Positions 1 through 64,000 of a stretch of 64,000 nucleotides of DNA are shown here, piece after piece; the first letter of the stretch is position 1; every line of letters starts with the position of its first letter. The notes beneath the pieces are model-generated. The model did no database searches. It saw only the letters and a list, made by a program, of their open reading frames with translations, and was not told the origin of the DNA. Source of the DNA: Candidatus Poribacteria bacterium. GTDB lineage: Bacteria > Poribacteria > WGA-4E > WGA-3G. Location of the stretch: NCBI GenBank assembly GCA_003635255.1, contig PYJC01000090.1, positions 7,880 through 71,879 of the forward strand, written 5' to 3'. The position numbers and the translations under genes were made by a program.

Positions 1-1700
1 GTTTCGTTGAGGTTTATGGCGTGTGTTCTGTCAGCGAATTCAAGTGCTTTCATACTTGCCAAATCCATGCGCTGCGCATGAATAAAAGGCGATTGGAAAC
101 TGAGCGTTGTTCCATCGGAGGCTATAATTTGACAGGGTACGATCTCTCCACTTTGCAGATGCAGTGTATGCGGGAACTGCGCTGTGTCAAAATAGTGTGA
201 TGCATCCGATGTAGGTGGTAATAATCGTTTTATACGCTTTACCCGATTATTAGCCAATCGTACAGGTTTCAACGCGCCGATGGACTTCCACTGTATAAGA
301 GCCGATGTCCCCTTCCCATGAAATAAAACGCGTCCGCGTAGGGTGTTCGACGCATAAAATAATTTGTCTTCATTCAACCCCTCTTTATCTCCCCTTATCA
401 GGGGGGTATTTGTTTCAAAACGAAGTCGTGAAACATCTACAAGCGAGCAGGTTATGGGTTCATCTGCGAATGCAGTCTGGAGTAGCACACTGTCCGGTTT
501 TACTTCCACAAACTCACCATGCAATACCACTCCGTCTGGATATTCCAGAGTAATGGGCTGATCTGCTGTGATTAGCGGCGTTCCCGGTTGAACAGCGCGG
601 GTAACCTGTAGCAGATCGACATCTCGACGCGTTCCATCTGTATCAAGGACATAGACATTGTCTTTCTGAACAAACAATTTGCCTTGAATTACCTCATCAT
701 TCATCATGTAGACGCGCGGTTTGGAAAGATCGAGTTGCTGTGCTGTTGGGTCAGCAAACTGAGGGTAAACGCCTAACCGCCGCACTATTAGATCCTCGCC
801 TCTGTTCTGAATATAGAGCCCGGGTCTCTCGGTCGTCGGTTTGACGCCCTCCAATTTTATCAGTAGATTTTCAGCAAAGTCAGATACCTTTAGGACACCC
901 GTGCTTGCATCATAAGCAAGTCGCAAATGGAAGTTCCGTTGTTCCGGTTGAACCGCCAACACAGATTTAAACAGCGTGCCTTGGACAGCCACGAGTTCGT
1001 TTTCCCAGATTTCTAACCGTAATGCTTGGAAGAGATCTTCACCAAGGGCAAAAACAAAGTTCGGAGGTTGTGCAGTGGATGCTAACTCTAATTCAATCTC
1101 AAAACGTTCGGGCCAGTTGAGCGCGTGGAAGATTTCCGCCTTGGCGACACCTGTCTGTGGATGCCCTTCGGCATCTGCATACCAGTTGGAGTGAAGCCTA
1201 TCGAAGAGTAGAGACGTGGGATCGGTCATATCTTTTTCAGGTTTAGATGATTTCCAATTCATCAGTTCGGAACCGTTGAAAAGGAAGTCTTGGCGTTCCT
1301 GCCGCTCAACTCTATCGAGCCTATAAATTGCTGAACGCTTCACCCGAAATTGACCGTGCCGCTCGCTGGAAAAGAGGAAGGTATCGGCATCGGAATCGAT
1401 GAGGTCTGCTACCCAGACATCGCCTGAGACGGCATCAACCCGAAAAGCACCGGTTGTTAACACCGACGGCTTCGGAAAAGCGACTGAATCCAATACACCG
1501 ACATCAAGCACGAGATCGTCCAAAAAGTATGGTGATGTCCAGTGGATCGTTCCTGAACCGCTGCCGTTTAGCTGCCCTGGCAGCATATCGCCATTCTTCC
1601 AGTGCAATAGGAGTTCCCTTTCTTCAGCCTGTACTGTTGGAAACCCTAACGCCGTTAGCACTGCGACTGCAACAAGTATCCTCTTCAGGTGCCGCTGCAT
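1..1700 (-). CDS. large secreted repeat protein, N-terminal ~566 aa only (C-terminus lies beyond the left edge); tandem paralog of 1811..4294
   Basis: Absent from the ORF track because no stop lies inside the window. Minus-strand reading from ATG 1700..1698 (AGGAG 7 nt upstream) gives MQRHLKRILVAVAVLTALGFPTVQAEERELLLHWKNGDMLPGQL... It stays open to position 1 and is collinear with the 827-aa neighbour (LLHWKNGD.LPGQL; FLFSS.RHGQFRV; LHLQSGEIVPCQI vs LHLKNGEVIPCQI). Confidence 0.75.
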   Translation of the reverse strand, partial: MQRHLKRILVAVAVLTALGFPTVQAEERELLLHWKNGDMLPGQLNGSGSGTIHWTSPYFLDDLVLDVGVLDSVAFPKPSVLTTGAFRVDAVSGDVWVADLIDSDADTFLFSSERHGQFRVKRSAIYRLDRVERQERQDFLFNGSELMNWKSSKPEKDMTDPTSLLFDRLHSNWYADAEGHPQTGVAKAEIFHALNWPERFEIELELASTAQPPNFVFALGEDLFQALRLEIWENELVAVQGTLFKSVLAVQPEQRNFHLRLAYDASTGVLKVSDFAENLLIKLEGVKPTTERPGLYIQNRGEDLIVRRLGVYPQFADPTAQQLDLSKPRVYMMNDEVIQGKLFVQKDNVYVLDTDGTRRDVDLLQVTRAVQPGTPLITADQPITLEYPDGVVLHGEFVEVKPDSVLLQTAFADEPITCSLVDVSRLRFETNTPLIRGDKEGLNEDKLFYASNTLRGRVLFHGKGTSALIQWKSIGALKPVRLANNRVKRIKRLLPPTSDASHYFDTAQFPHTLHLQSGEIVPCQIIASDGTTLSFQSPFIHAQRMDLASMKALEFADRTHAINLNE

Positions 1701-1770
1701 CGAACTTCTCCTACAGCGCATCTCATAAATAGTTTGAGAGTATTTCCAACAAAGATTGCTCATAGAAGAA

Positions 1771-1803
1771 ACTCCTAAATCCCCCTTTATCAGGGGGACT
1801 TGG
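1771..1803 (-). terminator. repeat family A, short copy directly after the stop of the 827-aa gene; terminator-like hairpin
   Basis: The minus strand reads TAG ttacacgccaagtCCCCCTgataaAGGGGGatttaggagtttcttct. Confidence 0.5.
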
Positions 1804-1810
1804 CGTGTAA

Positions 1811-4294
1811 CTAATGATCGTGTCCGTGATCTGATGCTTCTGGATCGTCGCCGTACATTGGCTCTTTCGCCGAACGGACGACCCATTCTTCAAAGACAGA
1901 TTTGAAGGATTTTGCCCTCTCTCCGAAGTGGAGGTATTGGATGCTGTTGACTGGCACCGATATCTCTCCGTAGATTGACGAGCGTCCCTGCAGTTTTCCG
2001 TCTTTGATTTCAAGCGGTTCAAAAATGAAAATTGGATTGTCCGTCAACGTAACGCGGACCTCAGATTGAACGGCTGTCGGTTCTCGGGGACCCTCGGCTT
2101 TCAGGAAAAGCGGTTTTTGTTCATCAATTCCGTCTTTTGACTCACGGTTGTTACCGATGACTTCAACGACGCGTGACACCCGATCTATGGGAACAGTGAA
2201 TTTCCGTAATTTTGAATCAAACTGGATCGTCTGTTTATTGATACCCAAGAGTTTTCCGCGTTTCAAATCGCCATTGTTCGCCACGAGGATATGGTTCGGT
2301 GGATTATCACGACTGAAACGTGGGACGGTTAACGCCCGTTCTAATTTTGCGTCAAGCCGTCTACCTCTCGTTTCAAGGGGATCAAAAATAAGTTCAACGC
2401 CTCGCTTAAGGGCAACAGCATCGTTGACAGCAAAGTTTCCGTCAACCTTAACCAATTTCGGCTGTTCCTCTTTTTTGTCGGAAAGTATAATTATTTCGAC
2501 TGCCCCATCTTTGGTCTTGCGTGTCACAGCGTTCAAAATCCGACCGTCTTCAAGTATGACGCGATGCTTACCTTTTCCGCCTGTGATCGTAATGGGATTC
2601 CGATTTTCCGTTCTCGCCTGCACTTTTCCACCGAAGAACTCAATACCTTTCACATACATTGAAGATAGGTGCTGCATCCGAATAAAAGGTGATCGAAAAC
2701 CGATACTTGTTTCATCATACGATGAAATTTGACACGGAATGACTTCTCCATTCTTCAGATGCAACAGATGGGGAAACTGTTCTATGTCAAAAGGTTTCTG
2801 TTTTAATACACGTTTCAAAGACCGCTCTACACGCGCCTCGCGGGCGTTCGCCAACCGAACCGCTCCAGATGCTCCGACAGGTTGCCATCGAAGATCAACA
2901 GCATCTTTGCTGCCAAATAAGATATGACCGCGGAGGCTCCCAGACTCATAAAACAATTTATCATACTCTTCAACGGGTGTTTGCGTGTCGGTTGTTGACT
3001 CGAACTTAAGCACCGAAGCCCCTGCCAGCGAGCAACTTATCGGTTTGTCCGCGAACGCAGTCTGTAGCAACACGCTATCGGGGGTCAAACGTATAATCTG
3101 TCCACGCAAAACGGCACCGTCAATATATGTCAATGCTAAAGGCTGAGGTGTCGGCTTCAACGTAACATCCGGTTGAACGATGCGATCAATCTGTTGCAAA
3201 TCGATATTTTGTCGCGTCCCATCCGTATCAAGCACATAACTTTGGTTTCCGTCAACAAATAACTTACCCGGAACCAACGCTCCGTTCATCATGTGGATCC
3301 GGGATTTGGAAGCATCAATTTGTCGGTTTGTAACCTCAGTAGATTGTCGATAGATCCTTAACCGTTGCACTGTAAGATCTTGCCCGCGGTTAAAGATGTA
3401 GACCCCAGAAGCCTCGACAGTCGGTTTAACACCGTCCAATTTCAATAGCAAATTGCCATTCAAGTCAAGTACCTTCAGTATACCCGTGTTTTCATCACCC
3501 GTATTTTCATGATAGACGATCCGCAGCCGGAAATCCCGTCGGTCTGGTTGAATTGTCAACACAGGTTCAAAGAGGGTGCCTTGAACAACGACGAGTTCGT
3601 TGACCCATGTTTCCAAACGTACTGTTTCGTATAGGTTCTTACCGAGCGCGAAAACAAAGCTGGGAGGTCGCGCGGTAGATGACAACTCCAGATCAACCTC
3701 AAAATGCTTGGGCCAGCCGAGCGCGTAGAAGATGTTTGCCTTGGCGGTGCTTGTCTGCGGACGACCACCGCGATCGGGATGCCAACTCGGTTGTGCCTCT
3801 TGTGCGAACGGACCCACCTTTTCGTCTTTATCTTGCTCAGGGAGTTTCCAAGCCGTTAATTGGGAGCCGTCAAAGAGAAGATTGGAGTGCTCCCGACTCT
3901 CAAGCGTATAAATCATGTCTCGATTCACGCGAAACTGACCGTGCCGCTTGCTGGAAAAAAGAAACGTGTTATCATCTGAACTGATGAGGTCAGCCATCCA
4001 GATATCGCCGGATACCGTACCGACGCGAAAAGCCTCCGTTGCTGACACCGACTGTTTCGGAAAAACAATTGCGTCCAATACATCGGCATCAATAACAAGG
4101 GTATCCGAAAAATGTGGTGATGCCCAGTGAATTTTTCCCTCTTTCCCCGGTTCGCTTTCCAAGAGTTGACCGGGAAGGGTATCGCCATTTTTCCAGTGCA
4201 GTAGTGTTTCCGTTTCTTCAGCCTGTATTGTGGAAATCCACAACAGCATCAGTCCTACGATTGCGGCAAGTATCTTTTTTTGATTCCACTGCAT
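1811..4294 (-). CDS. large secreted protein built from repeated ~45-aa beta-type modules; function unknown
   Basis: 827-aa ORF with GGAG 7 nt upstream of the ATG and a signal-peptide-like N-terminus (ILAAIVGLMLLWISTIQA-EE). Recurrent module x-NG-x-x-[LIV]-x-G-x-L (HWKNGDTLPGQL, HMMNGALVPGKL, HLKNGEVIPCQI, VANNGDLKRGKL). No catalytic motif recognised. Confidence 0.8.
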   Translation of the reverse strand: MQWNQKKILAAIVGLMLLWISTIQAEETETLLHWKNGDTLPGQLLESEPGKEGKIHWASPHFSDTLVIDADVLDAIVFPKQSVSATEAFRVGTVSGDIWMADLISSDDNTFLFSSKRHGQFRVNRDMIYTLESREHSNLLFDGSQLTAWKLPEQDKDEKVGPFAQEAQPSWHPDRGGRPQTSTAKANIFYALGWPKHFEVDLELSSTARPPSFVFALGKNLYETVRLETWVNELVVVQGTLFEPVLTIQPDRRDFRLRIVYHENTGDENTGILKVLDLNGNLLLKLDGVKPTVEASGVYIFNRGQDLTVQRLRIYRQSTEVTNRQIDASKSRIHMMNGALVPGKLFVDGNQSYVLDTDGTRQNIDLQQIDRIVQPDVTLKPTPQPLALTYIDGAVLRGQIIRLTPDSVLLQTAFADKPISCSLAGASVLKFESTTDTQTPVEEYDKLFYESGSLRGHILFGSKDAVDLRWQPVGASGAVRLANAREARVERSLKRVLKQKPFDIEQFPHLLHLKNGEVIPCQISSYDETSIGFRSPFIRMQHLSSMYVKGIEFFGGKVQARTENRNPITITGGKGKHRVILEDGRILNAVTRKTKDGAVEIIILSDKKEEQPKLVKVDGNFAVNDAVALKRGVELIFDPLETRGRRLDAKLERALTVPRFSRDNPPNHILVANNGDLKRGKLLGINKQTIQFDSKLRKFTVPIDRVSRVVEVIGNNRESKDGIDEQKPLFLKAEGPREPTAVQSEVRVTLTDNPIFIFEPLEIKDGKLQGRSSIYGEISVPVNSIQYLHFGERAKSFKSVFEEWVVRSAKEPMYGDDPEASDHGHDH

Positions 4295-4312
4295 TGTTTT
4301 TCTCCATTTTTT

Positions 4313-4392
4313 ATCAGTTACCAGTTACGAGTTACCAGTTTCCAGTTATAAGTCCCGCTTTAACTGGAAACTGGACACTGGTGACTGGTAAT
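4313..4392. repeat. inverted heptamer arrays forming a ~35-bp imperfect hairpin
   Basis: Left arm cagttac cagttac gagttac cagtttc cagttat; loop aagtcccgct; right arm taactgg aaactgg acactgg tgactgg. Lies in the 116-nt gap between two co-directional genes. Confidence 0.9.
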
Positions 4393-4410
4393 TATTTTTC
4401 TGATCGCTAT

Positions 4411-5481
4411 TTATCGCTCGTAAATGGGTAATAGGCGGTAATTCAGTGCCAAAGTGAGGACAGCCATTCCAGTAGCGTAGGCAGAGCCATAGCTGCTTGT
4501 GAAACTCCCGTCTTCTTTCTGCATGCCTTGGAGTCGCTCAATGATCCGTCGATTCCAAGATTGCCATGCTTCAAAGTCGCTTTGAAAGAGTGCCTGTGCC
4601 ATGTAGTACAGATTATAGAAGGCGTACCCACTGTGTGTACTTTGATCCATTCGACGCTTGATGTACTCAGAAGCGGACTTGTACTCTGGGGTATCTTTCC
4701 GCTTTCCGATTGCATAAACGAGTGTTCCGATCGCTGTCCGAGTGACTCCGTCGCCATGGCTGCTCATAGGTTGATAAGAGACACCCCCGCCCCGCATCGT
4801 GCAGGTTTGAAAAAACGTCAACGCCTTATCAATGGCTTCATTGGGGACCTCAATGCCAGCGTTTCGTGCGCCGAGCAATCCCATGAGGACAGTTCCAGAG
4901 ACAGTCGTGTCGGCATCCTGAGACTCCGGTGAGTATCGCCACGCCCCCCAAGGGTTCTTTTTTTGTGCTGTTAATGCACACCGCACGGCGAGTTCCAGTG
5001 CCTTACCGATTGTACGTCGCCGATTCGCCGGGACTTCACTCCCTTTCCAGAGTAGTTCTTCGCTGACTGCACCGTACGCTTCGGAGAGTGCTAACATCGC
5101 GAACCCGTGATGGTACATTGACCCGTGTCCGTATCCCGTCATGTATCCGGTTTTGGGATTCTGATTCATGATCATATTGCGCAAAGCCTTACGGATATTT
5201 GTGGCATAAGGCCCGTAATCCGGGTCTTCACCGCTCGCCATAAATGCCATGACACAAATCCCTGTAATCCCTGCGCCGTTTTGTCCACCTGGCCAGCTGC
5301 CATCCTGCAGTTGTGCGTTAGCGAGATACCGCAAACTCCGGTCATTGATACTTCTGACCGCTGCCGGGACACCCGTGCCGTAGCGGATTGTGGGGTCCTG
5401 TGCGTAAGTGGGTGTAATGGAAAATGTGCCGACCAACATAAAAAAAATGGAAAATCCGATAATGGGTGTGTGTTTATTCAT
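4411..5481 (-). CDS. secreted prenyltransferase / squalene-oxidase-repeat (terpenoid-cyclase fold) protein
   Basis: 356-aa ORF with a signal peptide (FFMLVGTFSITPTYA-QD). Two Q-x-x-DGS[WF] repeats (AQLQDGSWPGG, MQKEDGSFTSSYG) and aromatic-rich helices typical of this repeat family. Confidence 0.7.
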   Translation of the reverse strand: MNKHTPIIGFSIFFMLVGTFSITPTYAQDPTIRYGTGVPAAVRSINDRSLRYLANAQLQDGSWPGGQNGAGITGICVMAFMASGEDPDYGPYATNIRKALRNMIMNQNPKTGYMTGYGHGSMYHHGFAMLALSEAYGAVSEELLWKGSEVPANRRRTIGKALELAVRCALTAQKKNPWGAWRYSPESQDADTTVSGTVLMGLLGARNAGIEVPNEAIDKALTFFQTCTMRGGGVSYQPMSSHGDGVTRTAIGTLVYAIGKRKDTPEYKSASEYIKRRMDQSTHSGYAFYNLYYMAQALFQSDFEAWQSWNRRIIERLQGMQKEDGSFTSSYGSAYATGMAVLTLALNYRLLPIYER

Positions 5482-5514
5482 CAGAGACCTCCAACCCCCT
5501 ATATTCCTGTATGA

Positions 5515-7122
5515 CTATTTCTTCTCCATCCGTTCGCGGAACTCATGTTCAACTCCACCTAGCATAAATGTCACCATTTCTTGCTGCCAAGGACTCAAAC
5601 TCTTGCGATCAGTCTGTTGGAGAAGTTGGTAAAACATACGTCGTGCCACATTTTCGTTCAACAAAGGGGTCATCAATTGTGATGCCGTCATTACTACCTG
5701 TTTTCGCTGTGCATCGTCGAAAATCAGTTGTGTACCCAAGCATGTCACTACTAAATTACGCAAAACTTGTAGGTGAAAAAACGCTTTCTCGGTTCGGATT
5801 TCTTTATATTGTTTAAAAGCATCTTCAGAGAGAACATCTTTGATTGCCTGTTGATAGAGGGGATGCCTTATGATGTCAGAACGAGGGAGTTGTCTTCGTA
5901 TTACACCTTCCTCGTTCCCTAAGTCTCTACGCATATCACTAAGCTCCTCAACAGCCTGTTCACGTTTCATTTCACCAGCCTCAACTAATCCCATAAGTGC
6001 TGCTTCAACTTTACGAAACATCGTTTCAGCATCTTTGTCTCGTGTTTCAAAGTATTGTTGAACTGTCCCCTTGATAGCCACTGTCAAACGCCGCGAGGCA
6101 TTCTCGTCAAGTTCCCCCAAGAGTTCGGTATGCGCCTCCAGTTTTGCTTCAGTGAGCTGCCACAGTTGAGATTCTAAAATCGAAGGAACAACTCCGTTAT
6201 GTGTCCCTGTCTTCCCCGTATTAACCAGCCCCTTCCACACTTTGGACTGTGCTTGGCTCACTATTCCATCCAAAGAGACTTCCAATTCATATTGGAGCAA
6301 ATTTAATGCCTCTTGTAAATCAGTCTCCAACATACTGATTGCGCTCGGGAAAGATTCATTCTCCGCTGTGTCAAGTATCAATTGTTCAACACTTTTGCGT
6401 TGATCCGCTGTCAAATCGAGCTCTTGGTCGAGCCATGCCGTTATTTGTTGAGCAACTGCCTGTTGATCTCGCCGCCGGAGTGTTTTGATGAAATCTATAT
6501 AATCCTGGAGCTGCGCTTCGGTTAGGTATTTAGTGAATGCTGCCCTACAATCCGGGTGTGCAAATAGTCCATCAAGCAACCCTATGCTGCCCTCTTTTCC
6601 TGTCGTTGCGAATTCACTCACGTCGCGGTTTATCTGTTCCAGCACGGTATTGAGTGCTTCAAGAATCGACTGGTGAAGTGCTTCAACAACAGGTTTATCC
6701 AAGTTGTAACGCTCGCCCATGCTTTCAGTGACATGTCGGAGTAAACCCTCGGTCCACCGGTTCGCATCATTGCCTTTTTTCCCCATTCTGAGGGGAACGA
6801 AATGGTCACCGCTATTAACGACTATAACAGGTTTTCCAAGTCGTTTGTTGTAGCCTCTTTTATGGATGTTAATCAAATAACGTCCTGCTGGAAGATTAGC
6901 CCGTTTATACTCGCCGTTGGCATCCGTTTTTGTTGTATGTTCCTTACCGTTTTGTGCAACAATCTTGACTTCAACACCTTCAATTGGGTTCCGCGCTTCG
7001 GTTACATCGGTAATCGTGCCACGGATAGTACCGCCACTCGTGGCATCGTCTTGTGAGAAGACAACACTATTGAACATACCCAGGCAAGCCGTAACTATTA
7101 ACACAAAACTAAAACGAGCCAT
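5515..7122 (-). CDS. secreted CarboxypepD_reg-like beta-sandwich + helical LTxxQ-like protein (paralog 1 of 4)
   Basis: 535 aa with GAGGAGG 10 nt upstream and a signal peptide (MARFSFVLIVTACLGMFNSVVFS-QD). GTIRGTITD..NPIEGVEVKIV..TDANGEYK..LPAGRYLINIHKRGY fits the carboxypeptidase-regulatory-like fold signature. The helical C-terminal half has L-[ST]-x-x-Q-[RQ] helices (LTADQRKSVEQL, FDDAQRKQVV, LSPWQQEMV). Confidence 0.8.
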   Translation of the reverse strand: MARFSFVLIVTACLGMFNSVVFSQDDATSGGTIRGTITDVTEARNPIEGVEVKIVAQNGKEHTTKTDANGEYKRANLPAGRYLINIHKRGYNKRLGKPVIVVNSGDHFVPLRMGKKGNDANRWTEGLLRHVTESMGERYNLDKPVVEALHQSILEALNTVLEQINRDVSEFATTGKEGSIGLLDGLFAHPDCRAAFTKYLTEAQLQDYIDFIKTLRRRDQQAVAQQITAWLDQELDLTADQRKSVEQLILDTAENESFPSAISMLETDLQEALNLLQYELEVSLDGIVSQAQSKVWKGLVNTGKTGTHNGVVPSILESQLWQLTEAKLEAHTELLGELDENASRRLTVAIKGTVQQYFETRDKDAETMFRKVEAALMGLVEAGEMKREQAVEELSDMRRDLGNEEGVIRRQLPRSDIIRHPLYQQAIKDVLSEDAFKQYKEIRTEKAFFHLQVLRNLVVTCLGTQLIFDDAQRKQVVMTASQLMTPLLNENVARRMFYQLLQQTDRKSLSPWQQEMVTFMLGGVEHEFRERMEKK

Positions 7123-7143
7123 CTGTTCTGATCCTCCTCACAA

Positions 7144-9096
7144 TCATCTCCGCCACATCATTGGACCGAACACACGTTTAAATTCACCTTGTTGCCAAGG
7201 TGTCAGAATTTCAAAATTTCTCTGCCGTTGGAAAAGTAGGAAAAACATAGAAATCGGAGGGCTGTTTCGGCGAGAGAAGGGAGCAAAGACCTCCACTGCT
7301 GTTTCTAAGTGTTCCCGCTGTGTGTTATCCAAAAGTAGCTGCGTATCCATGCCCGCCACTACCAGATCCCACAAAGCTTGTCGTCGCCAAGCCCTTCTTT
7401 CAGTTTGATGTGCGCTGTACTGTGCATACGCCTCTTCAGAAAGCACATCTTTGATAGCTTGTTGGTAGAGCCGATGCCCCGTAATGTCTGAAGTACTAAT
7501 TACGCTATTTTTCTCCGATAAATCTTTCTTTATCGCTTCAAGTGCGACCAGAGCTTGCTCGCGAGTCATTTCACCAGCCTCAATTTTTTGCATAAAGTCG
7601 GCTTCAAACCCTTGGAGTGTTTCCTGGTGCCTTTCGTCTCGCGCTTCAAAGTGCTGTTGAACTACACCCTTGGCGGCGATTGCCAAACGCTGTGCGGCAC
7701 GCGCATCAAGGGTGCCTAACAGTTCAGTATGCGCTTGAAGTTTGGCTTCAGCGAATTGCGTCGCGCTTGGAGGCTCCGCAGTGTCTGCTGTATCTTTCTT
7801 TTTTGTGGTTCTGTTGGGGACGAATAGGTCAAATACGTTCTCAACCTTTTTCTTTGTTTTGAGCATTTTGAGGGGGACGAAGTGGTCGCCGCCATTAACG
7901 ATTGTAACGGGTTTTCCGATCCGATCACCGTACCCCTCTTTAAAGATATTGATAAGGTAACGTCCCGCGGGGAGGTCGTCGTGTCTATAGTTGCCGTTCG
8001 CATCCGTTGTGGCTATAAAAGCCCTGCCTCCACCTTCTTGGGCAACGGCAACAATCTGGACTTCAACGCCTTCAATAGGGTTCATTGCCGGTGTTGTGTC
8101 AGTAATCATGCCTCGGACGGTTCCGCCACCCGCCCTAATTTTTTTGCCTGTATCCGTGGTAATCAATCCCAACCAAACTTTGGACTGTGCCTTACTCAAG
8201 ATACCATCGATAGGGATTTTCAACCTGTAGCGTGCCAACTGTGCCGCTGCCTGAGGGCTACTGATTCGCAGGACAGTCATTGCGTTTCCAGCGGCTTCAT
8301 TCTCTATTTTATCGCGCAGCAATTGCACAACCTCTTCGCGTTGCGCGGGGGTCAAACTGAGTTCTTGGTCAAGTCGCACGGTTATTTGATGCGCAGCTGC
8401 ATGTTGATCTCGCTGCTGCCGTGCCGCTGCAAAGTCCAAATAATCCTGAAGCTGCGCTTCGCTGAGGTGTTCGGTGAAGGCTGCTTTGCAAGCCGGACGG
8501 GACAATAACATGTTGAGTAACACGGCGTTACCATTGCCCATCGCCTTTACGAAAGTGTTTGGGCTTTCTGTTTGCGACAGTACGTTGTCAATTGAATTGA
8601 GAATTGACCCATGAAGTGCTTTGACGGCTACCTCGTCGAGATTGTAACGTTTGCCGACACTTTCGGTAACGTGCTGGAGTAAAGACTTAATTCGCACCTT
8701 GACGAGAGCGTCCATTCTGCTCGGTTGCCCTTCAACGAGTGGCATACGCATTTTAGACATTTTAAGTGGCACGAAGTGGTCACCGCCCTCAACAATGGTA
8801 ACAGGTTTCCCACGCCGCTCATCGTATCCTTCTTTAGATATATTAATCAGATAGCGTCCTGCGGGGATACCTGCTTTTTTATAATCGCCGTTGGCATCCG
8901 TTTTCGTTGTGAATTCCGTGCCGTCTTGGGCGACAATCTTGACTTCAACACCTTCAATTGGGTTCTGTGCTGCGGTTGTATCCACAATCGTGCCACGGAG
9001 TGTCCCGCCATTTGCAGCGTCGTCCTGTGCGAAGGTGATACCAGCAAATATACCGACACAAGCCGTGACTATTAACACGAAACTAAAACGAGTCAT
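7144..9096 (-). CDS. paralog 2 of 4, with two CarboxypepD_reg-like domains
   Basis: The ORF-track start 9129 overlaps the upstream gene. I prefer ATG 9096 (MTRFSFVLIV...), which is preceded by GAGGAGG and is homologous to the starts of paralogs 1 and 3. The second beta-sandwich copy (GGTVRGMITDTTPAMNPIEGVEVQIV...RYLINIFKEGY) sits at about 7869..8130. Confidence 0.8.
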   Translation of the reverse strand: MTRFSFVLIVTACVGIFAGITFAQDDAANGGTLRGTIVDTTAAQNPIEGVEVKIVAQDGTEFTTKTDANGDYKKAGIPAGRYLINISKEGYDERRGKPVTIVEGGDHFVPLKMSKMRMPLVEGQPSRMDALVKVRIKSLLQHVTESVGKRYNLDEVAVKALHGSILNSIDNVLSQTESPNTFVKAMGNGNAVLLNMLLSRPACKAAFTEHLSEAQLQDYLDFAAARQQRDQHAAAHQITVRLDQELSLTPAQREEVVQLLRDKIENEAAGNAMTVLRISSPQAAAQLARYRLKIPIDGILSKAQSKVWLGLITTDTGKKIRAGGGTVRGMITDTTPAMNPIEGVEVQIVAVAQEGGGRAFIATTDANGNYRHDDLPAGRYLINIFKEGYGDRIGKPVTIVNGGDHFVPLKMLKTKKKVENVFDLFVPNRTTKKKDTADTAEPPSATQFAEAKLQAHTELLGTLDARAAQRLAIAAKGVVQQHFEARDERHQETLQGFEADFMQKIEAGEMTREQALVALEAIKKDLSEKNSVISTSDITGHRLYQQAIKDVLSEEAYAQYSAHQTERRAWRRQALWDLVVAGMDTQLLLDNTQREHLETAVEVFAPFSRRNSPPISMFFLLFQRQRNFEILTPWQQGEFKRVFGPMMWRR

Positions 9097-9116
9097 TTGG
9101 TTGATCCTCCTCACAA

Positions 9117-10919
9117 TTATCTCCGCCACATCATTGGAGTGAACACACGTTCAAACTCACCCTGCTGCCAAGGGGTCAGGATCTCAAAATTTACCGTCTG
9201 AGGGAAAAGTTGGAAAAACATAAACTCCGCTGGTTGCTTCTCCTTAAGCGGACCGGGTACCAATTGCGATGCTGCCGTTTCTAACGCTTCCCGTTGTGTT
9301 TCGCCCAGAAGCAGCTGCATGTCCATGCTCGCCACTATTACATCACGCAGCACCTGTTGAAACCAGGCTTCTCTTTCCGCTTGGTATGCGCTATAGACCG
9401 CAAACGCCTCCTCAGAAAGCACATCTTTGATAGTCCGTTGGTACATCGGATGCTCCGTAATATCAATTTGCGTCTCGCCATCCCCCCATAATTCATCCAT
9501 CGCTTCGTGAACTTTGTCCTGGGCTTCAATATATTGTTGCGCTACACCTTTAGCGACGATTGCCAAACGCCGAGCGGCACGCTCGTCAAGAGCCCCTAAC
9601 AATTCGGTATGCGCAGCGAGTTTGGCTTCGAGGCACTGTATCCTTTGCGCTTGAGATTCCGCGGTATCTGGGTTAATTTCATTCCGAGGTTGCTTCTCTT
9701 GTAGATCCATCCAAGGTTGCTTCTCTCGTACATCAATCGCATCAATCACTATATTAACTTCTTTTTTTATCTCGACCTGCTTAGCTGCTTTCATGCCGAT
9801 AAACGGACGCTTTTTGTTTGCATCCGCTTGAACCAATACCTTACCAGCTTTGTCTGGATTCTCGAGGATAACCACAAATCCTTCGTTCTCATCTGCCCCA
9901 ACCAACATATCGCCGATGCCGACCTCGTCTGCCCCTTTGAGGCGAACCGTGATCCCTTTGGGGGCGTTCGCCTCAACCAATTCTTGCCAAACCTTTGACT
10001 GTGCATCGCTTAAGATACCCTCCAGAGAAATTTTCAATCTATAGTGCACCAGATGTACCGCTTTCTGAGCACTGATCCGTAGGATGTTCATTGAACTTGG
10101 AAAGCCGCCATTCAACGCTGCACCCCGCAGTAGTTTTACAATTTTTTCGCGTTGATCTACTGTCAAACTGAGTTCTCTGTCAAGTGCGGCGGTTATTCGA
10201 CGAGCGACCGCCTCTTGATCTCGCTGCAGCCGCGCCGCTATGAAATTCATATAATCCCGAAGCTGCGCCTCGCTCAGATGCTCGGCAAATGCTGCCTTGC
10301 AATCAGGCTGCGACACTAACATTTTGAACGCTATATCTGCATTCGCGAAGGTACTCAGACTGCCGAGCTGCGCGTGCATCCCATCAATTGAATTAAGCAT
10401 TGACTCATAAAGCGATTCGACAGCGACCTCGTCCAGATCGTAACGCGCCCCCAGACTTTCAGCAACACCTTGGAGTAAGGGCTCATTTTGCTGCTTGATT
10501 CGCTGTTTGATGACCATTCTGTCCATTTCGCCTATTTTGCCTGGTTGCACTTCAAACAGTTTGACTTTGCCTTTCTCAGCCATCTTGAGTGGAACGAAGT
10601 GGTCACCACCATCAACGATGCTGACAGGTTTTCCGCGTCGGTCATTGTATCCTTCTTTGTGGATACTGATGAGATAGCGTCCTGCGGGGATACCCGCTTT
10701 TACATACTCGCCGTTGGCATCCGTTTTTGTGGTGTATTCCGTGCCATCTTGGGCAGCAATCTTGACTTCAACACCTTCAATAGGATTTTGTGTTGGGGTT
10801 GTGTCGGTAATCGTGCCTCGGAGTGTGCCGCCGTTTGCAGCGTTGTTTTGGGCGAAGGTGATACCAGAAAATATCCCGACACAAGCAACAGCTATTAACA
10901 TGAGAATTAAACGGATCAT
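9117..10919 (-). CDS. paralog 3 of 4 (CarboxypepD_reg-like + helical LTxxQ-like protein)
   Basis: 600 aa with AAGGAG upstream. The same N-terminal domain (GGTLRGTITDTTPTQNPIEGVEVKIAAQDG...RYLISIHKEGY) and the same C-terminal end (LTPWQQGEFERVFTPMMWRR) as paralog 2. Confidence 0.8.
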   Translation of the reverse strand: MIRLILMLIAVACVGIFSGITFAQNNAANGGTLRGTITDTTPTQNPIEGVEVKIAAQDGTEYTTKTDANGEYVKAGIPAGRYLISIHKEGYNDRRGKPVSIVDGGDHFVPLKMAEKGKVKLFEVQPGKIGEMDRMVIKQRIKQQNEPLLQGVAESLGARYDLDEVAVESLYESMLNSIDGMHAQLGSLSTFANADIAFKMLVSQPDCKAAFAEHLSEAQLRDYMNFIAARLQRDQEAVARRITAALDRELSLTVDQREKIVKLLRGAALNGGFPSSMNILRISAQKAVHLVHYRLKISLEGILSDAQSKVWQELVEANAPKGITVRLKGADEVGIGDMLVGADENEGFVVILENPDKAGKVLVQADANKKRPFIGMKAAKQVEIKKEVNIVIDAIDVREKQPWMDLQEKQPRNEINPDTAESQAQRIQCLEAKLAAHTELLGALDERAARRLAIVAKGVAQQYIEAQDKVHEAMDELWGDGETQIDITEHPMYQRTIKDVLSEEAFAVYSAYQAEREAWFQQVLRDVIVASMDMQLLLGETQREALETAASQLVPGPLKEKQPAEFMFFQLFPQTVNFEILTPWQQGEFERVFTPMMWRR

Positions 10920-10951
10920 CTGTTCTGAATCTCCTTACAATTACCTTCCAC

Positions 10952-12052
10952 TCACTTGCGGAATTGACGTTCAAAACCTGCCTTCATAGACGTAAACACT
11001 TCCTGCTGCCAAGGACTCAACATCTCCTGATCTGTCCGTTGGAGGAGTTGGTAGACCATACTTGGTAAGGCATCTGTTTTCAATAGGTCAACGGTCAGTT
11101 CTGCTGCTATTGCTGTTAGCTGCTTTCGCTGCGTATCGTTTAAAACCAGCGGCGTTCCCAAGCTGGCAACTGCGACATCCCGTAAAGCGTGTTGATGCCA
11201 ATTGTCCCGTTCGGTTTGGTGCGCGGTATATTGCCTGAACGCCTCTTCAGAAAGCACATCTTTGATGATTTTTTGAAAAAGTGGATTCCTTGTAATATCT
11301 CCATTAGGTTCGCGCCATCGTATTGCGCCGTACTCGTTCCATAATTCTTGCTTCAGGGCATCGAGTCTCTCATCGACCTGTTTGTCGGTCATTTCACCGG
11401 CCTCAACTGCTTGCCTGAGTTTTGCTGCGGTTTCTCGGTATGTTGCTTCGGGGTCTGTGTCTTGTGCGTCAATGTATTGTTGAACGACAACACCTTCAAC
11501 TGCTGACAACCGCCGAGAAGCCTCCTTATTGAGTGTACCCAACAAGTTGGCGTGTGCCCTTAACTTAGCTATGGCAAAGGATCTCAGTTGAAACTCCACT
11601 TGGACTTTGTTACCCGTCGCCATTTTTTTCGCCGCTATACCCTGCAAAAGATGATACTGGGCCTGGGTCAATAGTTCCTCCAGAGAGATTTTTAACTCAT
11701 CGTCTATCAGATGTAATGCCTCCAATATATCAATTTCAAATAGATGCATTGATTTTTCTGTCGCGTCAAGTAGTGTTGGAAAAGATTCATTTGCTGTCGC
11801 GTCAAGTAGTGATTGCTCAAGATTTTTGCGTTGATCTCCTGTTAAGATGAGTTCTTGGCCAATCCATGCCGTTATATATCGGGCGACTGCCCGTTGATCT
11901 TGGTGCCGCAGCTTCGTTGTGTCCGTAATCTGACCGCGGAGGGTTCCATCGTTTAAAGCATCGCCTTGCGCATAGGCGGTCCCAACAGACATACCAATAC
12001 AAGCGATTACACTTAGCATGAAGCCATAGCGGGACATTTTTTTTCGTTGCAT
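10952..12052 (-). CDS. paralog 4 of 4, internally deleted (beta-sandwich almost entirely missing)
   Basis: 366 aa with GAGG 8 nt upstream. The sequence jumps from GTLRGQITDTTKL straight to RHQDQRAVARYITAW, which aligns with RRRDQQAVAQQITAW about 200 residues later in paralog 1. The C-terminal helical domain is conserved (LNDTQRKQL, LSPWQQEVF). Confidence 0.75.
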   Translation of the reverse strand: MQRKKMSRYGFMLSVIACIGMSVGTAYAQGDALNDGTLRGQITDTTKLRHQDQRAVARYITAWIGQELILTGDQRKNLEQSLLDATANESFPTLLDATEKSMHLFEIDILEALHLIDDELKISLEELLTQAQYHLLQGIAAKKMATGNKVQVEFQLRSFAIAKLRAHANLLGTLNKEASRRLSAVEGVVVQQYIDAQDTDPEATYRETAAKLRQAVEAGEMTDKQVDERLDALKQELWNEYGAIRWREPNGDITRNPLFQKIIKDVLSEEAFRQYTAHQTERDNWHQHALRDVAVASLGTPLVLNDTQRKQLTAIAAELTVDLLKTDALPSMVYQLLQRTDQEMLSPWQQEVFTSMKAGFERQFRK

Positions 12053-12085
12053 TGTAAATACCTCGTTCTGATTTCTGTCGCGAAC

Positions 12086-13084
12086 CTAATTTTCTTGGAT
12101 TGTAGCCAAGCCGGTTTGCCATTCCTGTCCCTTCTTGCCTGCGTAGAGCATAGCGTAGGTGTCACCGACTTTAAGGATCTGACCTGTCAATACACCATCG
12201 CAATCAAACGCATTAGTGTCGTCCGATGGTGTAAATACCGGGTTGTCCGGGTTCGGCTCGAAGTTTTGGAAATCGCGTGTTCGTACATGTCCGATTCGCC
12301 AGATTTCGCCATCAAACCCACCATAGAGGATATGGAAGTACTGTGGACCTTTAAACAATTCCGTTTCACGCACGGCTTTACTATCCCACACTTCCCCACT
12401 ACCTGTGAAAACAGGATTGGCAGGATTTTTTGTGACGGATGCAGGGTTGCTCGTCGGTGCGGTCGCATGGCACATCGTCAGTCCCACTCCGAACGATTGT
12501 GTTGCTTTCCCTGTATAAACGATATGAATCGTGTCGCCATCCACCGCAACTGAGGGGTGCGTTGAACCGTGTCGTTCGTGATCAGTGTCAGCAGGGATGA
12601 CAGGCGTGTGCTGGACGCGTTGCCACTCACCGAGGTCTCCAGTGCTTACAAGCAGCCCTGTCTGCTCAGGGGTCGTTTTCCCTTTGCCCCGATAGTACAT
12701 GTAGAACTTGCCATCGGCAGGGTTTAGAAAGGGAAAAGGGTACTCAACGGCTGCATTATCGAAACCGTCTACTGAAGGTTCAAGGATCGGGTTCCGCGCG
12801 TCCTGTGTGATGTTGGTCAGATCACTCATGGGAGCCGTTGCGTGCATGATCAACCAGCGAACGCCGTGGTCCCGTTTGCACCAGATGTAGTGTACCGTCC
12901 CGTCAACGATAATGGCATGCGTTGCTGCTGCCCAGAGGGGTGGTGGCAAGGCAATGATCGGATTGCCTACCGCTATCCTCTTGAAACTGGCGAATAGTTC
13001 AAATGGAATTTCATTTTTGTTTACATCTATCATCAATTCCGCCATTATTTCACTGTATGCGATTAGGGTGTCTCTACCTTTCAT
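12086..13084 (-). CDS. cytoplasmic five-bladed beta-propeller glycosidase/phosphorylase-like protein (GH43/GH130-type)
   Basis: 332-aa ORF without a signal peptide. Repeated NP[IV]-x-x-P ... hydrophobic-strand ... Y-x-G pattern (NPILEPSVDGFDNAAVEYPFPF..KFYMYYRGKG; NPVFTGSGEVWDSKAVRE; NPVFTPSDDTNAFDCDGV..YAMLYAGK). The family assignment is by pattern only. Confidence 0.55.
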   Translation of the reverse strand: MKGRDTLIAYSEIMAELMIDVNKNEIPFELFASFKRIAVGNPIIALPPPLWAAATHAIIVDGTVHYIWCKRDHGVRWLIMHATAPMSDLTNITQDARNPILEPSVDGFDNAAVEYPFPFLNPADGKFYMYYRGKGKTTPEQTGLLVSTGDLGEWQRVQHTPVIPADTDHERHGSTHPSVAVDGDTIHIVYTGKATQSFGVGLTMCHATAPTSNPASVTKNPANPVFTGSGEVWDSKAVRETELFKGPQYFHILYGGFDGEIWRIGHVRTRDFQNFEPNPDNPVFTPSDDTNAFDCDGVLTGQILKVGDTYAMLYAGKKGQEWQTGLATIQEN

Positions 13085-13160
13085 CCCTCTGGAACGCTAT
13101 TAGTGGCTTCCCGCAAACTCAAGAGGGTTTTGTGGGTTTCAAGGTTTCTGCCTAAGGTCC

Positions 13161-13181
13161 GGTGCGGTTACAAACCGCACC
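13161..13181. repeat. palindromic hairpin GGTGCGGTT-aca-AACCGCACC
   Basis: Perfect 9-bp stem followed by ctaccagcctgggg. A second copy lies at 38028..38048. Confidence 0.8.
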
Positions 13182-13210
13182 TACCAGCCTGGGGCCCGCG
13201 AGGGGTGTTT

Positions 13211-16200
13211 CTACCTTCCCTCTAAAGTGTTGAAATAAGCGTCCAACCCTTGGCGAAATTCCTCCGGCAAGACACGTCCTGCTTTGCCTGTTGCCTGTCT
13301 GGGTGCCCGATTTTCGATGAAGGCACCACTGCTATCGTCACCAAGTCCCATGAGCCTCAAAGCAGCAGCTGTCGCGGGTGGTGCTGTTGTTACCATAGGC
13401 GTATTGGGGAGTCGGCACGTTTGAAGCAAGATTTCAATCACTTCCGTTATCGCTGCAATCGCTTTGGGACCCGTATCGGGTTCCGCGAGGATGTCCTCTA
13501 CCTCATCCATAACCGCTGCGGCTGCCATTACCTTCGCGAGTTGCTGTTGGATTCGCCCCTCCTGAGCGTTAGGCAAAAGGCTGATTTGTGCTGCGATTTC
13601 ACGGGTATCCTCAGTGAGCGTAATTTGCGTATCGTACAAGTCAACACTGCGCTCCTCGTATTTATCAGTGGTCAGTGCTTCCTTCGCCTGCTCAAGTTCG
13701 CGCGTCTCTTCCCGCAAGGTGATCTCGCGATCAATGATACGCAACACTTCCAAGACGATTTCCGGCGGTAGATTCGGCAAGTTCACCATACCACCTTCTG
13801 GAGGTGGCGCATCCGGGAGCGGATCTACCAACTGCTCAGCCCATCGATCGAGTGTATCTGCCCAGAATTCTGCCTCAATGGTGGATTGTCCGACAAAATT
13901 CTTGTTAATCGCTTTTGCTATGTCTTCCATCTGGTTTGATACAAGTGCGTCCTGCATCTCCGAAAGTACACGCAAGTAGTTCGACGAGGGGCGGCGATCA
14001 GAATAAGCCACCATGTCTTGTATGATAGTAGATACCGCCTCAGACTCGTTGGTCTCCCGTTCCGCCAAACGTACCCGACGGGACTGATTTTTGGTAACGT
14101 TGCGTTCAAGACCGAAACTATCGAGATCGTTTAGGTCTACTGCGATGTCAATCTGTTTTCGTGAAGCGGCTTTTAGGCGTTTGACGAAGGTACTGTTCTC
14201 AAAACTGACGAGTAACCTGCCCATCTCTTCTGCGAGTTTGGCGAAGGCATCCAGTAACTCTTGCTGTTCTTCGACAGCTTCAATGACGAGGTCTGCTGCC
14301 TCAGGTGCCGATGTCTCTTCGTCTTCTTCGTTTTCTTTGTCTCTACCGCTCCCCTTAAGCATAGTGGTAGGGATACCGAGACCGCCGACGATCTGTGGTG
14401 GCTGTCCTTCCGCACTCTCACCTTCGTTGAATCCGGATTCAACATCAGAGACAGTAGGTGTCGGATTCGCAGGCGCGTAACCCGGCTTACCGTCCGGCTG
14501 TTTGCTCCGATTGACGCTGACCCCTGCCCCTGGCGTGTTCGGATCTTCCGGGGTTTCGTCCAATCCTTCAGGCGGCACTATACTGTCAGGTCCGTACTTC
14601 TCTACCTCTTCCGAATTACTGGGTTCACCGCGAGAAAGCGAGGGGGGTCCCTGTGTTGACGGCTCTCCCTGTTGCCCGGTATTATTATCCGTAGATTCAC
14701 CTGCAGCATCGGCTTCAGCGGTGCTTCCGGGTGCCTCAGCGGCACGTGCAAGTAGGTCGGCAACAGAGGGCATTCTCTGTCGAGCGATTTCTTCCAACTC
14801 CTCTAATATTTCGCCCCACGATTCAAGCTGCTCTGCATCAAACTCCTCATTCTTTGCGGCTTCTTGAACCAACTCTTCACCGGTTTCGATCAAACTGTCG
14901 AGTCTTGCGGCGTTTTCACGTTCTGCGGCAGCTTGTTCTTGGATTTTCTTCCGCTGCGCTGGATCGTCAAGTGCCTCGGCGGGTAGGTCGCGTAGTTCGC
15001 GATTGACTTGGTGCAGCTGCAACTCTTTGTCGTGGACATCCTTTGCGGCACCTGCCCAGAGCTGCATCTGTCCAACCAACCACCTGAAGTGTTCTGCTGG
15101 CGTAAGCACATGGAGGACAAGGTAGGGTGAATAGATCCGCTCGCGATCGGGTAGATAGTCCTCAACATACGCACGCAATCGAAGACTCTGGGGTTTTATA
15201 TTTTCACGCTTGGCAGAAAATGTGGCAGCTACGGTTAAAGTGTCTGCCATCGGCGTACCTGCCGACACAGTTTTCTCACCGCTTGTAGGTTCGGGATTGT
15301 GGACTGGGTTGGCGATCCCCGCCCATTCCAAGCCGATCCGCTTCACACCAAAATCGTCCGTTGCTTGAATTTCAAAAGGAAGCACCTCATCAGAAATGAG
15401 GACCTGATTGTTCTTTAGTTTATTTAAGGCAACCGTTGGTTCCTCATCATCAAGTGCCTCGAATCTTAGGACTTGTGGCTCACGGGCGGAGAGTCCAAAC
15501 CGATCGCGCCATGTGAGTTGCATTTCGGTTGTCGTCTCTACAGATATGGGTTCGGTTGTTACGCGTGCGCCATCCACCTGTTGTGGACGATTGTTTAGTG
15601 TTGCTTCTGACAGTTCTCGTGTAGTGGTAGCCTCCAAAATGGCGGTGCTGCCCCTCACTAAATTCACAATCCCGCCGCGTACATCATCTACTCGGGGTTC
15701 TTGGTGTTGTAGATAATCCGGTAATTCGACTTTGGCAGTAAGATCTTTGAGCGCGGGACGCAATTTGGGTTCAACTGGGATGGCACGCTGTGCGTCTCCG
15801 ACCCGAAGCTTGACGTTCCCGTCCGCCGTTTGTGGCGGCAATTGAAATTTGTAGGTTGCGCCGTCGCGTTCGGCAACTATTGGTGTCTGATCCGCGTATC
15901 GTGCCTCCGCTGATTCAGGCTTCCACGGTGAATCGTCTTTCAATCGGGCTTCGACATCAAAGGGTTCCGCGTATGCGACGACGCGAAGCCCGGTTTCACT
16001 TTCCAACTGTGCGAAAGTGTAACGCTCCACAGCCCGCCACGGCGTTAGCCACCGAGCCAGTGTGTTTCGACTCGTTGCGGGGATCACAATTATCCCAATC
16101 ACAACCAGTATTAAGGGTATCCCTGCCACCCATGCCCAACGGCGATGTCGAGGATTTGGGACGGCATCTGCCAGATTATGCTTTGCTACCTCGGCATCCA

Positions 16201-16636
16201 CCTGACGCATCGCTGCTTCAACTAAAGCGGGACTTGCCGATTGATCCGTCCTACTGGATGCGAGTTCCACGATGCCGAGTACGTGATTGCCAAAACGTGG
16301 AAACTTATGTTGCAACAGCCGAGCGATGCCTTCTAAGCTCCGATGCTGCCAAACCCAATTATAATACTTTAGTGGCAAAAAGAGCACCATTCCCACCATT
16401 CCAGTGAGTAGAATAAGTACCCGCAAAAGCGTAGGTGTATCAAACATGCGGTCTAAGCCAAACACGACGAGATATGAGATTATGATACCGAAGATCGCTG
16501 CCAGCGACCCTTCAGCGAGTTTGATAATCCATACCCGTTTTTGGTAGTGTTCAAGTGCCGCCTTCATGCGAGGTGGCAAGTTGACTTTTTCCTGATGATG
16601 TCCACTGTCGCGTGGTTTTTCTTGTGTTTGTTTCAT
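13211..16636 (-). CDS. large membrane-anchored protein with an acidic low-complexity/coiled-coil centre, last gene of the Bat-type cluster
   Basis: The ORF track gives 13211..16651. The second ATG (16636, MKQTQEK) has AGGAAA 6 nt upstream, whereas the first ATG abuts a heptamer array with no SD. Three to four N-terminal TM helices and a D/E/P/G-rich centre (PEGLDETPEDPNTPGAG...). Confidence 0.7.
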   Translation of the reverse strand: MKQTQEKPRDSGHHQEKVNLPPRMKAALEHYQKRVWIIKLAEGSLAAIFGIIISYLVVFGLDRMFDTPTLLRVLILLTGMVGMVLFLPLKYYNWVWQHRSLEGIARLLQHKFPRFGNHVLGIVELASSRTDQSASPALVEAAMRQVDAEVAKHNLADAVPNPRHRRWAWVAGIPLILVVIGIIVIPATSRNTLARWLTPWRAVERYTFAQLESETGLRVVAYAEPFDVEARLKDDSPWKPESAEARYADQTPIVAERDGATYKFQLPPQTADGNVKLRVGDAQRAIPVEPKLRPALKDLTAKVELPDYLQHQEPRVDDVRGGIVNLVRGSTAILEATTTRELSEATLNNRPQQVDGARVTTEPISVETTTEMQLTWRDRFGLSAREPQVLRFEALDDEEPTVALNKLKNNQVLISDEVLPFEIQATDDFGVKRIGLEWAGIANPVHNPEPTSGEKTVSAGTPMADTLTVAATFSAKRENIKPQSLRLRAYVEDYLPDRERIYSPYLVLHVLTPAEHFRWLVGQMQLWAGAAKDVHDKELQLHQVNRELRDLPAEALDDPAQRKKIQEQAAAERENAARLDSLIETGEELVQEAAKNEEFDAEQLESWGEILEELEEIARQRMPSVADLLARAAEAPGSTAEADAAGESTDNNTGQQGEPSTQGPPSLSRGEPSNSEEVEKYGPDSIVPPEGLDETPEDPNTPGAGVSVNRSKQPDGKPGYAPANPTPTVSDVESGFNEGESAEGQPPQIVGGLGIPTTMLKGSGRDKENEEDEETSAPEAADLVIEAVEEQQELLDAFAKLAEEMGRLLVSFENSTFVKRLKAASRKQIDIAVDLNDLDSFGLERNVTKNQSRRVRLAERETNESEAVSTIIQDMVAYSDRRPSSNYLRVLSEMQDALVSNQMEDIAKAINKNFVGQSTIEAEFWADTLDRWAEQLVDPLPDAPPPEGGMVNLPNLPPEIVLEVLRIIDREITLREETRELEQAKEALTTDKYEERSVDLYDTQITLTEDTREIAAQISLLPNAQEGRIQQQLAKVMAAAAVMDEVEDILAEPDTGPKAIAAITEVIEILLQTCRLPNTPMVTTAPPATAAALRLMGLGDDSSGAFIENRAPRQATGKAGRVLPEEFRQGLDAYFNTLEGR

Positions 16637-16652
16637 CGAAAATTTCCTCATA

Positions 16653-16727
16653 TTGGCTATCGGCTATTGGCTATCAGCCATCAGCAAAGAACCCTCTCGC
16701 TGACGACTGGCGACTATTCCACTGATT
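16653..16727. repeat. heptamer array pair abutting the start of the 1146-aa gene
   Basis: ggctatc ggctatt ggctatc agccatc agc ... gctgacg actggcg actattc. The arms are only partly complementary. Confidence 0.8.
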
Positions 16728-16885
16728 TATAGTAGATCCCGCAATTATTTATACACTCGTATCGTTGTGTAAACTGTGAAGTTGTGTGTCCCAATGGCAC
16801 AGGAAACTAACAGTCTCCTATGCTACAAATGTAAACTTATTTTCGGATTTTACTATAATTGCTAAGACAATTTTTAGTTAAATGC

Positions 16886-17055
16886 TGCCGTTATAAACAT
16901 GCCACCCTTACAGGGTTGGGTTTCTTTTTGGAACTTTTTCTATAAACATATCGTTCCTATGGAACTGAAGGCGATACAAGACACATAGCACTCCGCTGGA
17001 GTGCAAGAGGGGACTACACCATTTTCTATAGACATACCACTCCTACGGAGTGAGG
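16886..17055 (+). repeat. cluster of four REP-like units: conserved CTATAAACAT(R)CC head + variable but self-complementary stem + GAGG/GAAGG tail
   Basis: Units at about 16886, 16936, 16972 and 17021. Stems: ACCCT-taca-GGGTT, GTTCC-tat-GGAAC, GCACTCC-gct-GGAGTGC, CACTCC-tac-GGAGTG. Confidence 0.8.
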
Positions 17056-17173
17056 ATTTTTCTACGGGTTCCTTGGGTGTGGGAAACTTGCGGAAAAACA
17101 TACACGGCTTTGAAACGCAACGCCCACGGCACAAGGATTGTCCAAACTATAGTAATATTTAAAAAGTCTGAAT

Positions 17174-18175
17174 CTATACCCATCCATCATCAATCATTAA
17201 TGTTAATGGCGATTCCATCTCTTCGAGAGGCAGATGAACCCGTTGCCGTTTCCGAGACGACTCATAAATCGCCATAAGGAGTTCTAAAGAAGCGTATCCC
17301 TGATAGCCGCTTGAGCAGTGTTCCCGATCCTCGTCAATGGCTGCAATCAGGTCTTGTACTGGACTAATTTCTGAAGGTAATTCTGGTGTTACCCATGCGC
17401 CGCCAGATTGCTGGTTGCGGATACGGAGTGCCGGTCCACCTGGGGCACTCAACTCAAGTTCGCCCTCTGTCCCGTAGCAGTAAATATGGTGATAACCGGG
17501 AGCAGTATCACTGCCTGATTCAATGATGCCACGGACATTGTCTTCAAATTTGAAGTACCCGACTGCGAAATTCTCGGAGTGTAGATCGTATTTGGTCGGT
17601 GTACCGATCCGTTCGATTTGCCCTATTACCCAACTAATCGGACGATCGCGATAAATAAACCGCATCAGATCGACGGTATGCGTGGCATTGTCCTTCAGGT
17701 CGCCGCCGCCACAGATACCGTGGATTCGGAAAAGTTCACCGATCTGTCCTTCGGCAAGCATCTGCTTCGCGACAACATAAGGTGCGTTAAACCGTAGTTG
17801 ATGGTCAATCGCTAATTTCACATTGTGCTGTGAACAGGTCTCAAGCATCTCTCGCGCCTGTCCGAGATTTTCCGCCATCGGTTTTTCAGAAAGGATTCCT
17901 TTTACACCGTGTTTTGCGACTTCAATCACGAGGGGTGCGTGCAGTTTCGGACGCGTACACACCGAAACAATATCAATCTCCTCGGTTTCGAGCATCTCAA
18001 TATAATCAGTATACTGTTTTTCGACACCGTACTGTTCGCCGTAGGCTTTCATACGCTCTTGGTCAACATCGGCGAGTGCGGTCAACGTCGCTCTCGGTTC
18101 ATTGACATACCATCCGGTGTGCATGTGAGAAATTCCACCGCAACCGACTATTGCCACTTTATAGTTATTAGGCAT
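17174..18175 (-). CDS. Gfo/Idh/MocA family oxidoreductase
   Basis: 333 aa with an N-terminal Rossmann motif (KVAIVGCGGISHMH) and EKP motif (ILSEKPMA). AAGGA is 7-8 nt upstream. Confidence 0.9.
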   Translation of the reverse strand: MPNNYKVAIVGCGGISHMHTGWYVNEPRATLTALADVDQERMKAYGEQYGVEKQYTDYIEMLETEEIDIVSVCTRPKLHAPLVIEVAKHGVKGILSEKPMAENLGQAREMLETCSQHNVKLAIDHQLRFNAPYVVAKQMLAEGQIGELFRIHGICGGGDLKDNATHTVDLMRFIYRDRPISWVIGQIERIGTPTKYDLHSENFAVGYFKFEDNVRGIIESGSDTAPGYHHIYCYGTEGELELSAPGGPALRIRNQQSGGAWVTPELPSEISPVQDLIAAIDEDREHCSSGYQGYASLELLMAIYESSRKRQRVHLPLEEMESPLTLMIDDGWV

Positions 18176-18302
18176 TATAAATTCCTTTTGGTTCAGAATT
18201 GGTCGTTGGTTATCGGTTTGGCTCCCGTATTCACCTCTTGATAGTATATAATATCATGTTTTATTGGAGGTGTCTATCTGCTTTTGACTTTGTGTAGAAG
18301 TA

Positions 18303-18330
18303 TTCAGTTTTTAGTTGTCAGTTGTGCGCC
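18303..18330. repeat. short heptamer array
   Basis: cagtttt tagttgt cagttgt, just downstream of the stop at 18343. Confidence 0.7.
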
Positions 18331-18342
18331 TGTATAGATAAG

Positions 18343-20589
18343 TTATACTGCGCCTGTCATTTTTCTTGCGACCCAGAATACGCCGAGTAAAAAGATAAGG
18401 AAACCCGCCCAGATTGGGTGTGCCCAGATCCGTGTGCGATGGACAGTTGGTGCGGGTTCTGGCAAGGCTGCGAGATATTCCAATAGACTCGGCACTTCAG
18501 AAATCGGTACCAACCTACCGTCGGTAATCTTGGCAATTTCTTCTAATACATCGAAACGCGCCAAACGTCCTTGCTGCTCCCGATTTAAGCCTTGTACGGA
18601 TAGATCCGTTTGAACAGATGCCCCGGTTTCGCTACTGCTCGCCACGAGTCGATAGTTTCCAGGTTCTTTCGGTACAAACGCACCGACGAACAAACCCGTC
18701 ATATCCTCTGTACCGGGTTGCAATTGAATTGTTTGCGTTTTGCCCGATGGTGAAATCGCTTGTACAACAACTGACCCTCTGTCCAAGGGACCGCCAACGT
18801 TATCAATAGCGTTGGCATGCAACGTCAGAACATCATCAACGTTGGGTCGGTCAGGGGAGTAGAAGAGTCGTATCAATTCGCTTTGTGCCATTTGCCGTCG
18901 ATATGCCATCCACCGTGCGACCTGACTCCAGAAGCGGTAATGGTACTTATCTTCAACGCCTTGCCGCCAACGCCACGCACTGTCTGTCCCCATAAATAAT
19001 ACTTTCCCTGTGCCGTATGTTTTGGTCACGATCAGTGGTACGCGTCCGGCGGCAGTCGCCACTTGATCGTGAACTGCCAGCGTCTCGGTACCAACTTTGG
19101 CACGCTTGATGCCAGCGTACCAGAAAAATCCGGGTAATTTCCGCCATACTTCGCCGTTGTCAAGGTCTGTATCCCCAAGGCGTGTTAGCAAACTGCGCTG
19201 TCCAGACGCTGTAAGTGCGAAGTATCCCTGCATACTTGAACCGACACCTTCTGGTGTCGCTGAATCTAAGACCACAGGATAGAGGTCGGCAAGGGGACCC
19301 GAGATTAACGAATTATGCGCGCCGTCACGCCCTGGCATAAAGACGAGACCCGAGGCTTGGGCAGAAACTAATTTCCGTAATTCCCGTGTCTGTTCGACCG
19401 TCAACTGGTCCTTCTGCACGCCGACATCCCCAAGAAACACTACATCATAACGACTTAACTCTCTGGGGTCAGGAAAACGTTTAATATAAGTGCGCCCCCC
19501 GCCAACATCAGGGAGTTCGGGGTGAAAGAGGAGACATGTTACTTCAACACCCGAATCCCGTTCTAAAGCGTTTCGGAGATATCTGTACTCCCATCGCGGA
19601 TAAGATTCAATGACGAGTACTTTCAATTGTTCTTTACGTATTGATATGGGTGCGGAGATTTCATTATTTTCAGGGATCAATTCCTCTGCGTCCCGTTCGA
19701 TACGGAGATTTAGGGTATAATCCCCTGTTCCTTGTCCCTCCGCGCCCGGTGTCCAGACGATATTCTCCTGCGCCTGACTCATAGCAGGCACCCGGACCAT
19801 TTTCGTAACTGTCGCCTTCTTATTAACGCTGAGTGTGACACGGACATCCCGATCCTGTCCCAAGGTACTACGAACAACAAACGGGATCCGCAGCTGCTTG
19901 TTTGCGACACCATAGGTCGGCGCGTCCATTCTGACCAATTCGAGGTCGGGGAGTGGTACCTTGCTCCCGATGCCTATTGCAAAGACCGGAATCCCTTTCA
20001 TCCGAAACCTTGTAGCTGCCTCCACTGGCGAGTTCCCGACATTCCAATCACCGTCCGATAGCAGTACGACGCCGCGAAGGTTTGTATGCGTATCAAGCAC
20101 GTGTGAAAGTCCAGCATTCAAATCCGTTGCTTCATCTGCGGGATCCAACTGCGAAGAGAATGGCTCAAACACTATATTGAGATCGGTTGCATCTTGCCGG
20201 TTGCCATTATTGGATAGGGACCCGGCTTTCCAGACATCCTCAGACATCAGCGGTTGAATCGTTTCAGCGCGGCTCTTACGCTCACCGGAGACATCTTGAT
20301 TTTCAAAGACATCCCGCGTCTGCATACTTTTGGATTGGTCCCAGAGTACTGCGAGTGTCGAACGCCGATCCGGGGGCTGCGTCTTCAACCATTCGGGCTG
20401 ATTCAGGGTAACAACTACCAAGCCGACCAACACAAAACGCAGTAACTCAAGCCACCCTGTTTGCATACGATAGCCGCTCCGGTGCCATGCCAACCAGCAT
20501 AATACACCTGTCGCAACCACAATAATCAGTCCTAAGACCGTGATGGAATTGTTTGAGAGGAACTCTAAGCTTCCCTGTTGTTCTTGCAT
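18343..20589 (-). CDS. membrane-anchored VWA-domain protein with a C-terminal GATase1-like module (Bat-cluster component)
   Basis: 748 aa with N-terminal TM helices and a MIDAS-like D-x-S-x-S (LWDQSKSM) plus VVLLSDGDWN..VFAIGIG. The later stretch VLVIESYPRWEYRYLRNAL..VVFLGDV is GATase1-like by pattern only. C-terminal TM helix. Confidence 0.8.
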   Translation of the reverse strand: MQEQQGSLEFLSNNSITVLGLIIVVATGVLCWLAWHRSGYRMQTGWLELLRFVLVGLVVVTLNQPEWLKTQPPDRRSTLAVLWDQSKSMQTRDVFENQDVSGERKSRAETIQPLMSEDVWKAGSLSNNGNRQDATDLNIVFEPFSSQLDPADEATDLNAGLSHVLDTHTNLRGVVLLSDGDWNVGNSPVEAATRFRMKGIPVFAIGIGSKVPLPDLELVRMDAPTYGVANKQLRIPFVVRSTLGQDRDVRVTLSVNKKATVTKMVRVPAMSQAQENIVWTPGAEGQGTGDYTLNLRIERDAEELIPENNEISAPISIRKEQLKVLVIESYPRWEYRYLRNALERDSGVEVTCLLFHPELPDVGGGRTYIKRFPDPRELSRYDVVFLGDVGVQKDQLTVEQTRELRKLVSAQASGLVFMPGRDGAHNSLISGPLADLYPVVLDSATPEGVGSSMQGYFALTASGQRSLLTRLGDTDLDNGEVWRKLPGFFWYAGIKRAKVGTETLAVHDQVATAAGRVPLIVTKTYGTGKVLFMGTDSAWRWRQGVEDKYHYRFWSQVARWMAYRRQMAQSELIRLFYSPDRPNVDDVLTLHANAIDNVGGPLDRGSVVVQAISPSGKTQTIQLQPGTEDMTGLFVGAFVPKEPGNYRLVASSSETGASVQTDLSVQGLNREQQGRLARFDVLEEIAKITDGRLVPISEVPSLLEYLAALPEPAPTVHRTRIWAHPIWAGFLIFLLGVFWVARKMTGAV

Positions 20590-20599
20590 TTTTTTATCT

Positions 20600-20616
20600 T
20601 TCCTTGCGGTTCGGTG
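20600..20616 (-). promoter_or_regulatory. conserved translation-leader module CACCGAACCGCAAGGAAA (SD-containing), 11 nt before ATG 20589
   Basis: The minus strand reads caccgaaccgcaaggaaagataaaaaaATG. Confidence 0.7.
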
Positions 20617-20655
20617 AGGTGAGTCTGAAGTTTGAAAGTGCTACGCCGTAAATCT

Positions 20656-20690
20656 GAAGAAATCCGCAGAAACCCCCCAGCAAAAACACC
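20656..20690 (-). repeat. repeat family B core (ggtgtttttgctgggg..tttctgcggatttcttc), copy 1
   Basis: The reverse complement reads ggtgtttttgctggggggtttctgcggatttcttc. Lies in the leader of the VWA gene. Confidence 0.8.
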
Positions 20691-20731
20691 TACGTTTAAT
20701 TATCAAACTCACGTTCCTGATAACCACTCTT

Positions 20732-22798
20732 CTACTCTGTCGTTCCTTCTGCGACTGTGAGGTCTATTAAGGGGCTGCTTTCGGTTTTTCGACTCGGCAA
20801 ACTCAGCACGGCTTCCAGAATGAGCACGATAGCCATCGCAATGAGGAAGATACGCCAGAGTTCACTGGCTAAGGCAGACGTATCCCCGACATTGACATCA
20901 ATTCTCCGGTACGACAACCCATCAAACAACGCGTCGACCGTCTCAAGCGGTGATATCTTTGCATTGTCCTCTGCTTGGCTGCGATTGACAGCTGCCCAAT
21001 ATTCGCTGTCTCGATAAATGCCAGCATGTAATCCACGTTGTGAGAGGGAGGTATTGCTCTCTGCAGAAGCCACGGGTTCCCATTGATTTCGGTCAGCAAG
21101 GACATCAATTTCTGCGTCGCGTTGCGATGCTACAGCCAACGTCCGACACCCTTCAGCCAACGCCCGTTGTAACATAACATAAAAGACTACGCCGTCCCGT
21201 TCGAGCGAAGAAAATTGTGCTGTAGGGAGTGTGCTACAAAAATAGGCTGCCCCCTGATCAGTAGCCACCCGTGTTAGTAAAGGTGCATCGTTGTCAAACC
21301 TTGCCAAGAGTGTCCCTTGGCTCTCAAAGGTGCGATATTGGTAGGTCCGTAGTTCGCTCAACGGCAAAGCATCCCCACTTTCTGCATGTGCCAGTAGATC
21401 CGCATCGCCACGCCACCATGAGATATCGCCTGTTGTATCGGACTGTTCACCCGTAGTAGAGTGCCAATCTCCCCAGCGTGAAGCAAAGAATTGCTCACCG
21501 GTAGCGGTTGGTGTGCGTAATTTCGACGGAAAGAACATAGCCACGCGTCCGTTATTGACGAAATGCTGAATCTGTTCCGCGACCAAACCGCTTGGTAGTG
21601 TCCCCTGCCAAATCAACAATCCAGTATTTTCCCAGTCGATCTCGGCGACTCGGTTCATAGGCAGCACATCCACATGGTGTTGTAGTCGAACATCTGTCGG
21701 AATAGCAAGTGCTCTCCGGAACGCTTCACCCACTTTTGGGTCATCACTGACGATGACAGCTTTTCGCACCGGCGGTTCAGAAAAGACGAAGAAGAACCGA
21801 TTGTCCAAGGGGTTGGCATCACCCGGCAAACTCACCGATCCCCAACCCGAATTGAGTTTCGTATCAATAGGGATGCGGTGTCCTTGCAAAGATGCGCCGA
21901 GTGTGTCAAGTTCCACTTCAACCACGGATCGCACGTTGTTGACTTCAAATTCGATCGGCACGCGCCGCACCACACTGCGTCCTTCCGCGGTAACCGACGC
22001 GGATCCACCCTCGGTGCGTACTATTACATCAAGCAGGAGTTCTGCATCATTGCCACGTTCCCACCGCTGCACGTTTTCCACTCGGACCGATAAGTTATTG
22101 GCAGGTGGATCTGTATATGCCAGCAAGAAATGGTGGACACCTTCCAATTGAGCGAATTCCTCACGCATCGCGTTCCAGCGGCCACTATGGACATCCCAAT
22201 CGTTTTCCTTCAAATCCGAACAGATCCAGATTTCGGCGCGTCCTGACTCATTTGCCTTGAGATACGCCAAAGCCGTCTCAAGCATACCCGGAATATTCGC
22301 GCTGGTGGCACTGGCTTCCACCATGGGTAGACTCAATAGTGCTTTCGGTGAATCAACTTCCTGCAGCTGTCCGCTGGCACTGTCAATTAGCAGCAAATGT
22401 GTTCCGTAATCGCCTTGTTCCAGCAATTGTGCAAGCCTTTTCAGTGCTGTGGATCTTTTTGACTCTCCGGCTTGCAGGTCTTGTATCTCCATACTGGCGG
22501 AACGATCAAGAAGCACCAACGTGGCATCAGGCTTACTCAACCCGACGCTTCCTAACCACCCCCCTGACAGTGGACGGCTAATCGCAAAAATCAAAGCAGC
22601 GATAGCGAGGACACGCATCAACAAGATGAGCAGATGCCGAAGACGTGCCATGCCTCTGCTCATACGCTTCGCACGCATCAGGAACATCATCGCTGCCCAA
22701 GGAATGGTCCGGTGCCGCTGCTGATTGATTAGATGGATAATGATCGGCAGTGCCATCAAGGGGAGTGCGATTAGTGCTAAGGGTTGCAAAAAACTCAT
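20732..22798 (-). CDS. BatA-type protein (aerotolerance-regulator N-terminal TM domain + VWA-like domain)
   Basis: 688 aa. MSFLQPLALIALPLMALPIIIHLINQQRHRTIPWAAMMFL is the BatA N-terminal signature. MIDAS-like LVLLDRSASM; C-terminal TM helix. Confidence 0.85.
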   Translation of the reverse strand: MSFLQPLALIALPLMALPIIIHLINQQRHRTIPWAAMMFLMRAKRMSRGMARLRHLLILLMRVLAIAALIFAISRPLSGGWLGSVGLSKPDATLVLLDRSASMEIQDLQAGESKRSTALKRLAQLLEQGDYGTHLLLIDSASGQLQEVDSPKALLSLPMVEASATSANIPGMLETALAYLKANESGRAEIWICSDLKENDWDVHSGRWNAMREEFAQLEGVHHFLLAYTDPPANNLSVRVENVQRWERGNDAELLLDVIVRTEGGSASVTAEGRSVVRRVPIEFEVNNVRSVVEVELDTLGASLQGHRIPIDTKLNSGWGSVSLPGDANPLDNRFFFVFSEPPVRKAVIVSDDPKVGEAFRRALAIPTDVRLQHHVDVLPMNRVAEIDWENTGLLIWQGTLPSGLVAEQIQHFVNNGRVAMFFPSKLRTPTATGEQFFASRWGDWHSTTGEQSDTTGDISWWRGDADLLAHAESGDALPLSELRTYQYRTFESQGTLLARFDNDAPLLTRVATDQGAAYFCSTLPTAQFSSLERDGVVFYVMLQRALAEGCRTLAVASQRDAEIDVLADRNQWEPVASAESNTSLSQRGLHAGIYRDSEYWAAVNRSQAEDNAKISPLETVDALFDGLSYRRIDVNVGDTSALASELWRIFLIAMAIVLILEAVLSLPSRKTESSPLIDLTVAEGTTE

Positions 22799-22807
22799 AT
22801 TTTTACT

Positions 22808-22825
22808 ATTCCTTGCGGTTCGTTC
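22808..22825 (-). promoter_or_regulatory. leader module GAACGAACCGCAAGGAAT before the BatA-type gene
   Basis: The minus strand reads gaacgaaccgcaaggaatagtaaaaatATG. Confidence 0.7.
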
Positions 22826-22867
22826 AGGCGGAGTTTTACGAAAAAAGTCCGTCTCCGTATATCCGCC

Positions 22868-22895
22868 CCTCCATTACATTACGGGCTTACGTTTT
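22868..22895 (-). repeat. leader homology block AAAACGTAAGCC(C)GTAATGTAATGGAGG, copy in the BatA leader
   Basis: cctccattacattacgggcttacgtttt matches 41056..41083 apart from one inserted base. Confidence 0.8.
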
Positions 22896-22930
22896 GAACT
22901 TTTCACCAGACTGACTGCTGATAGCCATCC

Positions 22931-23836
22931 TCACTTACGTTTTTTCGGTGTTCGTCCTAACAAGAACCGTGCCAATACGTCGCCGTAATCCTCGTGGATG
23001 CAGATACGGTGGTAATCGACTTCAGTATCTCGAATGACTTCGTCCATACTTTCGAGGTATATTTCCATCGCGCGCCGGTACTGCGTACCGATAACGGTTG
23101 GATCTGCGAGTATCGGTTCGCCGCCTTCCATGTCAACAAACCGCATCGGACGATCAAACTCAAATTCCAGTTCGTTCTGCTCCATAAGGTGAAACACAGC
23201 GACATCGTGTTTACGGAATCGTAGGTGCTCAAAACAATTTCGGACGACTCCGGGTTCAATGAATAGATCCGAAACGACGACAATTAGTGCTCGCTGTGGG
23301 ACCCGTTCGGCGGTTTCGTGGAGAACATCAGCCAACCCGGTCTCACCCGATGCTTCGATCGTTCCCAATTCATCAAGGACAGCACTCAGATGTGTTGCAC
23401 TCCGCTTCGGTGGGATTTCTATGTGAAATTCTTTACCTGCACAGTAGAGTCCAACGGCATCACCCTGTAGTGCGGCTATATAGGCTAAGGTGCCCGCCAC
23501 GCGACGTGCGTAGTCAAGTTTACTCATACCGTTGTGTGCGAAATCCATTGACCCGCTGGTATCCACAATCAAGCACATCCGCAGGTTCGTATCGGCTTCA
23601 AATTCCTTGATGTAGTAGCGGTCATTGCGCGCGTAAGCCCGCCAATCGAGTCGGCGTGTGTCATCGCCTGGGACGTACTTACGGTACTCCGCAAACTCAA
23701 GGCTGGAGCCGCGAATCGGACTCCGGTGTTTACCAGACACATTTCCGATCATAGGGAGTCGGGCGTGCAATTGGAGTGTGGAGAGACGTTCCAAGACCCG
23801 CTGGTTGAGATAATCTCGTTTGAGTTGCAGTGCCAT
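22931..23836 (-). CDS. DUF58 family protein (MoxR partner)
   Basis: 301 aa with the canonical DUF58 core RGSSLEFAEYRKYVPGDDTRRLDWRAYARNDRYYIKEFE. The start is 3 nt after the moxR stop. Confidence 0.9.
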   Translation of the reverse strand: MALQLKRDYLNQRVLERLSTLQLHARLPMIGNVSGKHRSPIRGSSLEFAEYRKYVPGDDTRRLDWRAYARNDRYYIKEFEADTNLRMCLIVDTSGSMDFAHNGMSKLDYARRVAGTLAYIAALQGDAVGLYCAGKEFHIEIPPKRSATHLSAVLDELGTIEASGETGLADVLHETAERVPQRALIVVVSDLFIEPGVVRNCFEHLRFRKHDVAVFHLMEQNELEFEFDRPMRFVDMEGGEPILADPTVIGTQYRRAMEIYLESMDEVIRDTEVDYHRICIHEDYGDVLARFLLGRTPKKRK

Positions 23837-23839
23837 AGT

Positions 23840-24859
23840 CTACCCCTGCTCCGACAACTCTTCAACGAGACGATTGACGATGTCTTGGCTGGTGATGTTC
23901 TCGGATTCCGCCGCGAACGATGTAATGACGCGATGTGCCAATACTGGATCCGCCACAGCGACGACATCTTCAAGCCGAGCCATGTAGCTGCCGCTAAGTG
24001 CTGCGCGTGCTTTCGCACCTAAGATCAGGTATTGAACCGCCCGTGGACCAGCACCCCAAGCCACAAGTGGCTTCAACCAGTCAGGTGATGCATCGTCTCT
24101 CGGGCGTGTGCTACGTACCAAATCAACGGCGAATTCGTAGATATGCTCTGCGACCGGCACCCGACGCACGAGGTCTTGAAATGCGAGCACCCGTTCGCCT
24201 GTTAGGACGTGTTCAAGTGTTGGGAGTGCCACACCGGTTGTGGTACGGGCAATCTCTATCTCCTCAGACCGCGCGGGATAGTCTACCTCAATCCTGAACA
24301 TGAAACGATCGAGTTGCGCCTCCGGTAATGGATACGTTCCTTCCTGTTCTATGGGGTTCTGCGTCGCCAGCACGAAGAAGGGGGGTGTGAGTTGGTATGT
24401 TCTGCCGATGACCGTGATTTTGTATTCCTGCATCGCCTCAAGCATCGCGGCTTGCGTTTTTGAGGGGGCACGGTTAATCTCGTCGGCGAGAATGAGATTG
24501 GCGAACAGCGGACCTTTTACGAACTCAAACTCGCGCCTACCGCCTGGGATCTCCTGAAGGATGTCGGTTCCGGTGATGTCCATCGGCATCAGGTCAGGTG
24601 TGAACTGGATCCGGCTGAACTGTAACGCCATCGTCTCGGCGAACCGACTCACTAATAACGTTTTTGCCAAGCCGGGAACACCCATCAAGAGGGCATGTCC
24701 TTGCGAAAACAGGCAGATCGCCAAGTGTTCAATAACCTGTTCTTGACCGACGATGATCTTAGCAAGTGTCTGTTTTAATTGGTCGTAGACCTCGCGTAGT
24801 TCATCAATTGCAGTGACATCATCGGCATGCATTGTGTCAGCGTTTGGTTTCGTTGTCAT
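23840..24859 (-). CDS. MoxR-family AAA+ ATPase
   Basis: 339 aa with Walker A GVPGLAKT and Walker B ILADEINRA, AAA_3-type layout. AAAGGAAA SD upstream. Confidence 0.95.
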   Translation of the reverse strand: MTTKPNADTMHADDVTAIDELREVYDQLKQTLAKIIVGQEQVIEHLAICLFSQGHALLMGVPGLAKTLLVSRFAETMALQFSRIQFTPDLMPMDITGTDILQEIPGGRREFEFVKGPLFANLILADEINRAPSKTQAAMLEAMQEYKITVIGRTYQLTPPFFVLATQNPIEQEGTYPLPEAQLDRFMFRIEVDYPARSEEIEIARTTTGVALPTLEHVLTGERVLAFQDLVRRVPVAEHIYEFAVDLVRSTRPRDDASPDWLKPLVAWGAGPRAVQYLILGAKARAALSGSYMARLEDVVAVADPVLAHRVITSFAAESENITSQDIVNRLVEELSEQG

Positions 24860-25371
24860 TAATTAGGTTTCCTTTCGTGTTATCAATGCGCAACTATGAG
24901 GTTAGGTGATATTGTTGTTAAGAATGTTCAGTTTTTCTGCGTAGTATCCACTTCTACATCTATAGAGATACAGAAACTTCAAAAAGATAGTAAAAAGTGC
25001 TTTTCTGAAGCTCGTTTGCTCTTAAAGGAACCGAGGCAAATTGTTGTATCTACACAATTAACGATACGCCGTTGATCAACGATTACAAAGCCCGGAAAAC
25101 ACTCACTAAAGGCCTATTAACAAAGACCAATCTTGCCTTAATACCATAGCAGCAAATTCTGTGCCATCTCAGCAATAGCGTACTGTTCAAAAGCAGCTGC
25201 ACAAAATGGGGCATCCTTTGTGTCTAACTTGCACGAAATGGGGCAAAATCTATTCGCCAATACCGGACAGATGGAATTTAAGGTTCTAATTATTAGTGAC
25301 GCAATTTATAGGTGCAAAAGATGCATAATTTGAGAAAATGGTAAACGATTGTCAGTTATCGGTTAAGAATT

Positions 25372-26814
25372 TTATCGGAAACGCCTTGGTCTCTGAATGC
25401 TGAAAGGCGATGAACGTGGCGATACGATGTGTCTATCCATCCATTTCAGCCGAGCCTGTAACCATCTTTTTATCTGTTGGACCTCTTGCTCATAAATACG
25501 TAGACCGCGGTTTGTGAGCAAACGATCACCAAAAGCACTGCGCCCGTGCGAGGACCATCTCTGGAAGTTTCGGTTTTGTGCTTCGGACAGAAATTTAGCG
25601 GTTTGATCAATCGCGTCAAGGAGTTTAGAAGTGGCGAGTACATCTTTCCGAAGTGCCTGCCACCTCTTAGCGAGTTTTTGTGTGAAGTTTTTGTCTTGTA
25701 GGAGTCGATCCCACCAAAAGGGGACAGGGTTTGTATAAATCAGCCATCCATCCGTTTTCCAACCGTCATTGAAACCTGCATTGCCTATTGATAAATTGAA
25801 ATCCCAGATGGGTCCCATTGTCAGTTTGCTGTCTCTGTCTTTGTACATGTATGTGCTGTTCCGAAATCCATCTATGTTTCTGAAAAGTTCATTGATGATG
25901 AAATGGTCAATAAAAGCATCTATATCAATATACTTAGGATATCCGCGTTCTGGGTCCTTAAAATCCTTTCCAGCTAACGCTGCTTCAAATTCGCTCATAT
26001 AGTTCTGAATCCACGCTTTTTGGGCGGCAGACATCTCGTGTCCTTTCGGGTATACATGAAACAATCGTGTGCCGGAACGGGTCAAAAAGTAGGTTTCATA
26101 CCTGTCCATTTTATCGATTTTTAGGATATAACCACCGGTGATGTTCGCGGGTTTCAGCGATTTAATATCAACACGATCTTTACCGCGTTTTATCTTTTCT
26201 ATGAGTAGATAGACGCCGGCGTAATGTTTGTCTCCGATTGTTGCATCGCCGTTATCATTAAGAAACAATTCAACAAATTTTGTTCTGCTTGCGTATCTGC
26301 CGATGCGATTGCTGAACTCGTACGCCAGATAATTCCGCATCAGGGTTTTATCCCAATAGGGTCCGTTTAAAACCCAGTCTGACTCTGCTGGCAGTTGCAA
26401 TAGGGATGCATCTTTGTCGTTGCCTTCATCGTCCTGAATTTCTACACCGTACTGCTTTTTCGGGAATCCGAGCGAAGTTTTCCCCCTAAGTTCTATGCCG
26501 ATTTTTCCCTCGAAATCAATATGCTGACTATTTAGGGTGTTTCTACCACCGGATTCATCGTAAATAATTTTCATTGATGCGGGGATTTTAGGTTCGTCGC
26601 GAATCCACTTTCCAGAGGTATTAATAATAATGATCGGTAGATTTGACGTAAAAGTCTTAGTGCGACCCGAAATACTTTTGGTATCGGTGCCCTTAGAAAC
26701 AGATGCTCCTTTAGGTTGCTTAGATTGCTGAGGGATATCGGTGATGCAGCTCGCTGCCATAGATAGCATAATGCTACCCAGCAACAGAAGACCGAACTTT
26801 TTGTTGAAATACAT
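25372..26814 (-). CDS. secreted CotH kinase-family protein
   Basis: 480 aa with a signal/lipoprotein-like N-terminus (LLGSIMLSMAASC). CotH-type blocks: IELRGKTSLGFPKKQY, DKTLMRNYLAYEFSNRIG, YAGVYLLIEKIKRGKDRVDI, NELFRNIDGFRNSTYMYKD. Confidence 0.85.
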   Translation of the reverse strand: MYFNKKFGLLLLGSIMLSMAASCITDIPQQSKQPKGASVSKGTDTKSISGRTKTFTSNLPIIIINTSGKWIRDEPKIPASMKIIYDESGGRNTLNSQHIDFEGKIGIELRGKTSLGFPKKQYGVEIQDDEGNDKDASLLQLPAESDWVLNGPYWDKTLMRNYLAYEFSNRIGRYASRTKFVELFLNDNGDATIGDKHYAGVYLLIEKIKRGKDRVDIKSLKPANITGGYILKIDKMDRYETYFLTRSGTRLFHVYPKGHEMSAAQKAWIQNYMSEFEAALAGKDFKDPERGYPKYIDIDAFIDHFIINELFRNIDGFRNSTYMYKDRDSKLTMGPIWDFNLSIGNAGFNDGWKTDGWLIYTNPVPFWWDRLLQDKNFTQKLAKRWQALRKDVLATSKLLDAIDQTAKFLSEAQNRNFQRWSSHGRSAFGDRLLTNRGLRIYEQEVQQIKRWLQARLKWMDRHIVSPRSSPFSIQRPRRFR

Positions 26815-27070
26815 TATCTATAATCTTGCCAAGGAAGATAGGGAACTCTGTCCCAGAGAGACGGCAGTGCTTTTCCCAAACAGTGGATGGAATCTTGGCT
26901 ATTTCATGTCTATATTGGCACACTTTTGTTCTACCACGAAATAGTATACCAAACATAGGCTGAGGATTGCAACTGAAATGGGAATGTCCGCCAAGGCTAG
27001 TTAGTTTTCGGTTCCGATTTCAATTTTCGTTTACAGATGCTAACGTTTTTTCGCAATATCGCGAACGACA

Positions 27071-27106
27071 AGAAATACACAGAAATACCCAAGCAAAAAC
27101 CCCAAA
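27071..27106 (-). repeat. repeat family B core, copy 2
   Basis: The reverse complement reads tttggggtttttgcttgggtatttctgtgtatttct. Confidence 0.75.
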
Positions 27107-27119
27107 TGTGATCTGCATT

Positions 27120-28379
27120 CTAACCGCATCGACATTCGGAGGGACAACTTTCCAAAACCACACCTTCCCGTTCAATACGCTCAAAGGTTGTTCTGTATTC
27201 GGAAGTGCCATCGTCATCCCAATACGTCGTGGAAATCGGAGAGGTATAGCGCATCGGGATCAGGCGACTCCGATCCGGACGGACCATGAAGATCGAGTTT
27301 CTGGGATCCGCGATGTTATACATACGGGTGCCGTTCCTGAATTGAGATTTGAGAATCCACGGTTTCTGTTCGGGTAGTTTTAAAGCTTTCAGGCGTTCTA
27401 ATTCATCACGATTCAACGTCACGCCAAGTCCAGGGGATTCGGGGACACGTACAAACCCGTTAATCGGTGTCAACGCCTCGTTGACCACATCCATCTTCCA
27501 CGTCTCGGTGTCCGAATGGAAATGGAAGGTCGCTGTTGGAAACGCTGCCATCATGTGAGTTGTCATCGCGCGCGTGATATTCCCACCGACATTCTGAAGC
27601 ATAAACGGACTCTCGTTCGCAGCAAAAAGCCCGGCGCGTCGAACAGCATCGCCGATCTTGGCGTGACCGAGCATGTAAATATCCGCGGGTCTCATGAACA
27701 CCTCGTAGGTCGCCCCCATCGGAAAATGGTGGAGCACAATCGGGAGCCGTGAACGTTGGCGGAGCTCAATGTAGCCCTGTATGTCTTCTCCAGGTAACGG
27801 ATCTTCAAAGCAACCAGCGATCCGGTACTGAGACAACGCATCAACCAACTCAGGGATGTGGTCATCCGTCCCGCCCATCGTAAAGTCGTAGTGGATCTTG
27901 AACCCCTCTGGTGCAACGGTTTCCATCGCCTCGGTCTGATCGAGCACATTCTCAAAGGGCGAGAGATGATACTTCATCCACGTGTATCCGTGCGCTGCGT
28001 AGGTAGCGACGGTATCTGCCATGCGCGAAGGGTCCGTCGAGACAGTCCAACATCCCACAGGTACCCATGAACGATACTTTTGTCCGAAGAGTTTATAGAC
28101 AGGCACGCCTGCTGCTTTTCCCATCAAGTCATACATCGCCGTGCCAAGTCCAAGCGAGGTTTCGTCTCCTATCCAGTCGAATGGGTTTGTATTGACGTAC
28201 TGGTCAATGACATCTTGAGGTTCAGGTCTCCCGCTTTCACCCAGTCCTTCCAAGCCTGTATCGGTTCGGACAACATACACGGTGCGCCGGATCGGACCGT
28301 AGTAGTGATTGAGTTGATAGGCGAGAAAATCCTCGTATTCAAGGGTGATCTCATGAACTTCAATCTCTGTGATCTTCAT
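27120..28379 (-). CDS. enolase-superfamily enzyme (mandelate racemase / acid-sugar dehydratase type)
   Basis: The ORF-track start is 28412. I prefer ATG 28379 (MKITEIEVHEITL...), which forms an ATGA overlap with the upstream stop and has GGAGGGG upstream. N-terminal capping-domain pattern ..RTDTGLEGLGES plus barrel acidic ligand-like positions (KIHYDFT, CFEDPLPGE). Confidence 0.85.
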   Translation of the reverse strand: MKITEIEVHEITLEYEDFLAYQLNHYYGPIRRTVYVVRTDTGLEGLGESGRPEPQDVIDQYVNTNPFDWIGDETSLGLGTAMYDLMGKAAGVPVYKLFGQKYRSWVPVGCWTVSTDPSRMADTVATYAAHGYTWMKYHLSPFENVLDQTEAMETVAPEGFKIHYDFTMGGTDDHIPELVDALSQYRIAGCFEDPLPGEDIQGYIELRQRSRLPIVLHHFPMGATYEVFMRPADIYMLGHAKIGDAVRRAGLFAANESPFMLQNVGGNITRAMTTHMMAAFPTATFHFHSDTETWKMDVVNEALTPINGFVRVPESPGLGVTLNRDELERLKALKLPEQKPWILKSQFRNGTRMYNIADPRNSIFMVRPDRSRLIPMRYTSPISTTYWDDDGTSEYRTTFERIEREGVVLESCPSECRCG

Positions 28380-31300
28380 CGAAGGGTATCCCCTCCATTG
28401 ACGAGAAAGCAATCTTGAACAGTGATCCTCTCTGATGGAAGTGATTCGCCATCGACTTTGATTGCCTCACCACCACCAACGGGTCTTCCATATTCGCGGC
28501 GTACAGCGTCAATACGGCAGTCAGCAACCGTTACATTGTGGCATTCGGAAAAATTAACCCCATCGCTGCTGGTTTGGACGTTAATGTTGTCGATAAGTAG
28601 CCCATCGCAGCCCTCAACGAGAATCGCAGCATCACCACCGCGATAAACGCTCAAATTACGGATTTCCACGTTTTTACAGCGTTTTAGGGTAATACATATG
28701 CTGTCCACTCCATCGAGGGTGCCGGGACCATAGATATTTATGTTTTCCAAATCCTCTCCGATAAGGAGACCCACATCAGTGTAGGAAAACTTAAGTACGG
28801 CACCCGCATCAACAGCGAGGGTAACATTGCTTTTCAGGTAGATGGAAGCAGTTGCATAAACCCCGGATGGCAAGAAAACAGTGCCACCGCCAGCAGCGTT
28901 ACAGGTGGTGATGGCTTGGTTGATCGCGTCTGCATCGTTGGATTTGCCATCGGCAACGGCACCGAAATGCCGCACGTTATATGTGCCGACTTTCGCAAGT
29001 GCCTCTTGCGTGAGTCCTGCAAGCGTCTCCTCGCGGGTCCTGCTGGTATGTGCCTCAAAATTTGTGACCCATTTCTTAAGGGTCATGCTGCGTACGGACG
29101 CAGTATAATCTACAAGGGTTTTTAGGGTGTATTCGTATCTGTGTGAATCAACCCTGCCTTCAAGCGTGTTCCACAACTTAGCTGCCTGCGCAGCCATTTC
29201 AACCCCTTCTTCCATGTTGGCATAGATGTCCTGGATGAGGGTTCTGCCGATAGAGAGTTGCTGATCGTGTTCTGTGAAGTGGAAGGCAGTCAGGTGTGCT
29301 TCTCCGCGTAACGGATCTCCATATATCTCACGAAGTCCTGGAGCGTACTGTGCTAACACACGCTCACGCAATGCGGGTGTTATAGTGCCTACACCTTCCC
29401 TATTAACGACATAGGGGGTCTTGACTTGTGCCATACCGGGGTCGCTGGAGTCAAGCCAGATACCGCGATACCCACGGTAGTTATAGGTCTTGCGCGTGAC
29501 TTCTTCGAGCATCATCAAGATCGTCTTGATTGTCCTGAGTACCTCTGGATCATCGCCAAATGTTTGCTGAATCCATTCCGTGTAAATTTCATCTACTGTC
29601 AAATCTGGATTCCAAGAGAGTCGTCCCAATCCGTAATAATTTACAGCGTTCAGTGGAGATTTTGTCCATGCGGGTGCAGGTGAAATCATAGACACACCCA
29701 TGATGCAATCGACACTGAATTTGTTCAAACTTCCCGGTCCGTTGCGATAGGTATCCTGTTCAAACCACCATTTCCATTTCTTGACCCAAGAGACGGGCCA
29801 GCTTTTATCGATAACCAGTTCACTCCCAGATAGATTTTTCTGCATTGCGCCATCAAGGGCAGGAATCGGTGCCCACAAATCCCAATCCAGAGGGCTGCCT
29901 TTCGGAGCTATAATAACGTTGTCTCGGAAGTTGCCATCCTCGTGTGCGAATAGATCGTAGGGAATCAAGTTCCGATAGGGTTCCGGTGTATAGCGAAGAT
30001 TCCCATAAACAAAGCCGCGCACAAGCACCATTCCGCCGTACGGTTTCAGTGTGTCCGCAATGCGGTTCACCATCGACGGACGCGGATCACCGTTCTGTTT
30101 CTCCGAACCGAGTTTCATCTGGTATCCGCCGAAGTCGGGGACCCTTTCATAGAGTGCGTCAGCAGTTTTTTGGTCGAGTGCGAGGAGATAATTCGGACTC
30201 CAATAGAGTTTGATGCCGTAATCTCGGCAGATGTCGCCAAGTTTCTCGACCTCGTCAAGATGTTCCAGAAAGTTGTTCCGGTAATGCCAGTTAATCTCGC
30301 TTGGACAGAGTGCGTTCCAACCACACGATGCCAGCATACGCACCCAATCTCGAATAAGTTTGGTATCGTCAGTGCGTAACTCTTCCCAACTGAAAATTGA
30401 GTTGTCTCTGCCACCGCCTCGCCATCTGTCTCCGAAGAGTCCACGGAAGTAAGACCAATGTGCGACCATACGGATAGGCACTTGTGGATTCTCTAACACA
30501 TCAAGTTCAAGCGGATCCTGCCCAATCTGAATGCGACGGATCAGATCGAAAGCACCAAAAACAACGCCTGCGGGTATTCCGCCTGCGACAACAACCGCTC
30601 CTTCCATCGCCTTGATAACGAACCCATCATCTTCAATTCGATTGAGTTGTAGGTCTTCAGCACGATCGCGGATCCAGCTGGAAGTTTCGGCTGTTCCGAG
30701 AATAACCTTTGGTCCAGCGACAGTGGCGGTCTCCGAAACAGAAGGCTTGAAACCGAACATGGATTCCGTCGCCTGTGCCAATTCAGAAGCAGCCGTTTGG
30801 ACAGTCGAATTTGTGCCTTCAGCAACAATGTTTTTAAACACATCCTGATTCGGCTGTGCAGTCGCGGGTGGATTGAACTGTAGCCACGCTTTGTAGAGCG
30901 TCCTGTCTACTTCTTGGTATTTGTAAGTGTCCCGCTCTTTATCGATAGGATTCGTATCCCGTCTTCCCGCATAGATGGCTTTGGTTGCATCATAAATCTG
31001 ACGGATCTCAGCGTCGGTCAGTGGCTTGTTGTAGATACGGAGATCGTCGAGATAACCAGTAAAGTCTTCACTGGTCCGAATCTCAGTTAAACCCTCTCGG
31101 CGCAGCGGTTCCATGTTCACTGTAGATAAATCAATTGTTGCGATCTGCTCACCATCACGCCATCCAACGATCTGTTTCGCTTTGTCATCGTAGGCGACCG
31201 CGAACAGATGCCACTCGGAATCACCGACGGAGGCTTTCACATGTGGATAAAATGCCCATTCTCGCATGTCGTACTTCGGCCAATCGTAATCAAGGATCCC

Positions 31301-31720
31301 TTCCCAGTACTCAAAATCCTTCTCACCTCGGAAACGGACTTGAAAACAGCCGCGATAGTTGTTAAGTTCGATGGCATCGTTGTTGTATCCGAGAATGTTG
31401 GACCTATCTGACCCCGAATTTAACCAGAAGCAGATTGTGCCACGCGATATTGCAAGCGGGGAATTCTCAGGCACAGGGATTCGCATCGGCTCTGTCTTCC
31501 GCATCACTTCGATGCAAGCACGTCCTTCACCGAGAGAATAGATTGTTGTTCCACCGAGTACCGCATGGTTGCCGTTACCGGAGAGATCAGTGCCTGTTCC
31601 ATCGTCAAAGTCCCAACGACCAACAAGTCCGTCGGGTTCACCCGCCATTGCACTATTGAATTCACTTGCCAATACCAGTGCAACGACCACAAAAACAGTA
31701 ATGAGTATTTGATATTCCAT
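28376..31720 (-). CDS. secreted multidomain carbohydrate-active protein: LamG-like + GH67/GH115-like alpha-glucuronidase-like + right-handed beta-helix (pectate-lyase/GH28-like)
   Basis: 1114 aa with a signal peptide. LamG-type N-terminus (GLVGRWDFDDGTGTDLSGNGNHAVL...DDLRIYNKPLTDAEIRQIY). Middle region GIPAGVVFGAFDLIRRIQ..PIRMVAHWSYFRG..RWRGGG resembles the GH67 N-terminal/catalytic junction. C-terminus YNVRHFGAVADGKSNDADAINQAITTCNAAGGGTVFLPSGVY is the pectate-lyase-superfamily beta-helix start. Confidence 0.8.
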   Translation of the reverse strand: MEYQILITVFVVVALVLASEFNSAMAGEPDGLVGRWDFDDGTGTDLSGNGNHAVLGGTTIYSLGEGRACIEVMRKTEPMRIPVPENSPLAISRGTICFWLNSGSDRSNILGYNNDAIELNNYRGCFQVRFRGEKDFEYWEGILDYDWPKYDMREWAFYPHVKASVGDSEWHLFAVAYDDKAKQIVGWRDGEQIATIDLSTVNMEPLRREGLTEIRTSEDFTGYLDDLRIYNKPLTDAEIRQIYDATKAIYAGRRDTNPIDKERDTYKYQEVDRTLYKAWLQFNPPATAQPNQDVFKNIVAEGTNSTVQTAASELAQATESMFGFKPSVSETATVAGPKVILGTAETSSWIRDRAEDLQLNRIEDDGFVIKAMEGAVVVAGGIPAGVVFGAFDLIRRIQIGQDPLELDVLENPQVPIRMVAHWSYFRGLFGDRWRGGGRDNSIFSWEELRTDDTKLIRDWVRMLASCGWNALCPSEINWHYRNNFLEHLDEVEKLGDICRDYGIKLYWSPNYLLALDQKTADALYERVPDFGGYQMKLGSEKQNGDPRPSMVNRIADTLKPYGGMVLVRGFVYGNLRYTPEPYRNLIPYDLFAHEDGNFRDNVIIAPKGSPLDWDLWAPIPALDGAMQKNLSGSELVIDKSWPVSWVKKWKWWFEQDTYRNGPGSLNKFSVDCIMGVSMISPAPAWTKSPLNAVNYYGLGRLSWNPDLTVDEIYTEWIQQTFGDDPEVLRTIKTILMMLEEVTRKTYNYRGYRGIWLDSSDPGMAQVKTPYVVNREGVGTITPALRERVLAQYAPGLREIYGDPLRGEAHLTAFHFTEHDQQLSIGRTLIQDIYANMEEGVEMAAQAAKLWNTLEGRVDSHRYEYTLKTLVDYTASVRSMTLKKWVTNFEAHTSRTREETLAGLTQEALAKVGTYNVRHFGAVADGKSNDADAINQAITTCNAAGGGTVFLPSGVYATASIYLKSNVTLAVDAGAVLKFSYTDVGLLIGEDLENINIYGPGTLDGVDSICITLKRCKNVEIRNLSVYRGGDAAILVEGCDGLLIDNINVQTSSDGVNFSECHNVTVADCRIDAVRREYGRPVGGGEAIKVDGESLPSERITVQDCFLVNGGDTLR

Positions 31721-31774
31721 GTGTTCGCTCCATATATTTGAAGGTTTTCAAAAGCGGATAATATCGCCTTCTTC

Positions 31775-33208
31775 TCATTGCGTTACCGACAACACCCAGT
31801 CTCGAATCAAGTTTAACACCTCCGGTGAGAGTGTCTCCTCAATAGCACCGTACTCGTTCATCAGACCTGTACGTGCGCGTTGAAATAGGTGATTATGTTC
31901 CGGCAAGCGATGTACAGTGACATTCTGATTTCCACCTTTTTCAAGTGCCGCGACGATAGCCGTGAGATTTTGCTCGGCATCAACTTGTACATCCAGTTCA
32001 CCGTTGAGTGCAAGGACAGGTACTCGGATTTTCTCAAGGGCAGGCCGCGGATCGAAAGTCAGGAAATAGCGCATCCACGGGGTAAGTGACTGTTCCGCGA
32101 GTCCCCGTACCTGTGCCTCGTCTTGTTGTGCTGGCGGAACACCGTTAATTTCAAGCTGCTTGCGTACGATTTCCTCGACGTTTTGTCGCTGCTCGTCCTC
32201 CGCCATATCTTCTGAAGTTAAGATCGTGAACAACCGATCAAGGAGCATCAGTAAATTCTGTTTCCGCTCCCCCGCGATGCCCGCTGCATCAAAAATACGT
32301 TCGTTCTGTTTCCGCAACAACTCGGCACCAGGGACACCGGGACCCGCCATCAGCACGATGAAACTGACATCATTGCTGCGACTCGCGACAATGGCTGCGA
32401 TGAGACCGCCTTCGCTGTGACCGATCAACCCAATACTGTTGACGCGTTTATCCCGCTTAAGGAACGCCACACCTGCCTCCACGTCCGTTGCGAAATCCGC
32501 TGTCGTTGCCGGTTTCGGATGCGGTGTTGACTTACCGATACCCGGATCATCCACACGGAGTACGGCGATACCAGCACGACTCAGATGGTCGGCGAGTACC
32601 CAAAACGGTTTGTGTCCAACCAACGTCTCGTCTCGATCCTGCAAGCCACTACCGGAGATGAGCAGCACGGCAGGAAACGGACCGTCACCTTGTGGTAACG
32701 TCAAAGTCCCCGCAAGGTTGACTGTCCCGTTTTGAAAGGCTACCTCTTCGATTTTATAAGGGAACGGCGGTTTGGGTTCTTGCGGTCTTTTGGGATCCTT
32801 GACGACAATATCACGGGAAAGGCGGAAATCGAATGTAGCACCACTTTGGCTGAACGGACCACTGATGGCACCGTCTTGTAGTTTTCCATCAAAGGTCGGA
32901 TTCCCTGGCACACCGCGAATTGAGAACTTGACGCGTACATCCTCATCTTCTTCCACGACGTGGATATCAGACAGTGGTAATCCCTTCGCGCCTTGTGCTG
33001 GAATGTCAATAGTTCCACTCCAGCCACTGTCGTTGATAGTGAGATCAATCTTCACAGCGATGGGTTGACCCGGAATCTCAATTTGTCCCTCCCAGTGTCC
33101 GGCAACACGGTCTTCCGCGTAAGAAACCGATAGACATGCCACTATTGCTATGATGACAAGGATTGTCTTACGTAAACCGGATTCTATCTGATGAAAGTTG
33201 CTTTGCAC
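31775..33208 (-). CDS. secreted alpha/beta-fold serine hydrolase
   Basis: 477 aa with a signal anchor and nucleophile elbow GLIGHSEGG. C-terminal His region (LPEHNHLF). N-terminal ~130-aa beta-rich extra domain. Confidence 0.85.
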   Translation of the reverse strand: MQSNFHQIESGLRKTILVIIAIVACLSVSYAEDRVAGHWEGQIEIPGQPIAVKIDLTINDSGWSGTIDIPAQGAKGLPLSDIHVVEEDEDVRVKFSIRGVPGNPTFDGKLQDGAISGPFSQSGATFDFRLSRDIVVKDPKRPQEPKPPFPYKIEEVAFQNGTVNLAGTLTLPQGDGPFPAVLLISGSGLQDRDETLVGHKPFWVLADHLSRAGIAVLRVDDPGIGKSTPHPKPATTADFATDVEAGVAFLKRDKRVNSIGLIGHSEGGLIAAIVASRSNDVSFIVLMAGPGVPGAELLRKQNERIFDAAGIAGERKQNLLMLLDRLFTILTSEDMAEDEQRQNVEEIVRKQLEINGVPPAQQDEAQVRGLAEQSLTPWMRYFLTFDPRPALEKIRVPVLALNGELDVQVDAEQNLTAIVAALEKGGNQNVTVHRLPEHNHLFQRARTGLMNEYGAIEETLSPEVLNLIRDWVLSVTQ

Positions 33209-33220
33209 TTAGTCTGATCC

Positions 33221-33985
33221 TTATCGACTGGCTTTTATATTTCCCCATGTCGTGGTTAATTTGCCGGTGGGATAAACCGCCAACGCGGATTTGAGACCTG
33301 TTGTCATGATGGTTTTAATATCAGCCTCAGTCAGCGCGACAGTGAAAAACGCGATATCGTCAAAGACCCCGGAATAATATTGTCCCCATTGATGCAAAAA
33401 AGTTGCGCCGATACTGATATCCGTAAAAACATAGGTATCGGCAACAGTGTTCCCTTCTTTGCCGTTGTAATAGCCCGTCGCGTTTCCTTCATCATCCAAT
33501 ACAAACGCATAGTGTCCCCATTTATCCTCATCAAATTTTGGGATGACGGGTTTCCATGCCCTGCCCCAAATGTCAACTGCGCCATTTTGGAACCGAATTG
33601 CGAAAGCTGGATTTGTCGGTCCACTGACATTCGATATTAACCGATCATCATTGGCAACATCACTCGGTTTCGCCCATAGCACCACTGTGACCTCTCCAGC
33701 CAACCCTAAATTCCCGACAAGAACATGCCCTTTACTCTCATTCCCATCAAATTCCAGTGCGGCTCCGAATTTACCGTTCTTTATCCATTTCGGAGCGTTC
33801 ATAATTTCTCCGTCTTTACCATTTTCAGAGGCATCCGCTGCTATATCCCCCTTACCTTCATCAAAGAACCACATCCCGGCAACAGTTTTTAGATCAAATT
33901 CAGCGTTACTGATGCCGGTAAACAGCAGGCTCAGGACGATTAAACTGATAGATGCAAGCATTAAATTCGCCATTACGATTTTCAT
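33221..33985 (-). CDS. secreted LamG/concanavalin-like domain protein
   Basis: 254 aa with a signal peptide (SLIVLSLLFTGISNA-EF) and GGAGG SD. Typical LamG-jellyroll text (WFFDEGKGDIAADASENGKDGEI...ALEFDG..., FDDIAFFTVALTEADIKTIM). Confidence 0.75.
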   Translation of the reverse strand: MKIVMANLMLASISLIVLSLLFTGISNAEFDLKTVAGMWFFDEGKGDIAADASENGKDGEIMNAPKWIKNGKFGAALEFDGNESKGHVLVGNLGLAGEVTVVLWAKPSDVANDDRLISNVSGPTNPAFAIRFQNGAVDIWGRAWKPVIPKFDEDKWGHYAFVLDDEGNATGYYNGKEGNTVADTYVFTDISIGATFLHQWGQYYSGVFDDIAFFTVALTEADIKTIMTTGLKSALAVYPTGKLTTTWGNIKASR

Positions 33986-34200
33986 CTGTCATACCTCCTT
34001 CCACTATGTGAGTGGACTATGAATTGCGCATTCGTGACGGCATGTAGAATTAAATGTGTGACTGTCTTTATCAATTGTTTGCTGTTTTATCATCGAGTGA
34101 TTGCCAATCACCGAGTTGAGACAGTATTTCTGATGGCTATTATATCACATAGACCACAAAAAGCGTAAAAAATTCGATTACATCACTCTATGAACCCACA

Positions 34201-34833
34201 CTAATTCTCTCCACTCCAAGAGAGAGGTTCATTTTGTAAGTAGGGGCGCAGCATATCACGGAGACGACGGTGTGCATGGTGCAAATGTGTTTTAATCGTG
34301 CCTTCGGATTTGTTCAAGCGGAGCGCGATCTCTTTAATCGGGAGATCCTTCCGATAGCGGAGTTTAAAGACGCGCTGCTGTCCGGGTGAGAGTTGGCGAA
34401 CCGCTTTACGAATAATACGTCTAAATTCTTCATTCTCAAGCGTTTCAGAAGGCGACGGGTATGCACGGGCCATGGGAAGTTCATCGTCCGCGTCGAAGGG
34501 TAATTCCTCAAATATCAGAACTTTCCGCCGATTCTGTTTGCGCTGGAAGTCAATGCTGCAATTGACAGCGATTTGGTAAAGCCAACTGTAAAACGCGGCA
34601 TCTTGCTTGAAGTGAGGTAGTGCCCGAAACGCTTTGAGAAAAACATCTTGGCAGAGGTCTTTCGCTGTTTCCCGGTCGCGAACGCGGAGGTAAATTAGAT
34701 TGTAGATTTTTTGTTGGTATTTGAGAACCAGCGGGTTAAAAGCCTCTATGTCCCCGTTTTGAACCCGTTCAACTAATTCACTGTCCTCAATGTTTTCTAA
34801 TTCGGTTTGCATGGACTGTTTAGTGTTTGTCAT
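34201..34833 (-). CDS. ECF-subfamily RNA polymerase sigma-70 factor
   Basis: 210 aa with region 2 (DLCQDVFLKAFRAL..YSWLYQIAVN) and region 4 HTH (LPIKEIALRLNKSEGTIKTHLHHAHRRLRDML). GGAG SD. Confidence 0.9.
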   Translation of the reverse strand: MTNTKQSMQTELENIEDSELVERVQNGDIEAFNPLVLKYQQKIYNLIYLRVRDRETAKDLCQDVFLKAFRALPHFKQDAAFYSWLYQIAVNCSIDFQRKQNRRKVLIFEELPFDADDELPMARAYPSPSETLENEEFRRIIRKAVRQLSPGQQRVFKLRYRKDLPIKEIALRLNKSEGTIKTHLHHAHRRLRDMLRPYLQNEPLSWSGEN

Positions 34834-34852
34834 GTTGTTTGCTCCAAATGTT

Positions 34853-34880
34853 ATAGTTTTCAGTTGTCAGTTTTCGGTAG
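34853..34880. repeat. short heptamer array in the ECF sigma factor 5' leader
   Basis: tagtttt cagttgt cagtttt cggtaga, 20 nt upstream of ATG 34833. Confidence 0.7.
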
Positions 34881-35075
34881 ATCATAGGTGTCAATTTAGA
34901 TTTTTTCAGAATCAGCACAACTAATACTATTTGTAAATACGTAATAATAGTATTGTACATCCTATAGATTGGTTTGTCAAGTTAAACCGCAAAAAATGTA
35001 TAACTTCAAGAAAAAATGCGTCATTTAGGAATTATTCTCATTTTTTAGGGTATTTGTTGAGATTTAGATAACAGA

Positions 35076-36533
35076 CTACGCCTCGGTTTCCGCTTCTACT
35101 TCATTATCATGCATAATCTCTTGCAGACCAGTAGCGATGCGGAAAGCGGCGATAGAGATACCGATTGAGATAGCGAATAACCACCGATAACCGATATACC
35201 GTGCGAGAGCACCACCTAACACTGGTGCGAAACTTACGGGCATGAGCAATGTGTTCATAAAACCGATATAAGTCGGGCGGTTTCGTGGGGGTGCGATGTT
35301 CAGCATGTATGCCATGAAACCGACCATCATGCCGTTCCCCAAAATACCGCCGACGATGAAAATTAGCAAAAAGGCTGGCATTTGTAAGGACACTGGTAAT
35401 ACACCTGAAGAAAAGGCGATTGCGGGAGGGATCCCCATCAACCCTGCGGTGATAATCAGGAGCCATCGTACGCCATACTTCTCACCAACATATCCCCACA
35501 TTGTGTTTGAAATCACACCGCTCAACGCGGAACAGACAATAAAAAAGCCTATCGTTGCCTCAGAAAGTCCGAGTCCGTCTAGGGCGTAAGGGATATAAAA
35601 GGGAGATGCCATCCCAGAGAGGTGCCCAAAGACGCGGAAAAAAATAAAACGTCGGTAATTTGCGTCTGTCCGGAGGAAATGGGGTCCCTGTTTTAAATGT
35701 TCTGAAATAGGTTGCCGTGTCGGTTGGACAGGATGAATCGGTTCACGGACACCTAAGAAACTGACGAATGAAAGAAACGCTGCGGTCACCGAACAGATAA
35801 AGAGAAAGGCGTAGTTATAGGGAAAACCGAGATCCGTATCCACATTACAGATAGAACCGATGAAATACATCGTAAATGTTTTGAAGGTTTGCGTAATACC
35901 CCCCAGTATACCCGTAAATTCGTCTTCGTTTCCGAGGACAGCACGCACGAGGAACCCTACCCAGATGGCGAAAAAACCGCCGTACAGTTGTCGTAAACTA
36001 AAGAAACGGGCGCGCCGCTGAGGTTCTATTGATTTGGAGACGATATCCATGTAAGGGAGCGTCGAAACGCCCATAGCGGAGGAAGACAAGAAATAGAATC
36101 CGAGAAAACAGGCGGCGAGCAACATCGGGTTTTGTTCACCAATTGTGATGGTGCAGAAAAAGACGGCGAGCCATGCCAAAACGCGGACGCTCATACCGAG
36201 TGCGTAAAACGGCATTTTGCGTGGACGGTGTTCCAGTAGGTTGGACATCAACAGTTGGGGCCACATCCAGCCTGCTGTCATCATTGAACCGGTTAAACCT
36301 ACGAGAAGATCCGAGCCGCTTAACTTATGGATAAAAGCAGGGAGCACCGTCGCTGAATCCGCAAACGCGAGATTGATACGCATGAAGGTGCCTTGGAGCA
36401 GCGCAAATCGGAAGTTTCGCCGTTGGATTTTTAATTTACCTTGCGGTTCGGTGTTTTTTAATTTACCTTGCGGTTCGGTCAGGTTGCTCTGATTGATAAG
36501 TTCAGTTTCCGTAGTTCCGCCTTGAACGTTCAA
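35076..36533 (-). CDS. MFS transporter (true start uncertain)
   Basis: About 12 predicted TM helices. The N-terminal ~35 codons of the longest ORF (TTG start) translate two tandem copies of the leader repeat (TEPQGKLKNTEPQGKLK). The conserved pre-TM1 motif RRNFRF follows immediately and has no canonical in-frame start between them (only ATC at 36428). Confidence 0.8.
   Translation of the reverse strand: MNVQGGTTETELINQSNLTEPQGKLKNTEPQGKLKIQRRNFRFALLQGTFMRINLAFADSATVLPAFIHKLSGSDLLVGLTGSMMTAGWMWPQLLMSNLLEHRPRKMPFYALGMSVRVLAWLAVFFCTITIGEQNPMLLAACFLGFYFLSSSAMGVSTLPYMDIVSKSIEPQRRARFFSLRQLYGGFFAIWVGFLVRAVLGNEDEFTGILGGITQTFKTFTMYFIGSICNVDTDLGFPYNYAFLFICSVTAAFLSFVSFLGVREPIHPVQPTRQPISEHLKQGPHFLRTDANYRRFIFFRVFGHLSGMASPFYIPYALDGLGLSEATIGFFIVCSALSGVISNTMWGYVGEKYGVRWLLIITAGLMGIPPAIAFSSGVLPVSLQMPAFLLIFIVGGILGNGMMVGFMAYMLNIAPPRNRPTYIGFMNTLLMPVSFAPVLGGALARYIGYRWLFAISIGISIAAFRIATGLQEIMHDNEVEAETEA
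36429..36480 (-). promoter_or_regulatory. two tandem copies of the leader module (plus a truncated third at 36547..36562) at the 5' end of the MFS gene
   Basis: The minus strand reads gaccgaaccgcaaggtaaattaaaaaa-caccgaaccgcaaggtaaattaaaaa-tccaacggcga. Confidence 0.7.
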
Positions 36534-36704
36534 GGCTATGTTTTTGTTTTTTAATTTACCTTAATGCATGCAAAATTCTGCACCTTATCTTTTGACACAA
36601 TTTTCGCAATTAGGTTGAATTGAAATTTCCATCGTCTGTCGGAACGGGAATAAAATTTTGTTTACAGGGTGCCGAGGTTGTGCTAAATTGCGTACAAACT
36701 TTTC

Positions 36705-36847
36705 TAATAGTTGTTAGTTATGAGTTGTTGGTTTTTAGTTACCATCTTGTGGCGTTCAATGTTCTTGTGGATGCCACAGCATATCTCAACGCCACAGCAC
36801 AGTAACTAATAACTTATAACTAATAACTTATAACTAATAACCACTAA
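36705..36847. repeat. inverted heptamer arrays flanking a structured core, ending at the SD of the Gfo/Idh/MocA gene
   Basis: Left arm tagttgt tagttat gagttgt tggtttt tagttac. The core holds nested hairpins TTGTGGCGTT...AACGCCACAG and TGTGG-atg-CCACA. Right arm agtaact aataact tataact aataact tataact aataacc. Confidence 0.9.
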
Positions 36848-36858
36848 AGGAAACAGAT

Positions 36859-37806
36859 ATGGAACCTCTTCGGATTGGATTTCTCGGTGCCGGTGGTTTC
36901 GCGCGGCACACCATTTATCCCGCACTTCATCTCGCCCCAGTCGCATTGCAAGCCGTTTGTGATGCAGACGAAAATCGTGCCAAGGACGCTGCTGGTAAAT
37001 TCGGCACGGGTAGATATTACACCGATCGGCACGAAATGTTTGAAAAAGAAGACTTAGAAGCAGTGATTATTTCTATGGGGCCTGACCCGAGGCAGCCGCT
37101 TGTGCTTGAAACGCTTGCGGCGGGATATCATGTATTCACGCCAAAACCGCCTGCACCATCTCTCGAAGAAACAATTGCTTTGGCAGAGACCGCAGAAAAA
37201 CACGGTAAGACACTCATGGTGAACTTCCAACGGCGGTTCAGTCTTGGTGTACGAGAGGCGAGGCGGATTATGCAGACCGAATCCTTTGGTACACTTACAC
37301 AACTTTTCTGCTCGTTCTGTAGTGGGAAGTATCCGACAGTCAAAAGTTATCTGCTCGATTTTGCGATTCACCACTTCGATCTGGCGAGGCACATCGCTGG
37401 CGCGGATGTGAAAGAACTCTGCGTTTTCCACAATGAAGTGGATGGGCAAGGCGCATTCGCTGTTAGCGTAGAATATACCAACGGTGCAGTCGGAAGTTTG
37501 CAGCTGAGCAGCCAACGGTTATGGCAGCGCAACTATGACTACATCGAAATTACCGGTCAGCACGAATACATCGTTTTAGACGGGTTATGGGGTGCTCAAC
37601 ACTTCACCGAATCTGGGAATAGCTTCACCTCAAACTTTTCTGATCAACGAAATGGCGAATTGACGGGGGATGGTATCAGCCTTACTGAGTTTGCCAACGC
37701 GATTCGTGAGGATCGAGAACCGGTATCAAGTATCCAAGACTGCGTCGGTACCATGCGGTTCTACGATGCTGTCCTTCAGCGTAAAAAAGGCGTTATTAGC
37801 CTTTAG
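36859..37806 (+). CDS. Gfo/Idh/MocA family oxidoreductase
   Basis: 315 aa with a Rossmann N-terminus (RIGFLGAGGFARH). AAAGGAAA SD 5 nt upstream. Confidence 0.9.
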   Translation: MEPLRIGFLGAGGFARHTIYPALHLAPVALQAVCDADENRAKDAAGKFGTGRYYTDRHEMFEKEDLEAVIISMGPDPRQPLVLETLAAGYHVFTPKPPAPSLEETIALAETAEKHGKTLMVNFQRRFSLGVREARRIMQTESFGTLTQLFCSFCSGKYPTVKSYLLDFAIHHFDLARHIAGADVKELCVFHNEVDGQGAFAVSVEYTNGAVGSLQLSSQRLWQRNYDYIEITGQHEYIVLDGLWGAQHFTESGNSFTSNFSDQRNGELTGDGISLTEFANAIREDREPVSSIQDCVGTMRFYDAVLQRKKGVISL

Positions 37807-38027
37807 CAATCGGCTTTCAGCCTTCAGACTTATCACATAGGTCAGGTCGAACGGCGTTGAACAGTCAGGTGTTGCTGTTCTAAACATACGCCAAATCCAA
37901 TATGCTACCATATACACTACAGATCAGTTGATTAGTGCACTCACTCTTCGTTAGACACATAGCGACTTTCGTAGGCGCGCTTTGATGAAGATTAATTTTT
38001 TAATTCGGTAATTTCTTAGGGATGCCC

Positions 38028-38048
38028 GGTGCGGTTGCAAACCGCACC
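38028..38048. repeat. palindromic hairpin GGTGCGGTT-gca-AACCGCACC (second copy)
   Basis: Same stem as 13161..13181. A related tail, accgaacctaccggtcctgggg, is at 38268..38289. Confidence 0.8.
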
Positions 38049-38090
38049 ATAGTGTCAATTTAGGGATTTTAACAACGTTTTAGCAAGTGA

Positions 38091-38174
38091 ATATAAACAT
38101 GCCGCCCTTACAGGGCTTGGGTCCTTGTTTGATACCGCTGCTATAAACATGCCGTCGCTACGCGACTGAAGAGG
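38091..38174 (+). repeat. two further REP-like units of the same family
   Basis: tataaacatgccGCCCTtacaGGGCttggg and ctataaacatgccGTCGCtacGCGACtgaagagg, followed by ttttt. Confidence 0.8.
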
Positions 38175-38213
38175 TTTTTGAAGTCTTCAAGGTTTTCGCG
38201 CAGAATCCGGTTC

Positions 38214-38261
38214 GGTGTTTTTGCTGGGGGTCTTTGCTTGGGTATTTCTGCGGATTTCTTC
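38214..38261 (+). repeat. repeat family B core, copy 3, flanked by inverted CCGGTTCGGT / ACCGAACC..CCGG ends
   Basis: ggtgtttttgctgggggtctttgcttgggtatttctgcggatttcttc. The flanks at 38208..38217 and 38269..38281 are inverted. Confidence 0.8.
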
Positions 38262-38347
38262 TAGGAAACCGAACCTACCGGTCCTGGGGAAGATATGGAA
38301 TTACCGAAATATTTTCTTAAACTTCATGCAAGCGCGCCTTATTTCTT

Positions 38348-39808
38348 TTATACAGTCTCCGAATTAATGCTTTCCAATATCTCAAGACACGTCTCTCCGT
38401 TAACTAACCGATGATAATATTGACCAACGCGTTCCATAAAGTCCTGATTTCCGTCCAAACCGCTCGGCGATGTTGCTCCAGCGGGTGACCACAACGCTGC
38501 ATTTGAGAAAATAGACGCAATCCGGTCTTTCACGTCTATTTGACTCGCGCCAAATGCCCCTCTCAGAATGTCTTGTATCGTCCGGTCAGGGTCTCGGATT
38601 TCATATACTGTATCGGTATCGGTAATACCCCTGTAGTCATCAAGAGACGAGATTGCGTTTGGCGTTAGAAATCGGAGCACTGTTGCGAAGGAGTAGGCAA
38701 AATCGGATTTGAAAAGTTGTGTGCTGGTATCGTAGTTTGGTGAGCGGACGATATCTGCGGCGCGTTCGCGGAGTTTCACGGTCTCAATGATGTTAATTCG
38801 GGCGTTGTCGTCTTTGACTCGGCGGATACGATCTACAAACTCCAATGTGTATGCGTGTGCGCTTTTACCGGCTATGGGAATGTCTGCTTCTACGATCTTG
38901 GCATATCCGTTCATCAGGCGTTCGAGATGCGGTGCGAATGTTGGGTGTAATGCTGCTTCGTTGACATATTCGATACCAGAGAGTGTTCCTTTGTGCGTAA
39001 TCCCCGGCACATGCACGGAATTCACCAAAAGCAATTTCCAATCGTGATACGGTTCAATGCTCTCTTGACTGACAATAACACCGTAATCATCAAGTTCACC
39101 GAAGGGGACACGGAGCCGATTCTCCAAATCTTCTAAGATGAGGGGTGTTCCGGGGAACTGTTCCGCGTAGGTTATTAATTCATCTTGACCTTCAATCTGT
39201 GCTTGTGCGGCTGCCTTAATCTCATCCGGCACAGCATAGACCTGTGGCACGAGCCTATCGCCCATTTCGTTCAGGAAACCGACGTTTGTCTCCAGCCACG
39301 CAGCGTAACCATCACTTCGCTTGCGGTATTCGTTGCAGAGAATATCGCGGATAATATCGCCGTTATTCCGAAGGTTATCGGTATTGATAACGCAGAGCGT
39401 TGCATCTGCGCCGTGATGGGAAAAATAACGGTAGAGGGTCTCATCCAATACATCCATTGCCAACTCACCTTTGGCGATCCCTGCTTCAGTTACGCCGATG
39501 AGGACAAGATCAAGTGGATTGTCGGTTTGTGCATAGAACTGTTCACGGCCGGCTTCCGTAGCGAGCGTCGTCGCACCAACGACGCTTGAAACCTGTTGGA
39601 TGTCGTGGATACCGCTTAGATCGAACGTGACGACATGGTATACTCCGTTTTGCCGGTTGAAGGCATCGGCTTTTTCCGCACCGCGCGGTTGTCCGACGAA
39701 GATACCGCCGTTGTAAAGATTTCGTTCGTTGAGGATATGGACGAATTCATGGGTTAGGGCGCGTTGTAAGCCACCTGCCCCGATCGCAAGTACCTTGATT
39801 GGGTACAT
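38348..39808 (-). CDS. mannitol-dehydrogenase-family (tagaturonate/fructuronate-reductase-like) oxidoreductase
   Basis: 486 aa. Layout AIGAGGLQRAL...GVYHVVTF...IGVTEAGI...CVINTDNLRNNGDIIRD...MGDRLVPQ parallels the long-chain mannitol dehydrogenase family (UxaB/UxuB type). Confidence 0.7.
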   Translation of the reverse strand: MYPIKVLAIGAGGLQRALTHEFVHILNERNLYNGGIFVGQPRGAEKADAFNRQNGVYHVVTFDLSGIHDIQQVSSVVGATTLATEAGREQFYAQTDNPLDLVLIGVTEAGIAKGELAMDVLDETLYRYFSHHGADATLCVINTDNLRNNGDIIRDILCNEYRKRSDGYAAWLETNVGFLNEMGDRLVPQVYAVPDEIKAAAQAQIEGQDELITYAEQFPGTPLILEDLENRLRVPFGELDDYGVIVSQESIEPYHDWKLLLVNSVHVPGITHKGTLSGIEYVNEAALHPTFAPHLERLMNGYAKIVEADIPIAGKSAHAYTLEFVDRIRRVKDDNARINIIETVKLRERAADIVRSPNYDTSTQLFKSDFAYSFATVLRFLTPNAISSLDDYRGITDTDTVYEIRDPDRTIQDILRGAFGASQIDVKDRIASIFSNAALWSPAGATSPSGLDGNQDFMERVGQYYHRLVNGETCLEILESINSETV

Positions 39809-39810
39809 AT

Positions 39811-40959
39811 TTACTCTTCTCCTTTGGCTAAAATATCAGCATAGAGGCTTAAATAAGCGTCGGCAATGTTTTTCCAATCGTATGGTTTGACGCGTTCAAC
39901 ACTCGCTTCGCCCATTTCAATGCGACCTTCGCCAGCGTTAATCAGTTTAACAAGGCAGTGCGCGAGTCCATCAACATCGCCGGGATCGAACAGTGCGCCG
40001 TTAACCCCGTCCGCCACGAGTTCATCGATACCTTGAACACGACTGGCAACGATCGGAAGCCCTGTCCCCATCGCTTCCAAAACGACGAGCGGCATTCCTT
40101 CCGCGAGTGAGGGTAAAATTAAGAGGTCGGCATTGCGATACTTTTGTGGCAATTTCGGATATGGTACTGAACCCGCAAAGTGGATATGTGACACTACGCC
40201 GAGATTTTCCGCTAATTTCAGGAGTTCTCCGTGATACGGTCCATCACCGACGATTTCAATTTCAAAGTTGTACGCTGCTTTTTCAATAATCTGCGGAAGT
40301 GCGCGGATTAGAAATTGAAAACCTTTGCGTGGAATCAGTCTTCCGATTGTGAGGACGCGAACCTTTTTCGGGCAGGCATCGCGTTGCACCGGCGCGAACG
40401 TTTCTAAATCTACAGCATCGGGAATCACCTTTATTTTTACATCAGCATCCGTTTCTCGTGCGAGTTCTCGTAACCCGTCGCTACACGAGACAACAGTTGC
40501 CGCGTTGCGCCAGATCGCTCGGATAACGGGTTTCAGTAGCAGGTATAACCACCGATAATAGGATGGATCCGGATTGCGGCTCGGTACGTCGCGTCCGCCC
40601 AAAAATACGACATACGGCACGTTGCGGAGCTTTTGTAGAAGATACGCACCACCCCCCGCAGGAATCCCAAAAAAGACTTGAACGATATCGGGTTGAAACT
40701 GTTTAGCGAACCGGAATCCGTAGAGGCTTGAGCTTATCGCGTAAGTCAGCATCTCGTGTACGGCACATATATCCGGGCTTTTCCGTAGCGCGCGCACGCG
40801 ATGGACATGAACCCCTTCCACTTCTTCGTTTTTTGGACAATCACGAAACTGTGAAGTAATCAGATGGACATCGTGTCCTGCTGCCGCATAGTGTTTGCCT
40901 AAAAAATGACTGACCCAACCGCCGCCGCCACCAATCGGTGGAAATTCGTGATTGAACAT
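39811..40959 (-). CDS. GT4-family glycosyltransferase
   Basis: The ORF-track start 41043 reads through leader repeats. The probable start is ATG 40959 (MFNHEFPPIGGGGG) or TTG 40962. The EX7E motif is present (AEGMPLVVLEAMGTGLPIVAS). Confidence 0.9.
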   Translation of the reverse strand: MFNHEFPPIGGGGGWVSHFLGKHYAAAGHDVHLITSQFRDCPKNEEVEGVHVHRVRALRKSPDICAVHEMLTYAISSSLYGFRFAKQFQPDIVQVFFGIPAGGGAYLLQKLRNVPYVVFLGGRDVPSRNPDPSYYRWLYLLLKPVIRAIWRNAATVVSCSDGLRELARETDADVKIKVIPDAVDLETFAPVQRDACPKKVRVLTIGRLIPRKGFQFLIRALPQIIEKAAYNFEIEIVGDGPYHGELLKLAENLGVVSHIHFAGSVPYPKLPQKYRNADLLILPSLAEGMPLVVLEAMGTGLPIVASRVQGIDELVADGVNGALFDPGDVDGLAHCLVKLINAGEGRIEMGEASVERVKPYDWKNIADAYLSLYADILAKGEE

Positions 40960-40964
40960 CAATA

Positions 40965-41015
40965 TTTTTAAATTTCCTTGCGGTTCGGTTTTTTTAAATT
41001 TCCTTGCGGTTCGGT
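40965..41015 (-). promoter_or_regulatory. two perfect tandem 25-nt copies of the leader module before the GT4 gene
   Basis: tttttaaatttccttgcggttcggt at 40965..40989 and again at 40991..41015. The minus strand ends ...accgaaccgcaaggaaatttaaaaatattgATG. Confidence 0.8.
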
Positions 41016-41055
41016 TAGGTGGGTTTGACACTTGAAGTCTCATTCCGTAGAGTCG

Positions 41056-41083
41056 CCTCCATTACATTACGGCTTACGTTTTT
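41056..41083 (-). repeat. leader homology block, copy in the GT4 leader
   Basis: cctccattacattacggcttacgttttt. Confidence 0.8.
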
Positions 41084-41143
41084 GGTTTTTCATCGGAAAC
41101 CCGATTTACGGAAAAATTGGAGCAGAAACCCAATAGTTAAAAA

Positions 41144-42025
41144 TTAATTTTTTTGTGCAAATTTCGCTGCAAATTCGATGATCGCAGCTGCGATATTGAT
41201 GCCTATGACCGCCTCCAGTTCCTCAAACCCGGGTGATGGGTTAACTTCTAAGATGACGGGTCCTTCGTTTGTTTGAAGCAGATCGACACCGGCTATTTCC
41301 AGTTCCAGTGCTGCTGCTGCTTTGATAGCCGTGTTGATATATTCTTCTGGTAAAGCGACCATCTCCCCTGTTCCACCTTTGTGGATATTTGCTCGGAATT
41401 CGCCAGGCGGTGCGCTTCTTTTCATCGCAGCAATCGCTTCACCCCCTACGACGAGGACGCGGATGTCCACGCCGCCTGCTTCTACAATAAAAGGTTGGAT
41501 TACATAATCGTGATGGAAATCACATAGCGCATCCACTGCTGACGTGAGCGATGTCGGTGTATCTAATAACATAACTCCCCTGCCGTGTGTACCGTAAAAC
41601 GGTTTTAAAATAAACGGGTAATCCCCCATTCCGGCTACGGCGTTTTCTAAAAATTCGGAGGAACCAACGGTGAGACTCGGTGGAATAGGCAAGCCGTGCT
41701 GTGCAAGGATACGCAGGGAGTGGAATTTGTGTCGTGCCACAGCGATAGGTCTTGCGCGATTGATAACAGGGGTGCCGATCCATTCAAAGTGCGCCACGAC
41801 TTCCTCGCCGTATTGTGCCGTTGTGCGGCTGAGTCGTGGTATCACGACATCAAAATTCTCTGCTGATCCGCCATAATACGTGAGGCGGTTACCAGCTCCA
41901 CCGATATGGAGATAGAAACCGAAGGGGTCTAAAATCTCTGCGGTGTGTCCTGCATTGAGGGCGGCTTCGCTGAGGCTACGCGTGGAGTGGTTTTGAGGTC
42001 CCCGAGAGAGGATACCGATTTTCAT
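41144..42025 (-). CDS. RimK-type ATP-grasp ligase (alpha-L-glutamate-ligase-like)
   Basis: 293 aa with PFILKPFYGTHGRGVMLL, DIRVLVVGGEAIAAMKR, ANIHKGG and AGVDLLQTNEGPVILEVNPSPG. Confidence 0.9.
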   Translation of the reverse strand: MKIGILSRGPQNHSTRSLSEAALNAGHTAEILDPFGFYLHIGGAGNRLTYYGGSAENFDVVIPRLSRTTAQYGEEVVAHFEWIGTPVINRARPIAVARHKFHSLRILAQHGLPIPPSLTVGSSEFLENAVAGMGDYPFILKPFYGTHGRGVMLLDTPTSLTSAVDALCDFHHDYVIQPFIVEAGGVDIRVLVVGGEAIAAMKRSAPPGEFRANIHKGGTGEMVALPEEYINTAIKAAAALELEIAGVDLLQTNEGPVILEVNPSPGFEELEAVIGINIAAAIIEFAAKFAQKN

Positions 42026-42052
42026 CTATCTTCGGGCAGGAGACCCCATGCT

Positions 42053-43081
42053 TTAGTTTGGAGAGGAATGCCCGTTCCTATAGTTAAAGTTAAGGCGTGT
42101 TAGTATTTTGAAACTATTTCGCTTCGCACCTGTTGTTAACCGTTTCCCATCAAGTTTATAGATAGCAAACAACCCTTTGGCATTTATACCCGCTAAACGT
42201 GTTAACCCGTGTTTTACATGCCTAACAAGTGTATGCTTTATGAGACCCTCTGCTAAGACTGTGCCACCATACCTTGATCGGATGCCCCCCTTTTTGGGTT
42301 GTTCTCTCTGCAAGGTTCTCCGCTGAATAGGTAAGGGGGATATACAGAACACATTTTGGTTTTCCACTATACTTTCACCACCAACAGTGTGATATGCCAG
42401 ACACCAACTATCCACACAATGGGCAGCAAAGGTATCAGAAAGTTTCTTGGAAGACTTTTTCAGTCCAAGCCTATCCCGTATTTCTTTCGTCTCCCATCCT
42501 TGAAGTGTGAACAACTTCCAACGTTTCTCTATTTCTGTGTAGAACCATTGTTTGCCGACTTCTAAAGGGCTAAAAGACTCATTCCACTTTCTCACACGCT
42601 CAAGCGTCCGGGCTCTAATATCCTCAACACATACATGTGTAATAGGATAGAGTTTTGACAACCCATCAAGGATGCGGAGTTTCCAATCCCATCTCGCACG
42701 GGTGCCAGCAGGAATACGCACTCTGTTCGCAAGTCGGTTGGTTCTGTTTTTACGGTTCGGGCACTTACGAGAACGTCTACTTCTACGCAACTCACGACGC
42801 TTTTCTACTTTCTTGCCGACATTGTGATGGGCATCTGCTTGAACATTCAAGTAAGTATGTGCTTCAGACTTCACTGTAAAGCCTTCTTTTTTACTGCCAG
42901 GGTCTACACCGACAGCAATCTCTTGAAACTCAATATCCGACGGATCAACATTTAGACGGACACAGAAGATACCATTCTTCCAAAACGGAGTCGCTTTACC
43001 TGATTCGGCCCAACGCCTTGCCCTTGAAGGCTTCGTAGGCATTAGGGGGTGTTGATTCTTATCTACTACTGGAACTAACAT
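42053..43081 (-). CDS. isrB: IsrB-type OMEGA nuclease (IscB homolog lacking the HNH domain)
   Basis: 342 aa. In order: PLMP motif (VVDKNQHPLMPTKPSRARRW), RuvC-I (VGVDPGSKKEG), Arg-rich bridge helix (KRRELRRSRRSRKCPNRKNRTNR), RuvC-II (ITHVCVEDI) and RuvC-III (AAHCVDSWC). There is no Cys/His HNH insert. AAGAGG SD. Confidence 0.8.
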   Translation of the reverse strand: MLVPVVDKNQHPLMPTKPSRARRWAESGKATPFWKNGIFCVRLNVDPSDIEFQEIAVGVDPGSKKEGFTVKSEAHTYLNVQADAHHNVGKKVEKRRELRRSRRSRKCPNRKNRTNRLANRVRIPAGTRARWDWKLRILDGLSKLYPITHVCVEDIRARTLERVRKWNESFSPLEVGKQWFYTEIEKRWKLFTLQGWETKEIRDRLGLKKSSKKLSDTFAAHCVDSWCLAYHTVGGESIVENQNVFCISPLPIQRRTLQREQPKKGGIRSRYGGTVLAEGLIKHTLVRHVKHGLTRLAGINAKGLFAIYKLDGKRLTTGAKRNSFKILTRLNFNYRNGHSSPN

Positions 43082-43290
43082 GGCGTAAACCTCTTTCGAG
43101 TATGTATTGCCCCATCCAGATCACAGTATCCAAGAGAAATCAGACTTGGGGAGCATCCGAAACATTGTGCTGGCTGCCACGCCAAGATACTGCGATATTT
43201 TACTGTAGTCAACTGTTTCGTCCTGTGCAGGGAACGTGTGGCTACGCTTTGCACAAGCCCAAATCTTCAGACTTGGGTAGTTGACCTATT
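43082..43290 (-). ncRNA. putative omega RNA (HEARO-like guide RNA scaffold) of the IsrB element
   Basis: About 200 nt directly 5' of isrB with no protein-like ORF (the only track ORF here, 43102..43284 +, is rejected as coding). Two related hairpins, CCAAG-N10-CTTGG (43130..43149) and CCCAA-N10-TTGGG (43258..43277), plus TGTGCA/TGCACA (43224..43229 / 43250..43255). The position matches where IscB/IsrB omega RNAs are encoded. The 5' boundary is unknown. Confidence 0.4.
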
Positions 43291-43516
43291 GTATTATCGT
43301 TTTAAGGGTTTTGGCAGCACACTCAGAATCGTTTTCAGCCTGTTGGATCTGTTTCGCGAGCGTTTCAACATCGGACGTTCCGACCCATTGCTGCCGTTCT
43401 TTGGTGTAATCGCCTGTACCAGCTTGAAATTGATGGATAAAACGCACCATTCCAACGGGGCCAAGTTTGTCAATTAATGCCTTAAAACCGAGTTCCAAAA
43501 TTTGCTCATCGGTCAT
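43286..43516 (-). CDS. small PIN-partner (putative antitoxin-like) protein
   Basis: ATG 43516 preceded by GGAG. MTDEQILELGFKALIDKLGPVGMVRFIHQFQAGTGDYTKERQQW aligns with the N-terminal repeat of 62465..62953 (VYKLGIEALAAKLGAAGVSRFLKQIQPLTGDYSIERHEW). Confidence 0.6.
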   Translation of the reverse strand: MTDEQILELGFKALIDKLGPVGMVRFIHQFQAGTGDYTKERQQWVGTSDVETLAKQIQQAENDSECAAKTLKTIIQ

Positions 43517-43720
43517 GATAATTGTCTCCAGTTCCAATGTATTCCTGTAACCATGTATGTGGATTTTCGACTTGCTGGTAATCGCTTGCCATTCCCGGCT
43601 CCAAAAGCGAGAAATAATCTGCATGATGGCTGCAGTTTCAGACTTAATTCTATTTTGTGTTTGATTATCATAAGGACGACTTACACAACAACTATCAAGA
43701 TAGATTTTACAAGTTTTCAT
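43517..43720 (-). pseudogene. truncated PIN-domain toxin remnant (first ~48 codons only), fused in frame to the downstream gene
   Basis: MKTCKIYLDSCCVSRPYDNQTQNRIKSETAAIMQIISRFWSREWQAITS aligns with residues 1-55 of the intact 154-aa PIN protein at 61999..62463. The rest of the domain, which carries the later acidic residues, is missing. Confidence 0.6.
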
Positions 43721-44732
43721 CTGTTTTGTACGTTTCTTGTAGAAAATCCGCTAACTCTTCAAAAGTGTCGAATATCCGGTCACATAGGTTCTCGAAGAAG
43801 ATGCTCCGCGTTCCGGTATAAACCGCATATACGGGTTTGTTGTGGCGAGTCGCGTAGTTCATTTCGCTGAGAACACCGGGCGACAATTTATCTGTCGGAT
43901 AGATGACAACCACAAAGTCGCTCTGGTGGACGAACTGGTAATCGCGTGAGATCGTCCGCGTTTTGATCTGTTCAATCACGCCATCATCCATCTCACCCAT
44001 AGTCGTAGCGGGGACAGTCCCATCGCCACCAGCGGTTACCAGTGCCATATCTTTAATCGTGAGCGGATCAAAGACGATGAATGCGCGACTCAATTTTTCG
44101 CCAATATCACGGATTTTTTCAATTTCTTTCGGGGTATCCCTGAGAAGTGTAATCGGATAACTCAGGTAAAACTTCGGTTTCGGCGAAAAGAGGAGTTCAT
44201 AAAAATTCTCAAGATCGTGTTGTCGTGCGACGGTGTAGTGCGGCTTCTCTGTGAAATGTGCGATTTGTTTCGTTAGGAATTCCTCCTCGTCTAACCAGAC
44301 ATTGAGGGTTGCATTATCCATACCTGACCATTGCGCACTTTCTTTCATCCGTCCCGATATATCGGTGATATTGTCAACGACGTTAATCAGGAGATCGGGC
44401 AGAAGGATCTCAATATCTTTGAAAGAGAATCCTTCAATCAGGCTTCCACGCCAGCGAAAACAGGCATGTAGTCCGATGACAACGTGCTCATAGGCTTCGG
44501 CACGGCGAGCGATTTCATAGAAAGCAGTGCGTCGTGCCAATGATAGAACCGCTGGATCCGAATCAAGAACCTTGTCTGTGAAATGGACACGGGATTCCGC
44601 GGCAGCACGGTGCATCACGTCACCGACATTGAAAAAGCCGATGTTCAGTTTTTGTTTCATGCAAAGGATTTTAAAATTCGCCATTAACTCTTTGCGCCCT
44701 GAACAACTGATGCCAGTACAAATAATCTTCAT
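43707..44732 (-). CDS. fusion protein: archaeal-adenylate-kinase-like P-loop domain + nucleoside-2-deoxyribosyltransferase-like domain; function unknown
   Basis: 341 aa. N-terminus: KIICTGISCSGRKE (shifted Walker A), VGDVM, IGLHACFRWRGSLIEGF..LLPDLLINVV parallel the AdkA-type kinase layout. C-terminus: KFYLSYPIT ... SDFVVVIYPTDKLSPGVLSEMNYATRHNKPVYAV matches the NDT/Rcl-like Rossmann pattern with a conserved Glu. Confidence 0.7.
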   Translation of the reverse strand: MKIICTGISCSGRKELMANFKILCMKQKLNIGFFNVGDVMHRAAAESRVHFTDKVLDSDPAVLSLARRTAFYEIARRAEAYEHVVIGLHACFRWRGSLIEGFSFKDIEILLPDLLINVVDNITDISGRMKESAQWSGMDNATLNVWLDEEEFLTKQIAHFTEKPHYTVARQHDLENFYELLFSPKPKFYLSYPITLLRDTPKEIEKIRDIGEKLSRAFIVFDPLTIKDMALVTAGGDGTVPATTMGEMDDGVIEQIKTRTISRDYQFVHQSDFVVVIYPTDKLSPGVLSEMNYATRHNKPVYAVYTGTRSIFFENLCDRIFDTFEELADFLQETYKTDENL

Positions 44733-44760
44733 AATAGTGCCTCGAGCCGAGTACGCTTAC

Positions 44761-45567
44761 TTACGATCTTTCCGCTGCTAACGATTCCAGTTTCGCGAGT
44801 GCTTCTTGTTCTTCCTTCTGCCATGGACGGTGTGCTGGTTTATCCAGTTTTTGTGGGGGACCACCGAAGACGAGGATGTATGCCCTACGTGCTTCCGCTG
44901 TGCTATTCGGTGCGGAATAGTGTAAAGTCCGACAGTGGTGGAATGTTGCACCGCCTGCCGGTATCGGACATGCAACCGCCTGTGATACGTCAACGTCATC
45001 TGTCACTAACCCGTGTACGAGCGGATCATTGTCAATATGCCGATGCCAACGGACCTCTCCCTTGTGCGATTCCGGGATGAATTGGAGACACCCACTCTCA
45101 AGCGTCGCTTTATCAAGCGGAAGCCAGACACTTAGGCTATGCGGTAGGACTTCGGGATTCCAGTATGCTTCGTCTTGATGCCACGGCGTTTCATTGCCGT
45201 AGTGAGCGGGTTTCAGAATCATGTGTCCGCCACCGCTGACTTTTTCAGTTGCTACGCTGAGTAACTTCGCTGCAAGCCGATGCGCGTTTTGGAAATAGAC
45301 CGTCTCGCGGAGTTCAGGGAATTGTGCTTCCGGTCCCAATACTTGTGGTAACGTCTCCTGTCCGTTGTGTGCACGCGGACCCGCAAGATCGAAATAACGT
45401 CCTTGCGCTTCTCCGGTTCGCCCCGTGAAGAGTTCATCGTAAATACCCTTGAGCCATTCGATCTCTTCGTCCGTCGTGATGCGCGGGATGCTCAGGTATC
45501 CATTCTCTTGAAAGAAAGCGACCTGTTCGTCAGTTACATCAACGTGAAAATCATTCTTAGATTTCAT
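44761..45567 (-). CDS. phytanoyl-CoA dioxygenase (PhyH) family Fe(II)/2-oxoglutarate oxygenase
   Basis: 268 aa with PWHQDEAYW (H-x-D) and a distal His in ATFHHCRTLHYS. Confidence 0.9.
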   Translation of the reverse strand: MKSKNDFHVDVTDEQVAFFQENGYLSIPRITTDEEIEWLKGIYDELFTGRTGEAQGRYFDLAGPRAHNGQETLPQVLGPEAQFPELRETVYFQNAHRLAAKLLSVATEKVSGGGHMILKPAHYGNETPWHQDEAYWNPEVLPHSLSVWLPLDKATLESGCLQFIPESHKGEVRWHRHIDNDPLVHGLVTDDVDVSQAVACPIPAGGATFHHCRTLHYSAPNSTAEARRAYILVFGGPPQKLDKPAHRPWQKEEQEALAKLESLAAERS

Positions 45568-45668
45568 TTTTTTAACGATTGTCCTCTCTCATTTTTCTCT
45601 GTTGTCGAAAAATGGCAGGTCTATTATGGTAGATTTTAGAATTACTTGGACACTTTTAATGCAAAGTC

Positions 45669-45764
45669 AACCCCCTAAATCCCCCTTATCAGGGGGACTT
45701 TAAGAGGAAATGCGTAAGTCCTACTTATCAGGAGGACTTTAAAGAGGAAATGCGTAAGTCCTAA
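45669..45764 (-). terminator. repeat family A (two tandem sub-units) with a CCCCCT-gata-AGGGGG hairpin directly after the sppA stop; terminator-like
   Basis: The minus strand reads TAG-gacttacgcatttcctc..aaagtCCCCCTgataAGGGGGatttaggggg, with a T-rich tail after the stem. The ~40-nt sub-unit cttatcagg(g/a)ggacttt(a)aagaggaaatgcgtaagtccta occurs twice. Confidence 0.55.
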
Positions 45765-47578
45765 TAGATTAAAATATCATAAGGTAAGATTGTTACGATT
45801 TGTGTTCCATCTTTAAAGCCAAACAGGCTTAACCATGTGATAATATGCTGCGACGGCGTGCCTAACATAGAAAGCACCGGATGATTGGCGGCCGATTGTA
45901 ATGGCAGTTGAATCGAACTGTCTGTATCTTCAATCATCTGCTCTAAGAGTTGTTCAAAAAAAGGTCGCTGCTTTGGTAAAACGATAAGGTTAACTTTGTC
46001 ATCTTCAGCGAACCCTGCCTGTTTCTTGGCAATAGACAGCGCAGTATCAAGTCCCCCGATTTCATCAACGAGTCCGAGTTCCTTCGCCTGCTTGCCTGTC
46101 CAGACGCGCCCTTGTGCGATTTCGTCAATTTCGTCAAACGATTTATTTCTTCCTGTTGCTGCTTTGTTGACGAAATCCTCATAGACGGTTTTCATCATCT
46201 TTTCGACGCGTTCCCGCTCGGTAGGTGTAAAGCCGCCGTAGTCCGAATAGAGGGTAGCGTTCTGACCGTGTGAGATGATCTCTTTTGTCAAACCGGCTTT
46301 ATTATAAAGTCCTTTGAGATTCAGTTTACCGCCGAATACGCCGATTGACCCCGTCAGCGTGCTGGGGTGTGCGACGATTGTCCCTGCTGCCATCGCAATA
46401 TAGTAGCCGCCAGACGCAGCGACATTGCCCATGGAAACGACGACAGGTTTTTCGCGTTGGGTGAGCATCACTTCTCGCCATATTAGGTCAGAAGCGAGTG
46501 CGGAGCCGCCGGGACTGTCTATACGGAACACAACTGCCTGAACGGTATCATCCGTGCGTGCTTTCTCGAACGCTTTTTTTAATGCCTTCGGCGTAATCGC
46601 TGACATTGCGATGAACGGCGAATCGATATCGGGTAAAATGGGACCGCTGGCATAGATAAGCGCGATTTGATGCTCCGCGGCAGCCTGCGCCCGCTGCGGC
46701 GGATTCAACATACTGAACAGCTGCATAAGCCCGGCGAAACTATTCATGTCCGGTACTTTTCGTTTACGCTCGAACCCGGGTTTGACAACCTGCACCTCTT
46801 CGTTTTCGGGTGCAGATTTCAGTTCAGCAATCAATTCGTCGTAGTATTGCAATGCGTCAACCAGTTTTTCTTGCTTCGCCTCTTCTGCTGTGAACGGACC
46901 GCGGTTCATCAAGTCTGATGCATTTTTCGTTGTGATACTCTCTCGACGCTCAGCGAGATGGTTCAGCAATTGGGCGTACAGATCGTCAAGCAGTGCAGTC
47001 ATTGACTCACGGAACGCATCCGACATGCCGTCCCGCATATAGGGTTCAACACCGGATTTGTATTTACCCATAGCGAGCATATCTGCTTCAATATCCAGTT
47101 TGTCTAACAATCCCTTATAGAAAAGGACTTCGGCGCGTAAGCCTGTTAAAGTGAGGCTTCCCGTAGGCATTAGGACGATGCGATCCATCGTAGCGGCGAG
47201 GAGATATTCGGCATTACCACCACTTTCGAGATAGCCAATTGTCTCTTTTCCTGTCTCGTGGAATTCGTTTAGTTTGTTTCGGATTTCTTGGAGCGTTGCC
47301 CACCCTAAGCCGACACCTTCTATTTTGAAGATAACTCCGGCGATCTCATCGTCTGTTTTGAGTGCGTCTAATTTTTTAAAGAGGCCGCGTAGCGTTTTTG
47401 TTGAGGAGGTGCCAAAGGTGCTGACTGTCTTGGTATCGGTGTAGGTGCCATTCAGCGTGAATTCAACATATTTTTTAGTGGGGGGCGGCGTTTCTTCCGC
47501 TACTTTCTCCTCAGCGAACACTGGCGAAACGAGGATCAGCAACGTTAGCAGAAACGTGCATGTTTGTAATAGTTTCAT
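45761..47578 (-). CDS. sppA: signal peptide peptidase SppA, 67K type (two S49 domains)
   Basis: 605 aa with a signal anchor. The second domain has VVFRIDSPGGSALASD and GNVAASGGYYIAMAA. Confidence 0.9.
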   Translation of the reverse strand: MKLLQTCTFLLTLLILVSPVFAEEKVAEETPPPTKKYVEFTLNGTYTDTKTVSTFGTSSTKTLRGLFKKLDALKTDDEIAGVIFKIEGVGLGWATLQEIRNKLNEFHETGKETIGYLESGGNAEYLLAATMDRIVLMPTGSLTLTGLRAEVLFYKGLLDKLDIEADMLAMGKYKSGVEPYMRDGMSDAFRESMTALLDDLYAQLLNHLAERRESITTKNASDLMNRGPFTAEEAKQEKLVDALQYYDELIAELKSAPENEEVQVVKPGFERKRKVPDMNSFAGLMQLFSMLNPPQRAQAAAEHQIALIYASGPILPDIDSPFIAMSAITPKALKKAFEKARTDDTVQAVVFRIDSPGGSALASDLIWREVMLTQREKPVVVSMGNVAASGGYYIAMAAGTIVAHPSTLTGSIGVFGGKLNLKGLYNKAGLTKEIISHGQNATLYSDYGGFTPTERERVEKMMKTVYEDFVNKAATGRNKSFDEIDEIAQGRVWTGKQAKELGLVDEIGGLDTALSIAKKQAGFAEDDKVNLIVLPKQRPFFEQLLEQMIEDTDSSIQLPLQSAANHPVLSMLGTPSQHIITWLSLFGFKDGTQIVTILPYDILIY

Positions 47579-47617
47579 GAGTCTATCCCTCTTTTTGGTA
47601 TCTGATTTAGCACTGCT

Positions 47618-47647
47618 ATTTTACCACAAGATAGTGGATCGTGTCAA
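47618..47647 (-). promoter_or_regulatory. candidate sigma70-type promoter for sppA
   Basis: The minus strand reads TTGACA-18 nt-TAAAAT, about 40 nt upstream of ATG 47578. Confidence 0.35.
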
Positions 47648-47700
47648 GTGGCAAATTCTTTCGGGGTGTGTCAATATTTTGTCGATTGTCGTCTGCGTTT

Positions 47701-47940
47701 CTATGGAAGTTATGAAATTTCATAGTATTTCATAGTAAGGATCCGAAGTGGTGTTTCGGGGCCCGCTACGAAGTAAGGTGTGGCAAGGGTTTTTACGGTG
47801 TTGTGAACCTTGTCAATTTTTTTCATACCTATGAAATTATGATTTTAAGATTCTGGTTGTTTCGCTTACAAACACAGTGGTGGTATGGGATTACGAGCGT
47901 TTCTATTCTTGGCATTTAAAATGCGTTACTATGAAATTTC
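47701..47940. promoter_or_regulatory. cluster of CTATGAAAT(TTCATAG) motifs including a perfect 14-bp palindrome
   Basis: TATGAAATTTCATA at 47711..47724; atttcatag at 47727..47735; tttcata-cc-tatgaaatt at 47821..47838; ctatgaaatttc at 47929..47940. Confidence 0.45.
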
Positions 47941-48220
47941 TGTTCATTGGTCTAAGGTTATCGGATTGTTGCTTTCCTGCCTGTTGGTACCTTGGCGGGA
48001 TGTGGTCCACTGCACATCGGATGCGGGGTGCATTATATTGAATACACAATTAAAATAAAGTGTATTTTGTTAAGTAAAACAGAAAAGAAAAGCGGATGCA
48101 CACTGTTCTTTAAGGCGGTCAAATCCACGCAATATCTCGCTTGGAAGCATCATGTCAAGCAAAATCAGGCACATCCCATGTACACGCGCACGCACTGAGG
48201 GAATTCGGGCGCAGCAGGAA

Positions 48221-48273
48221 CAGTTGTCGGCTGTTGGTTAGAGAGGTCTCTTGTAACCGATAACTGATAACCC
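48221..48273. repeat. inverted heptamer hairpin inside the ORF-free region
   Basis: cagttgt cggctgt tggttag agag-gt-ctct tgtaacc gataact gataacc. Confidence 0.75.
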
Positions 48274-48646
48274 TTTGAAATTGTGATTGAGGCATACTAT
48301 GAGACGGAAAAGAGACGCAGCAGGTGCAGGGCGTGTCTCTTTCTCTGGATACTCGCTGTGAAACACAGCACGCTGGATGCCTGTAGGGGTGGGAGTAACG
48401 ATAACCTTGATACGAGCGATCGCCTGTGCCCTTACCGTTGGCGCGTACTACTGGGATTGTGGATGGTTCTTCTTACGAAACACCTATCAGACGGAGCAGC
48501 CAGTTCGGAGATTTACTGCTCTGTTCGCTCGGTCCTTCTTCCGGTTCGTCAAATGATTGACAGGTGTTAGGTGTTGAGGTGAACAGACTTACCTTCATAC
48601 ACGATTATGATGGAATCTGTCCTTTCACGGGTCAAATTAGAAAATC

Positions 48647-49348
48647 TTAGATGTCATCATCCCAATCTATGAGATGGAACGGTGTGCCTTCTGCTTTGGC
48701 TTTTCGGTATTTTTCGAGTTGGCGCAGAACGGTTTTATTTGGCCAGAGGACATATTTGGCTTCGTAAGCGGCGAGGATTTCATCCTCCGTAAAATGCCCG
48801 TTCTCCTGTCTCAATTTTTTCTCGTACGCGACAACAATATGAACTTCTGGAATGTCCCCATGCTGTTCGATTAACTGTTCTCTATAAATTTTGGCAAATA
48901 AATCTGGGTCATCGGTTTCTTCTTTTAATTTGATTTTTAGAAGTTTTTCAAGATATTGCCGATTCGATGCGTTTGGCCACAACTGATATCGCGCTTTGGC
49001 AACGGCAATCGTTTCGTCAAATGTTACAGATATGCCTAAACTCCTTTTCCTTTCATACGCCGCAACGATTTGCGCTGCTGGTGTACTTCCAAATTGTTGC
49101 AGCATTTGGGCGGCGAAGTATTCAGCGCGCAACTCAGGGTCTTCGGTCTTATGCCAATCCGCTGGAACATCAAGTGCCAAGAGTTCGTCAATATTCAGAT
49201 TGTAAATATCCGCCTCACTGAGGTCATAATTATACGCTATTGGACTTGACACCCCTGTATCTTCAGTGTTTCCACAACCCATAAAGAGATATAAAATTGT
49301 CAGAGATAAGAGGTAGATCAGTCTAACGGAAGATAGAGTACGCTGCAT
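48647..49348 (-). CDS. lipoprotein with two internal repeats, unknown function
   Basis: 233 aa with a lipobox LFMGC-G and AAGGAG SD. Repeats: IVAAYERKRSLGISVTFDETIAVAKARYQLWPNASNRQYLEKL / IVVAYEKKLRQENGHFTEDEILAAYEAKYVLWPNKTVLRQLEKY. Confidence 0.7.
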   Translation of the reverse strand: MQRTLSSVRLIYLLSLTILYLFMGCGNTEDTGVSSPIAYNYDLSEADIYNLNIDELLALDVPADWHKTEDPELRAEYFAAQMLQQFGSTPAAQIVAAYERKRSLGISVTFDETIAVAKARYQLWPNASNRQYLEKLLKIKLKEETDDPDLFAKIYREQLIEQHGDIPEVHIVVAYEKKLRQENGHFTEDEILAAYEAKYVLWPNKTVLRQLEKYRKAKAEGTPFHLIDWDDDI

Positions 49349-49361
49349 TGAAGTGTCTCCT

Positions 49362-49640
49362 TTAATGTTTTTGTTGATGGGTGTGGGTATCTGCTTTTAT
49401 CTTTCGCAGTTTTTCAAGTGTTTTCAAGGTGTTTTTCAACGGCCAAAGATAATATTGTGCTTCAAGAAAGGTGATTTGCTCATCAAAGGAGGCAGGTATC
49501 TGTCGTGCCCTTTTTCGCTCGCGTTCGGCGACAAAAGGGATTTAGTTTCACAAATTCGCTTTATATGCGTGTATATTTTCCTCTGTATGAGCGAACTGTG
49601 CTCGCGATATTGTGTCGAAAAGTTAATATCTGTCAACCAG
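49362..49640 (-). pseudogene. decayed paralog fragment of the lipoprotein repeat
   Basis: The minus-strand stop-to-stop frame reads IPFVAERERKRARQIPASFDEQITFLEAQYYLWPLKNTLKTLEKLRKIKAD, similar to the repeat of 48647..49348. It has no start codon. An upstream piece (AQFAHTEENIHAYKANL) lies in another frame. Confidence 0.4.
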
Positions 49641-49825
49641 AACCAATATCGGAACCAAAAAACTAAATCGTCCTAAGATAACTCACGAGATTAATTATAC
49701 CCCTGAAAAAGGTTTTGTCAAATTAAAATTTCAAAAAACGTATTTTTTTCGGATATTAGGCTGCTGATTTTTTTACGAATCGCACATATCCGCAGAACTC
49801 AGAGAAAAACGGTGTGCACACCGTA

Positions 49826-49860
49826 GGTGTATTTGCTTGGGTATTTCTGCGGATTTCCCC
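49826..49860 (+). repeat. repeat family B core, copy 4
   Basis: ggtgtatttgcttgggtatttctgcggatttcccc. Confidence 0.8.
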
Positions 49861-50116
49861 AAGGTGAACGGATACCTCCCAAAGACCACCCATAGGCTAT
49901 CAACTTCAGTGGGTTTGTTGGGTTTCGCTGTCTCTATTTACAGAAAGCGGGTATTAGCGAACAGCAGTTTCGGTAGCAACAGAGGGAGCTTGCGTCTTTA
50001 CCGCTCAACCCAACCTACGGGCTACAGAAGATTGAAATTGAACAGGAGACCAACAGCCTATTCTACAAAAGATTCAACAGGAAACCAAAGCGGGAATTCC
50101 CTGATTATTTCGGTTT

Positions 50117-52246
50117 CTATTCTCCAAGATGCTGCGCGACGAGTGTTAAATCCAAAATGTTGACAATACCATCACCGTTAAGATCCGGTGTTTTTTGCCC
50201 AAATTGTGAGGCAACGAGCGTCAAATCTAAGATATTCACGACCCCATCGTTATTGACATCCCACGGCGTTTCGGTAAGGAACGGGGCGAGGTCCCATAAG
50301 AGAATGCTTGCATAATCCGCGCTGATAAGGTTTTGGTTATCGGGCCAAAACGCTAAGGCAGCAGCTTCAGACGTAACTCCAGTCAAAATTGTCTGTAGCT
50401 GCTCGGTGTGGACATCCCATATATAAACGCCATACCCTACTTGCGGTGCAGCAACAGTAGAACCATCTGTGGAAAACGCCAACGTACTATAATTTCCAGT
50501 ACGTCCCCAGAGCGTTGTGCGGTGCCGCCCGGTATTCGCGTCCCACAAATAAACACCGTGCCCATTCATACTTGCGATTGTTTTTCCGTCAGGCGAAAAC
50601 GCGACAGCCTCAATCGAATCCCTATCTCCATCAATAGTGGTGTGGAGTTCGCCGGTATTGACATCCCACAACCGAATTTGGGCATCACCACCTGCTGCCA
50701 TAACGGATTGGCTGTCCGGAGAAAATGCCAACGATATACCGGCTGTGTGGGTATTGAGGGTTGATCGTCTGGTCCCGGTCTCTGGATCCCACAGATAAAT
50801 TAGTGTATTGGTATTCCCACTGCTCGCCAAGATTTTACCATCGGGGGAGAAGGCGATAGCTGTAACTGTGTCTGCATGTTTCTCAAGGGTGACACGTAGT
50901 TTTCCAGTAGCCACATCCCACAGCCGGACTGTTTTGTCCCGACTTCCACTTGCGAGGGTGCTGCCGTTCGGTGAAAATACCAAAGCGGTTACATCTTTGG
51001 TATGTCCAGCAAGCGTAGCAAGTTTTCGATCTGTGCCGACATCCCATAGCCAGATTGCCTCTGGTTCACTCCCAATTGCAACAGTCCTCTTATCCGGCGA
51101 AAAAGCTGCGGGGCCCAAACGCCAATGTCCTGTAATAGTGGTCCGTTGTTCACCTGTATCTGTCTCCCATAAACGAATTGTCTCATCATCGTAACTTGTA
51201 CTGGCGAGGTGAGCACCGTCGGGTGAGAAAGCAATCGTATCAATTGAACCTGTATGTTTCCAAAGCGTAGCACGCAGTTTTCCTGTATCTGCCTCCCATA
51301 AGCGAATTTTCTGGTCCAAACCTGCACTTGCGAAGGTTTTACCATCCGGTGAAAACGCAACGGACATGACAATTGATGTATGTCCAGTGAGGACCTCACG
51401 CACGGAACGCGTGTCCATGTCCCATAACAGCACCGTTTTGTCCCAACCGCCACTCACAAGCGTTTTGCCATCCGGCGAAAACGCCACAGAATGGACGCGA
51501 TCCATGTGTCCTTCGAGCGTCGCATAGGACAATCCTGTGGCTACGTCCCACAGTTGAATTGTGTAGTCCCAAGCTCCACCCACAAGCGTTTTGCCATCCA
51601 GAGAGAACGCTATTGACGCGACAAACGGACCGTCTTCAAGAATAGATCTATACTGTCCTGTTTCTATATTCCAGAGTCGTACTGAACCATCACTGCTTGC
51701 ACTTGCGAGTGTTTTGCCGTCCGGTGAGAATGCCAGTTCCCAGACATCAAGTTGTCCTATCTCTGCTCCCTTTGGAATTTCGGGAGGTCTTGTCAGGGTA
51801 GCCAAGTGTTCTCCGGTATCCGCATTCCACAACCGAATCTCGCTATCTTCTTTCCACCACCCCCATTTTCTACCTGCGCCGCTCGCGACGATTTTTCCAT
51901 CTGGCGAGAATGCCACTGATAAAACTGGTTCCGTGTGTCCAGTGAATAAAGCGAGTTCTTCACCGGTGTGTGCATTGTACATCCAAACACCGATTGAACT
52001 TGCGACAGCAATTCGAGTGCCGTCTGGCGAATACGCGATACCACCGTGTAGTATCCCTTTACCTATGCGGTATTTCGCGCCTGTGGGTAAGCCTATTTGG
52101 ATATATTCTTGCGCATAAGCGTTAGAAAGAGATAAGAAGGCGATTAAAAGCAACACCAAACTAAAAAATAGCGTCTGGATGGCACCGCAAAAATGAACGC
52201 TTGTGGAAAGTATGTTCATAAGGAGACAGCGTCGATTAGTCTTCAT
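50117..52246 (-). CDS. secreted WD40-repeat protein with C-terminal type-I dockerin
   Basis: 709 aa with many GHT..V.S(V/I)AFSPDGK..AS WD40 units. The C-terminus DVNNDGVVNILDLTLVASQFG..DLNGDGIVNILDLTLVAQHLGE is a duplicated dockerin Ca-binding segment. Confidence 0.9.
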   Translation of the reverse strand: MKTNRRCLLMNILSTSVHFCGAIQTLFFSLVLLLIAFLSLSNAYAQEYIQIGLPTGAKYRIGKGILHGGIAYSPDGTRIAVASSIGVWMYNAHTGEELALFTGHTEPVLSVAFSPDGKIVASGAGRKWGWWKEDSEIRLWNADTGEHLATLTRPPEIPKGAEIGQLDVWELAFSPDGKTLASASSDGSVRLWNIETGQYRSILEDGPFVASIAFSLDGKTLVGGAWDYTIQLWDVATGLSYATLEGHMDRVHSVAFSPDGKTLVSGGWDKTVLLWDMDTRSVREVLTGHTSIVMSVAFSPDGKTFASAGLDQKIRLWEADTGKLRATLWKHTGSIDTIAFSPDGAHLASTSYDDETIRLWETDTGEQRTTITGHWRLGPAAFSPDKRTVAIGSEPEAIWLWDVGTDRKLATLAGHTKDVTALVFSPNGSTLASGSRDKTVRLWDVATGKLRVTLEKHADTVTAIAFSPDGKILASSGNTNTLIYLWDPETGTRRSTLNTHTAGISLAFSPDSQSVMAAGGDAQIRLWDVNTGELHTTIDGDRDSIEAVAFSPDGKTIASMNGHGVYLWDANTGRHRTTLWGRTGNYSTLAFSTDGSTVAAPQVGYGVYIWDVHTEQLQTILTGVTSEAAALAFWPDNQNLISADYASILLWDLAPFLTETPWDVNNDGVVNILDLTLVASQFGQKTPDLNGDGIVNILDLTLVAQHLGE

Positions 52247-52257
52247 AATTTAATCTC

Positions 52258-53415
52258 CTATTCTCCGATGTGCTGTGCGATGAGTGTCAGATCTAAAATG
52301 TTGACGATGCCGTCCTCATTGAGATCAGGTGAGTTCTCTCCAAAACGTGAGGCGATGAATGTCAGGTCCAAGATGTTCACAATACCGTCACCGTTGACAT
52401 CCGCTGATTTTGGCTCAGGTGCCATGTGCCACAACTGGATTGTCCCATCAAGACTCGCGCTTGCGAGTACATTTTCATAGATGCCGCGGGCATCGAATAG
52501 AAATGTTAAAGCAAGGACGGGGGTGGTATTATCCTCAAGAATTGTTTGTAATTGTCCGGCACGGGGGTGCCACAGATGGATTGTGTTATCCCAACCTGCG
52601 CTTGCGAGTGTCTGACCATCGGGTGAGAATGCCAAGGCGAAGATCGGATCGGTATGTCCTTTAATAGTTGTTAGGCGTTGACCGGTGTATGTATGCCATA
52701 GGTGAATTGTACTCTCTGCGTCCAGACTCCAGTATCCACCGCTTGCCAGTGTCTGGTTATCAGGTGAGAATGCAAGTGCCACGATTGACGCTGTATGCGC
52801 GGAGAGGTTATGTCGGATTTGACCTGTTTCAACATCCCATAACAGAATTGTACCATAAAAACTTGTACTCGCAAGTGTTTTACCATCGGGTGAGAATGCC
52901 AATGTGGTAACCATATCCCTGTGTCCTTCAAGGACTGAAGCAATGGTAGACTGTTCTGCGGTTAAGTTCCACAGATGAATCTCTTTGAAACTCCCACTGG
53001 CGAGGGTGTTACCATCAGGTGAGAACGCTAACGCTACAATAGGGTAGGTATGTCCTACAAAATTTTTTATGTGTTCACCGGTGTGTGCATTCCAGAGATC
53101 AATGGTAGCATCTGCGTTAGCACTTGCAACTATCTGATTATCGGGTGAGAACGCCAGCGCAGGCACGCTATCCAGAGGTGTCAAAAATAGTGCCACCTCT
53201 TTTCCGGTGTAGGTATCATAAACGGTAATACCGTTTGCGGTTGCAACAGCGAGTCGTGCCCCATCAGTGGAAAAGACGATAGCGTTGGTCTCAGTTACGT
53301 CCAAAGAAGGGGAACCGTGTTCTGGCGTGTGCCATTGCGTTACATCTTGAGCGAATCCTGCTGGTAGGGTCAAGATATAAACGGATAGAAAGGTCGAGAT
53401 TAGGAAGTGTCGCAC
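52258..53415 (-). CDS. secreted WD40-repeat protein with C-terminal type-I dockerin (shorter paralog)
   Basis: 385 aa with a GTG start and GGAGGG 9 nt upstream. Signal peptide FLSVYILTLPAGFA-QD; 7 WD40 units; DVNGDGIVNILDLTFIA..DLNEDGIVNILDLTLIAQHIGE. Confidence 0.9.
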   Translation of the reverse strand: MRHFLISTFLSVYILTLPAGFAQDVTQWHTPEHGSPSLDVTETNAIVFSTDGARLAVATANGITVYDTYTGKEVALFLTPLDSVPALAFSPDNQIVASANADATIDLWNAHTGEHIKNFVGHTYPIVALAFSPDGNTLASGSFKEIHLWNLTAEQSTIASVLEGHRDMVTTLAFSPDGKTLASTSFYGTILLWDVETGQIRHNLSAHTASIVALAFSPDNQTLASGGYWSLDAESTIHLWHTYTGQRLTTIKGHTDPIFALAFSPDGQTLASAGWDNTIHLWHPRAGQLQTILEDNTTPVLALTFLFDARGIYENVLASASLDGTIQLWHMAPEPKSADVNGDGIVNILDLTFIASRFGENSPDLNEDGIVNILDLTLIAQHIGE

Positions 53416-53532
53416 GGTGAGTTTCCCTCCGCTTATCCGTTATTGGGCAAGCGGGTTGATTAATAAAGTTATACGACTTCCGCGCGGATTACACCTGATG
53501 CGCAAGCGGGAACATCACCATCAACAATCCGC

Positions 53533-55020
53533 TTAGAGGATATACCTGCTTAAATCCTGGTCTCTGACGATTTCAGACAATTCTGATTTGACATAATCGG
53601 CATCAATGGTAATCTCACTTTTATCGAGGTCAGGTGCGTCGAAAAAGAGATTTTCAAAGAGTTTTTCCATGATGGTGTGTAGGCGGCGTGCGCCGATGTC
53701 CTCAACCGATTCATTCACTTGGAAAGCAAGTGCGGCGATTTCGTCAATCGCATCATCCGTTATAGTCGCTTCTATCCCTTCAGTTTTCAGGAGTGCGGTA
53801 TACTGTTTCACTAAGGCGTTTTTCGGTTCTGTGAGAATAGATTTAAAGTCATCCTTATTAAGACTTTTCAGTTCTACTCGAATCGGGAACCTCCCTTGTA
53901 ATTCGGGGATAAGGTCAGAAGGGCTTGAAACATGAAACGCCCCAGCAGCGACGAAGAGAATGTGGTGTGTGCGTATAGCACCGTATTTTGAAGTTACTGT
54001 GCTCCCTTCGATGATAGGTAAGATATCGCGTTGTACGCCTTCGCGTGAGATATCGGGTCCGTGGCGTGATTCTCTGCCTGCGATCTTGTCAATTTCGTCC
54101 AAAAAGACGATCCCTGAGTTTTCAACGCGTTGAATGGCTTCGCTGATAACAGCATCCATATCAATAAGTTTTTCAGATTCCTCTTGCATCAAGATCGTGC
54201 GTGCTTCAGAGACAGGGACTCGTCGTTTTTTCGTCTGGTTCGGGAGGATGTTACTAAACATATCCTTGAAGTTGATATCCATCTCCTCAATACCGCCGGG
54301 CGAGAAGATTTCAACAAATGGCATGCTCTGATGCTTGACGTTGATTTCAACGGGTTTATCCTCAAGTCTACCTTCACGTAGCCAATCTCTAAATTTTTCT
54401 CGGGTTTTAAGATGGCGTTCTCGTTCTCTTTCGCGTTCTTCCTCGGCTTCGGTTTCCGCGTCGGGTCCAAGGTCGAATGGCAATTGGAGGACACCACCAT
54501 CGTCTTCGCCGTCTAATTCGTCGAGTGCTTCTTTTTCTAAGTTCGGACGTTGCTGCAGGGAACGTGGCAGTGGAAAGATACAATCCAGGAGCCTTTCTTC
54601 AGTGGCCTCGCGTGCCTTTTCCTCAACCGCCTCTGCCTGTTCGGCTTTGACGCGACCAATTGCTGTTTCAACGAGATCGCGAATCATGGATTCAACGTCA
54701 CGACCGACATAACCAATTTCAGTATACTTTGAGGCTTCTACCTTGATGAAGGGTGCATCAACAAGCCGTGCAAGTCTACGTGCGATTTCGGTTTTGCCGA
54801 CACCTGTTGAACCGATCATGATGATGTTCTTAGGTGAGACCTCGTCTTGCATATCTTCTCCCAACATCTGTCGCCGCGTGCGGTTGCGGAGGGCGATAGC
54901 GACAGAACGTTTCGCCTCAAACTGCCCGACGATATATTTATCCAATTCCTCAACAATCTGCCGCGGCGTGAGTGCGTCCGCTAAAGTGACTTTTTCACAC
55001 GTTGCCTTTGATTTCTCCAA
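53533..55020 (-). CDS. hslU: ATP-dependent protease ATPase subunit HslU
   Basis: 495 aa with [17 protein letters not shown] and Walker [16 protein letters not shown]; I-domain; C-terminal DLSRYIL. The start is TTG in the ORF track with no obvious SD, so start confidence is lower. Confidence 0.95.
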
Positions 55021-55035
55021 GATTTCATTAGTTAT

Positions 55036-55145
55036 CAGTCGTCAGTCGTCAGTTTTCAGTTAAGAGGTGTCGGGGTTACCGAAAGGTGTTTGGTGAATCC
55101 GAGCCCGCTTGTAACTGATAACTGTTAACTGTTAACTGACAACTC
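55036..55145. repeat. inverted heptamer arrays between hslV and hslU; the right arm overlaps the hslV stop
   Basis: Left arm cagtcgt cagtcgt cagtttt cagttaa; ~45-nt core; right arm gtaactg ataactg ttaactg ttaactg acaactc. The TAA stop of hslV is at 55125..55127, inside the array. Confidence 0.9.
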
Positions 55146-55679
55146 CTCCTCTATTGTGTCAATTTCAATTCGAGCATTCGTATAGATACAAATTTCACTT
55201 GTGAGTTGGAGTGCTTCTGAAACAATCTCTTTTGCGGTCAGGTCCGAGTATTTGAGCATAGCTTTCGCGGCTGCGAGGGCAATAGATGAACCGGAACCGA
55301 TAGCGATCACATCGTCGTCAGGGGCGATCACATCGCCGTTCCCTGAAATGAGGTAACCGTCGTTGGCATCCGCGGCGATCATAAGGGCGTCTACTTGTCT
55401 GAGCACCCTATCGCTGCGCCACTCCCGTGCGAGTTCTACTGCTGCTTTTTGGAGATTACCACGGTACTGCTCAAGTTTCTTCTCCAAATTTTCGTACAGC
55501 GTGATTGCATCCGATGCGGAACCTGCGAAACCGATCAGCACTTTGTCGCTATGGATCTTGCGAATTTTGCGTGCGCCGTGTTTAATCGCTGTATCTCCGA
55601 GCGTGACTTGCCCATCGCCACCAATAGCGACGTGCCCATCACGCCGAACGGCTAAAATCGTTGTTGAACGAATTCGCAT
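55125..55679 (-). CDS. hslV: ATP-dependent protease subunit HslV
   Basis: 184 aa. MRIRS-TTILAVRRDGHVAIGGDGQVTLGDT carries the catalytic N-terminal Thr context. The last codons (LSVNS*) are encoded by the heptamer array. Confidence 0.95.
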   Translation of the reverse strand: MRIRSTTILAVRRDGHVAIGGDGQVTLGDTAIKHGARKIRKIHSDKVLIGFAGSASDAITLYENLEKKLEQYRGNLQKAAVELAREWRSDRVLRQVDALMIAADANDGYLISGNGDVIAPDDDVIAIGSGSSIALAAAKAMLKYSDLTAKEIVSEALQLTSEICIYTNARIEIDTIEEELSVNS

Positions 55680-55713
55680 GCTTCTGATTTTCCTTCCTCA
55701 CAATCAACGGGTT

Positions 55714-56445
55714 TCATTTCGATACATAAAACAGTAGAAAACTGAGAAACTGGAATGCCCCCATAAAGATACCACATCGTATCCCCGCCAGACCTGCGTG
55801 TTGTGCCCTCAAAAAATTGCCTGCTACCCCAAAGAAATACGGACACAATAGAAAGGTGAATAGAAAAGCGAGTGGCAGAAAAATCGGTACGGATGCAATC
55901 TGTGGTATGTGATCAATCCGTAGCGCATTCCATAGCCACAGATGCACGCCCCCCAGTCCGTAAATCACGATGCTTCCAACCGCAGCACCGATGCCAGTGA
56001 TGACTGTTGCCAACATTGCGGTCGCTATGCGACCAACCTTCGGCGCGTCCGATTCAGTCTCGAAACGGGTTTGGAAAATCGCCACGAGTCGTTGATAACA
56101 GTAGGCCGCCAGTGTCGCGAACACCATCCAGTTCAAGATTATCGCAATGGGTGTGGTTACATTTCCAAAAAAATCTGGATCCCGATAGGCAATGAGGTGC
56201 GCTTTCCACGAGAACAACCAGTCCATCGGTGCGTATGTGAGTACCGTTATGCACCCAAAAATAGCACTGTTTGAGAGCAGGGACGTATCTTCGTCAATCT
56301 GCCAAAGAGAATAAAACAATAAAAATATCGCAATCAGCACATTTGGATAAAGGATCCAAATAGTCCCAATGCGACTTACTATTAAGAACGTTAGAAGTGT
56401 CGTACCTGTTACAGCGAAAACCACTTTGTCCGTTTTGATTCCCAT
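55714..56445 (-). CDS. polytopic membrane protein, unknown function
   Basis: The ORF-track GTG start 56508 overlaps the arsA-like gene by 32 nt. ATG 56445 (MGIKTDKVVF..) avoids the overlap. About 7 hydrophobic helices. Confidence 0.65.
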   Translation of the reverse strand: MGIKTDKVVFAVTGTTLLTFLIVSRIGTIWILYPNVLIAIFLLFYSLWQIDEDTSLLSNSAIFGCITVLTYAPMDWLFSWKAHLIAYRDPDFFGNVTTPIAIILNWMVFATLAAYCYQRLVAIFQTRFETESDAPKVGRIATAMLATVITGIGAAVGSIVIYGLGGVHLWLWNALRIDHIPQIASVPIFLPLAFLFTFLLCPYFFGVAGNFLRAQHAGLAGIRCGIFMGAFQFLSFLLFYVSK

Positions 56446-56476
56446 ACACTTCTCAGTTCCCCTTTTTATTCCTGAC

Positions 56477-57658
56477 TCATCCGTCAAACTTAACGACGAG
56501 TTGGTCACCGGTTAATTTCGCGCTTGTCGTCTTTTTATTAGCGAGCGTTCGCGGTAATGCGACGTGTTGCTTGAAACTTCCGACAGTGATAGCCAATTCA
56601 TCGCCGTGTTTTGTTAAACCGATCTCTTCTTTACTCAGAAACGGGAGCCGCATAGACAGTTGATAGCCATCTGCTGTTTTTCGGAATTGATACGGTCTTT
56701 CCTGAGAAAATTGATCCGCTGGATCAATCTCGGCATAGAGTGCCTCTGCCAACCGGTGCAGTCCGGTTTCTCCGACAATTTCTTCGGCGAAGAGGTCCAC
56801 TTTCCAGATAGGTACGTCTGAAAAATAGTCCATCGCTTCTTTAATATAGTGTTGTTGCGCCTGTTTCCAAGTTTCAAAATATGCTGCATCAACGCCATCG
56901 GGAAAAATGCGATTGATAATCACTGCGTCAATGCAGAGTCCGTAAAGGCAAAAGTACATGAAGGCGCGTTGTGTCTCTTTGATAACAATTTTTTCTGGAT
57001 TCGTCACCAAGCGTACCGTCGTGATTTTGGGATCTGTCAAGACACCATCAATCCCTTCCAATTTATCAAAAAGGTCTTGGATATTTTGGAAATAGTTATC
57101 CCGAGGCATCGGCACTGAACTCACTTTTTCGATCACGGGACCGGCGACTCTTGCGAGATTACGTTCTAATTTGAAAATATGGTTCATGTACCATTCCAAC
57201 GTCGTCGGAATACTCACAAATCGGAGGGACTCTCCAGTGGGTGCGCAGTCGAGGATAATGACATCGTAACTTTTCTCGCGAACATACTGGTTGATATAGA
57301 GCAGTGCGCAAATTTCCTCCATCCCCGGGAATACGGCTATCTCCTCTGCGACGAGGCTGTCAAGTCCGGAGCGATTCAGTAGAGATCGGATGTAGTTGTA
57401 CACATCATCCCAGTATTCAATAATCGCTTCTTGAACGTTAATTTCCTGTATCCAGAGGTTTTCACTGATTTGGATCTGTTTTTCTTTTTGTTGATGGACA
57501 AGTTTTTCATGGTTATCGAAAGCGTCGCGGAGTGAATGTGCTACATCAAGAGAGATTACGATCGTCTTATAACCAAGTTCAGAGAGTTTAATGCCTGTAG
57601 CGGCAGCGATGGTTGTTTTGCCGACCCCACCTTTACCCGTGTAAAGGATAATTCGCAT
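56477..57658 (-). CDS. ArsA/GET3-family ATPase fused to a C-terminal Hsp20/alpha-crystallin-like domain
   Basis: 393 aa with deviant Walker A YTGKGGVGKTT and ILDCAPTGESLR. The C-terminus YQLSMRLPFLSKEEIGLTKHGDELAITVGSFKQHVALP...LVVKF is ACD/CS-like. Confidence 0.85.
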   Translation of the reverse strand: MRIILYTGKGGVGKTTIAAATGIKLSELGYKTIVISLDVAHSLRDAFDNHEKLVHQQKEKQIQISENLWIQEINVQEAIIEYWDDVYNYIRSLLNRSGLDSLVAEEIAVFPGMEEICALLYINQYVREKSYDVIILDCAPTGESLRFVSIPTTLEWYMNHIFKLERNLARVAGPVIEKVSSVPMPRDNYFQNIQDLFDKLEGIDGVLTDPKITTVRLVTNPEKIVIKETQRAFMYFCLYGLCIDAVIINRIFPDGVDAAYFETWKQAQQHYIKEAMDYFSDVPIWKVDLFAEEIVGETGLHRLAEALYAEIDPADQFSQERPYQFRKTADGYQLSMRLPFLSKEEIGLTKHGDELAITVGSFKQHVALPRTLANKKTTSAKLTGDQLVVKFDG

Positions 57659-57997
57659 TATTGAGTTCCTGTATGTCGGATTCCATATCGAATTGTCTAT
57701 AGTATAGCATAAAAAAAATCAGTATGCAAGGAAGCGGTTGAATATTGAATGACGCTGACCACTGTAAAATGAACATTTGCATTAAAAGTAGAGAATGGGT
57801 ATAATAACCCAAGTTGCTACCTATGCCAAGATACCGATTCAATTTCAAAAAAAACGTAATTAAAACATATAATTATTATATAATGTTTAATTAAATTTGT
57901 CTTTATATGGTTAATTATACCTGAATTCAATTTATATATCAACTTAAACTTTGCGCTATCAATGTCTTAGAAAACTGACTATCTCCTCATTGAATTA

Positions 57998-59134
57998 ATG
58001 GCACATAAGAAGATTATCATCATCGGTGGTGGCGTGATTGGACTCGGTATCGGGTGGCAACTTGCGAAAGCGGGTGCTTCCGTCAGGATCTATGAGCGTT
58101 CGGAAGCCGGGCGTGCTGCCTCTTGGGCAGCCGCTGGGATGCTCGCCCCCCTCGCCGAGGCTCACACTGAAGAATCAGCACTGCTGAAGTTAGGATGTGA
58201 AAGTTTAGCACGCTATCCGCAATGGGTCCGTGAATTAGAAGCAGACGCAGAGATGTCTATCGGCTATCGGATGGAGGGTACGCTCATCATCGGATTAGAA
58301 CCCGATGATACATATCAACTTCGGCATCTCTACACTGCACAGCAAGATTTAGGGTTGGATGTTGAGTGGTTGAGCGGACGAGCGGCGCGTGAAATTGAGC
58401 CGGTCCTTTCGCCGCGTATCACTGCAGCGATCCACTGTGGGACCGATTATCAGGTTGATAACAGACAGATGGTTACAGCACTCCAGCGTGCTTATCAGGC
58501 TTGTGGCGGCGTGCTGCATGAAAACAGCACCACTGAAAGAATCGTCATAGAAAACGGTATTGCAACGGGTGTTCAAACGCAAGAGGGTTTCCAAACGGCA
58601 GATATGCTTATTCTCGCAGCGGGATGCTGGTCGGCACAGGTTGAAGGACTGCCAGAGACAATCGTTCCGCCGGTGCGTCCTGTGAAAGGACAGATGTTGG
58701 CATTGCAGATGGAAGCAGGGATCGAAATAAACTCTGTTATCCGCACGATCCGTGCCCGGTATCCGACATCGGTATATCTGGTACCGAGAGACGATGGTAG
58801 ATTGATCGTTGGTGCGACGAGTGAGGAGATGGGGTTTGACACACGTTTAACGGTTGGCGGTGTGTTTGAGCTGCTCCGTGGTGCGTGGGAAGCGGTGCCG
58901 GGTATTTATGAATTGCCGATTCTGGAGACGTGGGCAGGCTTACGTCCCGGCAGTAGAGACAATGCCCCTATACTTGGTGAAACACCCGTTGAGAATCTGA
59001 TATACGCGACAGGACACTATCGTAACGGCATCCTACTCACGCCAATTACGGCTTACGAGATCACTAAACTGGTTCTGACGGGTGAGACTTCAGAGATAAT
59101 TGCAGGGTTTCGATTAGACCGATTTTTAAAGTAG
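57998..59134 (+). CDS. thiO: glycine oxidase ThiO (FAD-dependent)
   Basis: 378 aa with a dinucleotide fold IIIIGGGVIGLGIGWQLAKAG and a C-terminal GHYRNGILLTP. thiS lies immediately downstream. Confidence 0.85.
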   Translation: MAHKKIIIIGGGVIGLGIGWQLAKAGASVRIYERSEAGRAASWAAAGMLAPLAEAHTEESALLKLGCESLARYPQWVRELEADAEMSIGYRMEGTLIIGLEPDDTYQLRHLYTAQQDLGLDVEWLSGRAAREIEPVLSPRITAAIHCGTDYQVDNRQMVTALQRAYQACGGVLHENSTTERIVIENGIATGVQTQEGFQTADMLILAAGCWSAQVEGLPETIVPPVRPVKGQMLALQMEAGIEINSVIRTIRARYPTSVYLVPRDDGRLIVGATSEEMGFDTRLTVGGVFELLRGAWEAVPGIYELPILETWAGLRPGSRDNAPILGETPVENLIYATGHYRNGILLTPITAYEITKLVLTGETSEIIAGFRLDRFLK

Positions 59135-59172
59135 TAGGCACACGTCGTGTGCCGTAACCACACTCAAAAAAC

Positions 59173-59379
59173 ATGAAAATACGCGTTAACGGCGAAGACA
59201 AAGAGGTCCGTTCAAATTTAAACGTTCACGACCTGCTAGTCACTTTAGAACTGAATCCGGTGCAGGCTGGCATCGCTGTTGCGGTGGATCGGGAAGTTAT
59301 CCCGAAAACAAAGTGGCAAGCCACGGAGCTTCGCGAGAACAGTGAAGTCGAGATTATTCGTGCTGTCCAAGGGGGATAG
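59173..59379 (+). CDS. thiS: sulfur carrier protein ThiS
   Basis: 68 aa with a ubiquitin-like pattern, ending in ..AVQGG. Confidence 0.85.
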   Translation: MKIRVNGEDKEVRSNLNVHDLLVTLELNPVQAGIAVAVDREVIPKTKWQATELRENSEVEIIRAVQGG

Positions 59380-59394
59380 TTTTTGGCATCTCTT

Positions 59395-59417
59395 TTGTAG
59401 GAGGGGTTTCTAACCCC
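59395..59417 (+). repeat. hairpin repeat C (tgtaggaGGGGTTtctAACCCC), left copy
   Basis: Lies 16 nt after the thiS stop. An inverted copy is at 60062..60085. Confidence 0.75.
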
Positions 59418-59476
59418 GATGCCCCAAATCCGATACCGATCGGAATCTAACAGGTTATGTTCAAAATTGCACCATA

Positions 59477-59643
59477 TCTGAATCGCGGAAGCCACAGAGG
59501 ACACAGAGGACGCGGAATGAAGAGGTTTTTTGTTACCGATCCGATCTCTTGGAAAAGGCAATGTCCGAATCACGATAGCCTTTTCTGTATTCTCCGTGTT
59601 CTCCGCGTTCTCCGCGATTCAGACAGTTTCCGTGATTCAGACG
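59477..59643. repeat. inverted TCTGAATCGCGGA ends with 9-nt tandem repeats flanking a ~70-nt core
   Basis: Left: tctgaatcgcggaagc cacagagga cacagagga cgcgg. Right: tctccgtgt tctccgcgt tctccgcga ttcaga ... ccgtgattcagacg. Confidence 0.7.
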
Positions 59644-59765
59644 ACAAGAGAATCCACCTCACCCAAGCAAACATAAAACAAGATGTCTATGATTCGCAAA
59701 TTACCGAAGTAATAAATTCAGGATTTACGCAAATTTAGTACGCGATGGTAAATTTTGCAGTTTTA

Positions 59766-59821
59766 AACCCCCTAAATCCCCCTTATCAGGGGGACTTTAA
59801 GAGGAAATGCGTAAGTCCTAC
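59766..59821. repeat. repeat family A, orphan copy in the thiS-HEPN gap
   Basis: aaccccctaaatcccccttatcagggggactttaagaggaaatgcgtaagtcctac is identical over ~55 nt to 45669..45724. Confidence 0.85.
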
Positions 59822-60061
59822 TTAATATACTCACGTGAGTTTGATAAAAGTGAGACGTTGGATTTCGCTTAGACTTACAACCCGCAACTTGGGTTATAAT
59901 CAGTCAATTTTTGGAATTGTTTTAAATTATAAAACGATAAAGTCTATATATGACTAAAATTATAGGGTATTTTTAGAAAAAAAGCAAATAAATTTAATTC
60001 ATTGCGTCTTGCGTAAGTCTTGGAAAAGAAAATAGGTTTTCGGGTGGCAGCAGTCTCAATT

Positions 60062-60085
60062 GGGGTTAGAAACCCCTTCTACAGG
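60062..60085 (-). repeat. hairpin repeat C, right (inverted) copy
   Basis: GGGGTTagaAACCCCttctacagg is the reverse complement of the left copy with 2 mismatches. Confidence 0.75.
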
Positions 60086-60150
60086 TGCCACTGAACAAGT
60101 TATGGCGCAATTGGAACCAGACCCCTGTGAGATATGGATTAAAAAATGAC

Positions 60151-60180
60151 TTGATAAAGAGACTTTGACGGTGCTATACT
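60151..60180 (+). promoter_or_regulatory. candidate promoter of the HEPN/MNT module
   Basis: TTGATA-18 nt-TATACT, 41 nt upstream of ATG 60221. Confidence 0.3.
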
Positions 60181-60273
60181 AATTGGAAAAGTTTAAGGAT
60201 AGATTTGTGGGCACAATACTATGCAAAGTCAAGAAGTTCGTTGGGTTCAACGTGCAAATAGTTTTGAGAGGGC

Positions 60274-60645
60274 TTGGATCGATTAAGGGCGGCTGTCAAG
60301 CTTGCGGAACAACGGGAACTCTCAGACTTAGAAGCACAAGGGTTGATACAAGGCTTTGAATACACGCATGAACTTGCTTGGAAAACCTTGAAGAACTTCC
60401 TTGAAACACAGGGAACTCTGAACTTGTATGGTTCGCGCGACACAACCCGAGAGGCCTTTCGGAGCGGTCTGATTGAAAACGGTGAAGTCTGGATGAATAT
60501 GGTTGACAAACGTAACTTAACCTCGCATACCTACGATGAAGAGATTGCAGCCCAAGTTGTCATGACTATCCGAAATGCTTACTTCGCTGAATTTGAGAAA
60601 TTTCTCATCCGACTACAGCAACTGAAAGCGGAAGGAACCCTTTAA
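60274..60645 (+). CDS. HEPN-type nucleotidyltransferase-substrate-binding protein (HI0074 family toxin); the N-terminus appears frameshifted
   Basis: LIQGFEYTHELAWKTLKNFL and RNLTSHTYDEE (R-x4-6-H HEPN motif). The family-typical N-terminus (MQSQEVRWVQRANSFERA) is encoded from ATG 60221 in a different frame that stops at 60284..60286. Confidence 0.8.
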   Translation: MDRLRAAVKLAEQRELSDLEAQGLIQGFEYTHELAWKTLKNFLETQGTLNLYGSRDTTREAFRSGLIENGEVWMNMVDKRNLTSHTYDEEIAAQVVMTIRNAYFAEFEKFLIRLQQLKAEGTL

Positions 60646-60647
60646 AA

Positions 60648-60953
60648 ATGCAACACGGTTTGTCTGCTCAGACGCTTCAAAAAATCCACGATGTTTTGGT
60701 TCGATATCCACAGGTAGAGGAAGCCGTGTTATACGGTTCTCGCGCCAGAGGCGATTATAAAAACGGATCTGACATCGACCTGACGCTTCGCGGTGGGAAT
60801 GCACTGACGCACACGACCCTCTCCCAAATCGCAAACGATCTTGACGACCAGCTGCTACCTTATACCATCGATCTGTCTATTTTTGGGAATATCCGTAACC
60901 CTGAGATGGTTGAACAAATCGAACGCGTTGGTGTAGTATTTTATAAAAAATAA
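60648..60953 (+). CDS. minimal nucleotidyltransferase (MNT, HI0073-like antitoxin)
   Basis: 101 aa with LYGSRARGDYKNGSDIDL (G-S-x10-D-x-D). The start is 2 nt after the HEPN stop. Confidence 0.9.
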   Translation: MQHGLSAQTLQKIHDVLVRYPQVEEAVLYGSRARGDYKNGSDIDLTLRGGNALTHTTLSQIANDLDDQLLPYTIDLSIFGNIRNPEMVEQIERVGVVFYKK

Positions 60954-60956
60954 GAG

Positions 60957-61185
60957 TAGCCGTCAGCGTCAGCAATCAGCAGTCAGAGGATTAGCCGTCA
61001 GCGGTCAGGGCGGTCAGAAAAGAGATGTTAGATTTATCTACGGGGAAATACCGTTTTTGCTTGGGGTCTTTGATAGGGTGTTTCTGTGTATTTCTTCTAA
61101 GCAAAAATACCGCTCTTTGCTGATGGCTGATGGCTGACAGCCATTCTTGCTGATAGCCGATGGAGAACTGATAACCGACAGCTGT
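60957..61185. repeat. composite element: inverted (agcNgtc)n / (gctgaNg)n arrays flanking a copy of the tttttgcttggg core
   Basis: Left arm agccgtc agcgtc agcaatc agcagtc ... agccgtc agcggtc; core 61051..61097; right arm gctgatg gctgatg gctgaca ... ctgataa ccgacag. Lies between the MNT stop and the thiG start. Confidence 0.85.
61051..61097 (+). repeat. repeat family B core, copy 5 (inside the composite element before thiG)
   Basis: ccgtttttgcttggggtctttgatagggtgtttctgtgtatttcttc. Confidence 0.75.
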
Positions 61186-61201
61186 TGAAAAGAAACAAAA
61201 A

Positions 61202-61975
61202 ATGCAAGAATTCAAAATCGCCGATCAAACCTATACATCAAGACTGCTTATCGGAACAGCGGGGTATCCGAATTTCCATATAATGACAGATGCCATTGCG
61301 GCAAGCGGTGCTGAGATTGCTACCGTGTCAATGCGGCGTGTGAAATGGACGGATAATACATCCGGCGAAAATCTGTTCGCGCTCCTACGTGAACGGGGTA
61401 TGACGATCCTTCCGAATACCGCGGGCTGTTTCACAGCGAAAGACGCGATCCTGACGGCGAACCTTGCGCGAGAGGCACTTGAGACATCGCTTATCAAGCT
61501 CGAAGTTATTGGCGATGAGCAGACGCTGTTCCCAGATGTGGAGCAGCTGCTCGGCGCGGCGGAGACACTTGTCAAAGACGGTTTCACAGTACTACCGTAT
61601 TGTAATGACGATCCGATTACCTGTAAAAAGTTAGAAGATATAGGCTGCGCTGCAGTGATGCCGTTAGGCGCGCCGATTGGGTCAGGGATGGGGATTCGGA
61701 ATCCTTATAACATCCAGATTATCCGTGATCTTGTGCAGGTGCCGCTCATTGTGGACGCTGGTGTCGGAACGGCATCGGATGCAGCGATAGCGATGGAATT
61801 AGGCTGCGACGGTGTTTTGCTCAATACAGCCGTGGCGAAGGCGCATCGTCCGGTGCTGATGGCGGAGGCGATGAAAAAAGCGGTTGAAGCGGGTAGGGCA
61901 GCATTTTTAGCCGGTCGGATTCCTCGGAAACTTTATGCGACCGCCTCAAGTCCACAAGCGGGAATGATTGAATAA
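61202..61975 (+). CDS. thiG: thiazole synthase ThiG
   Basis: 257 aa with [11 protein letters not shown], the Schiff-base Lys context LIKLEVIGD, and [13 protein letters not shown]. Confidence 0.95.
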
Positions 61976-61998
61976 AGGCAAAAGATCAGAGTAACTGC

Positions 61999-62463
61999 GT
62001 GAAAACACCTTTTTACAACTGGAAAATTTACCTTGATACGTGTTGTTTGAGCCGCCCTTTTAATGATCAAACACCAATTAGGATTCGTCAGGAAACGGAA
62101 GCCATTGAAATAATCCTCAAAAATTTCAGTACAGGCGATTGGTCCTGGATTGTTAGTGGAGCTCTAACGCTTGAAGTTGACAACAACCCAGAGGTGAGTC
62201 AACGCAATGAAATGAAATTTCAGATGGCTGATGCATATATAGATGTCTCGATCAGTGAGATAGAAATAGCAAGGGGTAGAGATCTTGAAAAGTTAGGGTT
62301 CAAGCGATTAGATGCTTTGCACCTTGCGTGTGCCGAAAAAGGCAATGCGGATGTTTTCCTCACAACAGATGACAGGCTCCTTAGAAGGGCAAAAAGGCTC
62401 AGTTCCAAATTGCGTGTCCGCGTCGAAAATCCTTATGAATGGCTACGGTCAGGAGATAATTAA
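61999..62463 (+). CDS. PIN-domain ribonuclease (toxin)
   Basis: 154 aa with the first acidic residue in KIYLDTCCL and the later DALHLACAE ... FLTTDDRLL. Confidence 0.85.
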   Translation: MKTPFYNWKIYLDTCCLSRPFNDQTPIRIRQETEAIEIILKNFSTGDWSWIVSGALTLEVDNNPEVSQRNEMKFQMADAYIDVSISEIEIARGRDLEKLGFKRLDALHLACAEKGNADVFLTTDDRLLRRAKRLSSKLRVRVENPYEWLRSGDN

Positions 62464-62464
62464 A

Positions 62465-62953
62465 ATGGACGTTCTAAAAATGGCAGATAATGAGGTTTAC
62501 AAACTGGGAATCGAGGCACTTGCAGCTAAACTTGGTGCTGCTGGCGTATCACGGTTCCTTAAGCAGATTCAACCACTCACTGGTGATTACTCGATTGAAC
62601 GGCATGAATGGCTGGATAATTTACCAGATATGGACACTCTCATTGAACAAATTCGCCAAGCAGGTAAGGACGCAGAAGCCGAACGGAACCGTATATCCAA
62701 ACTGAAAGCTTACGTTTCTAAAAATGGGAAACCACTGGCAGCACGTATCCAGAAAATCTCAGATGAAGACCTTCATAAACTCGGACTTGAAGCCCTCGTG
62801 GATAAACTGAGTATTGCTGGTATGCCGCGGTTCATCCGACTCTGTGCACCGGGGACGGGCCCTTACGCAATCGACAAGCACAAACCGCCCAAACTGGATT
62901 CAGTACCGACCTCCCAAAAGGTTAAAAATGAACACTCAGTAGATAAAAAATGA
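62465..62953 (+). CDS. PIN-partner protein with two tandem ~60-aa repeats (putative antitoxin)
   Basis: The ORF-track start 62312 lies inside the PIN gene. ATG 62465 sits 1 nt after the PIN stop with AGGAG 9 nt upstream. Repeats: VYKLGIEALAAKLGAAGVSRFLKQIQPLTGDYSIERHEW / LHKLGLEALVDKLSIAGMPRFIRLCAPGTGPYAIDKHK. Confidence 0.7.
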   Translation: MDVLKMADNEVYKLGIEALAAKLGAAGVSRFLKQIQPLTGDYSIERHEWLDNLPDMDTLIEQIRQAGKDAEAERNRISKLKAYVSKNGKPLAARIQKISDEDLHKLGLEALVDKLSIAGMPRFIRLCAPGTGPYAIDKHKPPKLDSVPTSQKVKNEHSVDKK

Positions 62954-64000
62954 AAAAAGCAGCTTTCTCTTTAGGATTATGTCTCCTCACCTTTATACAT
63001 CTCGGAGCGGGTTCCCTCTGCGCCCAGCTTCAGACCGAATTCGGACAGAGTCTCCTTGAAAAGGAACCTGAAAAACCCGAAACCGAATCTGCAGAATTGA
63101 TACTCGACGCTCATTTTTCCAACACTTTTAACAATCATATTGAACTCGGATTGAGCGTCGATCCCTACACAAGTAGTCTCGCTGGAGAAGACGACCCCCA
63201 ACTTATAGGCTTAATTAACCGCATCGGTGTCACCTTAGGCGGCGATTTACCGGTCGTCGATAAACTTCGATTCAGGTTACAATATACCCCGCAAGTTGAA
63301 AACTACAACGGTGCAGAAGGCAAACTCGATGAATTCGACGCGTTCAGTAATCTACTCTCCACTGAACTGAGTTTTCAGCCAATTCCGAATTTACCACCGC
63401 TTGTTGCTTCATATCAGCTGCAACGCCTCACCCGAACCTCAAATGTCTATAACAACATGGAGCAGCAATTCGGTTTCCGCTTCGGACGTGTGCTGGCATA
63501 TAACTTCCGCTTACATCGGTTTGACGATGAAGAGAGCCGTAGAGAAGATTTCCTACTTGTCGGTTCTAACAACCATAAAATGACTAGCCGACTGCAATTT
63601 GGAATTCTCAAACAGATGCTCGGTAAACTGGAATACACGGTAGAGCATGGCAGCTATCAAACCAATTTGAACAATCTGATCTTAGGGATCACAGGACTTG
63701 AAGAGAACGAACGCCGAAACGATTTGCGACATATCGGCACCGCGAAACTCATACAGGTAGCAACTGAACGGCTCATGTTTCAAGAGGAGATTAACCTATT
63801 TTTCAACCGTTCCAATGTTGATTTTTTTAATTTCGTTAGTACTGAGATGGCAGCGAGTTCCTTTTACCGACTCGAAGCTGGACGGTGGCTCCGGCTTCGG
63901 TTCTCCAGACTGTGGGTAACGTTTGAAGGTAGACAGATTCTGGAAGAATCGGGACTTGTCACGGAAGGGACGCCAAATCGTCAGGATACACAGATCGGCG
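62950..64000 (+). CDS. secreted protein (possibly outer-membrane), N-terminal 350 aa; continues beyond the right edge
   Basis: Absent from the ORF track (no stop in the window). ATG 62950 overlaps the upstream TGA (ATGA). My translation MKKAAFSLGLCLLTFIHLGAGSLCA-QLQTEFGQSLLEKEPEKPE... stays open to 64000. Signal peptide present. Confidence 0.7.
   Translation, partial: MKKAAFSLGLCLLTFIHLGAGSLCAQLQTEFGQSLLEKEPEKPETESAELILDAHFSNTFNNHIELGLSVDPYTSSLAGEDDPQLIGLINRIGVTLGGDLPVVDKLRFRLQYTPQVENYNGAEGKLDEFDAFSNLLSTELSFQPIPNLPPLVASYQLQRLTRTSNVYNNMEQQFGFRFGRVLAYNFRLHRFDDEESRREDFLLVGSNNHKMTSRLQFGILKQMLGKLEYTVEHGSYQTNLNNLILGITGLEENERRNDLRHIGTAKLIQVATERLMFQEEINLFFNRSNVDFFNFVSTEMAASSFYRLEAGRWLRLRFSRLWVTFEGRQILEESGLVTEGTPNRQDTQIG

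Follow-up and report, generated by a model that had tools for sequence, protein, structure and literature searches.

The intergenic DNA of this Candidatus Poribacteria bacterium carries palindromic elements whose arms are built from tandem heptamers. These elements form one family with a fixed architecture and are largely restricted to intergenic DNA, and related Poribacteria have gained, lost or exchanged them at the same sites. The kind of element is already known, from the STRR hairpins of cyanobacteria and from the TAACTGA repeats, and Poribacteria are a new host lineage and phylum for it; the details added here concern the apex and termini, the strictness of the handedness, the turnover and the slow pace of divergence. 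We tentatively interpret the elements as a family of palindromic repeats that propagates and whose members act as stem-loops between cistrons without terminating transcription, with a probability of about 0.45. A role in mRNA stability, processing or coupling is plausible, since the elements evolve more slowly than synonymous sites.

Period-7 arrays in intergenic DNA

The window is the whole stretch of 64,000 nucleotides that was analysed. A preliminary description of it had listed heptamer arrays at 4313, 16653, 18303, 34853, 36705, 48221, 55036 and 60957, and all of them proved to be real. Tandem Repeats Finder reported period-7 arrays of 2.7-5.6 copies at 4311, 4362, 16651, 18304, 36708/36803, 48254, 55030/55112 and 60958/61119, with the consensus TAACTGA for the array at 55112-55144, and a separate period-7 scan added arrays at 34851 and 37810. 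The short runs also claimed near 22907 and 25351 are present but weak, with only about two units each. Throughout, we refer to arrays of the CAGTT type as R and to those of the AACTG type as F. The inverted pairing that had been claimed for five sites was confirmed at 4311, 36705, 48221, 55027 and 60957, and is weak at 16650, where the inverted partner (16698-16716) is short.

In the 9,786 nt of intergenic DNA of the window, 11 period-7 arrays were found, versus 0.29 ± 0.52 expected from 200 dinucleotide shuffles (maximum 2), and chance is therefore excluded. Among the control periods, 5, 8 and 10 were at background, period 9 was represented by a single array, and period 6 was modestly over background (7 vs 2.6 ± 1.7), so that only period 7 was strongly enriched over the shuffles. 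The preference extends beyond the window: in 1.6 Mb of Poribacteria DNA (window included), 83% of which is coding, 62 of the 80 period-7 arrays are intergenic, and the intergenic share for the well-sampled periods 4-6 and 8 in the same DNA is 18-30%. The preliminary description had proposed such a period-7 scan, and intergenic enrichment was thus found on both scales.

Fold prediction, likewise proposed there, gave strong hairpins at three of the sites. The minus strand of 4295-4410 has a predicted energy of -41.8 kcal/mol, versus -18.6 ± 3.5 for shuffles (z -6.7), that of 55021-55150 has -44.8 kcal/mol (z -5.8), and 36703-36850, in which a second hairpin lies within the loop of the palindrome, has -54.5 kcal/mol (z -9.4). 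The fold predicted for 48215-48282 has a z of -3.3, and that for 16652-16725 was not significant (z -1.7).

The element at 4311-4391 illustrates the organization, and the arms quoted for it in the preliminary description were recovered at 4313-4392. An inverted-repeat search delimited arms of 31 nt each at 4318-4348 and 4361-4391, 87% complementary and spaced by 12 nt, between two minus-strand genes (4411-5481 upstream and 1811-4294 downstream). The RNA of the gene strand would read, in order, the stop codon, 19 nt, the units TTACCAG TCACCAG TGTCCAG TTTCCAG TTA, then AAGCGGGACTTA between the two arms, the units TAACTGG AAACTGG TAACTCG TAACTGG TAACTGA, and finally TAAAAAATGGAGAAAAACA-ATG. Arm 1 is therefore, on the minus (gene) strand, a TAACTGG/TAACTGA array directly 5' of the Shine-Dalgarno sequence (SD), and this SD is a normal one, retained downstream of the element. 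The minus-strand junction at 4349..4360 is CAGTTAAAGCGGG, with one mismatch to the family apex CAGTTAAAGAGGG. The features of this and the other sites are collected in Table 1.

Table 1 Heptamer arrays, palindromes and adjoining signals in the window
Feature	Position	Strand	Details
Arm 1, first element	4311..4348	+	(CAGTTAC)-type, R orientation
SD GGAG and ATG of gene 1811-4294	4302-4305 (SD), 4292-4294 (ATG)	-	
Loop/apex, first element	4349..4360		12 nt
Arm 2, first element	4361..4391	+	TAACTGG AAACTGG ACACTGG TGACTGG; 87% complementary to arm 1
Upstream gene	4411-5481	-	stop end at 4411, 19 nt from arm 2
GCTGATA/GCCGATA-type array	16650..16716	-	abuts ATG (16651) of gene 13211-16651, without SD
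Solitary 3-unit array TCAGTTT TTAGTTG TCAGTTG	18303..18326	+	16 nt from the stop end of gene 18343-20589
Solitary array AAACTGA CAACTGA AAACTAT (gene strand)	34851..34878	-	directly 5' of SD and ATG of the ECF sigma factor gene 34201-34833
Long palindrome	36705..36847	.	divergent genes on either side; arms 36705-36745 (TAGTTGT-type) and 36800-36847 (TAACTAA/TAACTTA)
Short TCAGCNT-type array	37810..37831	+	3 nt past the stop of gene 36859-37806
Short palindrome	48221..48272	.	near-consensus apex GGTTAGAGAGGTCTCTTGTAACC
hslV-hslU intercistronic palindrome	55027..55145	-	CAGTT-type arm, loop, TAACTGA-type arm
GCTGATG/TCAGC-type inverted arrays	60957..61142	+	122 nt apart; between the MNT nucleotidyltransferase gene (stop 60953) and thiG (start 61202)

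Architecture, handedness and termination

Across the window and 80 related loci, the family has the architecture 5'-(YRGTTNN)n, an AAGAGG...CCTCTT apex and (NNAACYR)n-3'. The palindrome that recurs between the arms is ...CAGTTAAAGAGG-loop-CCTCTTAACTG..., and, by manual inspection, AAGAG could be located close to the inner end of the array (within about 20 nt) in roughly 18 of the 38 unique flanks. At the outer ends, which often read ATAGTT...AACTAT, T[AG]GTT is the last unit in 14 of the 23 unique cases, and TA flanks many of the ends. The unit types vary between elements (AACTGA, AACTGG, AACTAA, GCTGAT/GCCGAT and ACCAAC); the commonest unit, AACTGAT (50 counts), is a rotation of TAACTGA. In addition, small hairpins are nested inside some arrays, namely GGGTTTTCGTAGAAAACCC, found at two unrelated loci, and GGATTACTGCGTAATCC.

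Since an R...F pair reads R...F on either strand, the handedness of a pair is independent of the direction of the genes. All 26 classifiable adjacent pairs in Poribacteria, representing about 18 independent sites, have the R...F order, without a single F...R case, and the viral contigs of IMG/VR gave 10 R...F and no F...R pairs. Solitary arrays in the Poribacteria loci are also biased, with 33 R versus 13 F among those adjoining a stop codon and 14 F versus 4 R among those nearest a start codon; forward arrays close to a downstream start codon are exemplified in the window at 4311, 34851 and 55027. The elements occur in every intergenic context, including between divergent genes (36705, and a site 4 kb upstream of hslU) and between convergent genes (locus L053).

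We also considered whether the R...F order is universal, and it is not: a scan of metagenomes returned at least 84 palindromes of the F...R form, mostly on contigs of 42-69% G+C. The R...F counterpart of the pattern used there is CAGTTNNCAGTTNNCAGTT-N(3-33)-AACTGNNAACTGNNAACTG. The contexts of the F...R palindromes were convergent in 17 cases, co-directional in 28 and divergent in 2, and because the 3' arm of an F...R palindrome is U-rich, these counts fit a terminator-like role at gene 3' ends.

Strong hairpins near stop codons, together with the terminator-like appearance of these opposite-handed metagenome palindromes, might suggest that the Poribacteria elements are intrinsic terminators or attenuators. 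We consider this very improbable. On the gene strand the 3' flank is A-rich and has no U-tract, a terminator scan made no terminator-like call on the hairpins (the sites named being 4313, 16653 and 18303), one hairpin lies between hslV and hslU, inside an operon, and others lie a few nucleotides before start codons. The attenuation that the preliminary description had put forward is thus not borne out, nor is termination. According to our preferred interpretation, the 3' arm of an R...F element would be A-rich on whichever strand is transcribed, so that the element would not terminate transcription and could sit inside operons. Handedness would then decide termination, with R...F as the form able to live inside operons. 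The handedness is strict within a lineage (26:0 in Poribacteria, 10:0 in IMG/VR) and the opposite form is found elsewhere at gene 3' ends, suggesting that the avoidance or the provision of termination may be what fixes the orientation.

Turnover and divergence in related genomes

We compared 80 loci of about 21 kb each around hslU, taken from different Poribacteria, which are sponge symbionts; the HslU encoded at 53533-55020 shares 99% identity with the protein of Candidatus Poribacteria genomes. The array density is 1.28 per 10 kb in the clade of the window versus 0.16 per 10 kb in a distant clade (L050-L080). Nostocales and marine Beggiatoaceae are likewise heptamer-rich, and Beggiatoa alba is heptamer-poor. 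A comparison of presence and absence at orthologous sites had been suggested in the preliminary description, and it revealed differences at four places. Between hslV and hslU, the window shares an AACTGA-type palindrome with at least 13 relatives (14 were extracted, and L044 has it as well), a GCTGATA-type palindrome occupies the same junction in L017, L021, L030, L037 and L039, and elsewhere the spacer is either short and plain or contains an unrelated hairpin. The junction between hslU and the next gene is plain in the window and holds three or four different heptamer palindromes in other genomes. The 4313 site is empty in the distant clade. About 4 kb upstream of hslU, L001 and L002 have an element at a site where the window has none. 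Orthologous elements differ in arm length by whole units (steps of 7 nt), with 3 or 4 units in one arm and 4 or 5 in the other.

Elements that persist change at about half the rate of synonymous sites. In the AACTGA-type palindrome of hslVU, the divergence is 0.10-0.13 for the loop, which has no indels, and 0.09 for the F side, versus 0.35-0.41 at synonymous third positions. The corresponding values are 0.102 versus 0.181 for the GCTGATA type of hslVU and 0.111 versus 0.193 for the palindrome after hslU in the L015 group. A plain non-heptamer spacer at the same locus, which served as a control, diverged by 0.226 versus 0.173 at synonymous third positions. The slow divergence could reflect homogenisation among the units instead of selection.

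These comparisons bear on the suggestion, also made in the preliminary description, that the elements are a MITE family. In its general form, this alternative regards them as selfish or neutral MITE- or REPIN-like DNA with heptamer-built terminal inverted repeats, tolerated where harmless and without host function. The inverted terminal arms, with termini that often read ATAGTT...AACTAT, are indeed MITE-like. Several observations give the idea partial support: the apex and the outer termini are conserved across unrelated sites, orthologous sites differ by presence, absence and replacement, small hairpins are nested in arrays (such as GGGTTTTCGTAGAAAACCC at two unrelated loci), TA lies beside many ends, the elements are found in every intergenic context and lack an RNA-strand signature, and members of the family are also present in distant phyla and on plasmids. 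Other observations speak against it. The copies have an architecture in common but not a sequence, since we found no near-identical copies and only the unit type and the apex are shared; there was no clean pair of empty and filled sites with a target-site duplication, replacement or rearrangement being what distinguished L024 from L027 and the window from L001; and the 20 window proteins scanned included no transposase, no RAYT and no protein with a Y1 transposase domain. In addition, the elements diverge about two-fold more slowly than synonymous sites and the neighbouring ordinary spacer. We regard selfish or neutral DNA as an unlikely account, albeit one to be taken seriously.

The pairing of the two arms was analysed at the level of single positions. 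At variable positions, the arms were 70% identical in register, versus 64% and 59% when shifted by 7 and 14 nt, and compensatory pairs accounted for 1 of 33 in the 14-orthologue alignment. The idea that the arms are precise inverted duplications or co-evolve was rejected on these grounds, the identity in register being barely above that of the shifted comparisons. Selection on RNA pairing of the sense strand was also rejected. Mismatches between the arms on the gene strand comprised 32 of the G-U type versus 30 of the A-C type in an unbiased DNA-level count over 13 sites, and the comparison of minimum free energies was mixed, the antisense strand often folding as well as the sense strand or better; we took this test as negative. 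The consensus structure of one family had 15 G-U-type versus 4 A-C-type variants. The pairing thus rests on the shared 5-nt core, with no compensatory or strand-specific mismatch pattern. Since pairing is not maintained at the variable positions, the stems consist of conserved 5-bp helices split by small internal loops. The weak register specificity, the 32 versus 30 mismatches, the folding of the antisense strand and the 1 of 33 compensatory pairs all count against our preferred interpretation. What the divergence data offer as a lead is conservation beyond the neutral expectation that does not operate through base-pair covariation.

The hslV-hslU junction and known heptamer repeats

On the gene strand of hslV-hslU, the last ~20 nt of hslV are also part of the CAGTT-type arm, the conserved loop spans 45 nt, and the TAACTGA-type arm ends 9 nt short of the TTG start codon of hslU (55020). 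No SD was found between this F arm and the TTG, and GGAGGAG is located at the 5' foot of the stem. Versions of the hslV-hslU junction that are free of an element have GGAGG 7 nt before the TTG, whereas the AACTGA-type versions are without GGAGG. Similarly, at the junction between hslU and the next gene, palindrome-bearing versions are without GGAGGG and plain versions have it. The element therefore stands in place of the SD of the downstream gene at two sites, which provides a lead. Starts without an SD directly behind arrays are found in the window at 16651 and 55020. An ordinary SD is kept at 4313, at 34851 and in the GCTGATA-type hslVU versions, and SD replacement is thus not general.

The hslVU layout fits translational coupling. 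In phage T4 genes 38 and 25, a hairpin bridging a distant SD and the start codon restores a functional spacing. The hslVU palindrome resembles this arrangement in having GGAGGAG at its 5' foot and the TTG located 9 nt past its 3' foot; the likeness is an analogy at one site. Coupling is inapplicable to elements between divergent or convergent genes, and these contexts, together with the ordinary SDs, make coupling at most a local use of the element.

The course of events that we envisage under the preferred interpretation is as follows. A small palindromic seed would spread by some route, and the heptamer next to the stem would expand by replication slippage. In the mRNA of an operon, the element would form a long stem of 5-bp helices with 2x2 internal loops, which would draw the upstream stop codon and the downstream start codon together, and the stem-loop would stabilise the transcript and/or couple translation between the cistrons. 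At hslV-hslU, ribosomes finishing hslV might melt the outer stem and so expose the SD-less start of hslU. A stronger version would make the R...F palindromes a dedicated operon device, in which a non-terminating stem replaces the SD and spans the distance from the upstream stop to the downstream start, so that the second gene is translated only together with the first, spread and kept by machinery common to Poribacteria, Nostocales and Beggiatoaceae, with R...F allowing read-through and coupling and F...R terminating; we find this improbable.

Heptamer repeats have been known from cyanobacteria since about 1990. In heterocystous cyanobacteria, STRR heptamers give rise to hairpins in the hupS-hupL spacer and upstream of hoxW, for which transcript stability or translational coupling has been suggested (PMC2670836), and we count this proposal of the same idea in favour of the preferred interpretation. 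The Poribacteria elements are similar in their tandem 7-nt units, their dispersed intergenic copies and their inverted arrays as hairpins between co-transcribed genes, and they differ in that the host is not a heterocystous cyanobacterium. When the 4305-4395 element was compared by blastn with 72,556 plasmids, matches were obtained in Nostocales only (Nostoc, Brasilonema and Annamia). The Nostoc plasmids carry CAGTTAC...GTAACTG palindromes in R...F order and many other inverted heptamer pairs, each of fixed handedness; the AAGAGG...CCTCTT apex was absent from the two Nostoc examples examined. The likeness to STRR noted in the preliminary description is thus correct and closer than it had claimed, the plasmids having the same CAGTTAC/GTAACTG inverted arrays. 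Its view that inverted pairing departs from STRR does not hold, as the hupS-hupL hairpins had already been published (PMC2670836).

A whole-window search of Rfam returned no matches at the gathering threshold, and the literature that we searched held no paper tying Poribacteria to heptamer, STRR, REP or MITE repeats. The canonical STRR1-3 units (CCCCAGT, TTGGTCA and CAACAGT) formed no tandem dimers in the window or the 80 loci, whose arrays share only the CAGT core with them. Elhai and colleagues reportedly described in 2008 the small dispersed repeats (SDR) of Nostoc as tiny hairpins embedded in tandem heptamer arrays, and GGGTTTTCGTAGAAAACCC and GGATTACTGCGTAATCC of the Poribacteria likewise lie inside arrays, a likeness at the level of description. 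REP stem-loops often lie inside operons, are transcribed and can stabilise the upstream mRNA. A REP is a short, G+C-rich palindrome present in near-identical copies alongside an associated RAYT transposase, whereas the Poribacteria elements are A+T-rich arrays of variable heptamers. As in Poribacteria, the REP, BIME and REPIN sequences of Proteobacteria are intergenic palindromic repeats, and they are also found as inverted doublets (PMC3116915).

Direct repeats of TAACTGA have been described from Beggiatoaceae, Cyanobacteria and Bacteroidetes, where they lie immediately before start codons and a ribosome-binding site is often missing (MacGregor 2015, PMC4679880). The commonest Poribacteria unit is a rotation of TAACTGA, and the Poribacteria arrays are likewise intergenic and lie in the forward orientation upstream of starts that often lack a ribosome-binding site. 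The two differ in that most of the Poribacteria arrays are halves of palindromes (26 R...F pairs), whereas the Beggiatoa genome studied has 169 direct sets and 1 inverted set (1 inverted in 170; PMC4679880), and in that the CAGTT-orientation arrays of Poribacteria follow stop codons. MacGregor proposed that an RNA-binding protein, S1, Csp or CsrA-like, reads the TAACTGA repeats (PMC4679880).

The arrays in Poribacteria might accordingly be iterated protein-binding sites, with a 5-nt core (AACTG/CAGTT) presented every 7 nt to such an RNA-binding regulator, or to a DNA-binding or nucleoid protein, and with the hairpin as a by-product. The core is conserved while the two variable positions drift without co-variation between the arms, solitary arrays of the TAACTGA orientation predominate at starts (14 vs 4), the same placement at start codons is seen in Beggiatoaceae essentially without inverted partners (PMC4679880), and the SD-less starts at 16651 and 55020 lie right behind arrays, all of which would be expected of binding sites. 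However, several unit families (AACTGA, GCTGAT, AACTAA and ACCAAC) are used, even at one orthologous site, which is hard to reconcile with a single reader, no candidate protein was identified, and the strict R...F pairing of the arrays is left unaccounted for. We judge iterated binding sites to be rather unlikely as the explanation of the family.

For the genomes of sponge symbionts, the arrays are a likely source of trouble in assembly and annotation, and the 80 related genomes that differ at the same sites constitute a ready comparative data set. The patchy distribution of the TAACTGA/CAGTTAC family is hereby extended to another phylum beyond Cyanobacteria, Beggiatoaceae and Bacteroidetes.

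Repeats in the window and in related loci

Besides the heptamer type, the window carries an inverted tandem-array hairpin of a second kind, a palindrome built of period-9 units, whose 41-nt arms are 73% complementary and stand 65 nt apart according to the repeat search of the window. A dispersed intergenic repeat is common to the window and L001, one of the ~21-kb loci around hslU from related Poribacteria, at non-orthologous positions; its core is the REP-like palindrome GGTGCGGTT-NNAA-AACCGCACC, which adjoins a segment of the form ...tttgatgaag(a/t)ttaa...ttcggtaat... Similar motifs, ccggtaggttcggtt, lie downstream of hslU in L020 and L035. The 5' ends of the minus-strand genes 35076-36533 and 39811-41043 each have a perfect tandem duplication close by, and the duplicated 26-27-nt units are similar to each other; a motif related to them, accgaaccgcaaggaaaa, occurs upstream of hslU in L028 and L034. 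The spacer holding the 40-nt duplication is bordered by a gene (45761-47578) for an SppA-like peptidase S49.

Repeat-associated features and the module beside thiG. Coordinates without a locus name refer to the window.
Feature	Position	Sequence or setting
Period-9-unit palindrome	59477-59623	(CACAGAGGA)x2 opposite (TTCTCCGCG)x3
Dispersed intergenic repeat	13145-13194, 37982-38048, 38266-38339; L001 6159-6278	
26-27-nt unit, two perfect tandem duplications	36428-36479, 40965-41016	TTTTTAA(T/A)TTNCCTTGCGGTTCGGT
40-nt unit, two copies	45685-45763	95% identity; spacer between genes 44761-45567 and 45761-47578
Loop of the hslV-hslU palindrome	55072-55097 and orthologues	GGGTTCACCAAACACCTTTCGGTAACCCC
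Small hairpins inside heptamer arrays	L015 11511-11529; L008 6934-6952; L029, L041, L046-L048, ~20 nt past hslU stop	
HepT/MNT-type toxin-antitoxin pair	60274-60953	NTase_sub_bind and Polbeta nucleotidyltransferase; upstream of thiG

Small hairpins within the heptamer elements

Across 15 genomes the loop of the heptamer palindrome between hslV and hslU is conserved and free of indels. It can form a small stem of its own, which on the antisense strand is an ACC-GAAA-GGT tetraloop hairpin; the loop sequence turned up at no other site in the loci. Other small hairpins are nested inside the arrays: GGGTTTTCGTAGAAAACCC is present at two unrelated loci, and GGATTACTGCGTAATCC recurs after hslU, with two copies in L029. 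In Nostoc, small dispersed repeats have reportedly been seen within heptamer arrays, and the nested hairpins of Poribacteria resemble them.

Toxin-antitoxin module beside thiG

In L001 and L002, thiS stands directly before thiG, in place of the HepT/MNT pair of the window. Judged by this gene order, the module and its adjacent heptamer arrays are a strain-specific insertion or rearrangement.

Inverted heptamer arrays in Nostoc and metagenomes

On the Nostoc flagelliforme plasmid pNFSY08, inverted pairs of heptamer arrays are numerous and built of different unit types from those above, including GGGGAAA...CCCTTTA, GGCAGGA...CTGCCTC and AATTCGC...GCGAATT. Handedness is consistent within each unit type, and the G-rich arm came first in every G-rich pair that we read. 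The metagenome contigs contained at least 84 palindromes of the form (GAACTGA/AAACTGA)n...(TCAGTTC/TCAGTTT)n, in which the AACTG-type arm precedes the CAGTT-type arm, the handedness opposite to that of the Poribacteria pairs. Among the matches listed, the contigs bearing them have 42-69% G+C. The genes on either side of these palindromes are mostly convergent or co-directional and hardly ever divergent, and the palindromes look like heptamer-built terminators.

Follow-up and report, generated by a model that had tools for sequence, protein, structure and literature searches.

Positions 42026..43285 of the window, i.e. the whole 64-kb stretch of DNA that was analyzed, very probably hold one complete, non-autonomous insertion sequence of the ISC1 type (IS200/IS605 superfamily), situated on the minus strand and carrying an omega RNA gene together with isrB (Table 1). 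A sequence-only reading of this DNA had named a solo isrB at 42026-43300. That interval comes near the true element, the extra 15 nt being guide-encoding flank, while the omega RNA at 43085..43285 on the minus strand was missed. Taken singly, the locus is ordinary, an ISC1/IsrB OMEGA element of a known family: descriptions of IsrB/ISC1 elements and of HEARO/omega RNAs date from 2009-2021, and a structure has been solved. With its relatives it shows that Poribacteria, which are uncultivated and live in association with sponges, harbor a large and diverse family of IsrB under selection, and no paper linking IsrB and Poribacteria was found in the literature searched.

Table 1. Coordinates of the element, its parts and the adjoining host genes in the window
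Feature	Position	Strand	Basis
Whole mobile element, 1260 bp, target site excluded	42026..43285	-	MAFFT alignment boundaries; ISC1-like termini
isrB CDS	42053..43081	-	342 aa plus stop; motif, Pfam, 8DMB, NCBIfam, conservation and Foldseek evidence
D60 codon, RuvC-I catalytic Asp	42902..42904	-	8DMB alignment and invariance
E153 codon, RuvC-II catalytic Glu	42623..42625	-	8DMB alignment and invariance
H221 to D224 codons, RuvC-III His and Asp	42410..42421	-	8DMB alignment and invariance
Omega RNA scaffold, HEARO-like	43085..43285	-	Rfam match and covariation
Terminal hairpin, ACTC-GAAA-GAGG	43090..43101	-	Alignment and covariation count
Presumed omega RNA guide, 5'-TTAAAACGATAATACAATAG-3'	43286..43305	-	Host flank; conservation among 78 copies ends abruptly upstream of 43285
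Right-end subterminal hairpin, CCCAAGTC-TGAA-GATTTGGG	43258..43277	.	Covariation; sequence identical to omega RNA SL1
Left-end subterminal hairpin	42033..42074	.	Covariation of outer and inner stems
ATGA: host target site N|ATGA, expected IsrB TAM, rimK start codon plus next base	42022..42025	-	
rimK-family alpha-L-glutamate ligase, host gene directly downstream	41144..42025	-	Pfam Rimk_N and TIGR00768
Upstream host ORF, N-terminal ~49 aa of a decayed PIN-like toxin fused in frame to partner	43286..43720	-	tblastn paralogue

Identity and integrity of the IsrB protein

The 342-aa reading frame had been reported correctly, although without its strand, and all motifs listed for it were found in the translation in the same order. 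The domains run from PLMP through RuvC-I, the bridge helix, RuvC-II, a short linker at the HNH position and RuvC-III to the TAM-interacting domain. The PLMP motif occupies residues 12-15, inside HPLMPT (11-16), and aligned to the PLMP strand of PDB entry 8DMB, while D60 in VGVDPGS aligned to the VDPG motif of the same structure. So did the Arg-rich bridge helix (approximately residues 94-116), E153 in VCVEDI of RuvC-II, and H221 and D224 in AAHCVDSW of RuvC-III align to their counterparts. Loss of the D-E-H-D residues, which the sequence-only reading had left to be checked, was not seen: when the window protein was aligned with 68 homologues, D60, E153, H221 and D224 showed no variation.

Searches by profile, by sequence against structures and by fold agreed on IsrB rather than IscB, as had been read from the sequence, and the matches greatly exceed what chance would give. 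Pfam assigned residues 3-156 to RRXRR (E=1.8e-32). By employing phmmer against PDB, the best match was found to be 8DMB, the IsrB of Desulfovirgula thermocuniculi (DtIsrB; E=2.8e-32), aligned over its full length and from residue 3 to 335 here, such that the C-terminal TAM-interacting domain is present. An AlphaFold2 model, built from the window protein and 68 close homologues, was of low confidence (pLDDT 58.5) and used for Foldseek ranking only; its top match was 8dmb_P (E=7.6e-17, TM 0.56-0.58).

There is next to no probability that the protein is instead an HNH-bearing IscB or another RuvC nuclease (TnpB, Cas12f or a RuvC resolvase). The N-terminal half does match IscB models, e.g. NCBIfam guided_IscB (E=9e-26), and IscB structures, but these matches end at approximately residue 156, and guided_IscB reached only 90.7 bits where the cutoff is 175, covering no more than positions 3-157 of the 314 in the profile. 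No HNH family was found in Pfam at E<=1, and no Cys occurs in the 67 residues that separate E153 from H221, in agreement with the absence of an HNH insert in the earlier reading; identity as IscB was rejected on these grounds. Structures of TnpB, Cas12f and RuvC were likewise rejected, with Foldseek E values of at least 0.015 and TM scores of at most 0.29. The protein is an IsrB of full length, in which the RuvC catalytic tetrad is intact and HNH is lacking. An open reading frame of at least 335 codons was found in 76 of 79 copies, and with a median dN/dS of 0.11 against its relatives isrB is under purifying selection (about 0.1). Nicking, guide length, TAM and homing are predicted for this protein from homology at ~27% identity to DtIsrB.

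The omega RNA and its guide

A structured, covarying HEARO-like RNA starts at the first base of the element. Rfam HEARO (RF02033) aligned there over the full model (1-211) with 32.6 bits (E=5.5e-4); at the gathering score of 83 bits there was no match. Sub-threshold HEARO matches from the first base of the element were also found in four related loci, the relatives scoring 29.6-36.4 bits. The RNA is thereby a divergent subgroup resembling HEARO, in the same position.

Support for the fold comes from covariation. A structure of 52 pairs was 84.6% paired, compared with 32-45% in slid controls, and both sides had changed in 33 of the 52 pairs; none of 500 shuffles came up to the observed value. 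RNAalifold yielded 24 pairs only, 17 of them compensated, without the outer helix or the pseudoknot; these two were added by hand. Hand-built helix 3 (columns 34-39 with 69-74) was 45.8% paired, mis-registered in most sequences and untrustworthy. Helix P1 is formed by 43285-43279 with 43214-43208, SL1 occupies 43277-43258, and the scaffold further contains a long-range helix and a CCCC/GGGG pseudoknot. The 3' arm of the terminal hairpin is at the same time the Shine-Dalgarno sequence of isrB; across the aligned copies this hairpin varies as CTC/GAG, CCC/GGG and similar, with GAAA or TTCG loops.

[quoted passage not shown] The corresponding segment here covers the final codons of the upstream gene with its TAG stop, which abuts the element, and the guide length of 20 nt is an assumption made by analogy with DtIsrB. 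No second match to the guide occurs within the 64-kb window. The upstream gene proper likely spans 43286..43516. A decayed toxin locus had been proposed at this flank, and this was borne out by ~49 aa of a PIN-like toxin fused to its partner: tblastn placed a paralogous toxin locus at 62023-62884, and the intact paralogous pair, at 61999..62953, consists of a 154-aa toxin and its partner.

Element ends, target site and rimK

When aligned by MAFFT with 78 Poribacteria copies, conservation had single-base-sharp edges at 43285 and 42022. The resulting termini, 5'-GTCA...G|ATGA-3', agree with those of ISC1 elements, for which 5'-GTCA...CG|ATGA-3' and the target N|ATGA have been reported (PMC4810608). 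Terminal inverted repeats are absent, and the subterminal imperfect hairpins that characterize ISC1 elements were found at both ends; both covary and are of the kind bound by Y1 transposases. At the right end the hairpin was 93.9% paired with five of seven pairs compensated, and this SL1/right-end region is required for transposon activity (Hirano et al., PMC9581776). At the left end, an outer stem (42074-42069 with 42038-42033) appeared as CGGGCA/TGCCCG, CGGTGT/ACACCG, CGGGCT/AGCCCG and CGGATT/AATCCG, and an inner imperfect hairpin, whose loop holds the TAA stop of isrB, has a covarying stem resembling the right-end hairpin. What supports these hairpins is covariation, since folding the DNA of the ends as single sequences gave no significant result (z = -0.6 to -1.1).

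Directly next to the element lies a host ATGA, made up of the native start codon of rimK and one further base (TCAT on the plus strand, 5' of the left end). Position 1 of the Pfam Rimk_N profile aligned to residue 1 of the predicted protein, TIGR00768 scored 223 bits, and five element-free rimK orthologues begin with ATGAAA or ATGAAG. An operon start had been placed beside the element, and rimK is indeed its neighbor, but the left end is not merely near the gene: it abuts the start codon, which is target site and TAM in one. The stop codon of isrB (42053-42055) lies 27 nt from this next same-strand ATG (42025), as had been noted. An exact-sequence look-up of the RimK protein and of P0001 gave no record.

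Among 79 copies the target was ATGA in 64 and GTGA in 7 (71/79), and within one subfamily some copies have ATGA at these four bases and others GTGA. At the other (right) flank, no conserved or repeated motif was found in the 78-copy alignment, and there was no target-site duplication. DtIsrB has the TAM NTGA and nicks 8-11 nt upstream of it (PMC9581776). From 77 insertion sites we infer that the expected TAM here is (A/G)TGA. The TAM-reading R323 of DtIsrB aligned to R314 (conserved to at least 90%), while Q326, which reads the fourth TAM base, aligned to T317, so that this contact is not conserved and TAM reading may differ in detail from DtIsrB, judging from the alignment.

A search for copies and empty sites had been proposed to define the element ends, and the alignment with 78 copies fixed them. 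The rimK orthologues at 82-83% identity are without IsrB, three of four being syntenic with the downstream glycosyltransferase, and a metagenome scan returned five rimK loci, none of them with the upstream context of the window. Since this context differs in the orthologues, the exact pre-insertion joint is a reconstruction.

Mobility and proposed mode of action

No Y1 transposase was found when IS608 TnpA, a query sequence verified against 2A6M, was run by tblastn across the 64-kb window and within 3 kb of 80 related copies (best E=3.4). The copy is therefore non-autonomous, as the sequence-only reading held, and in this it resembles most IscB/IsrB elements, which are mobilized in trans (Meers et al. 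preprint; PMC4810608). A scan for promoters and terminators gave signal counts no higher than in shuffles and so carries no weight either way on transcription; co-transcription of isrB with host genes is plausible.

According to the reading that we prefer, a Y1 TnpA encoded elsewhere would once have placed the element, in single-stranded form, on the 3' side of 5'-TCAT-3' in the plus strand, which in the strand of the genes is the 5' side of ATGA. Transcription running on from host genes upstream would then yield an RNA with ~16-20 nt of host flank (the guide) at its 5' end, followed by the ~200-nt scaffold, and the same transcript would encode IsrB. [quoted passage not shown] The rimK gene would now be cut off from its former upstream sequence and is probably translated by ribosomes terminating at the isrB stop 27 nt upstream.

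A less likely, although not negligible, explanation is that the element is a fixed and immobile relic in a genome without a matching TnpA, its gene being kept by inertia or because removal disturbs rimK expression. The lack of a TnpA in the window or beside any of the 80 copies is in line with this, as are sites shared between different species-level genomes, with identical flanks in the pairs L030/L031 and L070/L072. The insertion is also old, because even to the closest relative protein identity is only 85%, with a dS of ~1.6. Against a relic stand the intact reading frame, catalytic residues, omega RNA helices and hairpins of both ends, the constraint seen throughout (dN/dS about 0.1, compensatory changes in RNA and hairpins), the occupation of many different sites in a single genome and the mobilization in trans common to most such elements.

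Relatives in Poribacteria and placement at start codons

In representative genomes 358 relatives were identified. The 80 loci kept were all from Poribacteria, with up to 11 of them per genome. Insertion exactly at a host start codon was found for 41 of 77 related sites, i.e. about half, compared with 4.7% of control RTGA sites. No description of such placement was found in the literature searched. The first description of HEARO, from 2009, is said to note ATGA/GTGA next to these elements. Start codons are unmentioned in the account of N|ATGA-targeting ISC elements by Kapitonov et al. 2016 (PMC4810608).

A possible reading, to which we give somewhat less than even chances, is that in this Poribacteria lineage the (A/G)TGA target and TAM acts in practice as a 'start codon plus A' address and that the placement is selected, as a safe-harbour strategy for OMEGA elements. 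The element would thereby nest between the ribosome-binding region and the start codon of a host gene, the ribosome-binding region would become the guide, and host transcription would supply guide, omega RNA and isrB message, while ribosomes released at the isrB stop, 24-32 nt upstream, would translate the host gene. Such a strategy would be previously undescribed if the placement is selected rather than merely tolerated, and it would explain how hundreds of copies persist in operons at low cost. Either way, the family-wide placement links target-site choice, guide content, element expression and host gene expression.

About half of the copies conserve this place between host ribosome-binding region and start codon, which together with strong purifying selection could also point to a domesticated IsrB, put to use by the host in RNA-guided regulation or defence in the manner of the TldR repressors derived from TnpB, and no selfish passenger. 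This is very improbable here, as the RuvC tetrad is intact, unlike in the nuclease-dead TldR-like proteins, the transposon ends are conserved and covarying, many copies occur per genome at unrelated genes, and the guide is the mere adjoining flank, as in mobile copies. A TldR-like nuclease-dead derivative was rejected, given the invariant catalytic residues and the conserved ends.

Comparison with known systems

With regard to its DNA, the mobile element described here resembles ISC1-1_MA of Microcystis aeruginosa and the N|ATGA-targeting ISC elements (Kapitonov et al. 2016, PMC4810608), which are also non-autonomous, encode only an HNH-less IscB1 (IsrB), have 5'-GTCA...G|ATGA-3' termini and subterminal hairpins at both ends, and insert immediately 5' of ATGA without target duplication. 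ISC1-1_MA differs in belonging to another phylum and in having four copies at 97% DNA identity, compared with 358 relatives and 75-85% protein identity here. The RNA shares with HEARO RF02033 its position and orientation relative to the ORF, a full-length model alignment from the transposon end, and the outer helix, first hairpin and central hairpin, but scores only 30-36 bits against the gathering score of 83, with several model helices unmatched.

IscB (e.g. OgeuIscB, PDB 7XHT/7UTN) has the PLMP, RuvC and bridge-helix core, the upstream omega RNA and the transposon superfamily in common with the present system, but possesses HNH and cuts both strands, unlike the protein here. TnpB (IS605/IS607) follows a common logic, i.e. 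a transposon-end-derived guide RNA, a target site that equals the TAM, and restorative homing. It differs in that its guide RNA is unrelated and lies at the gene's 3' end, in its 5' TAM and in its protein architecture (Foldseek E of at least 0.015).

The closest structural counterpart, DtIsrB (PDB 8DMB; Hirano et al. 2022, PMC9581776), has the same order of PLMP, split RuvC, bridge helix and TAM-interacting domain, lacks HNH, measures about 340-350 aa and has its omega RNA encoded upstream with a 5' guide. Its NTGA TAM is compatible with the ATGA/GTGA found here, and its TAM-reading R323 corresponds to the nearly invariant R314, whereas Q326 is replaced by T317 and overall identity is low (~27%). 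Upstream of the ATG, the scaffold measures ~200 nt here as opposed to 262 nt in DtIsrB, and the host belongs to a presumably mesophilic lineage of marine sponge symbionts, whereas that of DtIsrB is a thermophile. The compact 342-aa protein and its ~200-nt scaffold may be of interest as candidate small nickases for moderate temperatures.

Identity of the protein

The minus-strand reading frame and the motifs listed for it in the sequence-only reading were all present, in the order claimed. In Pfam, RRXRR (PF14239) was the sole family matched (residues 3-156, E=1.8e-32); HNH families were absent at E<=1. The NCBIfam model guided_IscB covered the N-terminal half only, at 90.7 bits against a cutoff of 175. 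Among all PDB sequences the best match, spanning nearly the whole protein (residues 3-335, E=2.8e-32), was the IsrB of Desulfovirgula thermocuniculi (DtIsrB, 8DMB), and alignment to IscB chains was limited to the portion with PLMP, RuvC-I and the bridge helix. AlphaFold, run on the window protein together with 68 close homologs, gave a poor model (pLDDT 58.5); with it, Foldseek placed 8dmb_P first (E=7.6e-17, TM 0.56-0.58) and IscB structures lower, while TnpB, Cas12f and RuvC resolvases had E-values of at least 0.015 with this low-confidence model. The catalytic residues D60, E153, H221 and D224, whose loss was looked for in the alignment with homologs, are all invariant and line up with the corresponding DtIsrB residues, and the 67-residue stretch separating E153 from H221 has no cysteine. 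Based on these profile, structural and residue comparisons, the protein is assigned to IsrB, as first proposed. An IscB identity was rejected, given the missing HNH match, the guided_IscB score below cutoff and the partial alignment of IscB chains.

Of the residues by which DtIsrB reads the target-adjacent motif (TAM), R323 corresponds to the conserved R314. T317 (42131..42133, minus strand), in a conserved GKRLTT motif, aligns to Q326, the reader of the fourth TAM base; A is retained at that position in 97% of copies despite the threonine.

Features of the element and its surroundings in the window
Feature	Position	Strand	Remarks
isrB	42053..43081	-	342 aa
Omega RNA	43085..43285	-	full-length Rfam HEARO alignment, 32.6 bits, E=5.5e-4
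Terminal hairpin of omega RNA	43101-43090	-	3' arm holds isrB Shine-Dalgarno sequence
Right-end hairpin	43277-43258	-	DNA of omega RNA SL1
Left-end outer stem	42074-42069 with 42038-42033		compensatory variants
Left-end inner imperfect hairpin	42041..42064	-	within outer stem; like right-end hairpin; isrB stop in loop
Upstream ORF	43286..43720	-	144 aa; in-frame fusion of toxin fragment and partner
Intact PIN-like toxin and partner	61999..62953	+	toxin 154 aa, 61999..62463

Element boundaries and target site

By aligning the window with 78 related loci, flanks included, the boundaries could be resolved to a single base, with the flanks at background identity. Conservation starts at 43285 (the G of GTCAAC, 100%) and stops at 42022 (...GAAGATAG ATGA). 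The final four bases are ATGA or GTGA inside otherwise near-identical subfamilies, which suggests that they are host sequence. Five orthologs of the downstream gene rimK lack an upstream IsrB, namely four metagenomic ones at 82-83% identity, three of which are also followed by the glycosyltransferase found here, plus one more at 61%; all five start with ATGAAA or ATGAAG. Since the boundaries are sharp, the last bases vary and element-free rimK genes start in this way, the alignments place the element proper at 42026..43285 (1260 bp), directly 5' of a native ATGA. Its termini and target agree with the ISC1 elements of Kapitonov et al. (5'-GTCA...CG|ATGA-3', target N|ATGA, no duplication; PMC4810608). 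The plus-strand layout, 5'-TCAT|left end...right end-3', has the element 3' of its target, as is usual for IS200/IS605 insertions, and the orientation, with the omega RNA at the right end, agrees with Meers et al., where the right end bounds the RNA upstream of iscB. The locus thus belongs to the known ISC1/IsrB OMEGA elements and is by itself of modest interest; the original observation is confirmed and its interpretation supported.

Omega RNA and transposon ends

The RNA encoded next to isrB had been overlooked in the sequence-only reading. It was detected with the Rfam HEARO model, which represents the omega RNA of IscB and IsrB. The alignment runs from the element's first base to 4 nt short of the isrB ATG, at a score far under the gathering score of 83; no Rfam gathering score was reached anywhere in the window. 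Sub-threshold matches in identical register occurred in four of nine related loci. Covariation argues strongly for the RNA. A 52-pair structure was scored on 64 distinct sequences; it is made up of the outer helix, SL1, SL2, a long-range helix enclosing two inner hairpins, a CCCC/GGGG pseudoknot and a terminal hairpin. It was 84.6% paired, as against 32-45% with partners slid by 1-3 columns. Both sides had changed in 33 of the 52 pairs, none of 500 shuffles matched the observed values, and RNAalifold, run independently, gave compensation in 17 of 24 pairs. A hand-drawn helix joining columns 34-39 with 69-74 was mis-registered and unsupported.

The outer stem of the left end shows clean compensation (CGGGCA/TGCCCG, CGGTGT/ACACCG, CGGGCT/AGCCCG and CGGATT/AATCCG). 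Its inner hairpin and the right-end hairpin have a common consensus, CCCCAA(N2)-TAAA-(N2)TGGGG, on the same strand. In the left-end loop, TAA serves as the isrB stop codon, so the last isrB codons are constrained by the transposase-binding hairpin. The reported absence of a Y1 transposase held, as tblastn with IS608 TnpA (identical to 2A6M) found no TnpA in the window or in 80 related Poribacteria loci (best E-value 3.4).

Family members and selection

An identical protein is on record as a hypothetical protein from a Candidatus Poribacteria MAG. At E<=1e-3 there are 3465 matching proteins; the 120 best are all about 340 aa long and 75-85% identical. When one genome per species was scanned, 358 relatives came up, of which the best 80 are all from Poribacteria, up to 11 of them on a single chromosome (OZ244616.1). 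In the window itself, isrB, the omega RNA and the left end each occur once, and the presumed guide matches nowhere else. Because 76 of 79 copies keep an ORF of 335 codons or more, and the window copy has a median dN/dS of 0.11 against its relatives at a dS of about 1.6, the copies are judged to be old and constrained, neither recent duplicates nor decaying pseudogenes.

Certain copies deviate. In L010, L014 and L021 (locus position 3001) and two further loci the isrB start aligns as ATC instead of ATG, with the remaining ORF open; these copies may be pseudogenes or use an alternative start. In L006 and L020 the 5' omega RNA region (the element's first ~100 nt) is unrelated to the family consensus, and L006 ends in ATGCAG, lacking the terminal ATGA; both may be rearranged or chimeric. 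In the pairs L030/L031 and L070/L072, each from different species-representative genomes, the left and right flanks of the element are identical, which suggests vertical inheritance over species-level divergence or else genomes that are very close.

Insertion at host start codons

For 46 of the 79 copies, reading on from the terminal ATG or GTG gives an ORF of 60 codons or more. Among 77 distinct insertion sites at the 3' ends of the 80 loci, 41 open at least 100 codons and fall precisely on a host start codon (ATGA or GTGA). Once the empty sites are reconstructed, the in-frame open stretch upstream of these start-like sites has a median of about 12 codons and exceeds 46 in a single case, as genuine starts would lead one to expect. 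Of 6136 (A/G)TGA control sites from the same flanks, 4.7% have this appearance; the window copy, with its place at the rimK start, is thus a typical member of the IsrB family. Pfam domains start near the N-terminus in eight of ten start-site ORFs tested, and a Shine-Dalgarno-like motif occurs in the would-be guide flank at 61% of start-like sites versus 22% of the others. The other sites comprise 27 in apparently non-coding DNA and nine within a long open frame.

Purifying loss of gene-disrupting insertions accounts for part of this pattern. The rest may, as a hypothesis, reflect a need for outside transcription together with an effect on the host gene that can be tolerated, through the isrB stop 24-32 nt upstream. 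Start codons go unmentioned in Kapitonov et al. (PMC4810608). Judged by title or abstract, none of the papers retrieved on IscB, TAM and transposons addressed insertion at start codons (the 2009 HEARO description lay outside the search), and no paper in the literature searched linked Poribacteria to IscB, IsrB or TnpB. The pattern is testable at the family level and merits follow-up.

From the established biology of the family, we infer how an element of the demonstrated anatomy would behave. TnpA acting in trans would insert it, and read-through transcription would yield guide, scaffold and isrB mRNA. The ribonucleoprotein would then find the element-free joint by means of its flank-derived guide and the ATGA TAM, and nick the non-target strand, upon which repair from a sister copy would restore the element.

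Host neighborhood

All neighboring genes are on the minus strand. The isrB stop lies 27 nt upstream of the next same-strand ATG (42025), as noted earlier, and this is the true start of rimK, since Pfam and TIGRFAM alignments of the RimK-family ligase begin at residue 1. The upstream ORF has no Pfam match. Its residues 5-49 correspond to the N-terminus of the intact PIN-like toxin, and residues 49-133 match the protein encoded right after that toxin; the description as a decayed toxin locus is therefore fair. The partner gene behind the intact toxin carries a ~60-aa module twice in tandem, and in the upstream ORF the first ~49 aa of the toxin are joined in frame to a single-module partner, implying an internal deletion of the toxin. 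The TAG stop of this ORF abuts the element, which gives a reconstructed pre-insertion joint of ...CAATAG|ATGAAA.... Promoter and terminator scans of the locus were uninformative. Further upstream, a 341-aa protein (43707..44732, minus strand) has an AAA_17/adenylate-kinase-like N-terminus joined to a nucleoside 2-deoxyribosyltransferase-like C-terminus, and its gene shares its last 14 nt with the beginning of the decayed toxin ORF.
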